From Oceanispirochaeta sp. (lineage in GTDB: Bacteria; Spirochaetota; Spirochaetia; DSM-2461): a stretch of 64,000 nt of DNA. Of this stretch, positions 1-64,000 are shown one piece after another. The position numbers and the translations under genes are program-made. The notes under the pieces were generated by a model, which did not search any database, was not told the origin of the DNA, and saw only the letters and a list, made by a program, of their open reading frames with translations. Within the stretch, counting starts at the first letter, position 1, and each line of letters begins with the position of its first letter. The stretch spans positions 576,001-640,000 of the forward strand of contig CAXXXD010000002.1 in assembly GCA_963663385.2 (NCBI GenBank). The letters are read 5' to 3'.

Positions 1-20
1 ACAGAGTCAGACTCTGTTAT

Positions 21-1052
21 TCACGAATTGGGAATTACGGATTCCCGCAGAACAAGACTGCTGTCCAGCAGTATCAGTTGACCGGTTCTGCCTGTCTCTA
101 TGGTATTCAGCAGCACTTCCGCCGCTTTTTTGCCCTCCTGGAACACCTGCCTTTTTACAGTTGTGAGGGGCGGGTCCATAAAGGGGGAGAAAAAAGAATC
201 GTTCCGGCCTATAACAGACAGATCCTTCGGGATAATGATATTCAGTTCCTTTGCTGCTTCGTATATCCCTAAGGCCATTGTGTCCGACAGGGCATAGAGG
301 GCTGTGCTCTTCAGTTCAGAAGATGATACATATTGCAGAAAGGCGCTCTTCGCGACATCTTTTTCATAGTCGCCCCAGAGAATTTTACCGGAATCGAAGT
401 TCAGACCAAATTCCTTATAAGTCTCTTTTAACAGGTCTATATTATTGATGGTTTCCATATCTTCTTCTCTGCCGGCCATAAGGAGAATATCCCTGTGTCC
501 CAGTTCCAGCAGGTAGCGGACGGCATTGGCCGGTGCGGGGTCCCTGAAAACAATCTGGTTTATGGATCTGCCCATCTGAGGCATATTGACCTGGACGAAA
601 GGGATGTGGGAGCGTTCCAGTTCGGACGCATTATCTTCCATATCCTGCATACTGCAGTATCTAGTTCCGAAGAGGATAACCCCGTCATGTCCCTGGGCCT
701 GATCCAGCTGATTCTTTACCATACTGGGAGAATCCTCTCCCGTAGTGGGGAGGAATACCATGCTGTATTTTCTGGGAAACAGAACAGACTGGATCCCGGA
801 GAGCAGTTCATTGATGAAGGTACTTTGATAGAGGGAACCGTTAAAAGGGATCATAATGCCTATGGAATGGCTCTTCCGGCTGGAAAGGCTTCTGGCAATG
901 CTGTTGGGCCGGTAATTTAACTCATCCACAACCCTGTCAATCTTTTCTTTGGTTTTCTGTCCTACACGGCTGGTATTTTTATCTTTTAAATAGATGGAAA
1001 CGGTTGCTTTTGATACTCCGACCTTATCTGCAATATCCTTGATGCTGGGCAT
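21..1052 (-). CDS. LacI-family transcriptional regulator
   Basis: N-terminal HTH 'SIKDIADKVGVSKATVS', hinge 'YRPNSIARSL', and C-terminal 'IPKDLSVIG..PPLTTV' sugar-binding domain. Confidence 0.95.
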   Translation of the reverse strand: MPSIKDIADKVGVSKATVSIYLKDKNTSRVGQKTKEKIDRVVDELNYRPNSIARSLSSRKSHSIGIMIPFNGSLYQSTFINELLSGIQSVLFPRKYSMVFLPTTGEDSPSMVKNQLDQAQGHDGVILFGTRYCSMQDMEDNASELERSHIPFVQVNMPQMGRSINQIVFRDPAPANAVRYLLELGHRDILLMAGREEDMETINNIDLLKETYKEFGLNFDSGKILWGDYEKDVAKSAFLQYVSSSELKSTALYALSDTMALGIYEAAKELNIIIPKDLSVIGRNDSFFSPFMDPPLTTVKRQVFQEGKKAAEVLLNTIETGRTGQLILLDSSLVLRESVIPNS

Positions 1053-1078
1053 GGAAAACTCCTGTTAGGTTAACAATA

Positions 1079-1129
1079 AGTTAACCGGTTTACTAGTTTG
1101 ATGATAAATGACAGAGCGCAATCTGTCAA
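1079..1129 (-). promoter_or_regulatory. sigma70 promoter of the LacI gene with a LacI-type operator
   Basis: Minus-strand TTGACA (1129-1124), 17 bp spacer, TATCAT (1106-1101). Near-palindrome AGTTAACCGGTTTACT (1079-1094) lies at the predicted +1. Confidence 0.7.
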
Positions 1130-1299
1130 GGAGTAATCGGGTAAACAATTCTACTGATTCTGAATAGGATGGTCGCTGCTATTTTAGCTGTCATGGCCAT
1201 GGGTTATTCAGCTCAAGCCGTATTTGCCTCCAATGCTAATTAACTATTCATACATTGAAAATCCTGCTTGGTTCACTCAAAAATCAGCAAATAAATAAA

Positions 1300-1341
1300 T
1301 TGACAGCTTAAAAGGATAGTGTTAGTATATCACTAATCATA
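1300..1341 (+). promoter_or_regulatory. sigma70 promoter of the opp operon with a putative GntR operator
   Basis: TTGACA 1300-1305, 17 bp spacer, TG-n-TAGTAT 1323-1328. ATATCACTAATCATA (1327-1341) is a 14/15 reverse-complement match to 9446-9460. Confidence 0.65.
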
Positions 1342-1379
1342 TTAGAGGACATATATGAAATAATATCAAAAGGCATTAT

Positions 1380-1526
1380 ATGAAAAAACGTGAGCGTGTC
1401 ATTGCAGCAATTAGAGGAGAGGACGATTGTTTTACAGTTGGTACCTTACAGGGAATTGTGGCTTCTGTTATCCATCCTCTGAAAGGGAAGAATCGAATAA
1501 CAACTCACTGTTTACATTTGTGCTGA
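1380..1526 (+). pseudogene. Short ORF that begins like a UroD/MtaA-family protein (probable gene remnant)
   Basis: 48-aa ORF MKKRERVIAAIRGEDDCFT...; the first 15 aa resemble the N-terminus of 9483..10454 (MNKKERIDAVLQGND). Confidence 0.45.
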
Positions 1527-1562
1527 TTTTCTCAATATAAAAACTATTCTTGGAGGCTTTAA

Positions 1563-2519
1563 ATGGGAAGATATTTACAGAAACGGCTTTTGGTCGTTGT
1601 AATTACCTTCTTCGGTATAACCGTTCTCGTCTATTTTCTGTCGACTCTTGCACCCGGATCTCCTTTGGAAATGCTGTTTTTCGATCCGAATGCCACAGCT
1701 GAATCAATGCAGATGGTTGAAGAACGGCTTGGGCTCGATCAGCCGTTTTACATACAGTACTTCCATTGGGTACGCGAACTTTTCAAAGGGAATCTGGGGG
1801 TATCCTATAGAACAGGACAACCGGTTATTGAAGATATTATGGAAAGAATCGGACCATCCCTGTTATTGACGGTTTCATCTCTGATTTTCTCCCTTTGCAT
1901 TGCAATTCCCCTGGGTGTACTTTCGGCATTCAAACCTTATTCTCTTTGGGATTATATTTCGTCAGGAATTTCTTTTGCCGGTGCAGCTATTCCCAATTTC
2001 TTTGCCGGATTAATCCTGATCTATCTTCTCTCAATCAAGCTGCAGCTATTTCCAAGCGGGGGAATGTATGACAGTTCCGGTATCCAATCTGCGGGAATTC
2101 TTCTAAGGCATATGTTTCTCCCCATGCTGGTTCTTTCCGTGCAGCAGGTAGGGAGTCTGATTCGTCAGACCAGGGGCAGTATGCTGGAAGTTCTGAATGA
2201 AGGGTACATCAGAACAGCTCGCGCAAAAGGATGTCTGGAGGGACGCGTTCTCTTTAAACATGCATTGAGGAATGGATTTTCACCGGTTTTGACAAGAATC
2301 GGCATGATGATTCCCTTTCTGGCTGGTGGAGCTGTTGTTACGGAACAGATCTTTTCCTGGCCGGGATTGGGCAGCCTGATGGTGCTTTCCATAAACTCGC
2401 GGGATTATCCGGTAATTATGGGAATTACAGTTTTTATTGCTATGGCGGTATTGATCGGAAACTTGCTGATAGATCTTATTTACGGTGTTTTAGACCCCAG
2501 GGTCAGTCATACAGGATGA
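1563..2519 (+). CDS. oppB: Oligopeptide/dipeptide ABC transporter permease (OppB/DppB-like)
   Basis: 'LGLDQPFYIQY', 'YIRTARAKG', 'RDYPVIMG', 'LDPR' motifs; GGAGG SD. Confidence 0.93.
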   Translation: MGRYLQKRLLVVVITFFGITVLVYFLSTLAPGSPLEMLFFDPNATAESMQMVEERLGLDQPFYIQYFHWVRELFKGNLGVSYRTGQPVIEDIMERIGPSLLLTVSSLIFSLCIAIPLGVLSAFKPYSLWDYISSGISFAGAAIPNFFAGLILIYLLSIKLQLFPSGGMYDSSGIQSAGILLRHMFLPMLVLSVQQVGSLIRQTRGSMLEVLNEGYIRTARAKGCLEGRVLFKHALRNGFSPVLTRIGMMIPFLAGGAVVTEQIFSWPGLGSLMVLSINSRDYPVIMGITVFIAMAVLIGNLLIDLIYGVLDPRVSHTG

Positions 2520-3394
2520 TAAGCAAAATGAAAAACAATATTGATAGAAGTTCATACATGCAAGATGTCATGAAAAGGCTTTTTTCCCATAAACTGGCCA
2601 TCTTTGGATTAACAGTTGTGATTCTTGAGGTTTCAGCGGTAATTATTCTGCCGGGATTAATGAATTTAGATCCCTTTGCTATTGATTACGACGCCTTTGG
2701 TTCTGCTCCATCGGACAAATATATTCTGGGTTGCGATGATGTGGGCAGGGATCTATTTGCCCGATTGGTATACGGGGGCAGAGTATCGCTTTCCGTCGGT
2801 CTGTTATCCGCCTTTATCAGTCTGATAGTAGGAGTTCCTCTCGGGCTGCTGGCCGGATATTACAAAGGTCCGGTTGAAGTTGTGATCATGCGACTGGCTG
2901 ATATATTCATGTCCTTTCCGGCTATGATTCTTATTCTTGTTTTGGCATCAGTATTGGGGCAGTCGGTAATAACTATAATTTTTGTGATTGGAATCATCGG
3001 CTGGCCGGAGTTCGCGCGGCTGATTCACGGAACTGTATTGTCGGTGCGGGAAAAGGATTACGTGGAGTCTGCCGTTGCAATCGGTACGCTGGATATACAG
3101 ATTATATTCCGTTATATCCTGCCGAACTCCTTTTCTCCGGTCATTATCGCTTTTACCTTTCGGACGGCTCAGGCGATTATTACCGAATCTTCCATTAGTT
3201 TTCTCGGGTTGGGAATTCAACCGCCGGAAGCTTCATGGGGCAATATCCTGTATTACGCCCAGTCTATCAGTGTCCTTGCGTATAAACCCTGGGCCTGGCT
3301 TCCCGCGGGAGTCATTCTTGTCCTGACTGTATTAAGCATCAACTTCCTGGGGGACGGCATACGGGATGCCTTGGACGTGAAGATGGGAAAGTAA
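2516..3394 (+). CDS. oppC: Oligopeptide/dipeptide ABC transporter permease (OppC/DppC-like)
   Basis: 'LGCDDVGRDLFARLVYGGRVSL', 'ISFLGLG..PPEASWG', 'NFLGDGIRDALD'. Confidence 0.93.
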   Translation: MISKMKNNIDRSSYMQDVMKRLFSHKLAIFGLTVVILEVSAVIILPGLMNLDPFAIDYDAFGSAPSDKYILGCDDVGRDLFARLVYGGRVSLSVGLLSAFISLIVGVPLGLLAGYYKGPVEVVIMRLADIFMSFPAMILILVLASVLGQSVITIIFVIGIIGWPEFARLIHGTVLSVREKDYVESAVAIGTLDIQIIFRYILPNSFSPVIIAFTFRTAQAIITESSISFLGLGIQPPEASWGNILYYAQSISVLAYKPWAWLPAGVILVLTVLSINFLGDGIRDALDVKMGK

Positions 3395-3477
3395 TAATGT
3401 CGGGAAGTTATTCAAGCATAAAAGCGAATCTGCGGATTTGCATAAAAATATTACAAGTACTGAGGAGGAAAGTACGG

Positions 3478-5070
3478 ATGAGAAAATCATTATTAAGTGG
3501 ATTGCTGGTTCTCGCAATTTCTCTGGGATCTGTGTTTGCAGCAGGGCAGCAGGAACGGTCAGGGAAGGGTGAAAGCTCCGGGAAAGTGATAACAACCGCC
3601 ATGGTATCGGCTTGGGATTCTCTAATTCCATTTGATACAACCAGTTCCTATTCTGATTTTGTGGCTGATATCATTTTTGACAAAATGGTTTATCTGAAGG
3701 CAGATGGTACATACATACCCAGGCTGGCGGAAAGTTGGGAAATGAGCGACGATAATATGGTCCTCACATTCCATATTGATAAAAATGCTAAATGGCATGA
3801 TGGTGAACCGGTTACCGCTCAGGATGTCGTTTTTACATCCCTTTTATACAGTGCGCCGTCTCTTGCTACAGCAAGAACAAATCAGTTTAATGAATTTGCC
3901 GGTTTTGGAGAAGGGGATGATACTCTTCAGGTCAAAGCCATTGACGATTATACCGTTCAGTACACATTGAAAAAGCCGACCAATATCGATTTTCTGCTAT
4001 TTACTAAATTCCGGGATGTCTACATCCTTCCATACCATCTTCTCGGGCAGTTGCCTTACAGTGAAGTTCGTACAAGTGACTACTGGAAGAGTCCGATAGG
4101 ATCTGGACCTGGAAAGTATGAGAATCAGATAAGCGGAGAACGGATACAGTTCAGCGCCAATAAAGACTACCATCTGAAAACACCCCAATGGGATCGTCTC
4201 GAGCTGCGCGTGGTAACTTCTCAAAACCTTCTTTCCGGTTTAATAAACGGAGAGATCGATGTCCTGGGAGGAGGTAATATCGCCTCGCTTCAGCTATCCG
4301 ACTGGAAAATGGCAAAGGATAATAATGAAATTATCTGTCTTTCCACACCTTCCGTCTCATACCAGTATATGGCCATTAACAACGCACGGGATTATATGAC
4401 CAGACCTGTTCGGCAGGCTATTAACTATGCTATCAACAGGGAGGTTATTGTGAATAAACTCCTCTTTGGCGAGGGAGAGCTTGCTTTTAGTAATATCCGG
4501 AGTGATAACGTTTATTTCGATCAGGATATTATTGTTTCTTATGATCCGGAAAAGGCAAGAAAGCTTCTGAAAGAGGAAGGCTGGGACACTAACCGGGAAC
4601 TGATCATGTCCGTTCCTACAGGTAATACTATCAGGGAGCAATCGGCTGTTATAATTCAGCAGAATCTACAGGAAATCGGAATAAAAACCAAGATCCTCTC
4701 TTCGGATTTTCCCACCCATCTCACTCGGGTGAGAAACGGAGAATATGATTTCGGATTTATCGGATCCGGCGGATCTCCCGATCCTTCGGAATCGGTTATC
4801 AATTTTAATCCTGATCATCTGAATAACTTTGCCCAACTGACGGATTGGACTATTTTCGATACAGGAGCCGAAGGACAGGCCGCTTTCAGTTTTGATGAAC
4901 GGAAAGCCTTGTATGACAAATTCCAGATCCTTCTGAAAGAAGAAGTCCCATGGGCATTCCTGTATTTTCCCAATACTCTTTTTGCTCACAGAATTAATGT
5001 CGGCGGTGTTACCGATGTTCAGGATTACAGTCAGAACAACCGGGATACCTGGAACTGGACGATCGAATAA
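3478..5070 (+). CDS. oppA: Peptide ABC transporter substrate-binding protein (family 5)
   Basis: 'PRLAESWE', 'WHDGEPVTAQDVVF', 'PIGSGP'. Start moved to ATG 3478, which follows GAGGAGG and opens the signal peptide MRKSLLSGLLVLAISLGSVFA. Confidence 0.92.
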   Translation: MRKSLLSGLLVLAISLGSVFAAGQQERSGKGESSGKVITTAMVSAWDSLIPFDTTSSYSDFVADIIFDKMVYLKADGTYIPRLAESWEMSDDNMVLTFHIDKNAKWHDGEPVTAQDVVFTSLLYSAPSLATARTNQFNEFAGFGEGDDTLQVKAIDDYTVQYTLKKPTNIDFLLFTKFRDVYILPYHLLGQLPYSEVRTSDYWKSPIGSGPGKYENQISGERIQFSANKDYHLKTPQWDRLELRVVTSQNLLSGLINGEIDVLGGGNIASLQLSDWKMAKDNNEIICLSTPSVSYQYMAINNARDYMTRPVRQAINYAINREVIVNKLLFGEGELAFSNIRSDNVYFDQDIIVSYDPEKARKLLKEEGWDTNRELIMSVPTGNTIREQSAVIIQQNLQEIGIKTKILSSDFPTHLTRVRNGEYDFGFIGSGGSPDPSESVINFNPDHLNNFAQLTDWTIFDTGAEGQAAFSFDERKALYDKFQILLKEEVPWAFLYFPNTLFAHRINVGGVTDVQDYSQNNRDTWNWTIE

Positions 5071-5098
5071 ACCCGGACAATCTTGATTTCACAATAAA

Positions 5099-5129
5099 AC
5101 GGTAGAGGAGAGGATTCCTCCTCTACCGT
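5099..5129 (+). other. Intra-operon stem-loop after the binding-protein gene (mRNA stabiliser or partial terminator)
   Basis: ACGGTAGAGGAG / CTCCTCTACCGT perfect 12-bp inverted repeat with no U-tract. Confidence 0.6.
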
Positions 5130-5153
5130 ATAGGATTTGATTTAGGAGAAAAC

Positions 5154-6146
5154 ATGGAACAGCCCTTACTTGAAGTTAAAAATCTGACAACAAGTTTTAA
5201 AATAAAGAAAAAATGGGTAAACGCTGTTGAAAATGTGAACTTTTCTGTAAAACAGGGTGAAATTTTCGGTATTGTAGGAGAATCCGGTTGCGGGAAGAGC
5301 GTAACCGCTCTCTCTATTCTCAAACTGATTTCGTCTCCGACCTTCAGAATGGATGGCGGTACAATCCTGTTTAAGGGAATTCCTGTTTCCTGTTTGACAT
5401 CACGGGAATTGAGTAGATTCCGCGGGAAAAAAATATCCATGGTTTTTCAGGATCCGATGACATCTCTGAATCCGTCAATGACGATCGGGAATCAGTTGAT
5501 TGAAGTTATCAGGGTTCATGATAAAATTGATAAACGTACAGCTTTGGAGATGGCTGTTCAAATTCTGGCAAAGTTGGGACTCCCGTCTCCAGAGAAAAGA
5601 ATAAGAGAGTTTCCGCATCAGTTAAGCGGAGGAATGCGTCAGCGGATTGTAATAGCCATGGCATTCATTCAGAATCCTCCTCTTATTATTGCAGATGAGC
5701 CGACAACAGCATTGGATGTGACAACTCAGGCTCAGATTCTTGATCTGCTGAAAGAGCACAGAAATACAACAAATTCTTCGATTATCCTTATTACCCATGA
5801 TATGGGTGTTGTTGCCGAGATGACAGACCGGATTATGGTTATGTATGCGGGAACTGTTATGGAAGAGGGAAGCACCAGGGATATTTTCAAAGATCCCTGT
5901 CACCCTTATACGGTAGGTCTTCTGGGATCTATTCCCAGAAAGGATAGGGATATCGATAAGTTATATACAATTGGGGGATCCGTTCCTACTCTTCAGGCTA
6001 TGCCGAAGGGGTGCCGTTTTTGTACTCGCTGCCAATACGCTGATGACAGGTGCCGTCAGGAAAAACCTCCGCTTCTGAAAATAGGCGACAGGACGGTCAG
6101 CTGTTTCAGATATTATAAGGGTAAGGAAGATAATGGACACAAATAG
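5154..6146 (+). CDS. oppD: Peptide ABC transporter ATP-binding protein
   Basis: Walker A GESGCGKS, LSGGMRQR signature, ADEPTTALD, C-terminal Cys cluster. Confidence 0.95.
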   Translation: MEQPLLEVKNLTTSFKIKKKWVNAVENVNFSVKQGEIFGIVGESGCGKSVTALSILKLISSPTFRMDGGTILFKGIPVSCLTSRELSRFRGKKISMVFQDPMTSLNPSMTIGNQLIEVIRVHDKIDKRTALEMAVQILAKLGLPSPEKRIREFPHQLSGGMRQRIVIAMAFIQNPPLIIADEPTTALDVTTQAQILDLLKEHRNTTNSSIILITHDMGVVAEMTDRIMVMYAGTVMEEGSTRDIFKDPCHPYTVGLLGSIPRKDRDIDKLYTIGGSVPTLQAMPKGCRFCTRCQYADDRCRQEKPPLLKIGDRTVSCFRYYKGKEDNGHK

Positions 6147-7161
6147 CAGGCAAACGGATTATGTCAGGGTTGAGAGTATAAAGAAATTCTTTCATACATC
6201 AAAAGGGTCCCTGTTTTCCCGGAAAGAACGAAAAGCGGTAAAGGCGGTCAATGATGTCTCCTTTACAATTAAAAAGGGAGAGATCTTCAGTATCGTAGGC
6301 GAAAGCGGATGTGGTAAAACCACCCTCGGAAGGGTCCTTCTTCGATTGCTGGAACCTACAGCAGGGAGTATCCGTTTTGACGGGATCAATCTTCTGGATT
6401 TGAAGAAGGAAGAGATGCGACTGATGAGGAACCGGGTACAAATCATCTTTCAGGATCCCTATTCCTCCTTGAATCCGCGGATGACAGTTAAGGAATTGAT
6501 AAAAGCTCCTCTGGATGTGTTTCAGCGGAACCTTTCTGAAAAAGAGAAGCTCGAGAAAGTTTTTTCCATTATGGAAAAGGTCGGTCTGAATCCGGAGTTT
6601 ATAGAAAAATATCCTCATGAGTTTTCCGGCGGTCAGATGCAGAGAATTGTTATTGCACGTGCTTTGATCGTTAATCCTGAGTTTATTATTTGTGATGAGC
6701 CAGTCTCCGCTCTGGATGTTTCCGTCCGTGCTCAGGTATTGAATCTGTTAAAAGATCTTCAACAGGAAATGGGACTGACCCTTGTTTTTATATCTCATGA
6801 TTTGAGTGTCGTTCGGTTTTTATGTGATCGCGTCGCAGTTATGTATTTGGGAAATATTGTTGAACTTGGCGATAAAGAAGATATTTTTAACAACCAGTTG
6901 CACCCGTATACGGAATCTCTGTTCTCGGCCATCCCTGTCCCTGATCCTGATGTCAGAGTAGAGCGTATTCCTCTGGAAGGTGATGTGCCCAGCCCGTATG
7001 ATCCACCGCAGGGCTGCAGCTTTCATACCCGGTGCAAATATGCTGAAGAGTGTTGTAAAACGATAAAACCTGAGCTGAGGGATATTGGTAATGGCCATCT
7101 CGTGGCCTGCCATCTACGCTTGCCGGAACAAATTTTAAATAAAGAGAATGGAAATGACTGA
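6133..7161 (+). CDS. oppF: Peptide ABC transporter ATP-binding protein
   Basis: GESGCGKT, FSGGQMQR, CDEPVSALD, 'GCSFHTRC' C-terminal domain. Confidence 0.95.
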   Translation: MDTNSRQTDYVRVESIKKFFHTSKGSLFSRKERKAVKAVNDVSFTIKKGEIFSIVGESGCGKTTLGRVLLRLLEPTAGSIRFDGINLLDLKKEEMRLMRNRVQIIFQDPYSSLNPRMTVKELIKAPLDVFQRNLSEKEKLEKVFSIMEKVGLNPEFIEKYPHEFSGGQMQRIVIARALIVNPEFIICDEPVSALDVSVRAQVLNLLKDLQQEMGLTLVFISHDLSVVRFLCDRVAVMYLGNIVELGDKEDIFNNQLHPYTESLFSAIPVPDPDVRVERIPLEGDVPSPYDPPQGCSFHTRCKYAEECCKTIKPELRDIGNGHLVACHLRLPEQILNKENGND

Positions 7162-8572
7162 TTATAAAGATGTTACTGACTGGATCGAAAATAACAGGGA
7201 AGCCATGATCCGGGATATTGTGTCACTGGTAAATATTAAAAGTGTGAGCAGCAAAACCGGAAATCGGGACGAACCCTTCGGAAGTGGATGTAAAGCGGTT
7301 CTACTGAAAGCAATGGACCTGTGTGCGGAGATGGGGTTCCCTGCAACAAACCATGAAAACTACTGTGCTTCCTTTTTATGGGAAGGTTCCGGGAAGAAGG
7401 AAATCGGGATATTCGGTCATTTGGACGTTGTCCCGGAAGGACCCGGCTGGACTACCAATCCATATTCTGCGGAAGTCCGGGATGGAATAATAATCGGCAG
7501 GGGGGCTTCCGATAACAAAGGGGCCGTTGTTTCCATTCTCTATGCACTGAAATATATGAAGGATTCGGGATATAGTCCGAAGCACTCTATCCGGATGTTT
7601 CTGGGCTGCAATGAAGAGTGCGGGATGGAGGATATTGAGTATTTTGTTTCAAACCAGGGGATGCCTGCGTTCTCCTTTACACCCGATGTTAACTTTCCCG
7701 TCTGTCATGGTGAAAAGGGCGCGTTAAACATCACAGCCCGTTTTTCTCTGGGAGAGAGTGTTCTGCTGGATTTCTCTGCCGGAGTAGCAAAGAATGCTGT
7801 TCCCGGAGAGGCCAATGCAATATTGCGCATGCATAGGGATGAGGCCGGCAGATATTTGCCGGAAGAGCTGCTGGAACCGTTTGGGGAATATGTAAAAATC
7901 ACTGTAGAGGGAATTGCCGCCCATTCAGCTTTTCCGGAAGGCTCTCTGAGTGCGGAAGTAAAGTTGGCCGAACTTCTTCTGAATTCCGGAGTACTGGATA
8001 ATCCGGCCCGCAGTCTGATGAAAGGGGTGACAAGTCTTTTTTCCGATTATTACGGTAAAGGAATCGGTGTAGAGTGGGAGGATGCCCTTTCGGGGAAACT
8101 GACTCATGTCGGGTGCATGGTCAGGACAGAGGCCGGTACATGTTTTCAGCATATTAATATCCGGTATAATATTGAAGCAGATCGGAAACTTATGCTGCAG
8201 CGAATCAATACTGTCTTAAAGTCCGTAGGTTTTTCCATAGATGAAATAGAGGATAGTCCTCCCAGTTATTTTCCAGGTGATCATGAGATCGTTCAGCAAT
8301 TGACGGAAATTGTAAACCGCAACTTTGGTACGGACCTGACTCCCTACGTTATGGGGGGCGGAACATATGCCCGTAAGCTGAAAAATGCTATTGGTTTTGG
8401 TCCGGGAAATCCTGTTGTAAAGAAAAGATTTGGTCCGGATAGGGGAGGAGCCCATCAACCGGACGAATACGTAGAGATAGAAAGTTTAATAAAGTCAATT
8501 GATATTTATGCGCAAGCAATACCTTTTCTTGATCATAGTATAGCTGGTGAAGATTTCCCCGAGTTGCAGTAA
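7148..8572 (+). CDS. M20 metallopeptidase, PepV/Sapep-like dipeptidase
   Basis: 'GHLDVVP', 'GRGASDNKG', 'NEE.GM', 'GEKG', 'GGGTYAR', 'AHQPDE'. Confidence 0.9.
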   Translation: MEMTDYKDVTDWIENNREAMIRDIVSLVNIKSVSSKTGNRDEPFGSGCKAVLLKAMDLCAEMGFPATNHENYCASFLWEGSGKKEIGIFGHLDVVPEGPGWTTNPYSAEVRDGIIIGRGASDNKGAVVSILYALKYMKDSGYSPKHSIRMFLGCNEECGMEDIEYFVSNQGMPAFSFTPDVNFPVCHGEKGALNITARFSLGESVLLDFSAGVAKNAVPGEANAILRMHRDEAGRYLPEELLEPFGEYVKITVEGIAAHSAFPEGSLSAEVKLAELLLNSGVLDNPARSLMKGVTSLFSDYYGKGIGVEWEDALSGKLTHVGCMVRTEAGTCFQHINIRYNIEADRKLMLQRINTVLKSVGFSIDEIEDSPPSYFPGDHEIVQQLTEIVNRNFGTDLTPYVMGGGTYARKLKNAIGFGPGNPVVKKRFGPDRGGAHQPDEYVEIESLIKSIDIYAQAIPFLDHSIAGEDFPELQ

Positions 8573-8700
8573 ACCAGCAATTTAACATCTCAGTATGTAT
8601 AATCTTCTCAATCTTTCAGGAGGGATACTAAACCCCAAGAACTGTCACGACAATTGAATTATACTTCCATAGCTTGAGAGTGTTAAAAATGACCAGTTTT

Positions 8701-9348
8701 CTAGCTTATCAGCATCGTATCATGAATGGAATTGATATCACTGATTAACAACTTTTCTGCCATATCAAAGTCATGTTTTTCAAGAGCATGAAAAATTTGC
8801 TTATGTGACTCGGAATTAAAAGTCAGATACGTTTCCGGTGTTTCATTCCAGAATAGTTGCATATTAATTCTTCTTAGAAGATTCAGTGTATCATTGAGTG
8901 CTTTTGTTAATAGCGAGTTGTTCGCACATAAAACCAATCCAATATGAAATTGAATGTTATACTCCCACCATTGGCTTAATTCGACATTTTCCATATCGCC
9001 TGGAATAGATGTATCGACAATCGTACTTTCCAGGGCTTCCAATTGTCTGGACGTCATCCTCTCCTTCGAAAGAGATAATCCCTGTGTTTCCAGGATGATC
9101 CTGAACTGAATGGCCTCTCTAAAGTCCCGCTCGGTCAACTGAAGGATCTGATAGCCGGAGCGTGGAATATTCCTGATGATATTTTCATTGCACAGTTCAA
9201 TCAAGGCTTCTCTGACCGGCGCTTTGCTGACATGGAACATCTCAGCCAATTCGCCTTCCTTGAGAAATTCTGTCATGGGGAATCTATTCCGCATAATCAT
9301 GTCCATAATCTCGTCATGGATCTTTTTCTTTAATGTAACGCTCTTCAT
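8701..9348 (-). CDS. GntR (FadR/FCD) family transcriptional regulator
   Basis: wHTH 'EGELAEMFHVSKAPVREAL' and FCD domain 'NIQFH...H..IFHAL'. Confidence 0.9.
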   Translation of the reverse strand: MKSVTLKKKIHDEIMDMIMRNRFPMTEFLKEGELAEMFHVSKAPVREALIELCNENIIRNIPRSGYQILQLTERDFREAIQFRIILETQGLSLSKERMTSRQLEALESTIVDTSIPGDMENVELSQWWEYNIQFHIGLVLCANNSLLTKALNDTLNLLRRINMQLFWNETPETYLTFNSESHKQIFHALEKHDFDMAEKLLISDINSIHDTMLIS

Positions 9349-9411
9349 TCGGGTATCATCCTGTCTTTTTTCTATAGATTACCGGTTTTTGGATAAAAAA
9401 GCAATATAATA

Positions 9412-9460
9412 TTGACAGAAATAATGTTAGATAACATAATACTGGTATGATTAGAGATAT
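9412..9460 (+). promoter_or_regulatory. sigma70 promoter of the uroD-like operon with putative GntR operators
   Basis: TTGACA 9412-9417, 17 bp spacer, CATAAT 9435-9440. Palindrome ATGTTA-GA-TAACAT at 9424-9437; TATGATTAGAGATAT at 9446-9460. Confidence 0.65.
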
Positions 9461-9482
9461 GAATAACAACGGAGGTTATTGA

Positions 9483-10454
9483 ATGAATAAAAAAGAAAGA
9501 ATTGATGCTGTACTGCAGGGGAATGATGTTGATCACGTCCCGGCGGCATTTTACTACCACTTTCCGGATGAACAGTTCTTCGGTGAAGAAGCGGTTAAAG
9601 CACATCTGGATCTTTACCGGAAAACAGACCCCGATTTTCTGAAGATCATGAATGAAAATAAACTGGAAGCGGAAATAACTATTAAGACAGCTGATGACTG
9701 GAAACATGTAAAACCGATTACGGGAAAGGAAAAGTATATCCAGAATCAGCTCGATATCATAAAAGCCCTGGCTGATGAAGTCGGCCATGAAACCTACTTG
9801 TTTACTACTATTCACGGTGTTTTCGCTTCGGCTTTTCATCTGACACAGGCCGGCGATGAAGATCTGGCTTACAACAACAAGGTTGATCATCACCTGAAAG
9901 AAAAACCGGAAATTGTAGAACGAGCCCTGGAAATCATTGCGGAAAGTCTGGTTCTCCTTACACAGAAGTGCATCGAAGCCGGAGCAGACGGGATCTACTA
10001 TGCAGCTCTTGGAGCGGAATCGTATCGTTTTACAGAAGAGCAATTCAATCGCTGGATAAAACCAAACGATCTTATGATTCTGAATGCAGCAGAGAAAGCG
10101 ACACCCCTCTGCAATATCCTTCATATGTGCAAGGACCAGCTGCAAATGAATCTGTATAAGGATTATCCCGGAGCTATAGCGAACTGGGCTATCTATGAAG
10201 AGAATCTGAGCCTGATGGAAGGGACCAGGCTTTTCAACAGACCGATTCTGGGAGGTCTGGATGATCGAAAGGGGATTCTGATTGAAGGGTCAAAAGAACA
10301 GATCTCCCGGGAAGTTACCCGAATCCTGGATGAATACGGAACAAAGGGGTTTATTCTCGGGGCTGACTGTACCCTCCCTACAGACATTGATCTCGGTCGG
10401 ATCAGAACGGCTATTGAAGCCGCCAGGAATTATAGTAATGTGAAAAATGCATAG
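9483..10454 (+). CDS. Uroporphyrinogen decarboxylase / MtaA-CmuA superfamily protein
   Basis: 'ERIDAVLQG..VDHVP' N-terminus, 'AGADGI', H-x-C 'LHMC', 'GFILGADCTLP'. Confidence 0.85.
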   Translation: MNKKERIDAVLQGNDVDHVPAAFYYHFPDEQFFGEEAVKAHLDLYRKTDPDFLKIMNENKLEAEITIKTADDWKHVKPITGKEKYIQNQLDIIKALADEVGHETYLFTTIHGVFASAFHLTQAGDEDLAYNNKVDHHLKEKPEIVERALEIIAESLVLLTQKCIEAGADGIYYAALGAESYRFTEEQFNRWIKPNDLMILNAAEKATPLCNILHMCKDQLQMNLYKDYPGAIANWAIYEENLSLMEGTRLFNRPILGGLDDRKGILIEGSKEQISREVTRILDEYGTKGFILGADCTLPTDIDLGRIRTAIEAARNYSNVKNA

Positions 10455-10484
10455 TTTTGCATTAAAATAAAACGGAGGAAAATT

Positions 10485-11837
10485 ATGAAAAAAAAACGTA
10501 TTCTGTTTACCGTAATTGCTTGCCTGATGGCGGGGACGTTCGTTTATGCAAACGGAACTCAGGAAGGCGGAACAGGTCAAGGCTACCCCGAAGGAACGAT
10601 GGAGCTGTATGACTATGGACAGCCTCAGTACTGGCTTCAGTTTTTTACCACTTACCTTCAGGAGCATCCGAACGCGGCGCCGGGTGTAACAGTTGAAACT
10701 GTTCAGACGGAAGGGGAAGCCGATGTCCGTCAGAAAGTTCAAATGTCTTTTACTTCCGGAGCTTATGATGAGCTGCCCGATGCTATTGCTTCAGCTCCCG
10801 TAAGTATGCAGGCTCTGGCGAAAGATGGCGTACTTGTGGATGTTACCGATTATCTGGAACCACTAAGGAGCCGGTTTGTGGATGGTACATTTGATCAGAT
10901 TACCTATAAAGGAAGGATCTATGGTCTTCCCAAAAGCCTCCGTCCTCAACTCCTGTTCTATAATAATGATATCTTTGAGGCTTATGGTATTGACCCCTCA
11001 GAAATGGATACGGTGGAAGGATATATCAATGTAGGGAGAAAATTGCGGGACGCCAGCAATGGCTATGTATTCCTTTCCTATGTCGATCCCGGTTCCAGAA
11101 CATGGAGATACTACGGTAGGAGGGGATTCATGCCTCAGGCAGGCGCCAGCATCTGGGATGATGAAGGGAATGTTGTAATCGATAAAGATCCTGGAGCGAA
11201 ATTGGCTTTTTCAACAATCGCTACGTTGTATGAAGAGAACCTGTTAATGAAAACCAGTATTTTTCAGCCGCCTTTATATGAGGCCTGCCGGGACGGGAAG
11301 GTCGCGACTTTCTATATAGGTGCATTCTGGGATGAGTTTCTGCGGAAAAATGTGGAAGATATGACCGGGTCGTGGAGAGTTATGGTTGCACCGATGTACG
11401 CTGATCTTGCGACACGTGGAGCTCCCGTTATTAATATTCAGTGTCTGGTAAATAAACCTGGCACTCCTTACTCCGGTTTATATAAAGAGATATGGGAAAC
11501 TTTCCACTTTAATGGGGATGCCAGGAAAGCCTGGACGGATAGTATGGTTCAGCAGAATGCACCATACCCCAACCCGATTACTCCCGAACTGCTTGCTGAT
11601 TCCTACTGGAAAGAACCTTGTGATTTTTACGGTGGACAGTCTTTCCGGGAAATTGAAGGCTTGGGACTGGTCAATCCCTCCACAAATATGCGTGTAACCA
11701 AAGACGATGCCGAAGCGGATTTGATCATTTCTGCCGAACTGGAGAAATATATTGCCGGAGACCAGACTATGGAACAGGCCATTGCCAATATGGGTAAAAA
11801 TCTCCGTGTAAAAATCGGAAAAACGGAAGCAAAATAG
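10485..11837 (+). CDS. Carbohydrate ABC transporter substrate-binding protein
   Basis: Signal peptide ending 'VYANG', 'YKGRIYGLP....QLLFYNNDIFE' motif, directly upstream of two CUT1 permeases. Confidence 0.88.
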   Translation: MKKKRILFTVIACLMAGTFVYANGTQEGGTGQGYPEGTMELYDYGQPQYWLQFFTTYLQEHPNAAPGVTVETVQTEGEADVRQKVQMSFTSGAYDELPDAIASAPVSMQALAKDGVLVDVTDYLEPLRSRFVDGTFDQITYKGRIYGLPKSLRPQLLFYNNDIFEAYGIDPSEMDTVEGYINVGRKLRDASNGYVFLSYVDPGSRTWRYYGRRGFMPQAGASIWDDEGNVVIDKDPGAKLAFSTIATLYEENLLMKTSIFQPPLYEACRDGKVATFYIGAFWDEFLRKNVEDMTGSWRVMVAPMYADLATRGAPVINIQCLVNKPGTPYSGLYKEIWETFHFNGDARKAWTDSMVQQNAPYPNPITPELLADSYWKEPCDFYGGQSFREIEGLGLVNPSTNMRVTKDDAEADLIISAELEKYIAGDQTMEQAIANMGKNLRVKIGKTEAK

Positions 11838-11897
11838 GATATTAAATACAGGCGCAGAGCATCGGGGAAGGTGCTCTGTGCTTACCGGAGTTAAAAA

Positions 11898-12800
11898 ATG
11901 AAACAGAAATCAACGAACCAATTGATTTGTTCGATTATAAAATATAAAAACTGCTATTTTTTTATTGCCCCTTTTTTTCTGCTGTTTGTCGTTTTTCAGC
12001 TGTTTCCGATTATCTGGTCGTTTCTGCTGAGCTTTAAAGAATGGAACGGACTTGGTACTGCGGAATTTGTCGGTTTTAAAAATTATACCAATCTCTTTAT
12101 CGATGAAATGTTTCTGGACGCACTAAAAAACACACTGATTTACTGGGTATGCAGCCTTGCCCTGGTATTACCCTTTGCTCTGCTCCTATCTTCTCTGCTT
12201 ACTGCAACGGATCTAACGGGAAAGAATCTATATAAAACTATAACCTTTCTTCCCTACATTACTGCGACAGTTGCGGTCGGGCTGATCTTCAGTATTATGT
12301 TCGATTACAATTCCGGCCTGATCAATCAGATTCTCGCCATCTTCGGGATTGAACCCGTTCAATGGCTTATCAGCACCCGGTTATCAAAAATCCCGGTCAT
12401 TCTGTTAAATGTATGGCGCGTTACACCATGGCATACCATGATTTTGATTTCAGGACTGCTGACAATACCTCAGGAACTGTATGAATCGGCCACCATAGAC
12501 GGAGCGAATGCAATTCAGAAGTTTTTTTATATCACTATTCCAGGTTTATCCAATATCCTTTTCTTCTGTTTTATTACGCTTTCGGTAGACACATGGAAGA
12601 TTTTTACCGAGCCCTATATTCTGACAAAAGGAGGACCCGGAACATCGTCCATATCCCTTTTTCAATATTTATATGTAAACGGATTCTCCATTTTCAAGCT
12701 TGGTTATGCATCTGCTATCGGGTATATGCTGACTTTCATCCTTCTGGCTATTTCGGTAGGACAATTTAAAATCATGAAAAATGACTCAATGGAGAAATAA
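11898..12800 (+). CDS. Carbohydrate ABC transporter permease (MalF-like)
   Basis: 'FVGFKNY', EAA loop 'ELYESATIDGA', 'LGYASA'. Confidence 0.93.
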   Translation: MKQKSTNQLICSIIKYKNCYFFIAPFFLLFVVFQLFPIIWSFLLSFKEWNGLGTAEFVGFKNYTNLFIDEMFLDALKNTLIYWVCSLALVLPFALLLSSLLTATDLTGKNLYKTITFLPYITATVAVGLIFSIMFDYNSGLINQILAIFGIEPVQWLISTRLSKIPVILLNVWRVTPWHTMILISGLLTIPQELYESATIDGANAIQKFFYITIPGLSNILFFCFITLSVDTWKIFTEPYILTKGGPGTSSISLFQYLYVNGFSIFKLGYASAIGYMLTFILLAISVGQFKIMKNDSMEK

Positions 12801-12802
12801 CT

Positions 12803-13648
12803 ATGAAAGGGAAATCTATATCTTATAAAAAACGTTCAAACAGCATTGTTCATATTTTACTGATTTTCTGCTCTGTCATAGCGGTATTTCCTGTTTTGTG
12901 GATGTTCCTGACATCCTTTAAACCGATTGATGAGAGTTTCAGTACAATCGGATCAATGTTTACTCAAAACCCCACTCTGCAGAACTTTGTTGGAGTAACA
13001 GCACTGATTCCTCTGGGAAGAAACTTTCTGAACAGTGTTATTGTCAGTCTTTCCGGAACAGTCATTACTGTATTTTTCTGTTCCCTTGCGGGGTTCGCTT
13101 TTGCCAAGTTTCCGTTTCCAGGCAGACGGATCCTGTTCTTCTTCCTTCTGGCGACAATGATGATCCCGCCGGAGGCCGGAGTCATCCCGGTATTTATCAT
13201 TATGCGGAAATTCGGATGGATCAACAGCCTTTGGTCATTAATCGTACCCAGGGCAGCAACTGCGGTAGGTATCTTCTATATGACCCAGTATATTTCGGAT
13301 TTTCCTACAGAAATTATGGAGCAGGCCAGAATTGACGGTTGTACAGATTTCCGGATTTATTGGCAGATCGTTCTTCCGGTAATAACACCGGCCCTTTCGT
13401 CCTGGGCATCGTTGGCCTTGATTGCCAGATGGAATGATTTTTTCTGGCCTTTGATTTTTCTGCGGACCAAAGAGATGTTTACCCTGATGGTATCGATCTC
13501 CCTGCTTCCGGTGAGTGAAGGTTTGTCGACTCCCTGGCCGGTCATTATGGCAGGGACAACTATTGCCGTAATGCCTCTTTTACTGATGTACATAATATTG
13601 ACACGATTTCAGAAAGCCGGAATGGCAGCCGGTGCTGTAAAAGGCTAA
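12803..13648 (+). CDS. Carbohydrate ABC transporter permease (MalG-like)
   Basis: 'AGFAFAKFPFPGR', 'EQARIDG', 'WNDFFWPL', C-terminal 'GAVKG'. Confidence 0.93.
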   Translation: MKGKSISYKKRSNSIVHILLIFCSVIAVFPVLWMFLTSFKPIDESFSTIGSMFTQNPTLQNFVGVTALIPLGRNFLNSVIVSLSGTVITVFFCSLAGFAFAKFPFPGRRILFFFLLATMMIPPEAGVIPVFIIMRKFGWINSLWSLIVPRAATAVGIFYMTQYISDFPTEIMEQARIDGCTDFRIYWQIVLPVITPALSSWASLALIARWNDFFWPLIFLRTKEMFTLMVSISLLPVSEGLSTPWPVIMAGTTIAVMPLLLMYIILTRFQKAGMAAGAVKG

Positions 13649-13681
13649 TACATTATTACCACTTAAAATGGAGATTCTCAT

Positions 13682-14965
13682 ATGAAAGTAAAGAATGCAG
13701 AAATGCTGCAGATTCTAAGGGCGGAGCTAGCTCCGGCAGTTGGCTGTACCGAGCCGGCAGCTGTTGCCCTAACATGCGCTAAAGGAAAAAAATACCTTGA
13801 TTCCGATCTGAAACAGATGGTTGTTAATGTAAGCAGAAACATCTATAAAAACGGCCTTATGGTTGGAATCCCCGGTACCAGTCAAAAAGGCCTTCTTATT
13901 GCTGCCGCTCTGGGTTATGTTTGCGGAAACGCAGAAGCAGAACTTGAGGTTCTGAAGGATGTCTCGGCTGAATGTACGGAGAAAGCAGAAAAACTGATAG
14001 CCTCTTCCGCTGTTTCGATAAAACTTGATGAATCCCGCAATGGTATCTATATCAGGACAGTAATGGAAGATCATGATGGCAATACGGTAGAAATTGTTCT
14101 GGAAGGAAGACATACTTATATTTCAGCTTTGAAGAAGAATGAAGAAGTTCTGCTGAATAATCCCTACCTTGATGAAGACAAGACAGGTGGAGAGAGCGGC
14201 AGCTGTATGTCTATCCAATCCATTTTTCAGTTTTCCCGTGAGTGCGCCGTCGAAGATATTGCTTTTCTGAAAGAATATGCCAATATGAATGTAGAGGCAG
14301 CCAAACACGGTATGACGAAGAACTATGGCTTATCCATTGGACGGCTAATGTATCAGGGGGATTCCGGCCGGCAGACGAGTGTGCTGGATCATCAGACGAT
14401 ACTGGAAGCTTCCTCTCTGACAGCCAGTGCTTCGGACGCCAGAATGGCCGGATGTAACTCTCCCATTATGACCAACTCTGGAAGCGGGAATCAGGGGATA
14501 ACTGCTGCAGTCCCGGTCTGTTTTATCAGCGACCGGATGAAAACCGATCCAGAAATGACTATCAGGGCCCTCTGCCTTAGCAATCTCATTGCCATATATC
14601 TGAAACAGCGTTCCGATAGACTATCGGCATTTTGCGGTACTGTTACTGCTGCAATCGGAGCCGCTTGTGGCGTTGGTTTCCTCTTTGGGGCGGAACTGCA
14701 GTGTATAGAGGACATTATCAACACCGCTTTCAGTGGAATTTCCGGAATGATCTGTGACGGGGCTAAGTCAAGCTGTGCCTTGAAAATTCTGCTCGCGGTG
14801 GAAAATGCGCTTCTTTCTGCTAAATTGGTACTGGAAAATCATCATGTCCCTCATGGTGAAGGTATTGTATGCAAATCAGCGGAAGAAACGATTGATAATA
14901 TCCATACCCTGACTATGCAGGGTATGCGTTCGACAGACGATACGATTATTTCTATTATGAAATAA
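13682..14965 (+). CDS. L-cysteine desulfidase / serine-dehydratase-alpha-like protein (UPF0597, YhaM/CdsB type)
   Basis: 'PAVGCTEPAAVAL', 'NIYKN..VGIPGT', 'SDARMAG', 'NSGSGNQGIT', 'GMICDGAKSSCALK'. Confidence 0.88.
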   Translation: MKVKNAEMLQILRAELAPAVGCTEPAAVALTCAKGKKYLDSDLKQMVVNVSRNIYKNGLMVGIPGTSQKGLLIAAALGYVCGNAEAELEVLKDVSAECTEKAEKLIASSAVSIKLDESRNGIYIRTVMEDHDGNTVEIVLEGRHTYISALKKNEEVLLNNPYLDEDKTGGESGSCMSIQSIFQFSRECAVEDIAFLKEYANMNVEAAKHGMTKNYGLSIGRLMYQGDSGRQTSVLDHQTILEASSLTASASDARMAGCNSPIMTNSGSGNQGITAAVPVCFISDRMKTDPEMTIRALCLSNLIAIYLKQRSDRLSAFCGTVTAAIGAACGVGFLFGAELQCIEDIINTAFSGISGMICDGAKSSCALKILLAVENALLSAKLVLENHHVPHGEGIVCKSAEETIDNIHTLTMQGMRSTDDTIISIMK

Positions 14966-14973
14966 ACAAATAG

Positions 14974-15000
14974 GGCTCCTTGTAAATCAGGGAGCCTTTT
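14974..15000 (+). terminator. Rho-independent terminator
   Basis: GGCTCC...GGAGCC stem followed by TTTT just after the operon stop codon. Confidence 0.65.
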
Positions 15001-15079
15001 CCTTGAAATAATACTTTTCTCTCAAATTGTATTTGAAAGGACCTAATAAAATAGCTGCCGGACATAAATCGAAACACCC

Positions 15080-15108
15080 TTGACCGGACCGTCCTCATTT
15101 TTTATGAT
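15080..15108 (+). promoter_or_regulatory. sigma70 promoter of the riboswitch-glyA transcript
   Basis: TTGACC 15080-15085, 17 bp spacer, TATGAT 15103-15108; the predicted +1 coincides with the riboswitch 5' end. Confidence 0.7.
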
Positions 15109-15114
15109 AATCCT

Positions 15115-15189
15115 GCCCTGTAACTGACGCAGAAGGGGAGGATACCCCGGGGGAGCAGAGCAAATCTATTAAAGCCGCGCGTCTGGGCT
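15115..15189 (+). ncRNA. ZMP/ZTP (pfl) riboswitch aptamer
   Basis: P1 GCCCTG/CAGAGC, J1/2 TAACTGACG, P2 GGGG-aggata-CCCC, GGGGGAG, A-rich linker, P3 GCCGCGCGTCTGGGC. Pseudoknot GACG/CGTC. Located upstream of glyA, a typical target. Confidence 0.88.
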
Positions 15190-15254
15190 GCAACCCGGAT
15201 GCGTCATGTCATATTTAAACTGTCGAAAATCCGGGTATTGCTGGAGGAGTTGCT

Positions 15255-16490
15255 ATGGAAAACCTCAAAAGCCGGGATCCCCTGCTGACAGAAATGATTA
15301 AGGAAGAAGAGAACCGCCAACGGGATAAAATCCGTCTGATCGCATCGGAAAACTATGTTTCCGCTGCGGTGCTGGAAGCGTCCGGAACCGTTTTAACCAA
15401 CAAGTATTCGGAAGGCTACAGCAGCAAGCGCTACTATGAAGGGCAGCAGATGATCGATAAGATCGAAGACCTTGCCACCGAACGGGCCAGAAAACTTTTC
15501 GGCGCCGATCATGCCAATGTGCAGCCCTATTCAGGGTCTCCCGCCAACCTGGCGGTCTACCTGGCTTTTATGAAACCCGGAGAAACCGCCCTTGGAATGG
15601 AGCTCTCCCACGGCGGGCATCTGACCCACGGCAGCCCCGTCAGTTTTTCCGGAAAATATTTTAATATAATCCACTATGGTTTGACCCCCGAGGGGGAGAT
15701 TGATTATGAGGCCATGGAAAAAGCGGCCCGCGAGTACAATCCAAAGATTATTATTGCGGGGCACTCCGCCTTTCCCGGTATCCCCGACTGGGAAAGGTTC
15801 AGAAAGATTGCCGATGAAGTCGGGGCGATTCTCTGGGTGGATATGGCCCACTTTGCCGGCCTGGTGGCCGGAGGCGTTCATCCCTCTCCCGTCCCCTATG
15901 CGGATGTGGTAACAACCACAACCCACAAAAGCCTGCGCGGTCCACGGGGCGGAATGATTCTCTGTAAAGCCGAGCATGCCGCAGCCATTGACAAGGCCGT
16001 CTTCCCCGGCTGTCAGGGGGGGCCTCATAACCATACGACCGCTGCCATTGCGGTTGCTCTGCTGGAAGCGGATACCCCCGAGTTCAGGGAGTATGCCGCC
16101 CGGATTGTTAAAAACGCCTCAGCCCTGGCCGATGCCCTGAGCGGATACGGATTCCAGCTGGTTTCGGGTGGAACGAAAAACCACCTGATGCTGATTGACC
16201 TGCGGAACAAGGGTATTACGGGAAAACAGGCCGCCAAGGCTATGGACCGGGCCGGAATTGTCTGCAACTACAACACAGTGCCCTTCGATGATGCCAAACC
16301 CTTCAACCCCAACGGCCTCCGTCTGGGAACCCCTGCGGTAACATCCCGCGGGATGAAAGAGGAGGAGATGAAGAAGATTGCCTCTTTTATCAACAAGGCA
16401 GTGGAGAACTGGCAGGATGAAGACCTGCTGGATGCCATGGCGGAAGAGGTAAAAACCTTCTGTGCCGCCTTTGTCCCCCCCGGACTCTAA
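15255..16490 (+). CDS. glyA: Serine hydroxymethyltransferase
   Basis: 'LIASENY', 'NKYSEGY..RYYEG', 'GGHLTHG', PLP lysine motif '[14 protein letters not shown]', '[13 protein letters not shown]'. Confidence 0.98.
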
Positions 16491-16515
16491 GCCTCCCTCC
16501 TGAATTCATTCTCTG

Positions 16516-16541
16516 AAACCGCTCTTTCGGGAGCGGTTTTT
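16516..16541 (+). terminator. Rho-independent terminator of glyA
   Basis: AAACCGCTC...GAGCGGTTT stem followed by a T-run. Confidence 0.8.
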
Positions 16542-16542
16542 C

Positions 16543-16579
16543 TTGAAAAAGTATTATACCAAAGTTATACTTAAAGTAT
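16543..16579 (+). promoter_or_regulatory. TA operon promoter with an operator-like palindrome; probably leaderless
   Basis: TTGAAA 16543-16548, 17 bp spacer, TATACT 16566-16571. The ATG is only 6 nt downstream with no SD; palindrome ATACTT-A-AAGTAT at 16567-16579. Confidence 0.65.
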
Positions 16580-16823
16580 GAAAACAGCAATTTCTATCCC
16601 GGATAGCACATTCTATAAAGCAGAAGAAACGGCGGAAAAGCTGGGCCTGCCCCGTAGTCAACTCTATACAAGGGCTCTGGAAGAGTATATGAGCCGCCAT
16701 AGGCGGGAACTTGTAACTGAAAAGCTGAATGAAGTCTACAGAGACCGGCAGGAGAGGGATGTGGCTTTCCTGAACGCCGGGAGGGTGGGACTGAAGAAGT
16801 CGACAGAAGATGATTCGTGGTGA
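16578..16823 (+). CDS. Ribbon-helix-helix antitoxin (ChpI/MazE6-like)
   Basis: 'MKTAISIPD..F..AE..A..LGLPRSQLY..AL' RHH pattern; overlaps the downstream toxin gene. Confidence 0.88.
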   Translation: MKTAISIPDSTFYKAEETAEKLGLPRSQLYTRALEEYMSRHRRELVTEKLNEVYRDRQERDVAFLNAGRVGLKKSTEDDSW

Positions 16824-17151
16824 AATATGGTGGGCGGATCTCGGATTGCCACAGGGCAGTGGACCCGGGTTCCGGAGACCGGTTGTTATTATTCAGGATG
16901 ATGCATTTAACCGCAGTCGGATTTCCACGGTCATCGTTGCATCCATTACATCAAACCTTGCCCTGGCTGAAGCCCCGGGAAATGTCTTTCTGGACGTCCG
17001 GGAGTCCAATCTTCCGAAGGACAGTGTGATTAATGTATCGCAGATTGCTACTCTGGATAAACTCTGTCTGATCGAAAAAGCCGGAGAGCTCCCCCCCGAT
17101 ACCCTGACAGAACTGAATCAGGGGCTGGAGCTGGTATTCGGGCTGCACTGA
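16810..17151 (+). CDS. mazF: PemK/MazF-family mRNA interferase toxin (ChpK-like)
   Basis: 'RGEIWWADL...GSGPGFRRPVVIIQ.D.FN', 'ITSN', 'LPKDSVINVSQI'. Confidence 0.93.
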   Translation: MIRGEIWWADLGLPQGSGPGFRRPVVIIQDDAFNRSRISTVIVASITSNLALAEAPGNVFLDVRESNLPKDSVINVSQIATLDKLCLIEKAGELPPDTLTELNQGLELVFGLH

Positions 17152-17156
17152 GAACG

Positions 17157-17192
17157 GCACCGCGGCAGTTCGAAGGATATCTGCCGCGGTGC
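17157..17192. terminator. GC-rich hairpin between convergent genes
   Basis: GCACCGCGGCAG / CTGCCGCGGTGC perfect 12-bp inverted repeat. Confidence 0.65.
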
Positions 17193-17202
17193 AGGGTAGG
17201 AA

Positions 17203-18564
17203 TCAGGCTATCTTTACGCCCTGTCCGAGCAGTTCTTTCTGCAGGTGAGAAATAGATAGATTTCTGGGCAGGCAGTCCTCTTTTACGGAGAGGGCTGCTG
17301 CCGCACCGGCTCCCTGTCCGGTTACGGTGCAGCACATCATGTTCCGCATGGAGGTGTGGGCAATCACATCTGCCGAAATACAGCGTCCCGCAACCAGCAG
17401 GTTGTCGATCTTTTCCGGAACCAGACAGCCGTAGGGAATCTGATAATAACGTCCCGTCAGCGGGAGGATCAGGTAACCGCTCCCGTCGATAAACTCGGGG
17501 AATATCCCGATACTGTCCTCGCAGCGTCCCTGGTTGAGCACATGATCCTTGGTCACCCGGCTGACTCCGTTTATCTGACGGGATTCTCTGGTCCCCAGGG
17601 TCATGCCGAAGTTTCTCAATCTGGCATTTTCAAAGCCGGGAATGTAGTGACGGAAGGCGTCTATGGCCCACATGGCCTGTTTCCGTCCTTCAATTTCCGC
17701 TCTGGTCAGGTCCCATACATCGGTACAGTCGTAACCGAAGGAATAGATTACATTCAGACCGCAGGCTTCGCCCGCTTTGGTAAAAGTGCTCCAGGTACCG
17801 GCGATGGACTGGGCATCCTCCGGGATTACCCCTTCCTCCTGAGCTTTGGAGAAGACCTCCTCCAGATAGGGACTGAAGAGCTCATCTTCCTTTCCGCTGG
17901 TGATAATGGACCAGTTCTTTCCCCAGTCTCCGTAAGTCGGGTGGAGTTCTTCGTTGACATATCTCTGAAACTTTTCCGCATCAACGCCGGCGCAGTGGAA
18001 CATGACGGTTACGCCCATCAGTTCCTCTTTGTTCCGCTGGGTAAATGATGCGCCTGCCCGCTGAGCTACGTCACCGTCTCCCGTACAGTCAATAACCCGC
18101 CTGGCCAGAATGGCCTGTCGGCCGGATTTGCTTTCCGTAATAACCCCGGTTATCCGGTTTTCTTCCATGACAACATCGGTCATCTGGCAGTGGAGCAGTA
18201 CCTGTACGCCGGATTCCTCCATTATTCTGTCCGCAACGACCTTGAAACCCTCCGTATCTATGACATGGCTTTCCGATTGGGGCTCCTTTCGGGCGATACC
18301 TTCTTTCACGGCCCGCTGTTCGAATTCGCATCCGATTCCCTGGCAGTCTACTGTTCCTTCATGGCGGTACCAGGCAAATGATTCGACACCTACCTGTGTC
18401 ATGTTCCCGCCCAGGCAGCCGTACCTTTCCATCAGCAGGGTATCCGCTCCGGACCGGGCGGAAGCCAGAGCCGCAGCCAGACCGGAAGGTCCGCTGCCGA
18501 CAACCAGAACTTCTGTTTCAGCCATAACGGGTATTTCTCTTCTTTCTTCAATAACTTTTTTCAT
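17203..18564 (-). CDS. FAD-dependent oxidoreductase, IbeA-like (PF12831 type), paralog 1
   Basis: Rossmann motif 'VLVVGSGPSG', 'GVESFAWYRHEGTV', 'EPQSES', 'ITESKSGRQAILA', 'IDCTGDGD', 'DCTDVWDLTRAEIEGRKQAM', 'FPEFIDG', 'RNMMCC'. These match motifs I recall from E. coli IbeA. Confidence 0.9.
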   Translation of the reverse strand: MKKVIEERREIPVMAETEVLVVGSGPSGLAAALASARSGADTLLMERYGCLGGNMTQVGVESFAWYRHEGTVDCQGIGCEFEQRAVKEGIARKEPQSESHVIDTEGFKVVADRIMEESGVQVLLHCQMTDVVMEENRITGVITESKSGRQAILARRVIDCTGDGDVAQRAGASFTQRNKEELMGVTVMFHCAGVDAEKFQRYVNEELHPTYGDWGKNWSIITSGKEDELFSPYLEEVFSKAQEEGVIPEDAQSIAGTWSTFTKAGEACGLNVIYSFGYDCTDVWDLTRAEIEGRKQAMWAIDAFRHYIPGFENARLRNFGMTLGTRESRQINGVSRVTKDHVLNQGRCEDSIGIFPEFIDGSGYLILPLTGRYYQIPYGCLVPEKIDNLLVAGRCISADVIAHTSMRNMMCCTVTGQGAGAAAALSVKEDCLPRNLSISHLQKELLGQGVKIA

Positions 18565-18631
18565 TTTAAAATATATCCTGTATCAAGATAGGCATCTCAA
18601 ATCTACCGATCGGGCCATATCGTAAGTAAGG

Positions 18632-18754
18632 AGCTGTTGCAAAAACCCTGCAACAGCCCGCTCCCCACCTTCCTTCCTTTGGGAGAAGGATTCAGTGGGT
18701 AATATAATTATTTATCACCCTCTGCCTTTGGAAGAGGGGTAAAGGAGCGGTGGG
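18632..18754. repeat. Cluster of intergenic hairpins
   Basis: GCTGTTGCA/TGCAACAGC stem, then two related hairpins with TTTG loops (CCTTCCTTCC-TTTG-GGAGAAGG and CCCTCTGCC-TTTG-GAAGAGGGG). Confidence 0.5.
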
Positions 18755-20395
18755 TTATTCCGCCTCTTTGCTGGCAAATACGGGGATCCCTTTCCCTTTT
18801 TCTTCGGGTATGAATTTTTCCGTGTTTTCTACATAGATCTTTCTGTCTTTTCCCGGGAGGGGGATTCCTTCCGGAAAATCAGCCTTAAGCTGCCGCATAA
18901 AGCTCATAATCAGGACTACCATGGCAAAGCAGATAGGAAATCCTGTCAGGATAGATACGGTCTGGAGGGGTTGCAGTGCGCTGGGGTTCAGGAGGTAGAG
19001 GCCCAGGGAGACAGCGCCGGCCAGGATCAGCCAGAAAGCCATGTTCCATTTCTGGGGTTCCTGATCGCCTTCCAGCTTTTTTTCGGAGGCGGCAGCCAGG
19101 GAGTAACCGACAGCCGCATGGCCTGTGATGTAGGAGAGCAGACAGATAACCGTAAAGAAAATGATCATCCAGAACCCGCCGGGTGCGTGACGGAACATTT
19201 CGATTACAACACCTCCCCGACCTTTTTCACTCAAGGCAGTTACCAGGTCTGCTGTGCCGCTCATCTGCAGGTGGATGCCGAAGTTGGGAAGAACCATATA
19301 AAAGAGCATACAGCCCAGGGACCCGGCGATCAGCCCGCCCAGAACCATCTGTTTGATTGTGCGACCCTTTGAAATCTTGGCGATGAAGAGACCGAAGGGC
19401 AGAGCGTATACAGCCCACCAGGAGAAGTAGAAGATCGTCCAGCCCTGGGGAAAACCGTTATTGGAGATGGCATCGGTTGTAAAACTCATGTAGACGAAAT
19501 TCTGGATCATCATACCCAGAGCATCGGTAGACTGGTTCAGGATAAAGAAGGTTGGACCGAAAAGGAGGAGAATCAGAAGAAGCACAATGTCCCCTTTTAC
19601 ATTCCAGTCGCTCAGTTTGGCTACGCCCTTATTCAGTCCCAGTACCAGAGCCAGCAGGGGGATGAAGGTCCACAGGAGAATCACAATGGTGTCCAGTATA
19701 ACATTGGACTGTTCCATCCCAAGCATATGGGCAAAGCCGCTGGAGATGGCGGGGGTTCCAAGAGCAAGGGATGTAAGAACCCCGCCGAGGAGACCGAAAA
19801 TATAGAGGAAGTTCAGGGTATGACCGGCCAGACCATCGGATTTTTTTCCAAGGAGGGGACGGGCATACTCACTCATCTTCATGTTTTTCTCTTTCTTTAC
19901 AAAGAAGAAGTATCCGATGGGAACGGCGGCTGCTATATAAAAAGCCCAGGCTGAGGGACCCCAGTGGAACATCCCGTAGGTTGACGCCCATCGGGCGGCT
20001 TCTTCGCTTCCCGCTTCCACACCGAAGGGGGGGGCGCCCATAATCCAGATCCATTCGATGGCGCCCAGGTAAAGGAGGCTTCCGCCCGTACCGGATGTCA
20101 GGATCATTCCCAGCCAGGTGAATGTGGAGAACTGGGGTTTCTCATCCTTTCCTCCCAGAACAATGTTTCCCATTCTGGAAAAAGCGAAATACAGGCACAG
20201 AATCAGCATGGCAACTGTAAACAAGAGGAAAAACCATCCCAGTTCATGTGTTGTAAAAGCATGAATTTTGTTCAGGGCGGCGTTGCTCTGTTCGGGGAGT
20301 GCAAAAAACAGGACTCCCATTACAAGGGTAAAGATAGTGGCAGGCAGAAAGACGGCTTTGTCTATTCTCATGCCTGATGAGTTTTGATTACTCAT
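18755..20395 (-). CDS. BCCT-family (betaine/carnitine/choline) transporter
   Basis: 'KPQFSTFTW', 'FHWGPSAWAFY', 'WTIFYFSWW....PFGLFIAKISKGRTIKQ', about 12 TM segments. Confidence 0.93.
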   Translation of the reverse strand: MSNQNSSGMRIDKAVFLPATIFTLVMGVLFFALPEQSNAALNKIHAFTTHELGWFFLLFTVAMLILCLYFAFSRMGNIVLGGKDEKPQFSTFTWLGMILTSGTGGSLLYLGAIEWIWIMGAPPFGVEAGSEEAARWASTYGMFHWGPSAWAFYIAAAVPIGYFFFVKKEKNMKMSEYARPLLGKKSDGLAGHTLNFLYIFGLLGGVLTSLALGTPAISSGFAHMLGMEQSNVILDTIVILLWTFIPLLALVLGLNKGVAKLSDWNVKGDIVLLLILLLFGPTFFILNQSTDALGMMIQNFVYMSFTTDAISNNGFPQGWTIFYFSWWAVYALPFGLFIAKISKGRTIKQMVLGGLIAGSLGCMLFYMVLPNFGIHLQMSGTADLVTALSEKGRGGVVIEMFRHAPGGFWMIIFFTVICLLSYITGHAAVGYSLAAASEKKLEGDQEPQKWNMAFWLILAGAVSLGLYLLNPSALQPLQTVSILTGFPICFAMVVLIMSFMRQLKADFPEGIPLPGKDRKIYVENTEKFIPEEKGKGIPVFASKEAE

Positions 20396-20467
20396 ATAAA
20401 TCCTCCATTTATATTTGATTATTCTAAACCCGCTATTCGCAGGTGAATATCCTTAAATTCTTACAGG

Positions 20468-21745
20468 TCAGACAGGAACAGCGCCATGTTCGACTGTCAA
20501 AGCCACAATATCTTTCGGGTCCACATCCCGTGAGGCAATCCCTTTTCTGACCGCCAGTGCCGCAGCGGCTCCGGCGGCCTGCCCCATAGCCATACAGGTG
20601 CACTGGGCCCGGATCCCTGCCAGGGATTTTCTGTCGGAAGAGAGAATCCTTCCGGCAACTGTAATTCGTCTCGATCCTCTGGGGATCAGGGACCGGAAGG
20701 GAACTTTCGGTGTCATATTCTCTTTCTCATGGAAGATTTCCCTGCAGCCGTCCTCTTCATTGTGCAGATCGATGTAGTTGAAGGCGTTGCATATCTGGTC
20801 GGGGTATTCCACGGCATCCATAAACTCATCCAGCACCACATTATGTTCCCCCGCGATCCTGGCTCCCTCCCGGGAAAGGGCCCGGGCATACATCGTTTTC
20901 AGAACGGCCCGTTCCGCGCCGGGAATTCTGTCTTTAATAAAACGGTAGACCCGCATCATAACTTCCCGTCCGGCAATATTGGCGGCGGTCTGCCCTTCCG
21001 CGTCCGAAGTGTCGCATCCATAGATATGGGAGGAATTGTGTCCTCCCATCTGAAGCAGCCAGAGGAAGGGGTAGGTATCAAAGTATGCCCAGTCCCCCTT
21101 CTTCAGCCGCCCCCGCTCCATAGCCTCTTCGTATATCTTCTGTACTTCCCCCTGCCAGACCTGCTGAAGATCAATGTCTTCAATGCGGTACTGCAGGGTT
21201 CCCGGCTGCCGGACATCCGCTTTAATTGTTTCCAGCCCCAGGGCTCTGACCGCATCGGCGTCTCCTGAGGCATCGATGATCTCTTTGCAGACAGTCGTTC
21301 TTTTAATCCCTCTGGCATAGGAAATCACTTCCCAGGAATCGCCGATCTGTTTTACTTCTCCAACAAATTCTCCGTAGTGCAATCGAACACCGGCTTTTAT
21401 CGCTTCCTGTTCTGCCAGAGAAGCGTATATGGGTACATTTATATGGCTGTAATAACCGGGTGTATCGACAGCGCGTCTGTCCTTCCAGGGTTTCGGCATG
21501 ATCCCTTCGGCTTCCCGGCTTTTCATATAGAGTTCCCAGGGAATCCCCTGGACAACCGGGCCGACGGGAGAGTGGAAATGGTTCGGCATGAATACACCGC
21601 CTTCCGTCATTGTTCCTCCGAGCATATTACCGGCTTCAATCAGACTGACGAGGATACCTTCGCGCCCCGCCTGTATGGCGGCTATATGTCCAGCTGTTCC
21701 GCCTCCGGCTATCAGCAGATCTGCCTGTTCTCGAAGTTCTCTCAT
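20468..21745 (-). CDS. FAD-dependent oxidoreductase (PF12831 type), divergent from the IbeA-like pair
   Basis: 'LLIAGGGTAG', 'LGGTMT', 'IIDASGDAD', 'QPGTL', 'VPFRSLIP....VAGR', 'CMAMGQAAG'. Confidence 0.88.
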   Translation of the reverse strand: MRELREQADLLIAGGGTAGHIAAIQAGREGILVSLIEAGNMLGGTMTEGGVFMPNHFHSPVGPVVQGIPWELYMKSREAEGIMPKPWKDRRAVDTPGYYSHINVPIYASLAEQEAIKAGVRLHYGEFVGEVKQIGDSWEVISYARGIKRTTVCKEIIDASGDADAVRALGLETIKADVRQPGTLQYRIEDIDLQQVWQGEVQKIYEEAMERGRLKKGDWAYFDTYPFLWLLQMGGHNSSHIYGCDTSDAEGQTAANIAGREVMMRVYRFIKDRIPGAERAVLKTMYARALSREGARIAGEHNVVLDEFMDAVEYPDQICNAFNYIDLHNEEDGCREIFHEKENMTPKVPFRSLIPRGSRRITVAGRILSSDRKSLAGIRAQCTCMAMGQAAGAAAALAVRKGIASRDVDPKDIVALTVEHGAVPV

Positions 21746-21803
21746 TCAATTTCTCCCGCTATAAGTATGATTTTATTTTTAAAAATTGAATTATCCTGAG
21801 ATT

Positions 21804-22055
21804 ACGATAGAGTTACTTCTTTCAGTTTGTCAAGAAAAATTTTAAAAAAGAATATTAGATTTTGATAAATGAAATCACAAGGCAATGATCTTTTGAAAAA
21901 TAATGATATAATCGGAAAAACGTCTATTAAAATGATAAAATTGAATTTTAATATGATATCCGATTGCCTTTATTAAAACAAAATTATCATATCAGAACTT
22001 GACGGATGGAATCTTGCGTTGTAAAATCCGGAATTGTATTTTGATAAATAAAACT
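21804..22055. promoter_or_regulatory. Divergent promoter region with putative IclR boxes
   Basis: Minus-strand TTGACA (21833-21828). GATTTTGATAAATGAAATC (21858-21876) and TATTTTGATAAATAAAACT (22037-22055). Confidence 0.5.
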
Positions 22056-22179
22056 CTTTTTAATATATAACTGGATTGGGTAATGTAAAGCTTCCCCGGG
22101 AAGCCCGCTTGAAAAAAGGGAATTATGATACGGAAGTATCGATAACAGAAAGTTAATATATGATTTTTGGAGGAGAGAA

Positions 22180-23862
22180 ATGTTAGTTTCTGAAGTAGTA
22201 GTTAAAATAATGGAAGCTGAAGGGATCACTGATGCCTTTGGTATTCCCGGAGCTGGGATTAATCCGGTTTATAAATACCTGGATATGTCTGAACAGATCA
22301 GTCACTATACCATGCGCCACGAAGCGGCCTGTGTTCATGCGGCTGACGGTTATTACAGGGCAAAGCACGAGATGGCCCTGGCTATCTGTACATCCGGTCC
22401 CGGTGCGACAAATTTTGTAACCGGACTTTATACCGCCCATATTGATTCCATTCCCCTTCTGGCTGTTACCGGTCAGGGTGCCTCCGGTCTGCTTGGCAAG
22501 GATGCGTTCCAGTGTGTGGATATGGTGGATATTGCTTCTCCCATCTGTAAGAAAGCCTGGTGCATTACCGATGCCGCAAAGGTTCCCGAGATTATGAAGG
22601 AAGCCTTTAAGACCGCCAGAGAGGGAAAACCCGGTCCTGTACTGCTCGATCTTCCCCTGGATGTTCAGAAAACAGATATAGATTTCGACCCTGCGTCGTA
22701 TAAGCCGGCCGAGATTTTCAGGCCCGAAGCAGACAGGTCTCTGGTTGCCAAGGCGGTGGAGATGCTGGATAGTGCGGAAAATCCCATTATGATCATGGGG
22801 GGCGGTGTTATCCTCTCCCATTCCGAAAAGAAGATGGTTGAACTGGCCGAGTATATGAATATTCCCGTCGTTACCACTTATATGGCCAAGGGGGGAATCC
22901 CCGAGAATCACCCCCTTCATGTACAGCATGTGGGAATCCAGTGCGGCGCCGCCAATATCGGCAACAGGTACTTCCTGGAGTCGGATGTGGTACTCGGAGT
23001 GGGCTGTCGTTTTACAGACAGGCATACCGGTGCGGTGGACGTTTACAGGGGAGACCGTAAATTTATCCATGTGAATATCGCCGAAAGTGAAATCGGCAAA
23101 ATCATCCCTGCGGAGATCGGGATCGTTGCCGATGCTTCCGATGCTCTGGATGCTTTTCTGGAGGAAGCCGGAAAGAAAGCCAAACGAAGCGGAAGCGCCC
23201 GTATTGCCAATATCCCCGCGGACAAAGCGGCTATGACTGTCGCCAGAATTCCCGGAAAGCCCGGAGAAATCAAACCCCAGACGGTTTATGCCGAAATGAA
23301 TGAAAATTTTGACGATGAGACCTACTGGACAACAGGCTGCGGTCTTAACCAGATATGGTCCGGCCAGTATCAGGCAATCAATGCGCCCCGGAAATACCTG
23401 CCCTCCGGCGGTGCGGGGACTCTGGGATTTGACATCCCGGCCGCCATCGGCGCCTGTGTCGGTTCCGGAAAAGGAAAAGTTGTCTGTGTTATGGGCGACT
23501 TCGGGTTCACTTTCATGGTGGAAGAGCTGGCTGTGGCTGCGAAATACGACCTTCCTGTTTCCGTCCTGATTCTGAACAACGCCTATCTCAGTCTGATCCG
23601 CCAGAACCAGGTTTATGCCTTCGACTTTGAATATGCTGTTGAAATGTCCGAAAACAAGGACTATATCGACTATGTAAAAGTATCCGAGGGGCTGGGCTGC
23701 AAGGCTGAACGGGTTCTGCAGGATGGGGATATCGCCGCTGCCATGAAGCGGGCTAAAGAATCGGATAAACCCTATGTGGTGGAACTCTTTGTCGAAGACG
23801 CCACTGACTGTAACATGGGGGCGGCTCTGGATAAAATCGCCAATTTCAACGAATCAATGTAA
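22180..23862 (+). CDS. gcl: Glyoxylate carboligase (ThDP/FAD enzyme)
   Basis: 'AFGIPGAGINP', 'RHEA....ADGYYRA', 'TSGPGATN..TGLYTA.IDSIP', 'RFTDRHTG', 'GDFGF.F.VEELAVAA', 'NNAYLSLIRQ'. These are Gcl-type rather than AHAS-type motifs. Confidence 0.85.
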   Translation: MLVSEVVVKIMEAEGITDAFGIPGAGINPVYKYLDMSEQISHYTMRHEAACVHAADGYYRAKHEMALAICTSGPGATNFVTGLYTAHIDSIPLLAVTGQGASGLLGKDAFQCVDMVDIASPICKKAWCITDAAKVPEIMKEAFKTAREGKPGPVLLDLPLDVQKTDIDFDPASYKPAEIFRPEADRSLVAKAVEMLDSAENPIMIMGGGVILSHSEKKMVELAEYMNIPVVTTYMAKGGIPENHPLHVQHVGIQCGAANIGNRYFLESDVVLGVGCRFTDRHTGAVDVYRGDRKFIHVNIAESEIGKIIPAEIGIVADASDALDAFLEEAGKKAKRSGSARIANIPADKAAMTVARIPGKPGEIKPQTVYAEMNENFDDETYWTTGCGLNQIWSGQYQAINAPRKYLPSGGAGTLGFDIPAAIGACVGSGKGKVVCVMGDFGFTFMVEELAVAAKYDLPVSVLILNNAYLSLIRQNQVYAFDFEYAVEMSENKDYIDYVKVSEGLGCKAERVLQDGDIAAAMKRAKESDKPYVVELFVEDATDCNMGAALDKIANFNESM

Positions 23863-23864
23863 GT

Positions 23865-23907
23865 GCAAACAGCCGTCCTTTTAGATTATCAGGGGACGGC
23901 TGTTTGC
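23865..23907 (+). terminator. Hairpin after gcl
   Basis: GCAAACAGCCGTCC / GGACGGCTGTTTGC 14-bp inverted repeat. Confidence 0.7.
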
Positions 23908-23984
23908 CAAGCATTTGGAAGATTTACAATTATCGTAATATGGGGTATTTTATACCTTAAAACAGTCAAAACAGGGAGTTCCAG

Positions 23985-24791
23985 ATGCCGTCTGAAGGAG
24001 TCAAGAAAAATCAATCGATCGGGAAAGCCTTTACCATTCTGGAGGCTATGGTGGAAGAGGGGCGTTCCCTTCGTTTACTGGACCTGGCCCAGAAGCTGAA
24101 TATACCATCCAGTACGGTGATCCGCTACCTGAATACCCTGATCGATTACAACTATGTAAAACAGGAGCCTGAGACTTCCCGCTACTATCTCACTCTGAAA
24201 CTGTCCAGTCTGGGTAACAAGGTCTACTCCCGGTTTTCCTACCAGGAAGCTATGAAAAAGTACCTATACAGGATAAGCGATACCCTGCAGGAGTCGGTTT
24301 CCCTTTCCATCGAACAGGATATGAATGTCGTCTATATTGATGCGGTGGAGGGGCCGGATCACATCCTGCAGACGCTGCAGCGGATCGGAAAAGTGGCTCC
24401 CATGCACAGTACCGGATCCGGAAAGGTTCTGCTTCTAAACTGCAATGATCAGGAGCTGGACCGGTTTATCGATATCAAGGGACTGCCGGGTTATACGCCC
24501 CATACGCTGACAACCCGTCACTCTTTTCTGAAGGTTATGGCCAAAGTCCGTGAGAGCGGATTCGCCTACGATGATGAAGAGTGTGAGATGGGCGTAAAGT
24601 GTGTGGCTTTCCCGGTTCGGGACTTTACCGGTAAAGTGATTGTCGCCATAAGTGTTTCCGCTCCCATCTCCAGGATGGGTGATATCAGGGAAGAGGCGAT
24701 TATTGAAGTTTTAAGTGAAGTGACAGCAGAGGCGTCCCGCGAATTCGGGTATAATCCTCAGAAAACACCCGTTGCTGTCAGACAGGATTAA
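23985..24791 (+). CDS. IclR-family transcriptional regulator
   Basis: 'QSIGKAFTILE', HTH, 'PMHSTGSGKVLL', 'GFAYDDEE...GVKCVAFPV'. Confidence 0.95.
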   Translation: MPSEGVKKNQSIGKAFTILEAMVEEGRSLRLLDLAQKLNIPSSTVIRYLNTLIDYNYVKQEPETSRYYLTLKLSSLGNKVYSRFSYQEAMKKYLYRISDTLQESVSLSIEQDMNVVYIDAVEGPDHILQTLQRIGKVAPMHSTGSGKVLLLNCNDQELDRFIDIKGLPGYTPHTLTTRHSFLKVMAKVRESGFAYDDEECEMGVKCVAFPVRDFTGKVIVAISVSAPISRMGDIREEAIIEVLSEVTAEASREFGYNPQKTPVAVRQD

Positions 24792-24814
24792 TTCAATAAA
24801 TACAGTAAAATCAG

Positions 24815-24845
24815 AACCCGCCGATCTTCTGTTCGGCGGGTTTTT
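24815..24845. terminator. Bidirectional Rho-independent terminator
   Basis: AACCCGCCGA...TCGGCGGGTT followed by a T-run, between convergent genes. Confidence 0.75.
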
Positions 24846-24866
24846 CAGTGACTGTTAAAGTTCTCC

Positions 24867-25058
24867 TTAATGGTGTTTTCTGTCCTGAATCACTTCCTGT
24901 ATCAGAGGGATCAGGAAAAAGATACAGCCGATCAGAAACATGATACTGCCCGTCAGATTGCAGGGATCATCGGTATTTATACCGCTGATCAGGTATAGAA
25001 CAGCGCAGACTAGGAATAAAAACCAGCCGCCCAGCTGGAATTTATGACTGGTTTTCAT
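24867..25058 (-). CDS. Small two-TM membrane protein
   Basis: 63 aa with two hydrophobic segments; GAGGTG/GAGAG SD; 18 bp downstream of the IbeA-like paralog 2. Confidence 0.65.
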   Translation of the reverse strand: MKTSHKFQLGGWFLFLVCAVLYLISGINTDDPCNLTGSIMFLIGCIFFLIPLIQEVIQDRKHH

Positions 25059-25076
25059 AGGCTCTCACCTCAAAAA

Positions 25077-26438
25077 TTAGTATTTTACCCGAACGCCCTG
25101 ATGTTCCAGTGCAGCCTGGACGGTTCGTATATTCACATCCCGGCAGGTCGTTCCCGTCTTTACGGCTACGGCAGCGGCCGTTCCGGCTCCCTGGCCCGAT
25201 ACGGCACAGCACATCATATTCCGTGTCGCCGCATGGGATATTCTATCTCCCGCGATGGAACGGCCGGCTACAAGAAGGTTCTCCACTTTTAAAGGCACCA
25301 GGGCTTTGTAGGGCACCTGAAAAAAGCGGCCCGTTACGGGAAGCCTCAGGATGCCGAATCCGTCTACGAACTCGGGGAATATCCCGATGGAATCGGTAAA
25401 GCGTCCCTCTTCCATCACATCTTTTCCTGTCATGCTGTATTCGCCTGCAATCTTGCGGGAATCCCTGGTGCCGATGGCCATGGGATAGTTTCGCAGCCGG
25501 GCATTTTCAAAGCCGGGGATTGTTTTATTCATGGCCCTGATGGCATCCAGTACCCGGGCCCTGCCTTCCATCTCCGCATAGGTCAGATCGCGGATATCCG
25601 TGCAGTCCCGGTTTTCCAGGTGGACCAGGTTGAGGTAGGTGGCGCATCCGTCATCGGTTATGGTGCTCCAGGAACCGCAAAGGTTCCATTCGCTGGGAGG
25701 GATAATGCCTTCTTCGATTGCCCGGGTGAACTGTTTTTCAAAATAGGGGCTGAACATATCATTTTCAAGCCCCGACGTATTCTGAGCCCAATCCTGTCCC
25801 CAGTCGTTATAGGTGGCGGGCTCGCTCTTTATGTACTCCATAAAGCGTTTTTTATCCACGCCGCAGCAGTTAAAGGCCATCGTAACGGCCTGCTTTTCAC
25901 TTTTCGGGTTTTCTATATAGGGAGCACCCGCCTTGGCCGCCAGATCGGCGTCGCCTGTGGCATCTATAACCACTCGGGCCAGTATTGCCTGCCGTCCCGA
26001 TTTGCTTTCCGTTATAACCCCCCTGATAATATTTCCTTCCAGAATAGGTTCAACGCCATAGCAGTGAAGCAGGGGAAGAGCTCCCGATTCTTTCAGCAGG
26101 ACGTCGGCAACATGCTTGAATTTTTCCGTATCCAGAGCATGGCTGTCTGACTGGACTTCCTTGTTTGCGGCGCCCATTGCCATGGCGCGCTTCTCAAACT
26201 CGAAGCCGATACCATCGGACTCAATGGTTTTTTCATGGCGGTACCAGGCCAGGGATTCTACACCGACCACGGTCATATTTCCGCCGAAACAGCCATATTG
26301 CTCCACCAGCATGGTTTTTACACCGGACCGGGCGGCGGCGATTGCAGCGGAAAGCCCTCCGGGACCGCCCCCGACGACCAGCACATCTACTTTATCCAGA
26401 ACGGGAGTTTCTCTTCTTTCCTCAATAATATATTTCAT
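25077..26438 (-). CDS. FAD-dependent oxidoreductase, IbeA-like, paralog 2
   Basis: 453 aa, same length and motifs as 17203..18564 ('GVESLAWYRHE', 'ITESKSGRQAILA', 'MFSPYF', 'GSWST', 'FPEFVDG', 'RNMMCC'). Confidence 0.9.
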   Translation of the reverse strand: MKYIIEERRETPVLDKVDVLVVGGGPGGLSAAIAAARSGVKTMLVEQYGCFGGNMTVVGVESLAWYRHEKTIESDGIGFEFEKRAMAMGAANKEVQSDSHALDTEKFKHVADVLLKESGALPLLHCYGVEPILEGNIIRGVITESKSGRQAILARVVIDATGDADLAAKAGAPYIENPKSEKQAVTMAFNCCGVDKKRFMEYIKSEPATYNDWGQDWAQNTSGLENDMFSPYFEKQFTRAIEEGIIPPSEWNLCGSWSTITDDGCATYLNLVHLENRDCTDIRDLTYAEMEGRARVLDAIRAMNKTIPGFENARLRNYPMAIGTRDSRKIAGEYSMTGKDVMEEGRFTDSIGIFPEFVDGFGILRLPVTGRFFQVPYKALVPLKVENLLVAGRSIAGDRISHAATRNMMCCAVSGQGAGTAAAVAVKTGTTCRDVNIRTVQAALEHQGVRVKY

Positions 26439-26454
26439 ACGCAGATCCTTTTTA

Positions 26455-27738
26455 TCAGGGCATTCCGTAACCGAACAGTCCCGGCAGGAACAGGGTTGTC
26501 TGGGGAATATAGGTTATTATGAACAGAACACAGATCAGAACCAGTAAAAACGGTACAATTTCCTTAATTACTTCCTCGAAGGATACTTTGGCGATATCCG
26601 CTGCAACATAGGCACAGACTCCCAGCGGGGGGGTGATCAGCCCGATATTGAGGTTCAGTTCCATAACGACGCCGAAATGCATCAGATTAATTCCCATGGA
26701 TGTCAGAAGGGGCATCAGGACAGGTATAAGGATCAGCATAACGCTGATACCTTCCATAAAGCATCCCAGAATAAGAATGAAAACATTCAGGATCAGCAGA
26801 ATGACATACTGGTTCGAGCTGAAGCCTACCAGTATCCGGGCCAGTTTCGCCGGAATCCCTTCATAGGTCAGAATCCAACCGAATACAGCCGCAAAGGCAA
26901 TAATCAGCATAATGCGGCTGGTCCCTTTTCCTACGGATATCAGGGTCTCCGCCAATCCTCTGAATGACAGTTCCTTATAGATAACCATGCCGAGGAATAT
27001 GGCATAAAGAACGGACAGAACCGCTGCTTCGGTAGGGGTGGCAAATCCTGTCATAATCCCCGCCAGGATAATAACGGGAGTCAGCATAGGGAGAAGAGAG
27101 TGGAGAAGCGAACTCAGTATGGCAGAGAACGCGGCTCTCGGGTAAACTCTGAAACTCCGTTTTTTTGCCTCCAGATAGACGATAATCATCTGGGCGAAGG
27201 TCATAACAAGGGCCGGTATGATTCCCGCGATGAACAGCCCGGCAATGGATGTTCCCGTCATGGCCCCGTATATGACAAAGCCCAGACTGGGGGGCATAAT
27301 GGTCCCCACTGTGGAAGATGCTGCAGTAACCGCTGCGGAAAAGGCCGGGTCGTACTCCTCCTGCTTCATGTAGTTGATTTCAATGGTTCCCAGGCCCGCG
27401 CTGTCGGCCGTGGCGGAACCGGACATGCCGGCAAAAATCAGGCTGGATACAATATTCACATGTCCCAGACCGCCGGGAATATGGCCTACGAGAGATTTGC
27501 AGAAGTCGAAGAGGCGGTTGGTTACGCCTCCCATATTCATGATCTGCCCTGCCAGCATAAAGAGAGGGATTGCCAGAAGGGTAAAGGACTCGAATGTTCC
27601 CAGCATTATCTGGGGGATTGTTTCCAGGGGAACACCGTTCGTTAAAAAATAGAAGAGACAGGACGCTCCCAGGCTGAATGCCACAGGAACTTTTACCATC
27701 ATAAGGACTAAAAATATTAAAATGAAAAGACAGCTCAT
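26455..27738 (-). CDS. dctM: TRAP transporter large permease
   Basis: 'FTLLAIPLFMLAG', 'GGLGHVNI...FAGMSGSATAD', 'PPS', 'TPTEAA', 'IGLITPP'. Confidence 0.95.
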   Translation of the reverse strand: MSCLFILIFLVLMMVKVPVAFSLGASCLFYFLTNGVPLETIPQIMLGTFESFTLLAIPLFMLAGQIMNMGGVTNRLFDFCKSLVGHIPGGLGHVNIVSSLIFAGMSGSATADSAGLGTIEINYMKQEEYDPAFSAAVTAASSTVGTIMPPSLGFVIYGAMTGTSIAGLFIAGIIPALVMTFAQMIIVYLEAKKRSFRVYPRAAFSAILSSLLHSLLPMLTPVIILAGIMTGFATPTEAAVLSVLYAIFLGMVIYKELSFRGLAETLISVGKGTSRIMLIIAFAAVFGWILTYEGIPAKLARILVGFSSNQYVILLILNVFILILGCFMEGISVMLILIPVLMPLLTSMGINLMHFGVVMELNLNIGLITPPLGVCAYVAADIAKVSFEEVIKEIVPFLLVLICVLFIITYIPQTTLFLPGLFGYGMP

Positions 27739-27788
27739 TATGTAAAGTCTCCGTTTTGGATGATCATTTTCTCAATCGGGATAAATTG

Positions 27789-28271
27789 TTATTTTTCTGC
27801 AAACCAATGAGTTTGTTTTACCGTTCTAAAGAGATTCCATAAGGTAAAAACCGTTATACCGATAAATCCCAGAACAATGGCGAAGGTGTACCAGGGGATG
27901 GGGAGTCTGGCGGCAACAGAGGTGATTCCGACCTGTTTTCCCATTGTCTGGATAGAGTCGTAAATCATGATCGAGCCGATAAACAGTATGAGAAGTTCTG
28001 TAAAAATATCCAGAGCTCTTTTCAGCCCCGGTCTGGCTCTGTTGTAAAAGAAGTCCACCTCCAGATGAGTCTTTTCAAAACTGCAGCTGGCGCTTCCCGT
28101 AAAGGTGAACCAGCAGAAGGCGAACAGGGATATCTCTTCCGTCCAGGTAAACGGCATGTTGAACCCGTAACGGGAAACAATCTGGAGGATGACGCATGCA
28201 ATGATTGTCACCAGTGAAGCGAAAAGCAGGATGACATAAAGGGCATCCAGCTTTTTTAAAACTTTTTCCAT
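27789..28271 (-). CDS. dctQ: TRAP transporter small permease
   Basis: 'QIVSRY....FTWTEEI', 'HLEVD', 4 TM segments. Confidence 0.92.
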   Translation of the reverse strand: MEKVLKKLDALYVILLFASLVTIIACVILQIVSRYGFNMPFTWTEEISLFAFCWFTFTGSASCSFEKTHLEVDFFYNRARPGLKRALDIFTELLILFIGSIMIYDSIQTMGKQVGITSVAARLPIPWYTFAIVLGFIGITVFTLWNLFRTVKQTHWFAEK

Positions 28272-28361
28272 ATTTTTTTTCCATCCTTTTTTACAGGAAC
28301 AGGGCTGATGCAGGAATGATAGTTGGCATAAATGCAGCAGCCCGTTTGCTATCCGGTTGTT

Positions 28362-29363
28362 CTAGTTTTCCAGGAATGACTGAATTTCTGCCCAGAGACC
28401 GGCATCCCATTCCCCATCGGCTTCCGCCTGGATCATTGTGCCGGGATAAACCTGATCTCTGAAAGCATCCTTGTCGATCCGGTGAACAACAACCCCTTCC
28501 TCTTCCATGAGGCTGATGTATTTGTCCTGCAGGTTGTTGTTTTCAACGATAAACCAGGCGTCCACTTCGTCCCATGTTTTTCTGATCATCTCTTTATTCT
28601 CATCACTCAGAGACTGCCACCAGGCATCGTTGACAATGAAACCGGTAATGTCGTAGCTGTGATCAGTAATTACGAGGTGTTTGGCCGATTCGTGCCATTT
28701 CATGTTGTACAGGGATTCCACATGGTTTTCAGCCCCGTCCACAACGCCCTGTTTCAGAGCCAGATAAGTTTCACTGAATGCTACGGGAGTGGGGGCAACA
28801 CCCAGGGCTTTAAAGCTTTCGATGTAGGAGTAGCATTCGGGAACCCTGAGTTTTACCCCGTTCAGGTCGCTCAGATCGGAGACCGGTTCGGATACGAGGA
28901 TCTGACGGGGGAGACGGGTCCAGCCGGCAGTAACAAAGCGGATTCCGTGTTTCGCAGCCAGCTTATCGTTCAGTTTCCCAAGAGCCGTGGATTCCGCGAT
29001 CAGCTTGGCCTGTTCATTGGAACCGGCTGTGAAGGGGAAGTCTGTCAGGGAGAATCCCGTGTCGAACTGGGCCAGCCAGCTGATTGATCCTCTGAAGGCT
29101 TCCAGAGTACCTGATTTGACCAGTTCCAGCTGTTTGTTGGCACTTCCCATCTGGGAAGCATGGAAGCATTTCACATCGATAGCACCCTGGCTTTTATCTT
29201 CGATCAGCTCTTCGTAGCGGTCCATGGCAACAGCTCCGAGGTTGGCTACGTTTTCAATGTCTCCGACCCTCATGGTAACGGAACCGCTTTCATCCTGCTG
29301 ACCATTGGCGAACAGCACCAGGCTTGTCAGCAGCACCAGAAACAGGGATAAGGCTTTTTTCAT
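28362..29363 (-). CDS. dctP: TRAP transporter substrate-binding protein
   Basis: 'DLNGVKLRVP' (conserved Arg), 'PTPVAFSETYLALKQGVVDGAEN'. Start taken at ATG 29363, after AGGAG; signal peptide ends 'LFANG'. Confidence 0.93.
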   Translation of the reverse strand: MKKALSLFLVLLTSLVLFANGQQDESGSVTMRVGDIENVANLGAVAMDRYEELIEDKSQGAIDVKCFHASQMGSANKQLELVKSGTLEAFRGSISWLAQFDTGFSLTDFPFTAGSNEQAKLIAESTALGKLNDKLAAKHGIRFVTAGWTRLPRQILVSEPVSDLSDLNGVKLRVPECYSYIESFKALGVAPTPVAFSETYLALKQGVVDGAENHVESLYNMKWHESAKHLVITDHSYDITGFIVNDAWWQSLSDENKEMIRKTWDEVDAWFIVENNNLQDKYISLMEEEGVVVHRIDKDAFRDQVYPGTMIQAEADGEWDAGLWAEIQSFLEN

Positions 29364-29753
29364 ACTCAACTCCTTTTTGAAAGACCTTTTTATGTTTCGA
29401 ATTAGATTTTAATAATTGAAACTATAATTCATGATACATCACTTTTGTGGCTTGTCAACAGAAAAAAGCTGTTCCCCAATGTGACCCCCACATTCTGATT
29501 TGAGGGCATCAATACCGGTATCTGAATTGAAAATATTTTATAAAACATTTATATGTAAAGAAATAATATATGTAAGGCTGTTTTGTCTATTACAGGAGGA
29601 AAACCTGATCGGCAAATATTGTAAAGTTAATTCATTAAAGATAAAATTATGAAAAAGTTTCTGGAATAGAAATATAATGACTGTTTTTTCATATAATACA
29701 TATTTCAATAATTTTAATTATTAAAATGAACGTTTTGATAATTGGAATATTGA

Positions 29754-29921
29754 GACAGAGCTGGAATGGCAGGAAAATCCTATATGACCTGCACCGGCTC
29801 CATAAGCGCCGTAACTTCCGCCGTGGAAGCGGGGATCAGGCATGCAGGAGAGTCCGGACCGGTAATGGCCAGCCGTATCATACCTGCGCCGGATGAGCAA
29901 TTCAAACGTTTACTTATTTAA
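29754..29921 (+). pseudogene. C-terminal remnant of a BMC shell protein (PduT-like)
   Basis: Reads GMAGKSYMTCTGSISAVTSAVEAGIRHAGESGPVMASRIIPAPDEQFKRLLI*, matching the BMC pattern 'G.GGK.Y....G..SAV..AVEAG...VIP.P'. In-frame TGA at 29751; N-terminal part absent. Confidence 0.75.
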
Positions 29922-30034
29922 CCGCCCCTTATTTCCTCTCAATCCTGAATAATACTGGAACATTATCTGAACTTTCCCGGATCTGCATTGTTTACGTTTA
30001 GCCCTCGGGATAGATTGTCTCATGAGGTCCGACT

Positions 30035-30274
30035 ATGGCTGACAAAATGCTGATTATCAATTGGGTTATGATTTTCCTTTCACTTTTTTCTGTTCTGATT
30101 GTAGTGGATACATTTCTGGAGGAGGATTCTCATCATAAGGAGTTGACTGATTCTCCCCTGGAAACCCCGGAATACCAGTTTCTGATAGATATGCTTTTCT
30201 CCGGGGAGCCTGTAGATGATGAAAATGATCTCTCGTCACTTCCCGAGACTCAGGAAAATTCCGCAGCTGATTAA
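30035..30274 (+). CDS. Hypothetical small protein with one TM segment and an acidic tail
   Basis: 79-aa ORF, GAGG SD, hydrophobic N-terminus. Confidence 0.5.
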   Translation: MADKMLIINWVMIFLSLFSVLIVVDTFLEEDSHHKELTDSPLETPEYQFLIDMLFSGEPVDDENDLSSLPETQENSAAD

Positions 30275-30301
30275 TTTATGAAATTTACTCCTCCGTCCCT
30301 C

Positions 30302-30346
30302 TTGCCTCAATAATCCTATTCTTTTAGTATGCCTACCGGTAGGTAT
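30302..30346 (+). promoter_or_regulatory. TetR gene promoter and palindromic operator
   Basis: TTGCCT 30302-30307, 17 bp spacer, TAGTAT 30325-30330. Perfect palindrome CCTACCGGTAGG at 30332-30343 over the predicted +1. Confidence 0.7.
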
Positions 30347-30359
30347 GTATGGAGGGAAT

Positions 30360-30965
30360 ATGGGGAAGGTAAAAACCGGACGTGATGAAATCTGCCGGAA
30401 GGCATTGGAACTGTTTCTGCATAAGGGGTACAGGGAAACCTCGCTTAATGATATAGCAGCCTCCCTTTCAGTTACCAAAGGGGCCCTGTACCATCACTTT
30501 TCGAATAAGCAGGAACTCTACTATCAATCCCTGAAGATCTTTTTTTCTGAAAATACTCCTGTAATCGACTATGGGGAGAAGGGGCTGCGGGAGCTGCTGC
30601 AGGACTTTTTCATGGGGATCTATTCCCGGCGGGAAGAGCTGCAGAAAATGGCCGGTTCGCATGATGATCACGCTATTATCCTGCTGTACTCCTTTCTTTA
30701 TGAAGCGACTCGGGAATTCCCGGAGTTTCAGACGGTTATGGACAGGGGGGATGAAGAGAGACTGAAGGCTCTGTCCCGTTTAATAACCCGCGCCGCAGAA
30801 CAGAGGGAGATCCGGCAGGATCTGGATCCGGAGCTGACGGCATTTGAAATCGAAGTTCTGATGCAGCAGCTTATCTACCTGAGTTTTGTTAACCCCCGCA
30901 TCAAAAAGGATCAGGATCACCTGAACCGTCTGTTTGAGAATTACTGGAAGAGATTTCTTCCATAA
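30360..30965 (+). CDS. TetR/AcrR-family regulator
   Basis: 'ALELFLHKGYRETSLNDIA...VTKGALYHHFSNKQELY'; ATG 30360 follows GGAGGG. Confidence 0.93.
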   Translation: MGKVKTGRDEICRKALELFLHKGYRETSLNDIAASLSVTKGALYHHFSNKQELYYQSLKIFFSENTPVIDYGEKGLRELLQDFFMGIYSRREELQKMAGSHDDHAIILLYSFLYEATREFPEFQTVMDRGDEERLKALSRLITRAAEQREIRQDLDPELTAFEIEVLMQQLIYLSFVNPRIKKDQDHLNRLFENYWKRFLP

Positions 30966-30998
30966 GGGCAAAAAACATATTTAAAACCGGAGGAATCC

Positions 30999-32621
30999 AT
31001 GATTCGGAAAAAATCCCTGCAGGAGCAGGTTATTTATCAGATTTATATCAGGAGCTTTAAAGACAGTGACGGCGACGGTATCGGAGATATCCCCGGAGTG
31101 ATAGAAAAACTGGATTATTTGAAGGATCTGGGGGTCGATATGCTCTGGCTCAGTCCCTTCTGTTCCTCTCCCAATGATGATATGGGATACGATATCTCCG
31201 ATTACCGGAACATTATGAAGGAGTTCGGCAGCATGGGGGATTTTGACAGACTCCTGGCGGAAGCCCATAGGCGGGATATGGGAATTATGATGGATCTGGT
31301 TCTCAATCATACATCCGACGAGCACCCCTGGTTTATGGAATCCCGGAAAGGGAAAGACAATCCCAAACGGGACTACTATATCTGGGCGGATGAACCGAAT
31401 AACTGGGACTCCTATTTCTGCCCCGATGCCTGGGAGTACGATCCGGTGTCCCGTCAGTATTATCTCCATATCTTCGGTGTCAAACAGCCGGATCTCAACT
31501 GGAGAAATCCCGGGCTTCGCCGGGAGATCTTCGATATGGTGGAGTGGTGGCTGAAGAAGGGGGTGGACGGTTTCCGCTTTGATGCCATCCACCTTATCGG
31601 TAAACCTGAAGGTTACCCGGATTATGTCTCTAACAGGGAGGATTCGGAAGAGTTCCTGCAATATCGGAACACCCGGCAGGGCCATGACTATCTTCGGGAG
31701 ATGCACAATACAGTACTCAGCCGTTACGGTAATCCTGTTACTGTTGGGGAAACCGGCGGAACGACACCGGATTCGGCCAGATTCTATGTTGATAAAAGCC
31801 AGAAGGAATTCGATATGATTTTTCACCTGGGATTTCTGGAGGAGAAGAGTACCGTGGAGAGTCAGGCCGCTTTTTTCAGGGAATTCTATTCCAGATGGTA
31901 TAAAAGCCTGTCCATAGACGGATGGGATGCCCTGTTCCTGGGGAATCATGATCTTCCCCGTTTTGTATCCGTTCTGGGGGATGAAGAGAAATACTGGAAG
32001 GAGTCGGCCACCTGCCTGGCAACCATGCTCCTGACCCAGTGGGGAACCCCTTTTCTCTATCAGGGTGATGAGATAGGAATGATTAATGCGGGATTTGACT
32101 CACTGGATCAGTTCCGGGATCCCCACACGACAATCCGGTATACCGAGGCCGAAAGGAAAGGGGAGGATACGGATAAGGTTCTGGCTGATATGATCCTCAA
32201 CGGCCGGGACAACAGCCGGACCCCCATGCAGTGGAACAGTTCCCCCCATGGCGGGTTCTCTACCGGCACTCCCTGGATCGGAATGGCCCGGAAATGGGAG
32301 GATATCAATGTGGAAGCCCAGCAGAATAATCCCGATTCCATTCTAAGCTTCTATAAAAAAGCCATAACCCTGAGGAAGAGTCAAAGGTGCCTGGCTTACG
32401 GCAGTATGCGGATGGAAGAATACGGGGAGGATATTCTGGCTTACCGCCGGGAGTATGAGGGGCAGTCTCTGCTGGTTCTTCTGAATCTGAGTTCCGCAGA
32501 AAGGCCGTTAAGTGAGGATGTCGGATGCGATTCCCGGATTATCCTCTCTAACTATACAGCGGCTCAGGATGGGAACTATACTGTTCTCAGGCCCTGGGAA
32601 GCTCTTGTCCTTGATTGTTGA
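30999..32621 (+). CDS. GH13 alpha-glucosidase (oligo-1,6-glucosidase-like)
   Basis: 'YQIYIRSFKDSDGDGIGD', 'DLVLNHTS', 'QPDLNW', 'DGFRFDA', 'VGE', 'NHD', 'RDNSRTPMQW'. Confidence 0.93.
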   Translation: MIRKKSLQEQVIYQIYIRSFKDSDGDGIGDIPGVIEKLDYLKDLGVDMLWLSPFCSSPNDDMGYDISDYRNIMKEFGSMGDFDRLLAEAHRRDMGIMMDLVLNHTSDEHPWFMESRKGKDNPKRDYYIWADEPNNWDSYFCPDAWEYDPVSRQYYLHIFGVKQPDLNWRNPGLRREIFDMVEWWLKKGVDGFRFDAIHLIGKPEGYPDYVSNREDSEEFLQYRNTRQGHDYLREMHNTVLSRYGNPVTVGETGGTTPDSARFYVDKSQKEFDMIFHLGFLEEKSTVESQAAFFREFYSRWYKSLSIDGWDALFLGNHDLPRFVSVLGDEEKYWKESATCLATMLLTQWGTPFLYQGDEIGMINAGFDSLDQFRDPHTTIRYTEAERKGEDTDKVLADMILNGRDNSRTPMQWNSSPHGGFSTGTPWIGMARKWEDINVEAQQNNPDSILSFYKKAITLRKSQRCLAYGSMRMEEYGEDILAYRREYEGQSLLVLLNLSSAERPLSEDVGCDSRIILSNYTAAQDGNYTVLRPWEALVLDC

Positions 32622-32653
32622 CTTGATTCCGGGGAAGGGAGTAGGCTGCCTTA

Positions 32654-33262
32654 ATGAACAGAAAACCGGGAGGGACCGCTGCCGTTCTGGCCGGAGGAAA
32701 GAGCCTCCGCTTCGGCCGGGATAAATCCTTTGCCGATTGCAGCGGGGTTCCCATTATCGAGTATATTACCCTTCAGTTGAAGGATCTTTTCGATGATGTC
32801 CTGATTATTTCAGGCAGAAAGGATGATTACGGGTATCTGGGATACCCTGTTGTTCCGGACAGGATTCCCGGTATCGGTCCTCTGGGAGGCATACATGCCG
32901 CTCTGAAGGAGGGGGCAGACTCTCCCGTTTTTATTACGGCCTGTGATATGCCCTTTGTATCGAAGTCTCTGGTCTCCCATATGAGGAGTCTCCTGGCAGA
33001 ACACCCTTATGATGCGGTTGCGGCGAAACAGAAAGGTTTTCCCGAACCGCTTCATGCCTTCTACTCGCCGGCTTTGTCCCCCGGAATTGAAGCTTTTGCC
33101 GCCCGGGGAGGAAGAAAAATCTCAGAGTTCCTCCAGTCCTGCGACTGCTGTTATATAGAAGAAGCGACTGTTTCAGAAATCTGCAGCCGGGAGAAATCCC
33201 TCCCATTTTTAAATATCAATACAATGGATGACTTTCTTTTGCTGAAAAGGATTTTATCCTGA
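32654..33262 (+). CDS. mobA: Molybdenum cofactor guanylyltransferase
   Basis: 'LAGGKSLRFGRDK', 'GPLGGI', 'ACDMP', 'EPLHAFY', 'NINT'. Confidence 0.88.
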   Translation: MNRKPGGTAAVLAGGKSLRFGRDKSFADCSGVPIIEYITLQLKDLFDDVLIISGRKDDYGYLGYPVVPDRIPGIGPLGGIHAALKEGADSPVFITACDMPFVSKSLVSHMRSLLAEHPYDAVAAKQKGFPEPLHAFYSPALSPGIEAFAARGGRKISEFLQSCDCCYIEEATVSEICSREKSLPFLNINTMDDFLLLKRILS

Positions 33263-33309
33263 GCTGTTCCGGATTATACTGAACATAAGATCACCTCCAG
33301 GGAGTTATC

Positions 33310-34299
33310 ATGAAAATCGGTATAATCGGCTGCGGAATTATCACCCGGGAAGCTCATGTCCCGGCTATCCTTAAAATGGGAGATAAAATAGATGTTATCG
33401 CCCTATGCAACCGTTCCCTACCCAAAGCGGAAAAAACGGCGGAGCTTCTGAACGATCCGACCCTGCCCCTGTATACGAGCTGGCATACCATGATAGAGAA
33501 GGAGCCGGATCTGGAAGCTGTTCTCGTATCCCTGCCTATTCCCCTGAACTACCCGGTCAGCCGGGATTGTGTTGCCGCCGGTCTGAATGTTCTTTGCGAG
33601 AAGCCAGCCGGGATAAACGGGAGTGAGGCTGAGTTGACCCTTGAACTGAACCGGGATAAGGGGCCTTACTTTATGACGGCCGAGAATTTCCAGTTCCATC
33701 CGGGGATGCTAAAAGCAGTCGAGCTTATTCATGACGATCTTATCGGGGAGCTGCACTCCCTTCAATGGAATGTCTTTCAGTTTATGAAGGTGGATAATAA
33801 ATTCAATCAGACCGAATGGCGGAATCATAATGCCTATCCCGGAGGGTATGTGATGGACGGGGGGGTGCATTTTATCCACGCTCTGCAGATGCTGGCCGGA
33901 CCGGTTATTTCTGTTATCGGCAAAACCGGAAGTATCAATCCCCGCCTGGGAACCATGGATATGGGATTCGCTCTGCTTACCCATAAATCGGGAGCTGTCA
34001 GCTCTCTGAATATGGGCTGGCAGCACGGATCGGAAAAGGAACCCATTAAAATATTCGGAAGAACCGGATCACTTATTATTAAGGAGACAGAAGTTCTTCA
34101 TCTGGATTCCGAAGGCACCGTTACATCCTGCCCTGTGGATGAGGATGATTCTTTTTATGGCGAGTGGCTGGATTTCTATCAGGTTATCACGGATAAAAAG
34201 GAGCCCGAACTGTCCCAGCAGACGGCTGTCAGGGATGTTAAGGTAATTGAGGCTTTAATCCGGTCGCAGGAAGAGGGTGGAGAGGTATTCCTGGATTGA
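33310..34299 (+). CDS. Gfo/Idh/MocA-family NAD(P) oxidoreductase
   Basis: 'KIGIIGCG', 'VLCEKP', 'GG.VMDGGVH'. Confidence 0.92.
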   Translation: MKIGIIGCGIITREAHVPAILKMGDKIDVIALCNRSLPKAEKTAELLNDPTLPLYTSWHTMIEKEPDLEAVLVSLPIPLNYPVSRDCVAAGLNVLCEKPAGINGSEAELTLELNRDKGPYFMTAENFQFHPGMLKAVELIHDDLIGELHSLQWNVFQFMKVDNKFNQTEWRNHNAYPGGYVMDGGVHFIHALQMLAGPVISVIGKTGSINPRLGTMDMGFALLTHKSGAVSSLNMGWQHGSEKEPIKIFGRTGSLIIKETEVLHLDSEGTVTSCPVDEDDSFYGEWLDFYQVITDKKEPELSQQTAVRDVKVIEALIRSQEEGGEVFLD

Positions 34300-34394
34300 C
34301 ATAACCCGTCTATGACAATAGGCATGAAAGCAGGGGACTTATAGATTCACTTTAAGCCGTTCTGACCTTCGGGAAAGAGAAATAATAATTTTGA

Positions 34395-34474
34395 TTGACG
34401 ATTCCGGAAAAGGATAGTATTATTACTTAAACGTTTTCGTAAAGTTTGGATTTCAGTGAGCACACGTGTGCTCA
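34395..34474 (+). promoter_or_regulatory. Phytase promoter, LacI-type operator and a second palindrome
   Basis: TTGACG 34395-34400, 17 bp spacer, TATTAT 34418-34423. ACTTAAACGTTTTCGT at 34425-34440; perfect palindrome TGAGCACACGTGTGCTCA at 34457-34474. Confidence 0.7.
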
Positions 34475-34800
34475 AAAGTGAGATTTTTACTGGTTATTTT
34501 TAATAGTTAAATTTAATATTCTCTTTAAACTATTATTGTGTAAAAACATAGAAGGAGTCTGGTTTCTCTCTGCGATATATATAAGACCAGCAAAAAGCCG
34601 GTATAAAGCAGCTTCGTGAAATTTGCTTTTCCATCCCGTGATCTGAAGAGGTTAATTTATGCAACAGTAAACAAATGTATATTATATGCTTCCCTTTTTA
34701 TTTTCATCCCGAGGATATGCCTGTATCAGCATAGGGTGATACATCGATCAATAGTCATGGTCGAAAAAGATCTTAAATGCACTACTTAAAGGAGATTTGC

Positions 34801-36231
34801 ATGAAAAAAATTACATGGCTGATTTTTCTGATGTTTGTATCAGTATCGGTTTTTGCAACCGGGGTTCAGGATACCGGGAGTATGGAAACAGCGACCAGTG
34901 TCACTGGCCAGGATCTGTATCTGGGATCAAAGGTTCCCTATCCCGGACCGGGTACGGCTGAATTGACACCTCCTCCCGCCGGGTATGAGGCCAATTTTAT
35001 ATACTGGCTGAACAGACATGGTTCAAGGAACCTGTCAGGGTTCAAATATGATAAATCCTGGCTGGATATGATTGCCCTGGCCGAGTCGGAAGGGCAGTTG
35101 AAGGATATGGGCAGGACTGTTAAGGCGGATATCCAGAAAATAGCTGATTATGAAAAAGGAAAATACGGCCTGCTGACCCTGCTGGGGAAAAACGAGCTGT
35201 ATCATATCGGCCAGAGGACAGGCGTTGTTTATAGTGATCTTTTTGACTCGGACAGACCACTGCTTGCCGATGCTACCCGGAAAGAGAGAACTCAAGAGTC
35301 CCGGGACAGTTTCCTGACAGGGCTTCTGACAACGGGATACGAGGGGGAAATTACCTCAACCTACTTTAAAAAAGGGGTGGATCCCTATCTGAGGGCTCTG
35401 GATATTGCTCCTCAATACGATGAATATAAGGAAGAGGGTGACTGGCAGAGAAATATTGAGGCTTTCTCCGAAACGGATGAAGCCAGGGTGATGACCGAAC
35501 GGGTCGTTTCCCAGTTTTTTGAACCGGAGTTTGTGGAGAGGCTGGATAAGGGCGAGTTTGAATTTGTCAGTGAGGAAGATGATACAATAATCAAGAGCCT
35601 GGCAACCGCGACAAACGCTCTGTGGGAAATGTATATCATCCTTCCCGCTCTCAAGGATGACGGTTTTGCCGATGTGGATATGAGCGGGTATTTCAATGAA
35701 AAAGAGCTGCAGTTTTTTGAAAAGGTTCAGAATGCCAAATCATTCTATACAAAAGGCCCCGGAGCTGTTGATGAGGACCCGATTGCCCTCAATATTATGG
35801 CGCCTCTGGCTAAAAGGATGATCAATGAAGTAGACGCTTCCCTGTCGGGAGAATCTCCCTATCTGGGTGTTTTCAGCTTTGCCCATGCGGAAACCGTTGT
35901 TCCCCTTGTCGGTTTTCTGGAAATTGAAGAATCTGCCGTTCCCAGTGACGACATCGCAAAGGCTATTGAGTATTGGGACGTGGCTTATTATGGTCCGATG
36001 GCTGCCAACCTGGAATGGATCGTGTATACCGCAGACGGGAAAGAGCCTCTTGTAAAAATGCTGCTTAATGAAAATGAAACAACATTTGCCAGGTCCATTG
36101 AACCTGTTTCCGGTCCTTACTATAAATGGTCCGATATCCGGGCCTACTATGGTGAAAAGGTTGATAAGCTGGGATTCGGTCTCAATACGACTCTGGAAGA
36201 GAATATTGCAACTCTGGAGACCAGGTACTGA
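34801..36231 (+). CDS. Secreted histidine acid phosphatase, MINPP/phytase-type
   Basis: RHGSR catalytic motif, 'RT..S' arginine, HAE proton-donor motif ('FAHAETV'), 'PMAAN'. Signal peptide; ATG 34801 follows AAGGAG. Confidence 0.85.
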   Translation: MKKITWLIFLMFVSVSVFATGVQDTGSMETATSVTGQDLYLGSKVPYPGPGTAELTPPPAGYEANFIYWLNRHGSRNLSGFKYDKSWLDMIALAESEGQLKDMGRTVKADIQKIADYEKGKYGLLTLLGKNELYHIGQRTGVVYSDLFDSDRPLLADATRKERTQESRDSFLTGLLTTGYEGEITSTYFKKGVDPYLRALDIAPQYDEYKEEGDWQRNIEAFSETDEARVMTERVVSQFFEPEFVERLDKGEFEFVSEEDDTIIKSLATATNALWEMYIILPALKDDGFADVDMSGYFNEKELQFFEKVQNAKSFYTKGPGAVDEDPIALNIMAPLAKRMINEVDASLSGESPYLGVFSFAHAETVVPLVGFLEIEESAVPSDDIAKAIEYWDVAYYGPMAANLEWIVYTADGKEPLVKMLLNENETTFARSIEPVSGPYYKWSDIRAYYGEKVDKLGFGLNTTLEENIATLETRY

Positions 36232-36362
36232 GATCCTCTGCGTCTTTTCAGAGACAGGATTGAACCCCGATCATGGATCATGAGATCCGGTGTGGTTTCT
36301 TTCCCGATTGAGGATTCTGAATAGGGTGAGATAATGAAAAGGGAAGTTTTTTATATTTTTCC

Positions 36363-36413
36363 TTGACGGCACCAGGAATCGCCTGTACTATAACTTAAAC
36401 GTTATAGTACAGG
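36363..36413 (+). promoter_or_regulatory. LacI gene promoter and operator
   Basis: TTGACG 36363-36368, 17 bp spacer, TACTAT 36386-36391. Operator ACTTAAACGTTATAGT at 36393-36408 lies inside a 13-bp inverted repeat (36382-36413). Confidence 0.75.
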
Positions 36414-36420
36414 GAGCCTG

Positions 36421-37428
36421 ATGAGAGTCACCATCAAGGATATTGCAAAAAAAGCGGGTGTTTCCACTGCTGCCGTATCAAAAGCTTTGAATGGCCAGCC
36501 GGATATCGGGGAACGCACAAAAGAGCGGATACTCAGTATCAGCAGGGAACTCGGTTACACTCCGAATATGATTGCCAGGAATCTTGTTACCAAGGGCAAT
36601 AAAACCATTGGTGTTCTGATACCCGATATCTCTACACCGATCTATCCCAGTATTTACAAGGGGATAAATGAAACCGCGGTGAAGTATGGTTATACCCTGC
36701 TTCTCGGCGATACCAAGAGAAGTTTGCAAAGTGAAAGAGATTATATACTGACAATGATGGAGAACAGGGTTTCCGGCCTTCTTGTAAGCCCTGTCAGCAA
36801 CAGTATTGATCATTTGGAGGAGGTTGTAAAAGGACAGATTCCTATCATTTATTTCGGTGGAAAAGTAAATGATTCGATGGAAAATTATATTGGAATCGAT
36901 AACTACCGGGGTGCGATCTTTGCGATGGAACACCTTATGGGGTTAGGGCATCGTGATATCGCTATGCTTTGCGATGATCTGATAACCAAAACCCGACAGG
37001 ACAGGGTGAGCGGCTATAAGTATGTAATGGAAAAAAAACACTGCGAACCCAGGATCCTTGTTAACAGGGACGGTCTGAAAGGACGGGAATGCGGGTATTA
37101 CATCACAAAATCATTGCTGGATGGTGACAGTAAACTGCCAACTGCCATTTTTGCTTTAAATGATCTGATGGCTATTGGTGTTATGGAAGCTTTAAGTGAA
37201 AAAGGAATTCGTGTTCCGGAAGACGTTTCTGTCGTGGGATATGACGATATTTCCTATGCTTCTCTGCCAATGATTGGTTTAACAACAGTCTGGCAGCCAA
37301 AGTTTAAAGTAGGAGAGATGGCAATGGAGCTGCTCTATAACAAGCTGAGAGCCGAGGGCCAGGAAGACAGCAGGAATATTATTCTTGATACGGAGCTTCG
37401 CATCCGGACTTCAACGAAGGCAGTATAA
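36421..37428 (+). CDS. LacI-family transcriptional regulator
   Basis: '[21 protein letters not shown]', '[10 protein letters not shown]', '[12 protein letters not shown]', 'LTTV.QP'. Confidence 0.96.
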
Positions 37429-37444
37429 TTTTTTTTGGAATAAA

Positions 37445-37460
37445 ACTATAACGTTTAAGT
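37445..37460. promoter_or_regulatory. LacI-type operator upstream of the PHP-HAD-ABC operon
   Basis: ACTATAACGTTTAAGT is the exact reverse complement of 36393-36408; TATAAT at 37424-37429. Confidence 0.75.
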
Positions 37461-37498
37461 TTTCTAATTCTATGATTATTGAATGGAGGAGCGTCCCG

Positions 37499-38191
37499 AT
37501 GGGAAGCTATAGATACGAAACCCATACACATACAGCTGATGTAAGCAGTTGCGGTCATGTTAAGGCGGACGAAGCCGTGCGGATGCACAAAAAGGCCGGG
37601 TATCAGGGAATGGTTCTGACAGATCATTTTAACGAAGATTTCTTTTCCCGATTCGGATCCGTAAGCTGGGAAGAAAAAATCGATGCCTATATGAAGGGCT
37701 ATATTGTAGCGTTAGGCGAAGCTGAAAAATATGATATGGATATTCTTCTAGGGCTTGAACTGAGGTTTACAGAGAATAACAATGATTATCTTGTCTACGG
37801 GCTTGATGAAGCATATTTGAAAGAGAACAGAGATCTTCATCATTCAACCATTAAGGATTTTATGAAGAGTCTGAAAAACCGCAGTGATGTTCTTGTTTAT
37901 CAGGCACACCCCTTCAGGGACGGCTGCCGTATTGTTGATCCCCTGATTGTGCATGGATTGGAGATCTTCAACGGAAATCCCAGGCATGATGACAGAAACG
38001 AGCTGGCTGCCGAGGTTGCTCTCGATAACCAGATGCTTGTTATTTCAGGCTCGGATTTTCACAGGCCGGGAGATCTGGCTTCAGGCGGGATCCTTCTTGA
38101 TGAAAGGGTTACAAATAATGCCGAATTAATCCGGCAGTTAAAAAAACTGGAATATAAATCATTAGTTAAAAAGGATGTAATATGCGTATAG
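37499..38191 (+). CDS. PHP-domain metal-dependent phosphoesterase
   Basis: 'ETHTHT', 'LTDH', 'GLE', 'QAHPFR', 'SGSDFH'; ATG 37499 follows GGAGGAG. Confidence 0.88.
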   Translation: MGSYRYETHTHTADVSSCGHVKADEAVRMHKKAGYQGMVLTDHFNEDFFSRFGSVSWEEKIDAYMKGYIVALGEAEKYDMDILLGLELRFTENNNDYLVYGLDEAYLKENRDLHHSTIKDFMKSLKNRSDVLVYQAHPFRDGCRIVDPLIVHGLEIFNGNPRHDDRNELAAEVALDNQMLVISGSDFHRPGDLASGGILLDERVTNNAELIRQLKKLEYKSLVKKDVICV

Positions 38192-38943
38192 ATACGATTC
38201 TATTTGATATGGGCGGAACCCTGGAGGACATCCGCTATTCTGAAGATATAGGATCAAAGGTTGCCGGAAATATTGCCGGTATTCTGGACATTGATCCTGT
38301 CGTGTTCTCTACAGACGGAGATGAGGATTTTTATGAAATCCTTCAAAAGCAGTATGGTGTTTACCGGAAATTCAGAGAAGAAACCATGATAGAAGTTCAC
38401 CCGGCCATGGTCTGGAAGGACTGGATTCTGAAGGATTTTCCAATTCCCGCAGACAGGATTTTTGACCATTATGAGGATCTGGCCTATTTCTGGGAAACTG
38501 AGGTCATCACGCGCCGCTGCAGAGAAGAAGTCCGGGATGTTCTGGACGGATTGAAAAAAAGGAAGATCCGTCTGGGAATTATAAGTAATACAGGCAGTTT
38601 TACACAGGTTCATAAGTCTATTGAGAAATACGGGATTAAGGACTACTTTGAATACATCGCTCTCTCCAGTTCCTATGGCATCCGTAAACCTCACGGGTTT
38701 CTGTTCCGGGACGCCCTGAACCAGATGGGATGTGAAGCATCAAAGACCATGTATGTGGGTGATACCATTTCCCGGGATATTGTGGGTGCCAAAGGAGCCG
38801 GCCTGTTCGGAGCTATCCAAATCAAATCCGGTTTTACCGGATTAAGTGACAAAGGGCATAAGAATGAGCTGGAGCCTGATTATGTTATTCATAACCTTTT
38901 AAAGGTTACCGAAATTGTCGATGGTCTGAATCAGGCCGGATAG
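38182..38943 (+). CDS. HAD-family hydrolase
   Basis: 'LFDMGGTL', 'IISN', 'RKP', 'YVGDTISRDIVGA'. Confidence 0.9.
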   Translation: MRIDTILFDMGGTLEDIRYSEDIGSKVAGNIAGILDIDPVVFSTDGDEDFYEILQKQYGVYRKFREETMIEVHPAMVWKDWILKDFPIPADRIFDHYEDLAYFWETEVITRRCREEVRDVLDGLKKRKIRLGIISNTGSFTQVHKSIEKYGIKDYFEYIALSSSYGIRKPHGFLFRDALNQMGCEASKTMYVGDTISRDIVGAKGAGLFGAIQIKSGFTGLSDKGHKNELEPDYVIHNLLKVTEIVDGLNQAG

Positions 38944-38973
38944 GGGGGATTTATATGAAACAGGAGGAGCTAA

Positions 38974-40812
38974 ATGGAAATAACAGCCAAATTGCAAAAG
39001 GTTAAAATTCCAGTGAACAAATTAAATTTGTATCTAAACCGTATTAAAAACTATTTTCAGAATGCGCAGAACCTGATCAGTATTCTCTCTATTGCTGTTC
39101 TGATTTATCTGGTTGTTTTCCCTCTATGGGAAATTCTGACAACCACTTTCCAGCTTCAGTTCAGAGATGCTTTGAAACTCGGAATTCCGGAAGGATCTTT
39201 TACATTCCGCTATTGGGCCGCAACATTCGCCAGCAAGATCAGCACGGCCATGTTCTATAAACCCCTTATGAACTCGTTGATGATATCACTGAGTGTTTCC
39301 TTCTTCGGAATCCTGATCGGGGGTATACTGGCCTGGCTTGTCTCCCGGACAGACCTGCCCCTGAAGAAGTTCTTCTCTTTTATACTTGTGGTTGCCTATA
39401 TGGTACCATCCTGGAGTAAAGCGCTGGCCTGGGAGGTCGTATTCAAAAATGACAGAATCGGCGGTTATCCCGGGATGTTCCAGTCTCTGTTCGGAGTCAG
39501 TCCTCCCAACTGGATTTCCTACGGGTTTGTCCCTATCGTTGTAACCCTGTCGCTTCATTATTTTGTATTCTCCTTTCTGCTGATTTCATCGGCCCTTGCT
39601 TCAATCGGTGGGGATCTGGAGGAAATGGCGGAAATTACAGGAGCCAAAAGGACAACCATTTTAAGAAAAATTACTTTTCCCCTTGTACTGCCGGCTATCC
39701 TGTCATCCTTTATTCTGACATTTTCAAAAGCCCTGGGATCATTCGGCGCTCCGGCTTTTCTGGGGATGAAAGTGAACTATTATACTTTGTCCACCATGAT
39801 TTATTCCAATATCCGGAACCGGTTGACCACTCAGGCTTTTACACTGGGACTCGTTCTGCTGGTTGTTGCCAGTTTCACGGTTTACCTGAATCAGAAAGCT
39901 ATAGGTAAAAGGAAAAGTTTCACGACTATCGGAGGAAAGAGTACCAGAACGAATCTTATAAAACTGAAAAAGCTTAAACCGCTTATTACGGCTGCGGTTC
40001 TCTGTTTTGTGATTCTGGGTGTGATGATGCCTCTGCTGGTTCTTATTCTGCAGAGTGTTATGCTGGAATCAGGTGTGTACAGCTTTGATAATCTGACGCT
40101 GCACTTCTGGATCGGAGAAGGAACTCCGGCGATTGCCGATGGTGAGGCGGGAATCTTTCATAATCCCCGGATATGGTCGGCTCTGGGAAATACCCTGAAG
40201 CTGGTGGGAGTCGTATCCCTGATCGCTACTGTTGCGGGATTACTTTTGGGATATATCATCTCCAGGGGCAGAAAGAAAATCAGCGGCAGATTCATTGAGC
40301 AGATTTCCTTCACACCCATGCTGATCCCGTCTATCGCTCTGAGTACGATCTATCTGTCCATGTTTTCCAAGCCCCAGCTGTTTATACCGGTTCTGTATGG
40401 AACCTTTGCTCTGCTGGTACTGATCAGTATTGTCAAGTATCTGCCATTTGCGGTTCGTTCCGGAACCAGCAGTATGATGCAGATTAACACAGAACTGGAA
40501 GAAGCGGGAAAAATTGAAGGGGCATCCTGGACGAGGATATTCAGAAGACTGATCCTCCCACTGGCAAAAGGCGGGGTATTCAGTGCTTTTCTGCTGATTT
40601 TTATCAGCGGGATGAAAGAACTGGCCCTCATAATGCTTCTGGTTACCCCGAAAACTGCAACCTTGACGACATTGACATATTCCTACTCCGAATCGGGTTT
40701 TGAGCAGTTTTCCAATGCAATCACGACGTTAATTATTTTTATCATTATCCTGGTGAATTTTATCGCCAGAAAAGTTAGTAAAGCAGATATTTCCAAGGGA
40801 ATGGGAGGTTGA
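38974..40812 (+). CDS. ABC transporter fused double permease (FbpB/AfuB-like)
   Basis: 'LAWLVSRTDLP', two EAA loops ('LEEMAEITGA', 'LEEAGKIEGA'), about 12 TM segments. Confidence 0.9.
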   Translation: MEITAKLQKVKIPVNKLNLYLNRIKNYFQNAQNLISILSIAVLIYLVVFPLWEILTTTFQLQFRDALKLGIPEGSFTFRYWAATFASKISTAMFYKPLMNSLMISLSVSFFGILIGGILAWLVSRTDLPLKKFFSFILVVAYMVPSWSKALAWEVVFKNDRIGGYPGMFQSLFGVSPPNWISYGFVPIVVTLSLHYFVFSFLLISSALASIGGDLEEMAEITGAKRTTILRKITFPLVLPAILSSFILTFSKALGSFGAPAFLGMKVNYYTLSTMIYSNIRNRLTTQAFTLGLVLLVVASFTVYLNQKAIGKRKSFTTIGGKSTRTNLIKLKKLKPLITAAVLCFVILGVMMPLLVLILQSVMLESGVYSFDNLTLHFWIGEGTPAIADGEAGIFHNPRIWSALGNTLKLVGVVSLIATVAGLLLGYIISRGRKKISGRFIEQISFTPMLIPSIALSTIYLSMFSKPQLFIPVLYGTFALLVLISIVKYLPFAVRSGTSSMMQINTELEEAGKIEGASWTRIFRRLILPLAKGGVFSAFLLIFISGMKELALIMLLVTPKTATLTTLTYSYSESGFEQFSNAITTLIIFIIILVNFIARKVSKADISKGMGG

Positions 40813-40813
40813 G

Positions 40814-41947
40814 ATGAGCCGTATTGAACTGAACAAAGTAAATAAATTTTATGATAAAGTGCATATTCTGAAAGATGTGGATCTGGTGATTGAACAGGGA
40901 GACTTCATGACTCTTCTGGGACCTTCCGGGTGCGGAAAAACTACCACACTACGGGTGATTTCCGGCCTGGAAAACCCCCAGAGCGGAACGGTCGTTATAG
41001 ACGGGGATGCCGTGGCGGATCCGGAATCCGGTCGGTTTGCGCCCCCTTCCAAAAGGAACCTTAATCTGGTTTTTCAGAGCTACGCTCTCTGGCCTCATAT
41101 GACTGTATTTGATAATGTGGCTTTCGGACTGACTGTTAAAAAGATGGCAAAAGATGAAATCCGGAAAAAAGTCCTGTCCGCCCTTGAAAAGATGCAGATC
41201 AGGGAGTATGCCGAGAGGTATCCTTCCGAACTGTCCGGAGGGCAGCAGCAGAGGGTGGCCATCGCACGGGCGATTGTTTCCCAGCCGAAGATCCTTCTTC
41301 TGGATGAACCCCTCTCCAATCTGGATGCCAAACTCCGTGTCGATATGAGAGCAGAGCTTAAAAGGCTGCATAAGGATCTGAATACGACGATTATTTATGT
41401 TACCCACGATCAGGTTGAAGCACTGACTCTCTCTTCCAAGATCGCGGTCTATTTTGAAGGTGTGCTGACCCAGTGTAACAGTCCGGCGGAAATCTACAAT
41501 AATCCCGCTACTCTTAAAGTCGCTGAATTTATCGGGAACCCCAAGATTAATTTCATAAAAGGCGCTGCAAGGGGTGTTTCCGGCGATAAGATGACATTGC
41601 AGTGTGACTTTGGAGAACTGGTTCTGGAGGACTTGAGTAAACGGGAAAATGGAGTGGAATCCCGAAAGGCTATCGCTGATTCCCCGTTGACCCTTGCGAT
41701 ACGGCCGGAGGATATCCTGATCAGTGTATCCGAAAAACCGGGTTACTTTCCCTGTCAGGTCTCTTCCATTCTCCCTGCCGGGTCGGAGACGCTGCTTGAA
41801 CTGGAACTGGGGCAGTCTACGGTAATGGCCAAGGAGATCGGTTCCAAGAGTTATGAAATGGGAGATACCGTTTGGGCCCATTTTAAGCAGGACAGGCTGA
41901 ATCTCTACAACAATGAAAGCGAGGAACTGATCATCCGGGCTGTCTGA
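40814..41947 (+). CDS. ABC transporter ATP-binding protein (FbpC/PotA-like)
   Basis: GPSGCGKT, 'VFQSYALWPHM', LSGGQQQR, 'LDEPLSNLDAKLR', TOBE tail. Confidence 0.95.
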   Translation: MSRIELNKVNKFYDKVHILKDVDLVIEQGDFMTLLGPSGCGKTTTLRVISGLENPQSGTVVIDGDAVADPESGRFAPPSKRNLNLVFQSYALWPHMTVFDNVAFGLTVKKMAKDEIRKKVLSALEKMQIREYAERYPSELSGGQQQRVAIARAIVSQPKILLLDEPLSNLDAKLRVDMRAELKRLHKDLNTTIIYVTHDQVEALTLSSKIAVYFEGVLTQCNSPAEIYNNPATLKVAEFIGNPKINFIKGAARGVSGDKMTLQCDFGELVLEDLSKRENGVESRKAIADSPLTLAIRPEDILISVSEKPGYFPCQVSSILPAGSETLLELELGQSTVMAKEIGSKSYEMGDTVWAHFKQDRLNLYNNESEELIIRAV

Positions 41948-42032
41948 TAGTTTTTATATCATAAGGGTTTCAGGGGGATGCTCTACGGGTTGTCTCCCTG
42001 ATAAATAATAAGAATTTTAAAAGGAGTATTTT

Positions 42033-43205
42033 ATGAAGATTACTGGAAAACTGGGCTTTATCGCTTTGAGCGTTTTAGTCATGATTTCGGCGGTATCCTG
42101 CACCAAGAAGGGTGATGTGTCCATGTCCGTCAGGGAGAATATCTCCTGGGATGAAAAAGTCGGGCTTGATGATCAGTTGAGCGGAGACGAGCTGTATGCA
42201 AAAGCTAAAGAGGAAGGAACTGTTACGATTTACTCAATGTCCAGCCGTTTTAACGATGTAAAAGAGACCTTTGAAGCCCAGTACCCCGGGATTGAGGTTG
42301 TTGTATACGATATGCGAAATTCAGAAATCGTAGAGAAATTCCAGAGAGAGCATGAAGCGCAGATACGTAATGCGGACCTGTTGTTTATCAAGGATACGGA
42401 TGGAGGTGTTTTTACTGAGTTTGTCAGTATGGGATTACTGAAAGAGTATATTCCTGAAGATATGATGAAAACTGCTCCGGCAACGTTTCAGAAAGGCGCC
42501 TATGTCCCCTATTTTGAGATGAAACAACTATTCTACAATACGGAAGTATACGACTCCTGTCCGATGGACAGCTGGTGGGATCTGACAAGACCTGAATACA
42601 AAAGTAAAATCATTCTGAGAAGCCCCATTGAGAATTCGGAAACCATGGGTCTGTTTATGGCCATAGTCAATAACAGCGATGAGATGGCTGCTGCCTATAA
42701 AAAAGAGTTCGGAGAAGATATTGTACTGAACGGGACAGAAAATGCCGGATATGAGTTTTTGAAAAGGCTGTCGGATAATGATCTGATCGTCATGACTTCC
42801 GATACGGATATTACCAAAGCGGTAGGTGCGCCCGGGCAGGAAAATCCTCCTTTCGGTATTGCTACTTCCAGTAAAATGCGGAAGGCCGGCGACAAGCTTC
42901 TTATCAATGTGGCAGAAGATCTGTCTCCCCGCCTGGGTATACTGGATCCTGCTTTTCTTTATATTGCCGATCAGGCTGAGCATGTCAATGCCGCAAAACT
43001 TATGATGAGATGGGTTGGTGGAGAAAAGGACGGAACAGGACCCGGTTTCAAGCCCTTTCATGTAAGAGGCTCCTGGCCTTCAAGACTGGATGTTGCTCCT
43101 ATCGATACACCTGCACTGGACTCATTAAACCTCTGGGATCTTGATCTGAAACAGAACTACCTGATGCTGGATGATATGAGAACTTTCTGGATGACTCTGC
43201 AGTAG
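42033..43205 (+). CDS. ABC transporter substrate-binding lipoprotein (FbpA/AfuA-like)
   Basis: Lipobox 'SAVSC', 'AKEEGTVTIYS', 'FEAQYPGI', 'WWDLTRPEYK', 'HVNAAKL'. Confidence 0.85.
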   Translation: MKITGKLGFIALSVLVMISAVSCTKKGDVSMSVRENISWDEKVGLDDQLSGDELYAKAKEEGTVTIYSMSSRFNDVKETFEAQYPGIEVVVYDMRNSEIVEKFQREHEAQIRNADLLFIKDTDGGVFTEFVSMGLLKEYIPEDMMKTAPATFQKGAYVPYFEMKQLFYNTEVYDSCPMDSWWDLTRPEYKSKIILRSPIENSETMGLFMAIVNNSDEMAAAYKKEFGEDIVLNGTENAGYEFLKRLSDNDLIVMTSDTDITKAVGAPGQENPPFGIATSSKMRKAGDKLLINVAEDLSPRLGILDPAFLYIADQAEHVNAAKLMMRWVGGEKDGTGPGFKPFHVRGSWPSRLDVAPIDTPALDSLNLWDLDLKQNYLMLDDMRTFWMTLQ

Positions 43206-43264
43206 GAAATATTACCCTCCTTCCGGTTGATCCGGAGGAGGGGAGTTTAACAAAGGAAAACTTT

Positions 43265-44146
43265 ATGCAATTTGATATCACAATGATTGGTCATATCTGT
43301 AAAGACACTCTGTTCGATATGAACGAAAAAAGCGAAAGCCCCGGCGGAGCTGTTTACTTCTCCTCCATTGCCGCCGCGAGAAGCGGAGCCCGCATTCATG
43401 TTGTTACCATGGCCTCGGAATCGGATGACAGTCTTTTTGACGTTATGCGAAGTGATGGGATATCTGTTACAAGATTAGCATCGGATCAAACAACTCAGAT
43501 TACTCTTAAATACGATTCCCCGGAGAGGGAGAGACGGGAGGTTATCCTCGACTGCCAGGCAGCACCCTTTGCTGTTAATGATTTTCCGGAATCAAAAAGT
43601 TCTATCTACCACCTGGCAGGATTGTTTAAAGGGGAAATCCCGGATGATTTTATCCCTTATCTTTCCCGTAAGGGAGATGTCGCCCTGGATGTACAGGGGG
43701 TCTTAAGATGTAGCGAAGGGGGAAATCTTATCTTTAAAAAATGGGACAGGGTTAAGGAGATGCTCCCGTATATAAAGTATTTAAAGACGGATGCGGCGGA
43801 GGCGGAAATTTTGACAGGAGAGACCGATCGGGAAAAGGCCGGCAGAATACTGAATAAAATGGGTGCCGCTGAAGTAATGATTACCCACAATGAAGAAGTT
43901 ATTATCTGTACCGGGGAGAATATTATTAAAGCGCCCTATAATCCGTCCAATTTGTCCGGCCGGACGGGCAGGGGAGACACCACTTTTGCCGCCTATCTGG
44001 CAAAACGGATAGACCGAGAGCCCTACGAATCCCTCTTTTATGCAGCAGCTCTCTGTTCCATCAAAATGGAGACTCCGGGGCCGTTTAATCAGGGGATCAG
44101 CGAGGTGTATAAGCGAATGGATAGTCTGGGGTATAGGCAAAGGTGA
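43265..44146 (+). CDS. PfkB/ribokinase-family kinase
   Basis: 'GHICKD', 'PGGAVYFS', 'LDVQG', 'K.D..EA', 'RTGRGDT'. Confidence 0.88.
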   Translation: MQFDITMIGHICKDTLFDMNEKSESPGGAVYFSSIAAARSGARIHVVTMASESDDSLFDVMRSDGISVTRLASDQTTQITLKYDSPERERREVILDCQAAPFAVNDFPESKSSIYHLAGLFKGEIPDDFIPYLSRKGDVALDVQGVLRCSEGGNLIFKKWDRVKEMLPYIKYLKTDAAEAEILTGETDREKAGRILNKMGAAEVMITHNEEVIICTGENIIKAPYNPSNLSGRTGRGDTTFAAYLAKRIDREPYESLFYAAALCSIKMETPGPFNQGISEVYKRMDSLGYRQR

Positions 44147-44208
44147 AAAATGACTGTACTGCAGATGCCGGCAGGTACTGTCCGACGGCTATCGGTCAGG
44201 TTGATTTT

Positions 44209-45891
44209 TCAATTATAATCTTTAAAGGTATATCTGTTTCGGCCGTTCTTTTTTGATTCATAGAGGGCCTGGTCCGCCGTTTCCACAAATTGACTGGCTG
44301 TCTGTCCGGGGCCGGGGATGGCATGGGCTATTCCTATGCTGATAGTCACTAAGTCTGATACTTCTGATCCCTGATTGGGAACGGCCAGCTCTTTCAGATC
44401 CTTCTGAATGGCAAGGGCTATCTTTTCGGCACCTTTCCGTTCTGTTCTGGGGAGAAGAATGACAAACTCCTCTCCTCCGTACCTTGCGGCACAGTCCAGG
44501 GGACGACTGGCGTGGTCTGCCAGAATTCGGGCCAGGATCTGAAGGCACTCATCTCCCATCCCGTGACCATATGTATCGTTATACTTTTTAAAGAAATCCA
44601 CATCGATAAACAGCAGAGCTATATTTCGTGATTCTTCACGGCAGAGACTCCACTGGGCTTCCATTTCCCTGTCAAAATACCCCCGGTTTGAAATCTGGGT
44701 CAATCCGTCCAGACTAACCTGCTTTTCCAGATCCATCTGAAGGGTTTTGCTTTGAGTAATATCGTGAAAAGTTACTGCGAGACCTTCACCTATAATCCGT
44801 ACGGAAACCTGAAACCATCCTCGGAGATTTTCAAACTCAAGGTATTTTTCCTTAACAAAGGGTTTTTTTTCTCTGGCTGCCTGTAGAAAATCCGCATAGA
44901 TCTCTTCATCTTTAAGAGACGGGTAACGGGTCAGGAATTTTTTCCCGATGATTTCACTGACTTCCACCGCAAAATTGGCCGACGCCCTGGGATTGGCCAT
45001 AATCCACTCAAAGTCTTCAATTTCTCCATGTTCTGTTTTAACAGTTTTAAGGACCATTATACCGTCGTGAGAACTGTTTAAAACACTTTCCAGCAGGTCC
45101 TGTGATTTCTGGAGTTCTTCAGTTCTCAAAATAACCTGCTTTTCAAGAGAGTTGTTTATATCAGCCAATTTTCGATACATATCGGCATTTTCCCGGGACA
45201 TGACATTGAATATTTTCGCTATGGTTCCAATCTCATTGCTGCAATTTATATCAACCTGTCTGCCAAGTTCCCCGGCTCCCACTTTTTCCATTACACCTGA
45301 TAGCTCTGTGAGATGTTGTGTCACCTGATAGGACAGAATCCGGGATATGAAAAGGAGGATTCCGGCAAGTAAGGTCAGGATCAGGGCTGATATAAGAAGA
45401 AAAGTAATCTGACGCTGTCTGTGCAGCTCCTGCAGATTATAGTAAAAACGGGCGTATCCATGAAAATCACCAGCAACAATCAGGGGCGTTGTATGAATCA
45501 TGGACGGAATTCCCAAAAAGGATCCTTCCGAGTTGCTTTGTATCTCTTTTTTCTGTTCTTTCGGAGAGAGCCGTTTATCCGGTTCCGTCTCGTAACTGGC
45601 AAAAAAAAGCTTACCCTCTGCATCATAGATTTCGGTGGCCAGTATACCGTGGAATTCCAGAATCCCTTTGAGGCTGCTTTCCATTCCCACGGTATTTCTG
45701 AAAAATAGCATATTGCCCAGACTGTTGACTTTATTCTGAACCAGGGCATTGAGAATCGTTTCTATGGACTGAAGCGACTGTCTGTAACGATGATTTTCAA
45801 AAGAGAAAAGAGTTATGCTGAATACCGAGGAAATCGCGAGAAAGACTAAAATGAGTTTTCTTGTTATCTGTTTTCTCAGTGAACCGTTCAT
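44209..45891 (-). CDS. Membrane diguanylate cyclase (2TM sensor-HAMP-PAS-GGDEF)
   Basis: 'DGLTQISNR', 'IDVDFFKKYNDTYGH..GD', I-site RPLD, GGEEF; HAMP 'NEIGTIA..FN.M'. Confidence 0.93.
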   Translation of the reverse strand: MNGSLRKQITRKLILVFLAISSVFSITLFSFENHRYRQSLQSIETILNALVQNKVNSLGNMLFFRNTVGMESSLKGILEFHGILATEIYDAEGKLFFASYETEPDKRLSPKEQKKEIQSNSEGSFLGIPSMIHTTPLIVAGDFHGYARFYYNLQELHRQRQITFLLISALILTLLAGILLFISRILSYQVTQHLTELSGVMEKVGAGELGRQVDINCSNEIGTIAKIFNVMSRENADMYRKLADINNSLEKQVILRTEELQKSQDLLESVLNSSHDGIMVLKTVKTEHGEIEDFEWIMANPRASANFAVEVSEIIGKKFLTRYPSLKDEEIYADFLQAAREKKPFVKEKYLEFENLRGWFQVSVRIIGEGLAVTFHDITQSKTLQMDLEKQVSLDGLTQISNRGYFDREMEAQWSLCREESRNIALLFIDVDFFKKYNDTYGHGMGDECLQILARILADHASRPLDCAARYGGEEFVILLPRTERKGAEKIALAIQKDLKELAVPNQGSEVSDLVTISIGIAHAIPGPGQTASQFVETADQALYESKKNGRNRYTFKDYN

Positions 45892-45912
45892 AATAATGGA
45901 TTATAATTAATA

Positions 45913-47040
45913 TTACGGTTCTATCAATTTAACGAAATCAATAGAGCCGTCTTTATAAGTGAGGATTGCGGCGCTCTTATTCAGTGGATCACCCTGAAAA
46001 TCCATGGTGAACGAACCTGTCACTCCCTGATAGTTTCTTATTCGGGCCATGGCATCCCGTATGTCAGAGCGTACCAGACTGCCGGATTGTCTGATAGCCT
46101 CCATGATTATATTGAAGGAATCGTAAGCCAGAGCAGCACTGGAGGCAATAGGTCCATCACCATATTTGGCATGGTATCGCTGGACAAAGTCTCTGCTTTG
46201 TTCTGTATCTTCATCCTGATGCCAGTGGTTAACAAAATAGTGCCCTTCAGAAGCCTCGGAGCCGGCTACGCCGAGAACACCTTTTCCCCAGCCGTCGCCT
46301 CCCAGAAAAGTGGCTTTAAGCTTCATATTATTAGCCTGTTTTAGTATCAGTCCTGCATCTGCGCCATGCCCCGGTACGAATACTACATCCGGATCAAGAG
46401 TTTTAACCTTTAACAGTATTTCAGAATAGTCACTCTGATCTCCGTTATAGAACTCCTCAGTCAGAACAGTCCCTTCCCTTTCAAAACCTTTACGGAAGTA
46501 TTCGGCCAGACTGACGCTGAAAGTGCTCGGGGCCTTTGTCAGAATTACTGCCGTTTGAGCTGACAGTTCATCCAGCGCGAATGTGGCCATTATCTGTCCC
46601 TGAAAAGGATCGGTGAAACAGGCCCTGAATATATAGTCTCCCAGGCTGCTTATGTCTGGGTGGGTGGATATGGGGGAAATAAGGGGTACTCCCGCCTTTT
46701 GAAAGAGAGGTCCTATCAGTTTCGTTATATTGCTGATATTGGCACCTACTGCAGCGGTCATTTCATTCTCTTCCAGGTATTTAATGGCAAGCTCTTTTCC
46801 CGCAGTTATTTTTGTAACCCCTCCGTCGATAATTTCAACGGATCGGCCGAGTATACCGCCCTCCTCATTGATTCTCTCGGCTGCCAGAATGGCACCCTTC
46901 ATATCTTCGGCAGACTGGAAATTTTCAACAGCTGTGTAGGACTGACCGTATGTAACATAGATTTTGACGGTTTCTTCAGAAAAAAGAGAAAAAGTCGTCC
47001 ATAAAAGGAAGATTCCCGACAGTATAAATAGCTTCTTCAT
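45913..47040 (-). CDS. LivJ/LivK-like periplasmic binding protein
   Basis: 'INEEGGILGR', 'YIFRACFTDPFQG', 'LGGDGW', 'ALAYD', 'GVTGSF'; signal peptide. Confidence 0.9.
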   Translation of the reverse strand: MKKLFILSGIFLLWTTFSLFSEETVKIYVTYGQSYTAVENFQSAEDMKGAILAAERINEEGGILGRSVEIIDGGVTKITAGKELAIKYLEENEMTAAVGANISNITKLIGPLFQKAGVPLISPISTHPDISSLGDYIFRACFTDPFQGQIMATFALDELSAQTAVILTKAPSTFSVSLAEYFRKGFEREGTVLTEEFYNGDQSDYSEILLKVKTLDPDVVFVPGHGADAGLILKQANNMKLKATFLGGDGWGKGVLGVAGSEASEGHYFVNHWHQDEDTEQSRDFVQRYHAKYGDGPIASSAALAYDSFNIIMEAIRQSGSLVRSDIRDAMARIRNYQGVTGSFTMDFQGDPLNKSAAILTYKDGSIDFVKLIEP

Positions 47041-47135
47041 CAGTTTTGCTCTCCCGGGTTTCCATTATACAAGATAGCAGGAGGGAATGCGGAAAAAATT
47101 GATGATTTTTATACTTATTATGATACAGTGGTTAA

Positions 47136-47360
47136 ATGGAAAACGACGATAGCCGGCAGATTCTGATTGAGCTGGCAAACACAAAGATGCCCTTCGGGAA
47201 GTACAAGGGGCGGTATCTGATTGATCTGCCCGAGGCCTATGTTCTCTGGTTTAAACAGAAGGGCTTCCCCAAAGGGAAGCTGGGGTATCTCATGGAAAAC
47301 CTGGTGGCTATAAAGGAAAACGGATTGGAGGGACTGGTTCGGTCCCTCATTAAAAGGTAA
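47136..47360 (+). CDS. DUF3820-family small protein
   Basis: 'MPFGKYKGR.LIDLPE.Y..WF..KGFPKGKLG....IKENGLE'. Confidence 0.85.
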   Translation: MENDDSRQILIELANTKMPFGKYKGRYLIDLPEAYVLWFKQKGFPKGKLGYLMENLVAIKENGLEGLVRSLIKR

Positions 47361-47446
47361 AAAAACAAATTGCATTGTATGTGCAATGTTGTCATTCTGT
47401 GTGTATATCTGTTATGATATCTATCGATAATTATTTATAAATAAGG

Positions 47447-48382
47447 ATGATGCATATGCTATACGATGTTCCCGGCCTTCAGAGCTGGGCTATTATGCTT
47501 TCTGTTTTATTTGCACTCATGGCATTTAATGAACTGGGACGGACAACCCGCTGGGGCGGAATAGCCCTTTTTTTCGTGATTCCTCTTATCCTGTCGATTT
47601 TTGTCTGGCCCGAAACAGCCGCCCCCGGCAACGAATACGGGACGGGGACCTGGTTCAACTGGGTAAAGACTTACTCAGCCCTGGCGGGATGCCTCGGTTT
47701 TATGGCCATCCGTTTTATTCCGGGAATGGCAGGAAAAAAGTGGGCCCTTGCCTTCCCGCCCCTTATTCTGGGACTGAATATTTTTGAAGCCTGTCTCCGG
47801 GACTTTCAGTGTTTTAGCTATGCCGCATGGGACGGGGCCTATATTGATCATCTCTGGGTCATGTCGGGTCCCTGGAATATTATGAACGGAATTGCCGGTC
47901 TGCTGAATATCGTGACTATCTGCGGATGGGCCGGGATTGTTATTTCCAGGGACAAAACCAAAGATATGCTTTGGCCGGATATGATCTGGGCCTGGATCAT
48001 CGCCTATGATCTGTGGAATTTCGCCTATACCTACAACTGCATAGCCGATCACTCTTTCTACTGTGGTCTGACACTGCTCCTCTCCTGTACTATACCCGCC
48101 TTCTTTATTAAAAAAGGGGCCTGGCTCCAGCACCGGGCGGCAACTCTTGGCGTATGGATTATGTTTGTTATGACCGTTCCCTCTTTTGCCGACAGGATTG
48201 CGCCGGTGCCGACAACCCATAACCCCAGGGCTTTTTTCCTGTTAAGTCTGCTCTCCCTGTCTGCCAATATTGCTCTGGCGGTATACCAGTTTATAATTAT
48301 TAGAAAGAGAAGACTGAATCCTTTAAAGGATGAGCTGTACAGGGAAACTTCTGTCTATAATAGAGTATTGTCCGAAGTTTAG
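47447..48382 (+). CDS. DUF5692-like polytopic membrane protein
   Basis: 'WFNWVKTYSALAGC', 'NIFEA', 'GPWNIMNGIAG', 'AYDLWNFAYTYNC', 'WLQHRA'. Confidence 0.75.
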   Translation: MMHMLYDVPGLQSWAIMLSVLFALMAFNELGRTTRWGGIALFFVIPLILSIFVWPETAAPGNEYGTGTWFNWVKTYSALAGCLGFMAIRFIPGMAGKKWALAFPPLILGLNIFEACLRDFQCFSYAAWDGAYIDHLWVMSGPWNIMNGIAGLLNIVTICGWAGIVISRDKTKDMLWPDMIWAWIIAYDLWNFAYTYNCIADHSFYCGLTLLLSCTIPAFFIKKGAWLQHRAATLGVWIMFVMTVPSFADRIAPVPTTHNPRAFFLLSLLSLSANIALAVYQFIIIRKRRLNPLKDELYRETSVYNRVLSEV

Positions 48383-48420
48383 AATATCTCGTATAATAAA
48401 ACATCATCAGGAGGTTTCCT

Positions 48421-49149
48421 ATGGACGAGAAGATTGGAACAAGATCATTTTTAACTGGATTAACCATTACGGGAATCTTCCTGACCGCAGGGCTCTGGGG
48501 GCTGGGGATTATACTGAGCCATGGAGCTGAAAATATAAAGTCCCTTGAGCGGTGTGTTACAGTAAAAGGGCTTTCCGAAAGGGAGTATCCCGCTGATATT
48601 GTAATATGGCCTATACAGTTCAGCGAAGCAGGGAATGATGCTTCGGCCCTGTACGAAACAATTGAAGAAAAATCCCGGCAAATTATAAGCTATCTGGAGA
48701 CAAACGGCCTCTCTCCGGAGGAAATCACTCTTTCCGCTCCGTCTGTTGTGGATAAATCGGCCCGGGAGTACGGCGATAACGCCAATGCCGCCTTTCGGTA
48801 CACGTCTTCACGGATTGTAACAGTCTACTCTGATAAAATTGAAACAGTGCGCAAGCTGATGAATTCCCTTTCAGTGCTTGGCAGAGAAGGAATCATCTTT
48901 GCCGATACAAGCTATCAGGTCGAATACCTTTTCAATCGTTTAAATGAAGTGAAACCGGAAATGATTGAAGAGGCAACCCGCAATGCCAGGGAAGTCGCCC
49001 AGCGTTTTGCAGATGATTCGGACAGTACTCTGGGAAAGATCAGACAGGCTTCCCAGGGGCAGTTCAGTATCTCGTCCCGGGACGGAAATAATCCCCATAT
49101 CAAAAAGGTCCGGGTTGTTTCCACGGTGGAGTATTATCTCTCTGACTAA
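48421..49149 (+). CDS. SIMPL (DUF541) domain protein
   Basis: 'VTVKGLSERE..AD..IWP', 'KPEMIEEATRNAR..A..FA.DS', 'LGKIRQASQGQFSI', 'KKVRVVSTVEY'. Confidence 0.88.
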   Translation: MDEKIGTRSFLTGLTITGIFLTAGLWGLGIILSHGAENIKSLERCVTVKGLSEREYPADIVIWPIQFSEAGNDASALYETIEEKSRQIISYLETNGLSPEEITLSAPSVVDKSAREYGDNANAAFRYTSSRIVTVYSDKIETVRKLMNSLSVLGREGIIFADTSYQVEYLFNRLNEVKPEMIEEATRNAREVAQRFADDSDSTLGKIRQASQGQFSISSRDGNNPHIKKVRVVSTVEYYLSD

Positions 49150-49273
49150 CCGGAAAATCCTTTGGGAATAATTGCTGCCTGTTCTCCTTTTGTCAGGAAG
49201 ATTGAAATACGGGAATTTATCCTTTAGACTTATAATGAGTAATGTAATATAAAAGCTGTTTAAAGGGTTTGCG

Positions 49274-51193
49274 ATGAAAACGCCGGTATGGGAGGGATTT
49301 TCCTGTTTTGACAAGATAGAGGAAGCCTGTTTTTTACTGGATCCGGGAAAAGGATTTATCCACGGAAATAAAAGCGCTCTGTCTCTCTTCTCTGTGAACA
49401 GCATTGAAGAGTTCAGCAAACTGAACCCTGTCCTTTTATCTCCCGAATTTCAGTATGACGGCGCTCCTTCAAAGGAGAAGGCCAGGGAAATTCAGGAACT
49501 GGCTCTCCAGAGAGGATCCCTTATATTTCAGTGGATACACAAAAGACCGGATGGAAGTGAATTCCCGGCGTCAATTACCCTTAACAGGATCCGGACTGAC
49601 GAAGGTCCCGTACTGCTGGGTTTTATTCAAAAAGCACTGCCCCATCTCCGGGAACCCGGTGGGGGAAATCAGGATGATGAGTATGAATCAACAATTAATA
49701 ACCTTCCCATAGGCGTTATTGTTCATAGTGCGGATTCCTCTATTATCTTATGCAACCCGATGGCGGAACACATACTGGGAGTCTCAAAAGAGCAGTTGAT
49801 GAAGCGTCAGGCAATGGACCCGGAATGGCGTTTTGTCAATGAGGAGGGAAACAGGCTTTCGCCCGAGGAATTCCCTGTAAGTCTGGTTATGGCAAGTAGA
49901 AAGTCCCTTGATAACAGGATCTTCGGTATTCAAAGAACAGATCGGGCGGGGTATACCTGGATTCTGGTTAATGCTGTTCCCCTGTTTGATGCAGAGAATT
50001 TTATTCATAAAATTATTGTGAATTTCTATGATATTACCCAGATGAGAAAAATCGAGGAGGAGTTGACTCAAAGCAGAAAAATGGACGCCATAGGACAGCT
50101 GGCCGGAGGAGTCGCCCATGATTTCAATAATGTCCTGACCGGGATTATCAGCTCTGTGGAACTGTTGAAAACAAGTGTAGCTCCCGGAAGCTTGGAAGAT
50201 ACCTATCTGGATATTATTATGCAGTCATCTCAACGGGCTGCCGATCTAAATGCCAAGCTGCTGTCTTTTTCAAGGAAGGGAAAATCCGTATCGACGCCGG
50301 TGAATGTTCATTCCATTATCGATGATACTACGGCCATTCTGGAAAGGAGCCTTGATAAGCGGAACAGGATCCTCACAAGAAAAAAGGCCCCCTATCATAC
50401 CGTAACAGGAGATGATTCCCAGCTTCAGAACGCTCTGTTAAATCTCTGTATTAATGCGGCGAATGCCATGCCGGAGGGGGGAGAAATTCTGATCTCAACA
50501 GAGAATATCGAGTTGGAGGATGCTTTCTGTGAGTCCAGTTCCTTTGATCTGATACCCGGAGAATATCTGCTTATTGAGATACAGGATTCGGGAACGGGAA
50601 TTCCCCAGAAACATATCAACAGGATATTTGAACCTTTCTTTACGACAAAAAAGGCCGGTAAGGGAACGGGCCTGGGACTTGCCTCGGTATATGGGACTGT
50701 AAAGCAGCATCATGGGGCCATTTCTGTTTACAGCGAAGTAGGTGTCGGCTCATCTTTTCATATCTATCTGCCTGTGTGCAGCGATTCTACTCCCATCAGA
50801 AAGAGAGTGGAGAATCTGATTCAGGGAACAGGCGTCATCCTCCTTGTGGACGATGAGGAAATAATCAGGATTACAGCGGAAAAAATGCTCAAAAGTATGA
50901 ATTATGAAGTGATCCTTGCCAGGGATGGCAGGGAAGCTGTTGATATTTTCCGGGAGAATCACAGGAAGATCGATCTTGTGCTTCTGGATATGATCATGCC
51001 TGTTCTGAATGGGCGGGAAACTTTCAATATGATACGGCAGATTGATCCGGATGTTAAAGTTGTTCTGTCATCAGGATTTTCCAAAGCAGAGGATGTAAAG
51101 CAGATGACGGAAAAAGGTTTGAGCGGGTTTATCAGAAAACCCTACCGGAAAGCTGAGTTAAGTAGAATCATAGCAGATATCCTGACAAAATAA
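49274..51193 (+). CDS. Cytoplasmic PAS-PAS hybrid histidine kinase/receiver
   Basis: 'GQLAGGVAHDFNN' H-box, 'LNLCINA' N-box, 'DSGTG', 'FEPFFTTK', 'GTGLGL', receiver 'LLVDD...LDMIMP...KP'. Confidence 0.95.
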   Translation: MKTPVWEGFSCFDKIEEACFLLDPGKGFIHGNKSALSLFSVNSIEEFSKLNPVLLSPEFQYDGAPSKEKAREIQELALQRGSLIFQWIHKRPDGSEFPASITLNRIRTDEGPVLLGFIQKALPHLREPGGGNQDDEYESTINNLPIGVIVHSADSSIILCNPMAEHILGVSKEQLMKRQAMDPEWRFVNEEGNRLSPEEFPVSLVMASRKSLDNRIFGIQRTDRAGYTWILVNAVPLFDAENFIHKIIVNFYDITQMRKIEEELTQSRKMDAIGQLAGGVAHDFNNVLTGIISSVELLKTSVAPGSLEDTYLDIIMQSSQRAADLNAKLLSFSRKGKSVSTPVNVHSIIDDTTAILERSLDKRNRILTRKKAPYHTVTGDDSQLQNALLNLCINAANAMPEGGEILISTENIELEDAFCESSSFDLIPGEYLLIEIQDSGTGIPQKHINRIFEPFFTTKKAGKGTGLGLASVYGTVKQHHGAISVYSEVGVGSSFHIYLPVCSDSTPIRKRVENLIQGTGVILLVDDEEIIRITAEKMLKSMNYEVILARDGREAVDIFRENHRKIDLVLLDMIMPVLNGRETFNMIRQIDPDVKVVLSSGFSKAEDVKQMTEKGLSGFIRKPYRKAELSRIIADILTK

Positions 51194-51771
51194 TGACGGC
51201 GGTTTTTTATATCTACCATATTCCAGTTTCTCGTTATTGCAGAGAAGCACTCTCTGATTGTGGAACAGAATAAACTGCTCAATCACGTGGCTGCCAGAGA
51301 CGGGATGACCAATCTGTATGAAAAGGAACACTTTCAAAAACTGACGGGAGAGATAATAGAGGACTGGGATTTTATTATGCAGCATGCCATGATGTTTGTG
51401 GACATCGATAATTTCAAGTATTAAACGATACCTATGGTCATGATACAGGTGACGAACTGATTATCCATATTGCGGAAACACTGGTACGGTCCCTGCGCTA
51501 CTCGGATATTGCCAGCCGTTACGGAGGGAATGAATTTGTTCTGTGGCTGCATAATACAAAAGTGGAAGACAGCGAATATATTGCCAGAAGGATCCTGGAA
51601 AATTTTTCGCATCCCGTAAAACTGAAAGATCGGGAAATCTCTATCAGCGTAAGCATCGGTATCAGTTATTTCCCCGATGACGGAGACAACCTGGATAAGC
51701 TTCGGGAAGTCTGCGACAAACGGATGTATAAGGCCAAAAAAGCCGGGGAAAACCGGTTTCAGGGGAAATAG
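51193..51771 (+). pseudogene. Frameshifted GGDEF-domain gene
   Basis: One frame gives ...RDGMTNLY...MFVDIDNFKY* (TAA 51422-51424). Another frame continues NDTYGHDTGDE...RYGGNEF...SVSIG...RMYKAKKAGENR. The signature is degenerate (GGNEF). Confidence 0.85.
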
Positions 51772-51966
51772 AAAGAGATGTATTGTTGAATCTTTTCGGG
51801 GTAAATAAGACTTCATTGTCAATACGGGTAGAGTTTGTGTTCTTTTCTTTAGAAGGAGAGTTGGAAGGGGGAGTACTGTTCCTGAAATAAATGCCTTCTG
51901 CCGGAAAATCCCTAAAAAATGAACTACTAGACAGTTTTCTTATCAACATGTATTATTTGTTTAATA

Positions 51967-52752
51967 ATGAACATCAAGTCTGTGCTTTTCTTTATTATCT
52001 TAATGACGTTCTGGCAAATCTTTGCCCTTCCTGTCAGCACAAGTTCTACTCTACTCAATATGGAAGTTTCAGCTGATTTCCTAACAATAGGTGAGGTTTC
52101 TACCTCTTCCCTCTGGTACGAGACGGTTATGCCGGGGTATAAAATCAATTACACTTACAATTATCTCAATCGGAAAAATCAGCTTCATCAGTTTGGGCTT
52201 GGAATCAAGTATTTTGAAAGTAATACATTTAAACTGAATTCCGCCGACCTGGATCCGGGTGATCTGAGATATCTCTCTGTTAATCTTAACGGGGATTATA
52301 AACGTTATCTCCCGATACGGACTCATGTTGATTATATTACGGGCATTGAAATGGCCGGTGCTTACAACAGTTTTGGACAGGTCATAACCTATAATGCAGC
52401 TCGAATAGATAGTTCCTGCTTCTTTAAGATAGGCTCTCTGAATGGTATTTCCTTCAATATCCGGGACCGAATGGAATTTAAAACGCTTCTCTCTTTACAT
52501 GCGGGTCTTCCCGTATATGGTTCTATAGACTATCCCGATGATGTTGAACAAAGTGTGAAACCTTATAATCTGGGAATGAATTTTCATTCGGGGATTTCTG
52601 CTGATATCAGGGATATTTATCTTTGCTTGTACTACGATTGGTTCTACGACTATATTCTATTGCTGGATGATTCCAGTGATTATTTTACTCCCGAAGGCCT
52701 CAGGCCTGAAAGCATCCACAGTATTGGACTGCAAGTCGGAGTGAGGTTATGA
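51967..52752 (+). CDS. Hypothetical exported protein, possibly an outer-membrane beta-barrel
   Basis: Signal peptide, alternating aromatic/hydrophobic strand pattern, C-terminus 'SIGLQVGVRL'. Confidence 0.6.
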   Translation: MNIKSVLFFIILMTFWQIFALPVSTSSTLLNMEVSADFLTIGEVSTSSLWYETVMPGYKINYTYNYLNRKNQLHQFGLGIKYFESNTFKLNSADLDPGDLRYLSVNLNGDYKRYLPIRTHVDYITGIEMAGAYNSFGQVITYNAARIDSSCFFKIGSLNGISFNIRDRMEFKTLLSLHAGLPVYGSIDYPDDVEQSVKPYNLGMNFHSGISADIRDIYLCLYYDWFYDYILLLDDSSDYFTPEGLRPESIHSIGLQVGVRL

Positions 52753-53474
52753 AGTCTGTTCTTAAATTGATTCTACTGGCTATACTTGTTTCCTGTTCGA
52801 TCATAGTAGAGCCAGATGAATATGAAACCATCGAAGGAGATTCTTGTATAGTCATCTGTGACGGTTCTTTCTCCAGAGAAGAATATGAGAGCATTCAGGT
52901 AATGGCCGACCTGGCTATTGCAGATATCCGGGAGTTTACAGGAATTGATTTGACATTTCTCATCCCTTTTTATTTTGAAGATAGGACTGTACAAAACGCT
53001 GACGGATTTGCTTTAGGAAATGGGATTTATCTCAGAAGTAGTTTCCTGTCTTATGACACGGAATACCAGCGCTATCTTTTAAGGCATGAAATAACACATC
53101 TGTTTTTCTCATTGAATTTCGGATATACAACATCGTTTCTTTTCTCTGAAGGGACGGCTGAGTATTTCTCTCATAATATGGTATACGATAAAGGATCAAC
53201 CTCTTTCAAGGATGAACTTGAAGACTGGATAGAACTGTCCTATATCCAGTATTTTCTCAACGAAGAGGAATATACAGAGATCAATGAAGATTTATATCTG
53301 CTAAGTTACCAGTTTATATATTTTTGGAGCAAAACCTACGGAGAAAACAGTTTATTCGAACTTTACCCGGAGATTACTGCCGAGAATATTGTTGAAAAAT
53401 TGGAAGACTACAGCCGCATTGATTTTGACGAATTAGCTTACAATTTTCGCTGTTTTATAGGAAATGATACATGA
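52749..53474 (+). CDS. Lipoprotein with a gluzincin (peptidase MA-like) motif
   Basis: Lipobox 'ILVSC', HExxH 'RHEITH', downstream 'SEGTAEYF'; ATGA overlap with the previous gene. Confidence 0.75.
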   Translation: MKSVLKLILLAILVSCSIIVEPDEYETIEGDSCIVICDGSFSREEYESIQVMADLAIADIREFTGIDLTFLIPFYFEDRTVQNADGFALGNGIYLRSSFLSYDTEYQRYLLRHEITHLFFSLNFGYTTSFLFSEGTAEYFSHNMVYDKGSTSFKDELEDWIELSYIQYFLNEEEYTEINEDLYLLSYQFIYFWSKTYGENSLFELYPEITAENIVEKLEDYSRIDFDELAYNFRCFIGNDT

Positions 53475-54763
53475 AAAAATCTATGCTTGTTTCAACCCTT
53501 ATGTTCTTCCTGTTAATATCATGTCATCAACTGGATTTGAGCGAAACTGAAGATGAAACTTCTGATAATTCGGATTTTATATCCGAGATTACTCTGGATG
53601 ATGGAGGTGAGAGTGAGAGGATTTATATCGGCTATAGTGAACTGAATCCTCTTTTGGTGAAAGTTCCCGTTATACAGAATTCCGGATATTTTAAATTGAC
53701 TCTTTCACCAGCTTCGGCGGGAGCCCGTTCAATTTATAGGGGAGATATAGCTGTAAGGGTTTATGATGACAGATCTTTTATAGGAGACAGCCTGTATACT
53801 GTTTTTTCCAACTGGGTTGATGGCAATCTTGAATTCTATTTTCTTTCGGATGGCCTGGAAAAGAACATTGTTCTTTATCACGATGATGAAGAAGCAGAAG
53901 GGGATTGTATTTTTAATGCCTCTGTTGAATCAATTGATTATGAGGTTGACCTGAGCTTACAATCCGATGATACATTTCTGCGGTCCCTCTCTCCGGGAAT
54001 CCCCGTTAGCGCAACAGTTCCTTACTGGGGGAGTATTACATATTCATATGAAATAAAGAGTATCATAATTGATCAGGAGTATGAACTGATTGTCTCCTGG
54101 GATAAAACCGCTTCTCCACTGCCTATCAAATCGGAAATTATTTCCAGATTATATGAAGTTGATGATGATTACAGTATTGAGGAGCTTTATCGGTGCAGCC
54201 AGGAGACAGGGGAATCCCGCATTTTTCGCATCATTTCCGATATGGGGAGTACTGGAACTGTTGACGGTGTTACTGCTTTGGACTTAGATAACTGCTATAC
54301 GGGGGATACATTTCAGGTTAATTTGAGAGAGGCAACGTCTCACGTTTTCTCTCCTGATCCCTTTGAACCCGATCAGGGGCCTGTCGCGGCATCGATTGAT
54401 AGTATTTCGGGCAGTCAAACCAGCAGTGCTGTACACACTTTCATAAACGATGATATTGATTGGGTGAAGTGGCAGCCCTGGGGGTCCGGGGAGTACAAAT
54501 TTTATCTGGAGCTGGATGATGCCTGGTATATTGACGGAGTGACTGAAGGGATTGAATATAAAGTGATTGTCCATTTAGTAAGCAGGAACGGGGCAGAGAT
54601 TGAAGTATATAAGTCTTACAGCTTTACCGAACCGCCTGTCAATCCTATTATCAGTAGCGATATATTGGAATACACACTGGAGACGGATACAGGGGAACCC
54701 CTTTATTTTGAGATAATTGCAGACGATGAGATAAGCTACAGGATCATTGCTGAAAAACTGTAA
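53471..54763 (+). CDS. Acidic beta-rich hypothetical lipoprotein
   Basis: Lipobox 'LLISC', very D/E-rich, 'DPFEPD...DDIDWVK' resembling a PPC-type module; ATGA overlap. Confidence 0.65.
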   Translation: MKKSMLVSTLMFFLLISCHQLDLSETEDETSDNSDFISEITLDDGGESERIYIGYSELNPLLVKVPVIQNSGYFKLTLSPASAGARSIYRGDIAVRVYDDRSFIGDSLYTVFSNWVDGNLEFYFLSDGLEKNIVLYHDDEEAEGDCIFNASVESIDYEVDLSLQSDDTFLRSLSPGIPVSATVPYWGSITYSYEIKSIIIDQEYELIVSWDKTASPLPIKSEIISRLYEVDDDYSIEELYRCSQETGESRIFRIISDMGSTGTVDGVTALDLDNCYTGDTFQVNLREATSHVFSPDPFEPDQGPVAASIDSISGSQTSSAVHTFINDDIDWVKWQPWGSGEYKFYLELDDAWYIDGVTEGIEYKVIVHLVSRNGAEIEVYKSYSFTEPPVNPIISSDILEYTLETDTGEPLYFEIIADDEISYRIIAEKL

Positions 54764-54972
54764 GACAACGGAATTATCGGGTGATTTCAGTACATATCAA
54801 ACTCATTGTTATCATTATGCTTGAATCCATGTGTGCCTTGATCAGAAATCGTTATATTTCACTAAGAACTCCATTTATTATTTTGACAGCCCCTATTGCC
54901 GTAGAAGAAAACTTATAGTCGCCATAATTGTTTTTTAGTATAATGCTTCCTATCAATCAGGAGTATTATAAA

Positions 54973-55873
54973 ATGAATCACCCCGCACATAAAATCTGTA
55001 TTGTGTTTCTTGTTCTTTACTGTATCTTCCCTGTTTCCGCCCAGTTCGGAGGAAGACCTGGAGGAGCAGACGGACTTGTCGGAGTCGCCGGTTCGGCAAA
55101 GCAGGGTGATTACCGTAGGCGGCCGTCTAACCCCCTTTCGGAAAATAGATCACTCTTTTACTGTAAACGGCTATGTGGACACCCTTCTTGTCAAGGCGGG
55201 AGACCGGGTTCGGTCCGGTTCCCCCCTGGTGAAAATAACACGGGAGGTGATTGGGGAAACCTATCGCCCGGTTATCCTCGAGTCCCGAATCGACGGGATC
55301 GTATCAGAGATTAATGTTTATGAAAAAGAGGAAGTATCGGGCGGACAGTCGGCAGTAACGGTTCTGGATGACAGTCTCTACCTTCTTATGGTAAGCCTGA
55401 GTGACCGGGATGCTCAGGCCGTAAGAAACCTGGGGCGTATTTCTGTAAAAGGGGTTTCGCCGGAAGGAGCGGAATTCTCCGGAAAAATACGGGATATCAC
55501 TACAGAACCTGACTATACGACGGGGCTTTTTACCCTGACAATGGAGTTTCCCCGAAACCGGGATCTGTACCTGGGGTCCGTTCTGTTTGTAGACCTGCCT
55601 GTCCAGAAGGCTGCGGGTATTTCGATTGATCTGTCCGCTTTGGTAAGAGAGGGGGATTCCGACTTTATCTGGGTGCTGAATAAAGAGAACACCCTGGAAA
55701 AAAGGCCTATAGTTCCGGGAGAGGAACAGGATGATAAAATCGCTGTTACTGAAGGAATGACCGCTGGAGAACGGTATGTCCGTAAACCGGGCGGGCTTGA
55801 AAAAGCAGGCATGACCATACGGGAGCTGGTACAGGCCAATATGGCCGGTAATCCGGAACAGGAAAAAAGATAA
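54973..55873 (+). CDS. RND efflux periplasmic adaptor (MFP), apparently frameshifted near the 5' end
   Basis: Body (frame of 55001) has 'G.V..LLVKAGDRV..G.PL', 'SRIDGIV', 'GMTAGERYV'. The SD-preceded ATG 54973 and its signal peptide are in a different frame. Confidence 0.75.
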
Positions 55874-58800
55874 TGCTGCCCCTGATATTTCGAAAATCCA
55901 CAGGATTCTTTCTTCTGGTCGTACTTATGATTATTTCAGGGTTCATTGTATTGTTCCGGCTTCCCGTCATGATGTATCCCCAAACCCGTCGCCCCCAGGT
56001 TATGGTTCAATTGAGTCATCCCGGTATATCTGCCGTGGATTTTCAGGAACAGTATGCCGAGGACATCGAATCCGTTCTGATGTCCCTGACGGACCTGGAC
56101 CTTCTGGAAACGACCTACTCCACAGATTCCAGCCGCTTCAATCTTACCTTCAACTGGAATGTGGACAGTGATGATGCCAGAACCGCTGTCGAGAATCAGA
56201 TGGTTTCCATAAATGCCTCTTTACCCGATGTGATCAAGGACTCCTACAGTGTCCGTTACTGGCAGGGAGAAAATGCCGGTTACATGGTTATGGGGCTGAC
56301 TTCTCCGTCAACTCCCTCGGAGGAGCTTTACTATATTCTGAAAAACAATATCGAACCCCGTCTATTGAAAATCCCGGATGTGGAAGAGATAGGTTTCTAT
56401 AATACCAGACGCCTTATTGTGGACATTGAACTGGAGCAGAAAAAGATGCTTTCCTACGGGATTACCATCAACGATGTCAACCAGGCCCTGCAGTCGGGAT
56501 TCCTGCCCCAGCCTCTGGGATCCATAGATACGGAAGAGGGAAGACTGAGCGTCCGGTTAAAGAGAAATGACAGAAGCCTGGAAAAACTGTCCCGTCTGGA
56601 AATCCGTCAGGTGGGCGATTCCAGCATCACCCTGGATGATATCGCTCTTCTGGATATCCGGTATACCCTTCCTTCCCGGGTTTTTCTGGTTGAGGGAACT
56701 CCGGCCGTTCAGTTAACCGCCACACCCCTGGAAGGGGGAAATGTCAGTTCCATGACCAGTGATATTCAGGAAATCCTGTACCAGGGAATCGAGAACGGTT
56801 TGATCCCGGCCGATACGGATATGGCCCTTTATCTTGATCCGGCCAAGTATATTCAAAACTCAATCAGAAATGTTATACAGGCAGCCCTGCTGGGCGGGTT
56901 TCTGGCTATAACAGTTGTTTTTCTTATTCTGGGAGAGTGGAAAAATACAATCCTTATTGCGGCTTCTCTGCCTGTGACCATAATTATAAGTTTTCTGTTT
57001 ATGGGTATTTTCGGTGTCTCCATTAACCTTATCTCATTGGGAGGACTGGCTCTGGCCGTGGGGATGATAGTGGATTCAACGATCGTTGTTATGGAGAACA
57101 TCCATCGGCACAGACTGGAATCGGAAGGGGCCGAGCGTATTGTCCACTGGAAGACCGTTGTTCTGGATGCGGTAGACCAGGTCCGTTCCCCCGTGATTGC
57201 GTCCACCCTGACTTCGGTTCTGGTTTTTCTCCCCATCTCCTTTACGGCTCCCCTGACCAATGCCATCCTGGGCGATCAGGCCCGAACGGTCGTGTTTGCC
57301 CTGCTGGGTTCTCTGCTTGTTTCTCTGACTCTGGTTCCGGTTCTGGCTTTTTATGCTTTTATGGGGCATCAGAAAAAGGGACAGATCACAGGCCGGCTTC
57401 AGAGGGGGGACGAGAAAATGTTTCACGGGTTGATCGCTCTTTACAGCAGGAGCCTGAAATGGATACTGCGGAGAAAATACAGGGCGGCCCTGTTTCTGCT
57501 TTCAGCTTTCGGTATCCTCCTTTTTTCTCTCTTTGCCGTACTGCCCCGGATCCCCCGGGAGATTATTTCCGTTCCGACTTCCGACCGGGTCGTCCTGTTT
57601 TTCCGAAACTCCGATATTTCCGATCCGGAAGTGTATCTGAAAGAGATCATTCCGGAAATGAATGCCAGAATCGATGCTGTTCTGGGAGATCTTCTTCTGG
57701 AGCGGTTTACCAATCTTTCGGGCCGGTTTAACCAGACCTTCCTCGATCTGCGCAGCTCCGATGATACGGAGGAAGCCATTTCCCGTTTACAGAACGCCTT
57801 TGTTTCGGAAGGAGACTGGTACTACAATGTGATGGCATGGGATCCCGCTGCGCTGCCCCTCCCCCGGAGTTTTGATTTCCAGCTCAGCCTGTTCGGTCCG
57901 GATGCCGCGGAAAAGGTGAAGCTCCTGGCCTCTATTCAAACTCTTCTGAATGAGGAGGGGATATTCCGCCGGACATTTACCGAACCCTCCTCATCCATTA
58001 TTCAGCAGCTGAACCTGACTGCCCGGGAGGAGACCATAAACAGTTTCGCCTCTCTTTCCGAATCAGGCCTGACATCCCTGATCAGGCGTATTTTAAGCGG
58101 GACAAGCTCAATCACCCTTACGGACGGAACCGAAGATGTGGAAGTTTCTGCGGATTACCCTTCCGAACTGATAGACAGCCGGGAGGAACTGGAGGATTTT
58201 CTGATTCCCTGGCAGCAGCACTTTATCCCGCTGAAACACTTTTTCAACTTCAGTTCAAACAGTGGGGTGTCTCAGGTATACAGTGAAAACGGAGAGCCCG
58301 CCTTCCGGATTTACGGAATGGCCGGGTTTCAGATCAGCGACAGCAAACGCCTTGAGATGCAGCGGGAGGCGGAGCAGTTCCTTTCGGAAAATCTGGTTCT
58401 CCCGGAGGGGTACAGCTATACTTTCGATAACCCCAGGGTAGAGATGGACAGGGCCATTCAGTCCCTTTTTATAGCGCTGGGAATTTCAATCGTACTGATT
58501 TATCTTCTTCTGGCCTTTCAGTTTAACTCCCTCTGGATTCCTATGGTTATCCTTGTGACGATCCCTCTCGGGTTTGTGGGAGTTGTATTCAGTCTCTGGC
58601 TTTTTAATTCCACCCTGAACCTGAACTCCCTTCTGGGTACGATTCTTCTGGGAGGGGTCGTTGTGAATAATGCCATTATCATGATCGATTTCTACCTTAG
58701 ATCCAGATTGGAATTCAGCGATTACAGGGAAGCCCTGGCCTATGCCGCCGGAATCCGTTTTCAACCGATAATCATTACTACCCTAACCACCATTTTCGGG

Positions 58801-58983
58801 ATGCTGCCTCTCGCCATCGGTTTGGGAGAGGGGTCCAATATCCTGCAGCCTTTGGGTATAGCGGTTTCGGGAGGTCTGCTTGTTTCGACTCTTTTTGCCC
58901 TATATGCCGTGCCGTCCCTGCTGGTTTTAACTCACAGCAACCGGAAAACCCACCATCATAAAAAACTGGAAGGCAGACAATGA
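55873..58983 (+). CDS. RND efflux transporter (AcrB/CzcA superfamily)
   Basis: 1036 aa; 'NLISLGGLALAVGMIVDSTIVVMENI', 'GVVVNNAI..ID', 'RFQPIIITTLTTIFGMLPLA', 'QPLGIAVSGGL'. Confidence 0.95.
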   Translation: MLPLIFRKSTGFFLLVVLMIISGFIVLFRLPVMMYPQTRRPQVMVQLSHPGISAVDFQEQYAEDIESVLMSLTDLDLLETTYSTDSSRFNLTFNWNVDSDDARTAVENQMVSINASLPDVIKDSYSVRYWQGENAGYMVMGLTSPSTPSEELYYILKNNIEPRLLKIPDVEEIGFYNTRRLIVDIELEQKKMLSYGITINDVNQALQSGFLPQPLGSIDTEEGRLSVRLKRNDRSLEKLSRLEIRQVGDSSITLDDIALLDIRYTLPSRVFLVEGTPAVQLTATPLEGGNVSSMTSDIQEILYQGIENGLIPADTDMALYLDPAKYIQNSIRNVIQAALLGGFLAITVVFLILGEWKNTILIAASLPVTIIISFLFMGIFGVSINLISLGGLALAVGMIVDSTIVVMENIHRHRLESEGAERIVHWKTVVLDAVDQVRSPVIASTLTSVLVFLPISFTAPLTNAILGDQARTVVFALLGSLLVSLTLVPVLAFYAFMGHQKKGQITGRLQRGDEKMFHGLIALYSRSLKWILRRKYRAALFLLSAFGILLFSLFAVLPRIPREIISVPTSDRVVLFFRNSDISDPEVYLKEIIPEMNARIDAVLGDLLLERFTNLSGRFNQTFLDLRSSDDTEEAISRLQNAFVSEGDWYYNVMAWDPAALPLPRSFDFQLSLFGPDAAEKVKLLASIQTLLNEEGIFRRTFTEPSSSIIQQLNLTAREETINSFASLSESGLTSLIRRILSGTSSITLTDGTEDVEVSADYPSELIDSREELEDFLIPWQQHFIPLKHFFNFSSNSGVSQVYSENGEPAFRIYGMAGFQISDSKRLEMQREAEQFLSENLVLPEGYSYTFDNPRVEMDRAIQSLFIALGISIVLIYLLLAFQFNSLWIPMVILVTIPLGFVGVVFSLWLFNSTLNLNSLLGTILLGGVVVNNAIIMIDFYLRSRLEFSDYREALAYAAGIRFQPIIITTLTTIFGMLPLAIGLGEGSNILQPLGIAVSGGLLVSTLFALYAVPSLLVLTHSNRKTHHHKKLEGRQ

Positions 58984-60314
58984 AAAGCAAAATCCTTCTG
59001 ATATTCTCTCTCATTTTTATTACACCGGATCTGTTTTACCCTGCTGACACTTCCGGGGATGATAAGGCGGTGCTTCTGTCTCTGGATCAGGCCTGGGATC
59101 TGATGCTGGAAAGTAACGGGACCCTTCATAAGCTCCATACGGAATGGGGCGCGGCCAGAAGAAAGGCCGGCGCGTATGATCAGTGGATCCCCTCTCTCAG
59201 TGCCGGGGCTTCTCTGAATCGCGCCTCCCCCCTGATCAGCCGCTATACCATGCCTTCCGAATCCGAACAGGTGGAAAGTGATTTCTGGTCTCTCCGGGCT
59301 ACATTGAATATGCAGTTGAAAATTGCTCCGGGACTCTCAATAGAAGAGGAATTGAGACAGCTGAGAGCCGATCTGCTGGATCTGGAAATTGCAAAGACCG
59401 TCAGGTCCTTCCGATATGACCTGACCATCCTCTATTATGAGATCCTGGCGGGAGAGAACCGGATTGCTCTTCAGCAGGAGAGTCTGAATCTGGCAAAAAG
59501 CCGTCTCCGCCAGACGGAACTGCAGTTTGAACAGGGGGTGAAATCGGATCTGGAACTGCTGTCCGCCAGGATCGCCGTGGCAAGGGATATCCCCGCTCTG
59601 CAAAAGGAAGAGGCCAATCAGGAAAAAAGGTATATCACTCTGCGCAATTACCTTGGGCTGGAAGACTCGGCGGTTGTCAAACTTACTCCGGTTTCTTTGA
59701 AGGAGGGGGGGATTCCCGAATCCGAAGCAGTTTTGAGTTCCATTCCCGTCAATCCGGATATGCTTATACTGGAAAACAGGATCCGGCAGGCCGAGCTGCA
59801 GTACCGGCAGTCTGTAAAAGAGGGGCGGGGGCCGTCCCTCGGGATGAGCATGGGCTGGTCTTCCAGTCTGGATCCGGCTTTCGAAAAGGAATCCTGGACC
59901 AGTGAGGAGTGGCGAGATAATCTGAGCCTGGGGCTGTCCCTTACCCTTCCTCTGGACAGTTATATCAGAGGCTCTTCGGACCAGTTGAGTCTGAAGGAGC
60001 TGGAAGAAGATATTGAAGCGGCCCGGATAACCCTGGACGATGCCGGACGGGCTTTAAGGGATGAGGTCCGCACCCTCTACCTGGATATTGAGCTGAGCCG
60101 TTCCAATATCGAAATGAATGAGCTGAATGTCTCTCTGCTGACGCAGAATGCAAATAAAATGGAACAGAATTACAACAACGGGAGAGTCCCTCTCCGGGAC
60201 CTGGATGAAAGCCGTCAGGAACTGAAGGAGGCCCTTCTGGCTCTGGAGGATGAGAAACTGAAGTTGACGACCCTTACGGTGGAACTGCTTACTCTGCTTG
60301 GGCTGGAGTGGTGA
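58980..60314 (+). CDS. TolC-family outer membrane efflux protein
   Basis: Signal peptide, repeated OEP helical pattern ('QFEQGVKSDLELL', 'YNNGRV..RDL'), operon position. Confidence 0.85.
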   Translation: MKSKILLIFSLIFITPDLFYPADTSGDDKAVLLSLDQAWDLMLESNGTLHKLHTEWGAARRKAGAYDQWIPSLSAGASLNRASPLISRYTMPSESEQVESDFWSLRATLNMQLKIAPGLSIEEELRQLRADLLDLEIAKTVRSFRYDLTILYYEILAGENRIALQQESLNLAKSRLRQTELQFEQGVKSDLELLSARIAVARDIPALQKEEANQEKRYITLRNYLGLEDSAVVKLTPVSLKEGGIPESEAVLSSIPVNPDMLILENRIRQAELQYRQSVKEGRGPSLGMSMGWSSSLDPAFEKESWTSEEWRDNLSLGLSLTLPLDSYIRGSSDQLSLKELEEDIEAARITLDDAGRALRDEVRTLYLDIELSRSNIEMNELNVSLLTQNANKMEQNYNNGRVPLRDLDESRQELKEALLALEDEKLKLTTLTVELLTLLGLEW

Positions 60315-60443
60315 AAGAATCACCGGAATCAGTGTTTTGTTTTGTTTGTAGTGCTATGAGGACTGGTGTTATGGGGACGGAGGTTTTATTTCTTTTTTAT
60401 AGAAAAATTGAATTTCTTAGTGAAATCCTCCTGTTAAGTTAAC

Positions 60444-60935
60444 ATGCGTAAACCAAGAGTTCTTATAACGGGGGCCCTATATCATGTAGTGGCAAAAACT
60501 AATCGAGGGGAGTTTATTCTGAATTCCGATGAAGTGAAAGACCTTTTTATGTCTGTTCTGGAATTGGCTCACGAAAAGTATGATTTTAAGATAAAGCATT
60601 TCTGTATAATGAGTAATCATGTTCATCTTCTGATAAAGCCTGGTTTGGATACCAGCCTGTCAGATTTGATGAGGTATGTTTTGAGTGTCTTTGCCGGTAG
60701 ATTTAATAGAATGTTTGGATTGAAGGGACATGTCTGGTATGATAGGTTTAAAAGCATAATCATCCAAAGTTTTAATCAGCTTATAAATACATTCAACTAT
60801 ATTTCCAACAATCCGGTTAAAGCTGGTCTCTGTCTGGATGCCCGAAAATACTTCTATTGTGGATTATATGAACTGAAAAGGAAGCGATTTCGGGTAATGG
60901 AACCACCGGATGAGTGGATGAAACTTGTTCTGTAA
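60444..60935 (+). CDS. REP-associated tyrosine transposase (RAYT) / IS200-like Y1 HUH nuclease
   Basis: 'MRKPR.....LYHV', 'FCIMSNHVHLL' HUH, 'GHVW..RFKS', 'YI..NPVKAG'. Confidence 0.9.
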   Translation: MRKPRVLITGALYHVVAKTNRGEFILNSDEVKDLFMSVLELAHEKYDFKIKHFCIMSNHVHLLIKPGLDTSLSDLMRYVLSVFAGRFNRMFGLKGHVWYDRFKSIIIQSFNQLINTFNYISNNPVKAGLCLDARKYFYCGLYELKRKRFRVMEPPDEWMKLVL

Positions 60936-61211
60936 AATCCTTCTGCTTTTTTTCTCATACATTTTCTGATTAAATAATCTCATTATAAGTATTTGCCAGA
61001 GTACTCTTTTCTTGTTGCTATGAAATACACAAAAACTCTGAGAACTTATTTGATTTATACCATACCAAGTCATAAATCCACAGTCCTTTTAGTGGATATT
61101 AGCCTTTTTGTGTTCATTATTGTTTTACAGTTTTTATATGATGATCTCTTTTAGTGTTTATGAACTGATAGGCAAAAAACAACAGATAAAACCATGAATT
61201 TCATCAAATAT

Positions 61212-61253
61212 TAACCTCCGTCCCTATTGGAGTAACCTCCGTCCCTATTGGAG
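61212..61253. repeat. Perfect 21-bp tandem duplication
   Basis: TAACCTCCGTCCCTATTGGAG at 61212-61232 and 61233-61253. Confidence 0.95.
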
Positions 61254-61425
61254 TGCTATGCGGCAGAGATGAGCTGCATCTGCACGGTCTGTTCTGTCCA
61301 ACCCTGTAATGACAATCCATTTTTCCGGATAAATCAAAAACGCTAACATAAAAATCAATATCTGAAATATCCTCCAGATCAGGGTGCGGGTACAATTAAT
61401 CATCACATTTTCAAAGGATGATACG

Positions 61426-62472
61426 ATGAAAGAAATGACCAGCCTGGAGCGATGCCTGGCCGTATTGAATAATGAGAAGCCAGACAGGGTGCCTGTTGTA
61501 CCCCAAACCTTTATGTTTGCGGCAGAAACAGCCGGATTCCGGATCGGAGATATCAACCGGGACGGGAAAAAGATGGCGGAAAGCCACAGGATCAGTCAGG
61601 ATAAATACGGTTATGACGGCTGCTGTATCGATATCGACGACGCGTCCCTGGCGGAAGCCTGCGGAGCCGTCACTCTTTTTACCAACCCGGACGAGCCGGC
61701 CATTACGGATGAACACAATCCCCTTGTTACCGACCTTAGACAGGTGCCCGATCTGAAACTGCCCGATCCCTGGAAGGACGGGCGTTTGCCGGCCTGGCTG
61801 GAAGCGACCGGTTCGCTTGTTGAGTCCATAGGGGATCATGTCTTTATCATGGGCCGGGCCGATCAGGGGCCCTTTGATCTGCTCTGTCTGCTCAGGGGAA
61901 CGGAAAACCTGATGATGGAACTGGTTACGGAAGAGCCGGAGGTTCTCTGGGCCGCTCTGGACTGGTGCCGGGAAGCCTGCCTTCTTTTTGCCAAAGCCCA
62001 GAAGGATGCCGGAGCTCATGCCACATCCATCGGAGATGCCTACGCCGGGCCTAATCTTATCAGCCCCGATATGTACAGACAGTTCGCCCTGGAGCATGAA
62101 ACGACCCTGGCCCGGCAGGTTCAGGAATACGGAATCCCCTGGAGTCTTCATATCTGCGGCGACACTTCCAATATTATTGACGATATGGCCTCCACCGGTG
62201 CCGCTATTCTGGAGGTGGACTGGCAGGTGGATCTGAGAAAGGCAAAGGATATTGTGGGGAACCGCTGTGTTCTGATGGGCAATGTGGATCCCAGCTACCC
62301 ACTGGTCCACGGGACTCCCGCCGATGTGGATGCGAAAGCAAGAGAGGCGATCGAAATTATGGGTGAAAACAGGTTTTTTCTCTCCAGCGGCTGTGCCATG
62401 GGACGGAAGACTCCTCCGGAAAACATGAAAGCCCTGGTGAATGCTGCTGTAAAGTACGGTCAGTTTGAATAG
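61426..62472 (+). CDS. MtaA/CmuA (uroporphyrinogen decarboxylase superfamily) methyltransferase-like protein
   Basis: 'ER....L..EKPDRVPV', 'QGPFD', 'LISPDMY..FA', Zn ligands 'LHICG' and 'SSGC', 'GNVDP'. Start taken at ATG 61426 after AAGGA. Confidence 0.88.
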   Translation: MKEMTSLERCLAVLNNEKPDRVPVVPQTFMFAAETAGFRIGDINRDGKKMAESHRISQDKYGYDGCCIDIDDASLAEACGAVTLFTNPDEPAITDEHNPLVTDLRQVPDLKLPDPWKDGRLPAWLEATGSLVESIGDHVFIMGRADQGPFDLLCLLRGTENLMMELVTEEPEVLWAALDWCREACLLFAKAQKDAGAHATSIGDAYAGPNLISPDMYRQFALEHETTLARQVQEYGIPWSLHICGDTSNIIDDMASTGAAILEVDWQVDLRKAKDIVGNRCVLMGNVDPSYPLVHGTPADVDAKAREAIEIMGENRFFLSSGCAMGRKTPPENMKALVNAAVKYGQFE

Positions 62473-63359
62473 TACTGCCCGGGAGACAATCCTTCCCTCT
62501 TTCTGAACCAGGTGCTGAAGTGGGAGCTGGATTTAAACCCGCAGGAAAAAGCCGTATCCTGTATGGATGATCCTCTGGCCAGGTGCTCCCTGGCTTCATT
62601 CATACGGCATTTTTCATGATACAGGCGCGGTGATAGACCGAATTTTTTCTTAAATGCCCGGGAGAAGTGTTCACTGGAATAACCGATTCTCCCGGCCAGC
62701 TTTCCAAAATCGATCTTCTCTCTGCAGTGACTGTTCAGATACCGGCAGGCATAATCCAGAGGACTGTCTGTCCCGGCCGGCCGGGGGAGGGACAGTCTGA
62801 CAATACCGGTAAAAATCTCCATCAGTTTCTGATAGATCAGCATTTCGCTGAAATCATCCCTGTGATGCAGTTCATGCTCAATACTCTGAAAAAGCCTGTT
62901 GAAATGAGGGACTTTTCTGAATACACAGTGTTTCTGAATCCGGATTTTACGGCTGATGGAAGAGATCTCCTCATTCATCTGGTGGAGTAATTCAACTCTT
63001 CCGCGCGGCAGATCCTTCTCTCTGTTCAGAAGGCGGCAGGGGGGCGTCATATGATTCTCTGCAAGGATAACATCCTCTCCCGTCTGAAATCCAAGCCAGT
63101 AGAAATCTATATTTTCCTGATTATACTGAAATTTATGGACTTCTCCCGGAGGGATGACCCATAAATCATCCTGTTTCAACGAGAGGTATTCCGAGTTTCC
63201 GAACATTTGTGTTTCCGCTTCACCCCTTGTCACATAGATAAGTTCATAACCATAGTGTCTGTGAGGCCCGAAGTGGTTCTTTTCTACCTGATTCGAATAC
63301 CCGAAATGAGTCAGGCGCGGAAGGGCTTTAAGGGGGAATTCCATCTGTTCCCGAGGCAT
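62460..63359 (-). CDS. AraC-family transcriptional regulator
   Basis: Cupin 'PHRHYGYELIYV..G', C-terminal 'HFSRAFKKKFGLSP', 'CGFKSSSHFS.WF...GLSP'. Confidence 0.93.
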   Translation of the reverse strand: MPREQMEFPLKALPRLTHFGYSNQVEKNHFGPHRHYGYELIYVTRGEAETQMFGNSEYLSLKQDDLWVIPPGEVHKFQYNQENIDFYWLGFQTGEDVILAENHMTPPCRLLNREKDLPRGRVELLHQMNEEISSISRKIRIQKHCVFRKVPHFNRLFQSIEHELHHRDDFSEMLIYQKLMEIFTGIVRLSLPRPAGTDSPLDYACRYLNSHCREKIDFGKLAGRIGYSSEHFSRAFKKKFGLSPRLYHEKCRMNEAREHLARGSSIQDTAFSCGFKSSSHFSTWFRKREGLSPGQYYSN

Positions 63360-63538
63360 CTTTTTACCTCCTGTGGCTTTCAGTTCAGGGGCAGCCGGAA
63401 GAAATCCCCTGTATTAAGCGGGAATTCCCATGTGCCTGATAGCCTCCGGTCCCTCTCCGTTCAGAGCAGGTTATGAAATATGAACCCCGGAAAAAACCGG
63501 GGAGGAGCAGGACGGTCCGGCTGGTAGGAGCCTGCCGA

Positions 63539-64000
63539 TCAGGACGCGGTTTCCGTTTTTTCGGCCAGACTGCTGATCGTGTTTTTTTCATGTACCACAT
63601 TGAGGAGTACCGCTCCGAGAATCAGTCCGCCTCTTACAACATACTGCCAGTATTCATTAATATTCAGCAGGGTCATGCCGTTAACAAGAACTCCCAGAAA
63701 GATGATTCCGATGAATGTTCCCTTGATGGTACCGCTTCCACCGCTCATACTGGTTCCACCTATTACTACAGCGGATATAACATCCAGTTCCCATCCCTTG
63801 GCCGTCGTGGCTGTTCCCGACATAATCTGGGAGGCCACCATAACTCCGCTCAATGCCATGAGCATGGATGTCAGCCCCATAATCATTACCTTGATACGGG
63901 CTACCCGGATGCCGCTGAGACGGGCAGCTTCCATATTTCCTCCGATGGCATATACGGATCGTCCGAAAGTGGTGGAGGTCATGATGAAATTCACCACAAA
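63539..64000 (-). CDS. Sugar ABC transporter permease (RbsC-like), 5' end outside the window
   Basis: 'TTFGRSVYAIGGN.EAARLSGI', 'WELDVISAVVIGGTS..GG.G', 'YWQYVVRG'. Confidence 0.92.
   Translation of the reverse strand, partial: FVVNFIMTSTTFGRSVYAIGGNMEAARLSGIRVARIKVMIMGLTSMLMALSGVMVASQIMSGTATTAKGWELDVISAVVIGGTSMSGGSGTIKGTFIGIIFLGVLVNGMTLLNINEYWQYVVRGGLILGAVLLNVVHEKNTISSLAEKTETAS

Follow-up and report, generated by a model that had tools for sequence, protein, structure and literature searches.

As judged from sequence, the block at positions 17203-29369 of the window (the whole 64-kb stretch of DNA analysed here) corresponds closely to the metabolic core of GimA, the ibeA island of E. coli, and is a variant of this known, uncharacterised type of system. 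We read it as a catabolic module of the GimA type that couples flavoenzymes to transporters in a putative pathway for small onium or anionic carboxylates, and we give this reading a probability of roughly 0.5. Work on IbeA since the 1990s has treated it as an invasion factor of E. coli strains that cause meningitis and, to our knowledge, neither IbeA nor GimA has an assigned substrate. Finding such a match to the GimA metabolic core in a spirochaete-like genome favours regarding the members of the so-called invasin family as enzymes of nutrient breakdown. According to one report, GimA of extraintestinal pathogenic E. coli comprises the operons ptnIPKC, cglDTEC, gcxKRCI, and ibeRAT (PMC2878320). 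The annotated E. coli record contains ibeA, a BCCT gene, and gcl, the content that the sequence-only reading of this DNA had given for the island.

ORF calls together with Pfam and NCBIfam scans of the window resolved the block into three operons. The first, on the minus strand, encodes FAD-2 (20468..21745; a divergent 425-aa PF12831 flavoprotein; Pfam 229.7 bits, cut-off 27), a BCCT transporter of the DddT/CaiT branch (18755..20395; PF02028, 440 bits), and FAD-1 (17203..18564; a cglE-type, 453-aa PF12831 flavoprotein; 343.7 bits, cut-off 27). The second, on the plus strand, pairs a three-domain, Gcl-like ThDP carboligase (22180..23862; Pfam and NCBIfam) with an IclR-family regulator (23985..24791; PF01614 and PF09339). 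The third, on the minus strand, encodes a TRAP transporter, its solute-binding protein DctP (28362..29369; PF03480, 195.4 bits; NF037995, 160.7 bits, cut-off 50), small permease DctQ (27789..28271; PF04290, 98.4 bits), and large permease DctM (26455..27738; PF06808, 410.9 bits; TIGR00786, 413 bits, cut-off 268) being encoded together, along with FAD-3 (25077..26438; a 453-aa PF12831 flavoprotein of a TRAP-linked clade; 314.9 bits, cut-off 27). The three PF12831 enzymes, BCCT, TRAP, and IclR named in the sequence-only reading were therefore all recovered in place; DctP starts at a TTG, and 29363, where the block had previously been ended, is an ATG two codons inside. The PF12831 domain is full length in FAD-1, FAD-3, and FAD-2, and the flavoproteins start straight at the FAD-binding fold and lack a signal peptide, in agreement with the earlier claim. 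Since all five of the genome's PF12831 genes (E<=1e-20) fall within 32 kb of a 5.3-Mb genome, we take the block to be more than chance.

The similarity of FAD-1 and FAD-3 to IbeA is well above the generic PF12831 level. BLASTP gave full-length matches to E. coli IbeA at 53% (E=1e-170) and 51% identity (E=2e-161), respectively, and the IbeA motifs named earlier were seen in both alignments. Nevertheless, the description of the two as IbeA-like stands for the level of similarity only, because FAD-1 matches the second, BCCT-linked GimA flavoprotein (cglE-type; 65% identity) rather than IbeA itself. FAD-3 is 56% identical to FAD-1 and 52% and 51% identical to the two GimA paralogues; high full-length identity to these paralogues is thus a property of FAD-1 and FAD-3 but not of FAD-2, which is merely 22% identical to FAD-1 and FAD-3 and 22-24% to GimA genes (tblastn). 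In a quick tree with SH-aLRT supports, FAD-1 fell in the cglE clade (12 rows, SH-aLRT 100), where a BCCT gene lies within two genes in 10/12 rows, and outside the IbeA clade (4 rows, all Proteobacteria, with NhaC adjacent in 4/4), and its candidacy as an IbeA orthologue was rejected. FAD-3 and a protein from locus L026 formed a clade of their own (SH-aLRT 100), with DctM/DctQ adjacent in both rows, and the FAD-2 clade contained 11 rows, 10 of which have a FAD-1-like gene within two genes, as does the eleventh according to separate neighbourhood data. No NhaC (ibeT-type) homologue was found in the genome, and the window flavoproteins, divided between the cglE clade and a separate TRAP-linked clade, are not IbeA proper. 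These alignments and this tree make FAD-1 an orthologue of the BCCT-linked GimA flavoprotein, not of IbeA.

FAD-1 and FAD-2 are also predicted to bind each other. Models of the complex gave ipSAE values of 0.60, 0.84, and 0.84 (median 0.84; best control 0.00), where the ipSAE mark used is reached by 116/157 solved complexes and 2/215 mismatched pairs; the runs had at least 77% of contacts in common and a partner pLDDT of at least 87. Since the two chains contribute equivalent regions to the predicted interface, this interface may mirror a homodimer mode of the family. FAD-2 had no counterpart in E. coli or Serratia. Structure searches (the AF2 model of FAD-1 has a pLDDT of 91.3) returned generic two-domain flavoprotein matches only, and no close relative of the IbeA/cglE subfamily was found among solved structures. 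Heteromeric amine-oxidising flavoenzymes (sarcosine oxidase, opine oxidase, and archaeal proline dehydrogenase) provide a comparison of possible working, not of membership: they likewise have two different flavoprotein subunits encoded adjacently, and their oxidation of a C-H bond beside a heteroatom to an oxo-acid or aldehyde is a possible parallel to the block. However, the structural likeness is generic (Z about 17), the window proteins belong to Pfam family PF12831 rather than DAO with no sequence relation beyond the FAD fold, and the binding of their subunits is a prediction from modelling. No enzyme activity was found for the IbeA/cglE subfamily in the literature searched, which counts against the explanation that we favour.

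The BCCT transporter contains a full-length PF02028 domain and is 55% identical to its orthologue, the GimA BCCT, so that the flavoprotein-BCCT pair proposed earlier is indeed common to the window and GimA. Its best solved relative was DddT (362.8 bits), the DMSP importer of Psychrobacter sp. D2 (PMC13270143), followed by the carnitine/gamma-butyrobetaine antiporter CaiT (250 bits), both of the same BCCT branch. PMC13270143 names the residues of DddT's onium-binding aromatic box and its carboxylate-binding Ser204. Hand mapping on the alignment showed that the box and the Ser are kept, W145, W326, W327, Y330, and S209 of the window protein corresponding to DddT W140, W320, W321, Y324, and S204, while the entry-path residues Trp105 and Tyr112 become Leu and Trp. 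Unlike DddT and CaiT, the window BCCT has no clustered DMSP lyase or cai genes, and its score against the CaiT equivalog model (NF002887, 421 bits) was below the cut-off of 541. For DctP, no specific relative was found among solved structures (top match 124 bits).

The ThDP enzyme is 41% identical to GimA Gcl and closer to Gcl than to acetolactate synthase (ALS), by HMM scores (608 vs. 488) and against PDB entries (451 vs. 304 bits). However, it scored below both curated Gcl cut-offs (NF008431, 608.3 bits vs. 791; TIGR01504, 507 vs. 711.2) and below that for ALS (TIGR00118, 488.3 bits, cut-off 538.35); two ALS genes above cut-off are present elsewhere in the genome. Replacement of the canonical cofactor-activating Glu by Val is a hallmark of Gcl. 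Val occupies this site in all four gamma-proteobacterial Gcls that cover it and in 5/5 solved-Gcl alignments among the matches listed, including 7ct6, whereas the window enzyme keeps Glu48, as in ALS, and Glu was found in 120/120 family homologues. The earlier assignment as gcl was therefore too specific; a bona fide gcl identity was rejected, and the gene is Gcl-like, lacking two defining Gcl features. The low scores and the ALS-like Glu48 both count against our preferred explanation. We consider the product a Gcl-like carboligase with a putative role in tartronate-semialdehyde synthesis, belonging to a large clade, sister to glyoxylate carboligase and retaining Glu, that is defined by this analysis. 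Members of this clade are named inconsistently in public sources, as Gcl, tartronate-semialdehyde synthase, or acetolactate synthase. At some loci in other genomes, the neighbours of this clade recall the canonical gcl-hyi-glxR-glxK pathway, namely a TIM-barrel isomerase, GlxR or a 2-hydroxyacid dehydrogenase, and GlxK; the window block differs in having no isomerase, reductase, or kinase gene.

Comparison with other genomes showed that the claimed association of flavoprotein and gcl does recur, although the partner in the window is Gcl-like rather than true Gcl. Counting either true Gcl with Hyi and GlxR or a Glu-type ThDP enzyme, such a gene accompanies cglE-clade genes in 8/11 sources (L001, L002, L004, L007, L010, L026, L029 with L119, and the window). 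Since a different Gcl-like clade (41% identity) maintains the same partnership, we read the spirochaete Gcl-like clade as a putative non-orthologous replacement. The proteobacterial loci do not represent independent cases, which counts against our explanation. In the reverse direction, a PF12831 gene was present in 13 of 80 metagenome loci chosen for the Glu-type ThDP enzyme, and five of the PF12831 genes in those loci were >50% identical to cglE or FAD-1; neighbours across the 80 loci were IclR (27), 2-hydroxyacid dehydrogenase (15), TIM barrel (12), and Hyi, GlxR, and GlxK (4 each). The whole block is repeated in L092 and L093, and L088 brings together a cglE-type FAD gene, MFS, IclR, the Glu-type ThDP enzyme, a TIM-barrel isomerase, 2-hydroxyacid dehydrogenase, DhaKL, GlxK, and GldA. 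Class-V aminotransferases (AGXT/BhcA/PhnW-like) occur with the flavoprotein in 10/33 sources and could provide an alternative glyoxylate sink. As in GimA, the window has a cglE-type flavoprotein adjoining a BCCT, a second paralogue with its own transporter, and a Gcl-type ThDP enzyme, here from a clade other than that of GimA Gcl. It differs from GimA in lacking the PTS/dihydroxyacetone kinase genes, glycerol dehydrogenase, hyi, glxR, glxK, a DhaR-like regulator, and the IbeA-NhaC pair, and in having FAD-2, the TRAP-linked paralogue, and IclR. Counterparts thus extend only to the cglE-type flavoprotein, BCCT, and Gcl-like gene rather than to all four GimA operons.

In the pathway that we propose, a small zwitterion combining an onium group (ammonium or sulfonium) with a carboxylate would enter through the DddT/CaiT-like BCCT, and an anionic relative through TRAP. 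The carbon beside the heteroatom would be dehydrogenated by FAD-3 and by FAD-1, the latter probably dimerised with FAD-2, and the product would hydrolyse to a short oxo-acid, most likely glyoxylate, and a dealkylated amine, sulfide, or alcohol. Like the sequence-only reading, we infer that glyoxylate is released from a carboxymethylated compound; it probably feeds the Gcl-like branch, in which the ThDP enzyme would form tartronate semialdehyde and an unlinked 2-hydroxyacid dehydrogenase and glycerate kinase would lead to phosphoglycerate. Homologues of the latter two (69% and 40% identity, respectively) are present elsewhere in the genome. However, no hyi, glxR, or glxK adjoins the window block, and a search of the genome gave no Hyi homologue, both of which count against this explanation. 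A neighbouring SHMT gene was dropped as support for the pathway, since it is under the control of a ZTP riboswitch. Because a quaternary ammonium lacks a lone pair, the classical flavin mechanism of amine oxidation would be inapplicable to it, a further point against the explanation. It is conceivable, but quite doubtful, that the cglE/IbeA family, here as the FAD-1/FAD-2 heterodimer, is an O2-independent flavoenzyme that cleaves an onium-carboxymethyl/acetal carbon bond. Candidate reactions would be conversion of glycine betaine or dimethylsulfonioacetate to glyoxylate and trimethylamine or dimethylsulfide, and of the head group of DGCC (an algal betaine lipid), once deacylated, to glycerol, glyoxylate, and choline. 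If so, marine bacteria, sediment anaerobes, and E. coli carrying GimA would have in common a hitherto unknown way of degrading betaine or betaine lipids, and the role of the 'invasin' IbeA would be explained.

Glyoxylate alone does not explain the glycerol and dihydroxyacetone genes that recur with the family, which counts against our explanation. GldA occurs with DhaK, DhaL, and PtsP in L001, L002, L004, L007, and L029; DhaKL in L054 and L088, the latter also with GldA; and glycerol kinase (GlpK), GlpABC (with GlpA/B-like genes), and GlpP in L025, immediately after BCCT and FAD. 2-Hydroxyacid genes recur as well (LarA-like in L015 and L026, glycerate 2-kinase in L015), two LDH/MDH-family genes (Ldh_1_N, Ldh_1_C) lie in L027, and a choline dehydrogenase (878 bits, cut-off 605) is part of a cluster shared by L015, L018, and L019. 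These genes would fit a triose or C3 route in which the substrate of the flavoenzymes contains a glycerol or 3-substituted 2-hydroxypropionate moiety, as in deacylated betaine-lipid head groups, and the main products are glycerol, dihydroxyacetone, glyceraldehyde, or hydroxypyruvate, with glyoxylate absent or a second product. We regard such a route as unlikely, though worth keeping in view: the window block and its near copies in L026, L092, and L093 contain no glycerol or dihydroxyacetone genes, glyoxylate is the simplest explanation for the true Gcl of gamma-proteobacterial loci, the BCCT pocket agrees in its residues with the one that binds the small compound DMSP, and the literature listing yielded no report of bacterial betaine-lipid head-group catabolism. 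Import of DMSP itself, with the block as a new DMSP catabolic route, would agree with DddT being the closest solved relative of the BCCT, with the conservation of all four aromatic-box residues and Ser204, and with the marine origin of many homologues. However, we know of no DMSP breakdown that yields glyoxylate, and neither a CoA-transferase (DddD-type) nor an ADP-forming ligase (DddX-type) family was found among the window ORFs scanned, making this route highly improbable. In addition, PMC13270143 reports that two DddT-like metagenome homologues failed to carry DMSP and that BCCT substrates are not distinguishable by sequence alone.

The three operons might instead be chance neighbours in an accessory catabolic island, the ThDP-IclR pair serving another pathway than the flavoprotein-transporter operons. 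Indeed, the 60 kb around the block are made up of assorted transport and catabolic modules, G+C is 0.49-0.54 across 14-28 kb compared with 0.41-0.46 upstream, 67/80 loci chosen for the ThDP enzyme have no PF12831 gene within reach, and a Lachnospiraceae genome carries ThDP and IclR apart from BCCT and FAD. Considering that the same gene set recurs, reordered, in L026, L092, and L093 and that a different Gcl type is linked to the same flavoprotein clade in Proteobacteria, we find such an arrangement decidedly unlikely. That the flavoproteins serve as reductases or in stress protection, instead of cleaving substrates as dehydrogenases, is in our judgement very unlikely; they might then, for example, reduce an unsaturated or oxidised onium compound after its import, as an electron sink, or underlie the H2O2 resistance reportedly associated with ibeA. 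Geranylgeranyl reductase-like proteins, FixC, and urocanate/fumarate reductases are among the top structural matches (Z 18-21), many hosts are anaerobes, the BCCT is near the antiporter CaiT, and the NCBI name for IbeA is 'putative intracellular survival' oxidoreductase; yet the reductase-type matches are generic and tied with amine oxidases, and the recurrent assimilation genes (Gcl, Hyi, GlxR, GlxK, and aminotransferase) point to carbon use, not respiration.

Under the GimA-type catabolic reading, the same flavoprotein-transporter pair as in GimA is found in a distant phylum, each flavoprotein paralogue is tied to its own importer, and links of the pair to a Gcl or Gcl-like branch recur, even with an enzyme of a different clade. 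Together with the predicted binding of the second flavoprotein to the first, the importer pairing and recurrent Gcl or Gcl-like link restrict the search to small carboxylates, either onium-type or anionic, and the question becomes testable with non-pathogenic organisms and purified proteins.

Terminator-like hairpins on the minus strand follow FAD-1 (17081..17099) and FAD-3 (25023..25038), and a perfect 10-bp hairpin, also terminator-like and listed on the minus strand, lies between the convergent IclR and FAD-3 genes (24815..24842). The divergent region separating the FAD-2 and ThDP operons (21746..22179) contains promoter-like sites on the plus (21999-22027) and minus (21833-21804) strands, and the best promoter-like site, matching 11/12 consensus positions, is upstream of dctP (29431..29458, minus strand). 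The divergent region also has a palindrome at 21936 and an AT-rich word that recurs near 29401, both weak evidence. In the proposed pathway, IclR would repress the operons until substrate or glyoxylate appears.

The catabolic block occupies 17203-29369 of the window, where ten genes were counted from ORF calls and Pfam and NCBIfam matches and assigned to three operons. Operon A (minus strand) comprises FAD-2 (20468-21745, 425 aa), a BCCT transporter (18755-20395), and FAD-1 (17203-18564, 453 aa). Operon B (plus strand) comprises the gene of a Gcl-like carboligase, here termed the ThDP enzyme (22180-23862, 560 aa), and an IclR regulator (23985-24791). Operon C (minus strand) comprises DctP (28362-29369), DctQ (27789-28271), DctM (26455-27738), and FAD-3 (25077-26438, 453 aa). 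The three flavoproteins all belong to PF12831. A consensus scan gave promoter-like sites, as pattern matches only, between the divergent operons A and B (21746-22179) and ahead of dctP, where the top site (29458-29431) matched at 11/12 positions; terminator-like hairpins, likewise pattern matches, lie 3' of FAD-1 (17099-17081) and of FAD-3 (25038-25023). A search for a shared operator found an AT-rich 15-base word common to both promoter regions with one mismatch (21854, 29401), besides a palindrome of 15 bases at 21936. Both are candidate IclR operators, and a chance origin is likely because the DNA is so AT-rich; since the search returned AT-rich words only, it was set aside as weak evidence.

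The sequence-only reading had described IbeA-like flavoproteins beside a BCCT transporter and a glyoxylate carboligase gene, as in GimA, the E. coli island that carries ibeA. The observation is real, and the resemblance proved stronger and more specific than the sequence alone could reveal: FAD-1 is 65% identical to the cglE-type flavoprotein of GimA (the BCCT-linked paralogue of IbeA), and the window BCCT is 55% identical to that of GimA, so that the pairing of a cglE-type flavoprotein with a BCCT transporter is found in both. The IbeA label itself held in part. FAD-1 and FAD-3 are 53 and 51% identical to IbeA, respectively, but FAD-1 is of the cglE type, by identity and by its position in the family tree; FAD-3 is 52% identical to the cglE-type protein. 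FAD-1 and FAD-3 share 56% identity, and FAD-2 and FAD-1 only 22%. As had also been claimed, there is no signal peptide, since the N-termini of FAD-1 and FAD-3, as read from the sequence, open straight at the FAD-binding glycine motif. A distant DNA search of 5426 complete E. coli genomes detected a relative of the FAD-1 gene in 247 (107 with a single place covering at least 80% of the query), and the top E. coli match was the BCCT-linked paralogue, not ibeA. Annotated E. coli GimA lies between fim/uxu genes and yjiG/yjiH, and contains ptsP-dhaL-dhaK, a glycerol dehydrogenase, an MFS transporter, a 'FAD-dependent oxidoreductase', a 74-aa ORF, and the BCCT transporter, together with glycerate kinase, 2-hydroxy-3-oxopropionate reductase, hyi, gcl, dhaR, ibeA, and nhaC. 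Its operons are described as ptnIPKC, cglDTEC, gcxKRCI, and ibeRAT, and its G+C content as 46.2% vs. 50.8% for the chromosome (PMC2878320).

To place the flavoproteins, a quick IQ-TREE tree with SH-aLRT support was built from 53 PF12831 proteins of the window, L001, and 28 of the 31 genome loci found with FAD-1 (L-numbers here and below denote the loci compared). The cglE clade (12 rows, support 100) holds the BCCT-linked protein of GimA, sequences from Serratia, Vibrio, Photobacterium, a Neisseriaceae bacterium, and an unclassified gammaproteobacterium, and three spirochaete sequences including FAD-1. A BCCT gene lies within two genes in 10 of its 12 rows, the other two being L005, which adjoins an MFS gene, and L007. 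The IbeA clade (4 rows, support 100; E. coli, two Serratia, and Photobacterium) has an NhaC neighbor in 4/4, FAD-3 and its L026 relative (2 rows, support 100) both have DctM/DctQ neighbors, and a Chloroflexota clade (15 rows, support 98) neighbors family-5 (Opp/Dpp-type) ABC importers. The loci are thus read as showing that each flavoprotein paralogue keeps its own transporter. The FAD-2 clade (11 rows, support 100) spans Vibrio and Photobacterium, spirochaetes, and Chloroflexota; a FAD-1-like gene is at most two genes away in 10/11 rows of the tree data, and the eleventh, L017, has one too by a separate analysis. FAD-2 is absent from E. coli and Serratia, a difference between GimA and the window.

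The transporters bear on the probable substrates. The best curated family for the BCCT protein was the carnitine/gamma-butyrobetaine antiporter (421 bits, under the cut-off of 541), while among solved structures DddT scored best (362.8 bits), followed by CaiT (250) and BetP (151). In Psychrobacter sp. D2, DddT couples DMSP import to Na+ (PMC13270143). By a hand count on the alignment, the DMSP-binding residues reported for DddT (W140, W320, W321, Y324, and S204; PMC13270143) are kept in the window BCCT as W145, W326, W327, Y330, and S209, whereas the entry residues W105 and Y112 are L110 and W117. That paper also reports that DMSP was not transported by two metagenome homologues resembling DddT, and that sequence alone is insufficient to separate BCCT substrates (PMC13270143). 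The predicted substrate of the BCCT transporter is a small onium carboxylate, and nothing narrower. A search at the level of paper listings found no bacterial pathway for degradation of DGCC or betaine lipids. The usual ligands of TRAP systems are carboxylates or sulfonates, which suggests that the substrate of FAD-3, encoded beside DctM, would be anionic. Neither DctP nor the family-5 binding protein of an Anaerolineae locus had a close ligand-defined relative in the PDB.

The label 'glyoxylate carboligase', given to the ThDP enzyme by the sequence-only reading, survived only in part. Judged by HMM and alignment scores, the enzyme is nearest to Gcl (608.3 bits for NF008431 and 507 for TIGR01504, vs. 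488.3 for biosynthetic ALS; about 451 bits for Gcl chains in the PDB, vs. 304 for the best ALS), but it falls below both curated Gcl cut-offs (791, 711.2) and carries Glu rather than Val (Glu48) at the cofactor-activating position. It is 41% identical to the Gcl of GimA. Glu also occupies this position in the L026 protein, in the genome's two ALS proteins, and in 120/120 ThDP homologues among the matches listed. Val is found in four of the five gamma-proteobacterial Gcls, L007 having a gap at this position, and in five solved-Gcl alignments among the matches listed (7ct6 and four E. coli entries). A 2008 paper is said to have identified Val as the hallmark of Gcl, with Val-to-Glu variants of the E. 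coli enzyme reportedly keeping some activity. A housekeeping ALS was rejected because two ALS genes elsewhere in the genome exceed the TIGR00118 cut-off, and an Xsc-type sulfoacetaldehyde acetyltransferase was rejected because the score, 267 bits, is far below the cut-off (620). Public naming within the Glu-type clade is not uniform, as members appear as glyoxylate carboligase, tartronate-semialdehyde synthase, or acetolactate synthase. The enzyme was detected in 1/301 genomes of the phylum, the window's own, at E<=1e-150, a count that says little since this threshold is probably too strict.

The company kept by the Glu-type clade was surveyed in 80 metagenome loci, obtained by a scan with the clade alignment, by ORF clustering and Pfam/NCBIfam searches of cluster representatives. 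Neighbors were IclR (27/80), a D-2-hydroxyacid dehydrogenase (15/80), a PF12831 protein (13/80), a xylose-isomerase-like TIM barrel, usually adjoining (12/80), an Fe-alcohol dehydrogenase (8/80), hydroxypyruvate isomerase (363 bits vs. a cut-off of 353), GlxR, and GlxK (4/80 each), and BCCT and FAD-2 (2/80 each). Two of these loci, L092 and L093, contain the window's whole set in another order: Fe-ADH, FAD-3 (64-66%), DctMQP, ThDP, IclR, FAD-1 (69%), BCCT, and FAD-2. Locus L088 reads MFS, a cglE-type FAD gene (55%), a second FAD gene, MFS, IclR, and ThDP, followed by the TIM barrel, 2-hydroxyacid dehydrogenase, DhaK, DhaL, GlxK, and GldA; L054 has DhaL, DhaK, two FAD genes, ThDP, the TIM barrel, and 2-hydroxyacid dehydrogenase; and L049 has ThDP, Hyi, GlxR, and two FAD genes (one at 54%). 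In the remaining eight of the 13 loci the PF12831 gene is just 30-35% identical and belongs to other subfamilies. Given these neighbors, the Glu-type enzyme fills the place of Gcl in GimA, in like company of isomerase, reductase, and kinase, and they support a Gcl-like role although the enzyme scores below the Gcl cut-offs and lacks the Val.

The same link was apparent from the flavoprotein side, where the expected co-occurrence was borne out: a Gcl or Glu-type enzyme accompanies cglE-clade genes in 8/11 sources. A true Gcl is nearby in L001, L002, L004, L007, and L010; in L029 the contig carries one 14 kb away (L119), accompanied by Hyi and GlxR; and the Glu-type enzyme is nearby in L026 and the window. 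L008 is an 8-kb contig that ends with Hyi and GlxR, the L003 contig is 6.3 kb, and L005 has neither enzyme at the locus nor a match in its genome at E<=1e-100. In Chloroflexota, Desulfobacteraceae, and Bacteriovoracaceae loci (10/33 sources), a class-V aminotransferase of about 370 aa is present instead, confirmed by Pfam in 6 of 10 loci scanned. Its best NCBIfam matches, to pyridoxamine-pyruvate, PhnW, and aspartate-glyoxylate (BhcA) enzymes, are all below cut-offs, and a role in converting glyoxylate to glycine is possible. The aminotransferase and HAD genes of the Anaerolineae loci could also be taken as a phosphonate (PhnW/PhnX) route; however, every match is below its cut-off and the BCCT-linked loci lack such genes, which makes this unlikely. 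In the Bacteriovoracaceae loci (L030:4988-13911 and L028), the flavoprotein occurs with an IlvD/Edd-type dehydratase, a GH31 glycosidase, a GPH-family sugar transporter, GntR, and the class-V aminotransferase, a context resembling glycoside or sulfoquinovose-type use. Two conserved proteins without Pfam or NCBIfam matches were also seen, one of 204 aa in six Chloroflexota loci (e.g., L016:8321-8932) and one of 128 aa directly 3' of FAD-2 in three Vibrionaceae loci (e.g., L010:12709-13092).

Other arms of metabolism recur as well, and glyoxylate alone does not account for them. Glycerol dehydrogenase with DhaK, DhaL, and PtsP is encoded in L001, L002, L004, L007, and L029, and DhaKL again in L054 and L088; a Lachnospiraceae locus (L025) has BCCT and FAD genes followed by glycerol kinase, GlpA/B-like genes, and GlpP. 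LarA-like genes were seen in L026 and in L015, the latter also having a glycerate 2-kinase. A cluster in L015, L018, and L019 has a representative scoring above cut-off as choline dehydrogenase, L020 has an MttB-family gene, and L031 has corrinoid-protein and URO-D-like genes. Therefore, the triose/glycerol arm and the methylated-amine link recur just as much as the Gcl arm. Neither is present in the window; genome-wide, DhaKL homologues are weak (31-33% identity), a glycerate-kinase homologue is 40% identical, a 2-hydroxyacid dehydrogenase is 69% identical to the type found beside the ThDP enzyme, and no Hyi homologue was found.

No other single reading explains the associations with Gcl, Gcl-like enzymes, and aminotransferases as economically as release of glyoxylate, and we put this release at about even odds for the block overall; there is real room for other substrates because of the triose/glycerol genes and quaternary-amine chemistry. 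IbeA is assigned to Pfam12831, and the GimA operons may serve energy metabolism (PMC8618662); a full-text literature search found no substrate or reaction assigned to IbeA, GimA, or this PF12831 subfamily. The GimA-type system is known and biochemically uncharacterized, and what is new is a spirochaete version of the same system type with a different make-up.

Structural comparisons of FAD-1 were generic. Its sequence gave Rossmann-level matches only among solved structures, and FAD-1 and FAD-2 matched only 'FAD-dependent oxidoreductase' or 'IbeA family' clusters in the Protein Atlas. The AF2 model of FAD-1 (pLDDT 91.3, pTM 0.92) matched only generic two-domain flavoproteins (TM <=0.54, TMq <=0.49, Z <=20.6), the top ones being a geranylgeranyl-reductase-like protein (Z 20.6), FixC (Z 20.5), and urocanate reductase (Z 18.7); proline dehydrogenase, sarcosine oxidase, and opine dehydrogenase subunits gave Z 16.6-17.9. 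Neither Foldseek against the PDB nor the VIA wide structure search yielded a mechanistic relative. A complex of FAD-1 with FAD-2 was predicted above the tool's mark (ipSAE 0.60, 0.84, and 0.84, median 0.84; best control 0.00). That mark is attained by 116/157 solved complexes and 2/215 mismatched pairs, counts that are only rough here because our own alignments were the input. The runs had at least 77% of contacts in common, with partner pLDDT of at least 87. FAD-1 and FAD-2 contribute equivalent segments to the predicted interface, which may therefore reflect a family-wide dimer mode instead of an obligate heterodimer.

The 5.3-Mb assembly has five PF12831 genes at E<=1e-20, and 32 kb is enough to contain them all. 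The two outside the block (762 and 458 aa) are just upstream of the window (L118:7187-10844; G000:C2:569187-572844), and their partners (including window 21-1052) are a family-1 binding protein, two ABC permeases, and LacI, i.e., a sugar-type ABC importer. G+C is 0.49-0.54 over 14001-28000 vs. 0.41-0.46 in the first 14 kb, and spirochaete FAD-1 is nested within a clade whose other members are proteobacterial; horizontal acquisition would be consistent with both observations. A ZMP/ZTP riboswitch (RF01750, 15110-15195, plus strand; 54.1 bits vs. a gathering score of 39) lies directly 5' of an SHMT gene (15255-16490), which was rejected as evidence for a glycine route because the riboswitch precedes it; a second SHMT paralogue (53% identity) is encoded elsewhere in the genome. 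At 16578-17151 (plus strand), a small ORF with a weak HTH match and an overlapping PemK/MazF-type toxin ORF (93.7 bits) form a type II toxin-antitoxin pair bordering the catabolic block. On the other side, an AT-rich 975-bp gap (29370-30344) with several promoter-like sites separates dctP from a TetR gene; it had no Rfam match at E<=0.1, and its sole ORF, of 80 aa, enters at the far end (30236-30478, minus strand). Finally, 8701-14965 encodes a GntR regulator, a URO-D-like (MtaA-like) protein, a family-1 binding protein, two UgpAE-like permeases, and a 427-aa PF03313 (serine-dehydratase-alpha-like) protein with no NCBIfam match, and looks like a separate uptake module.
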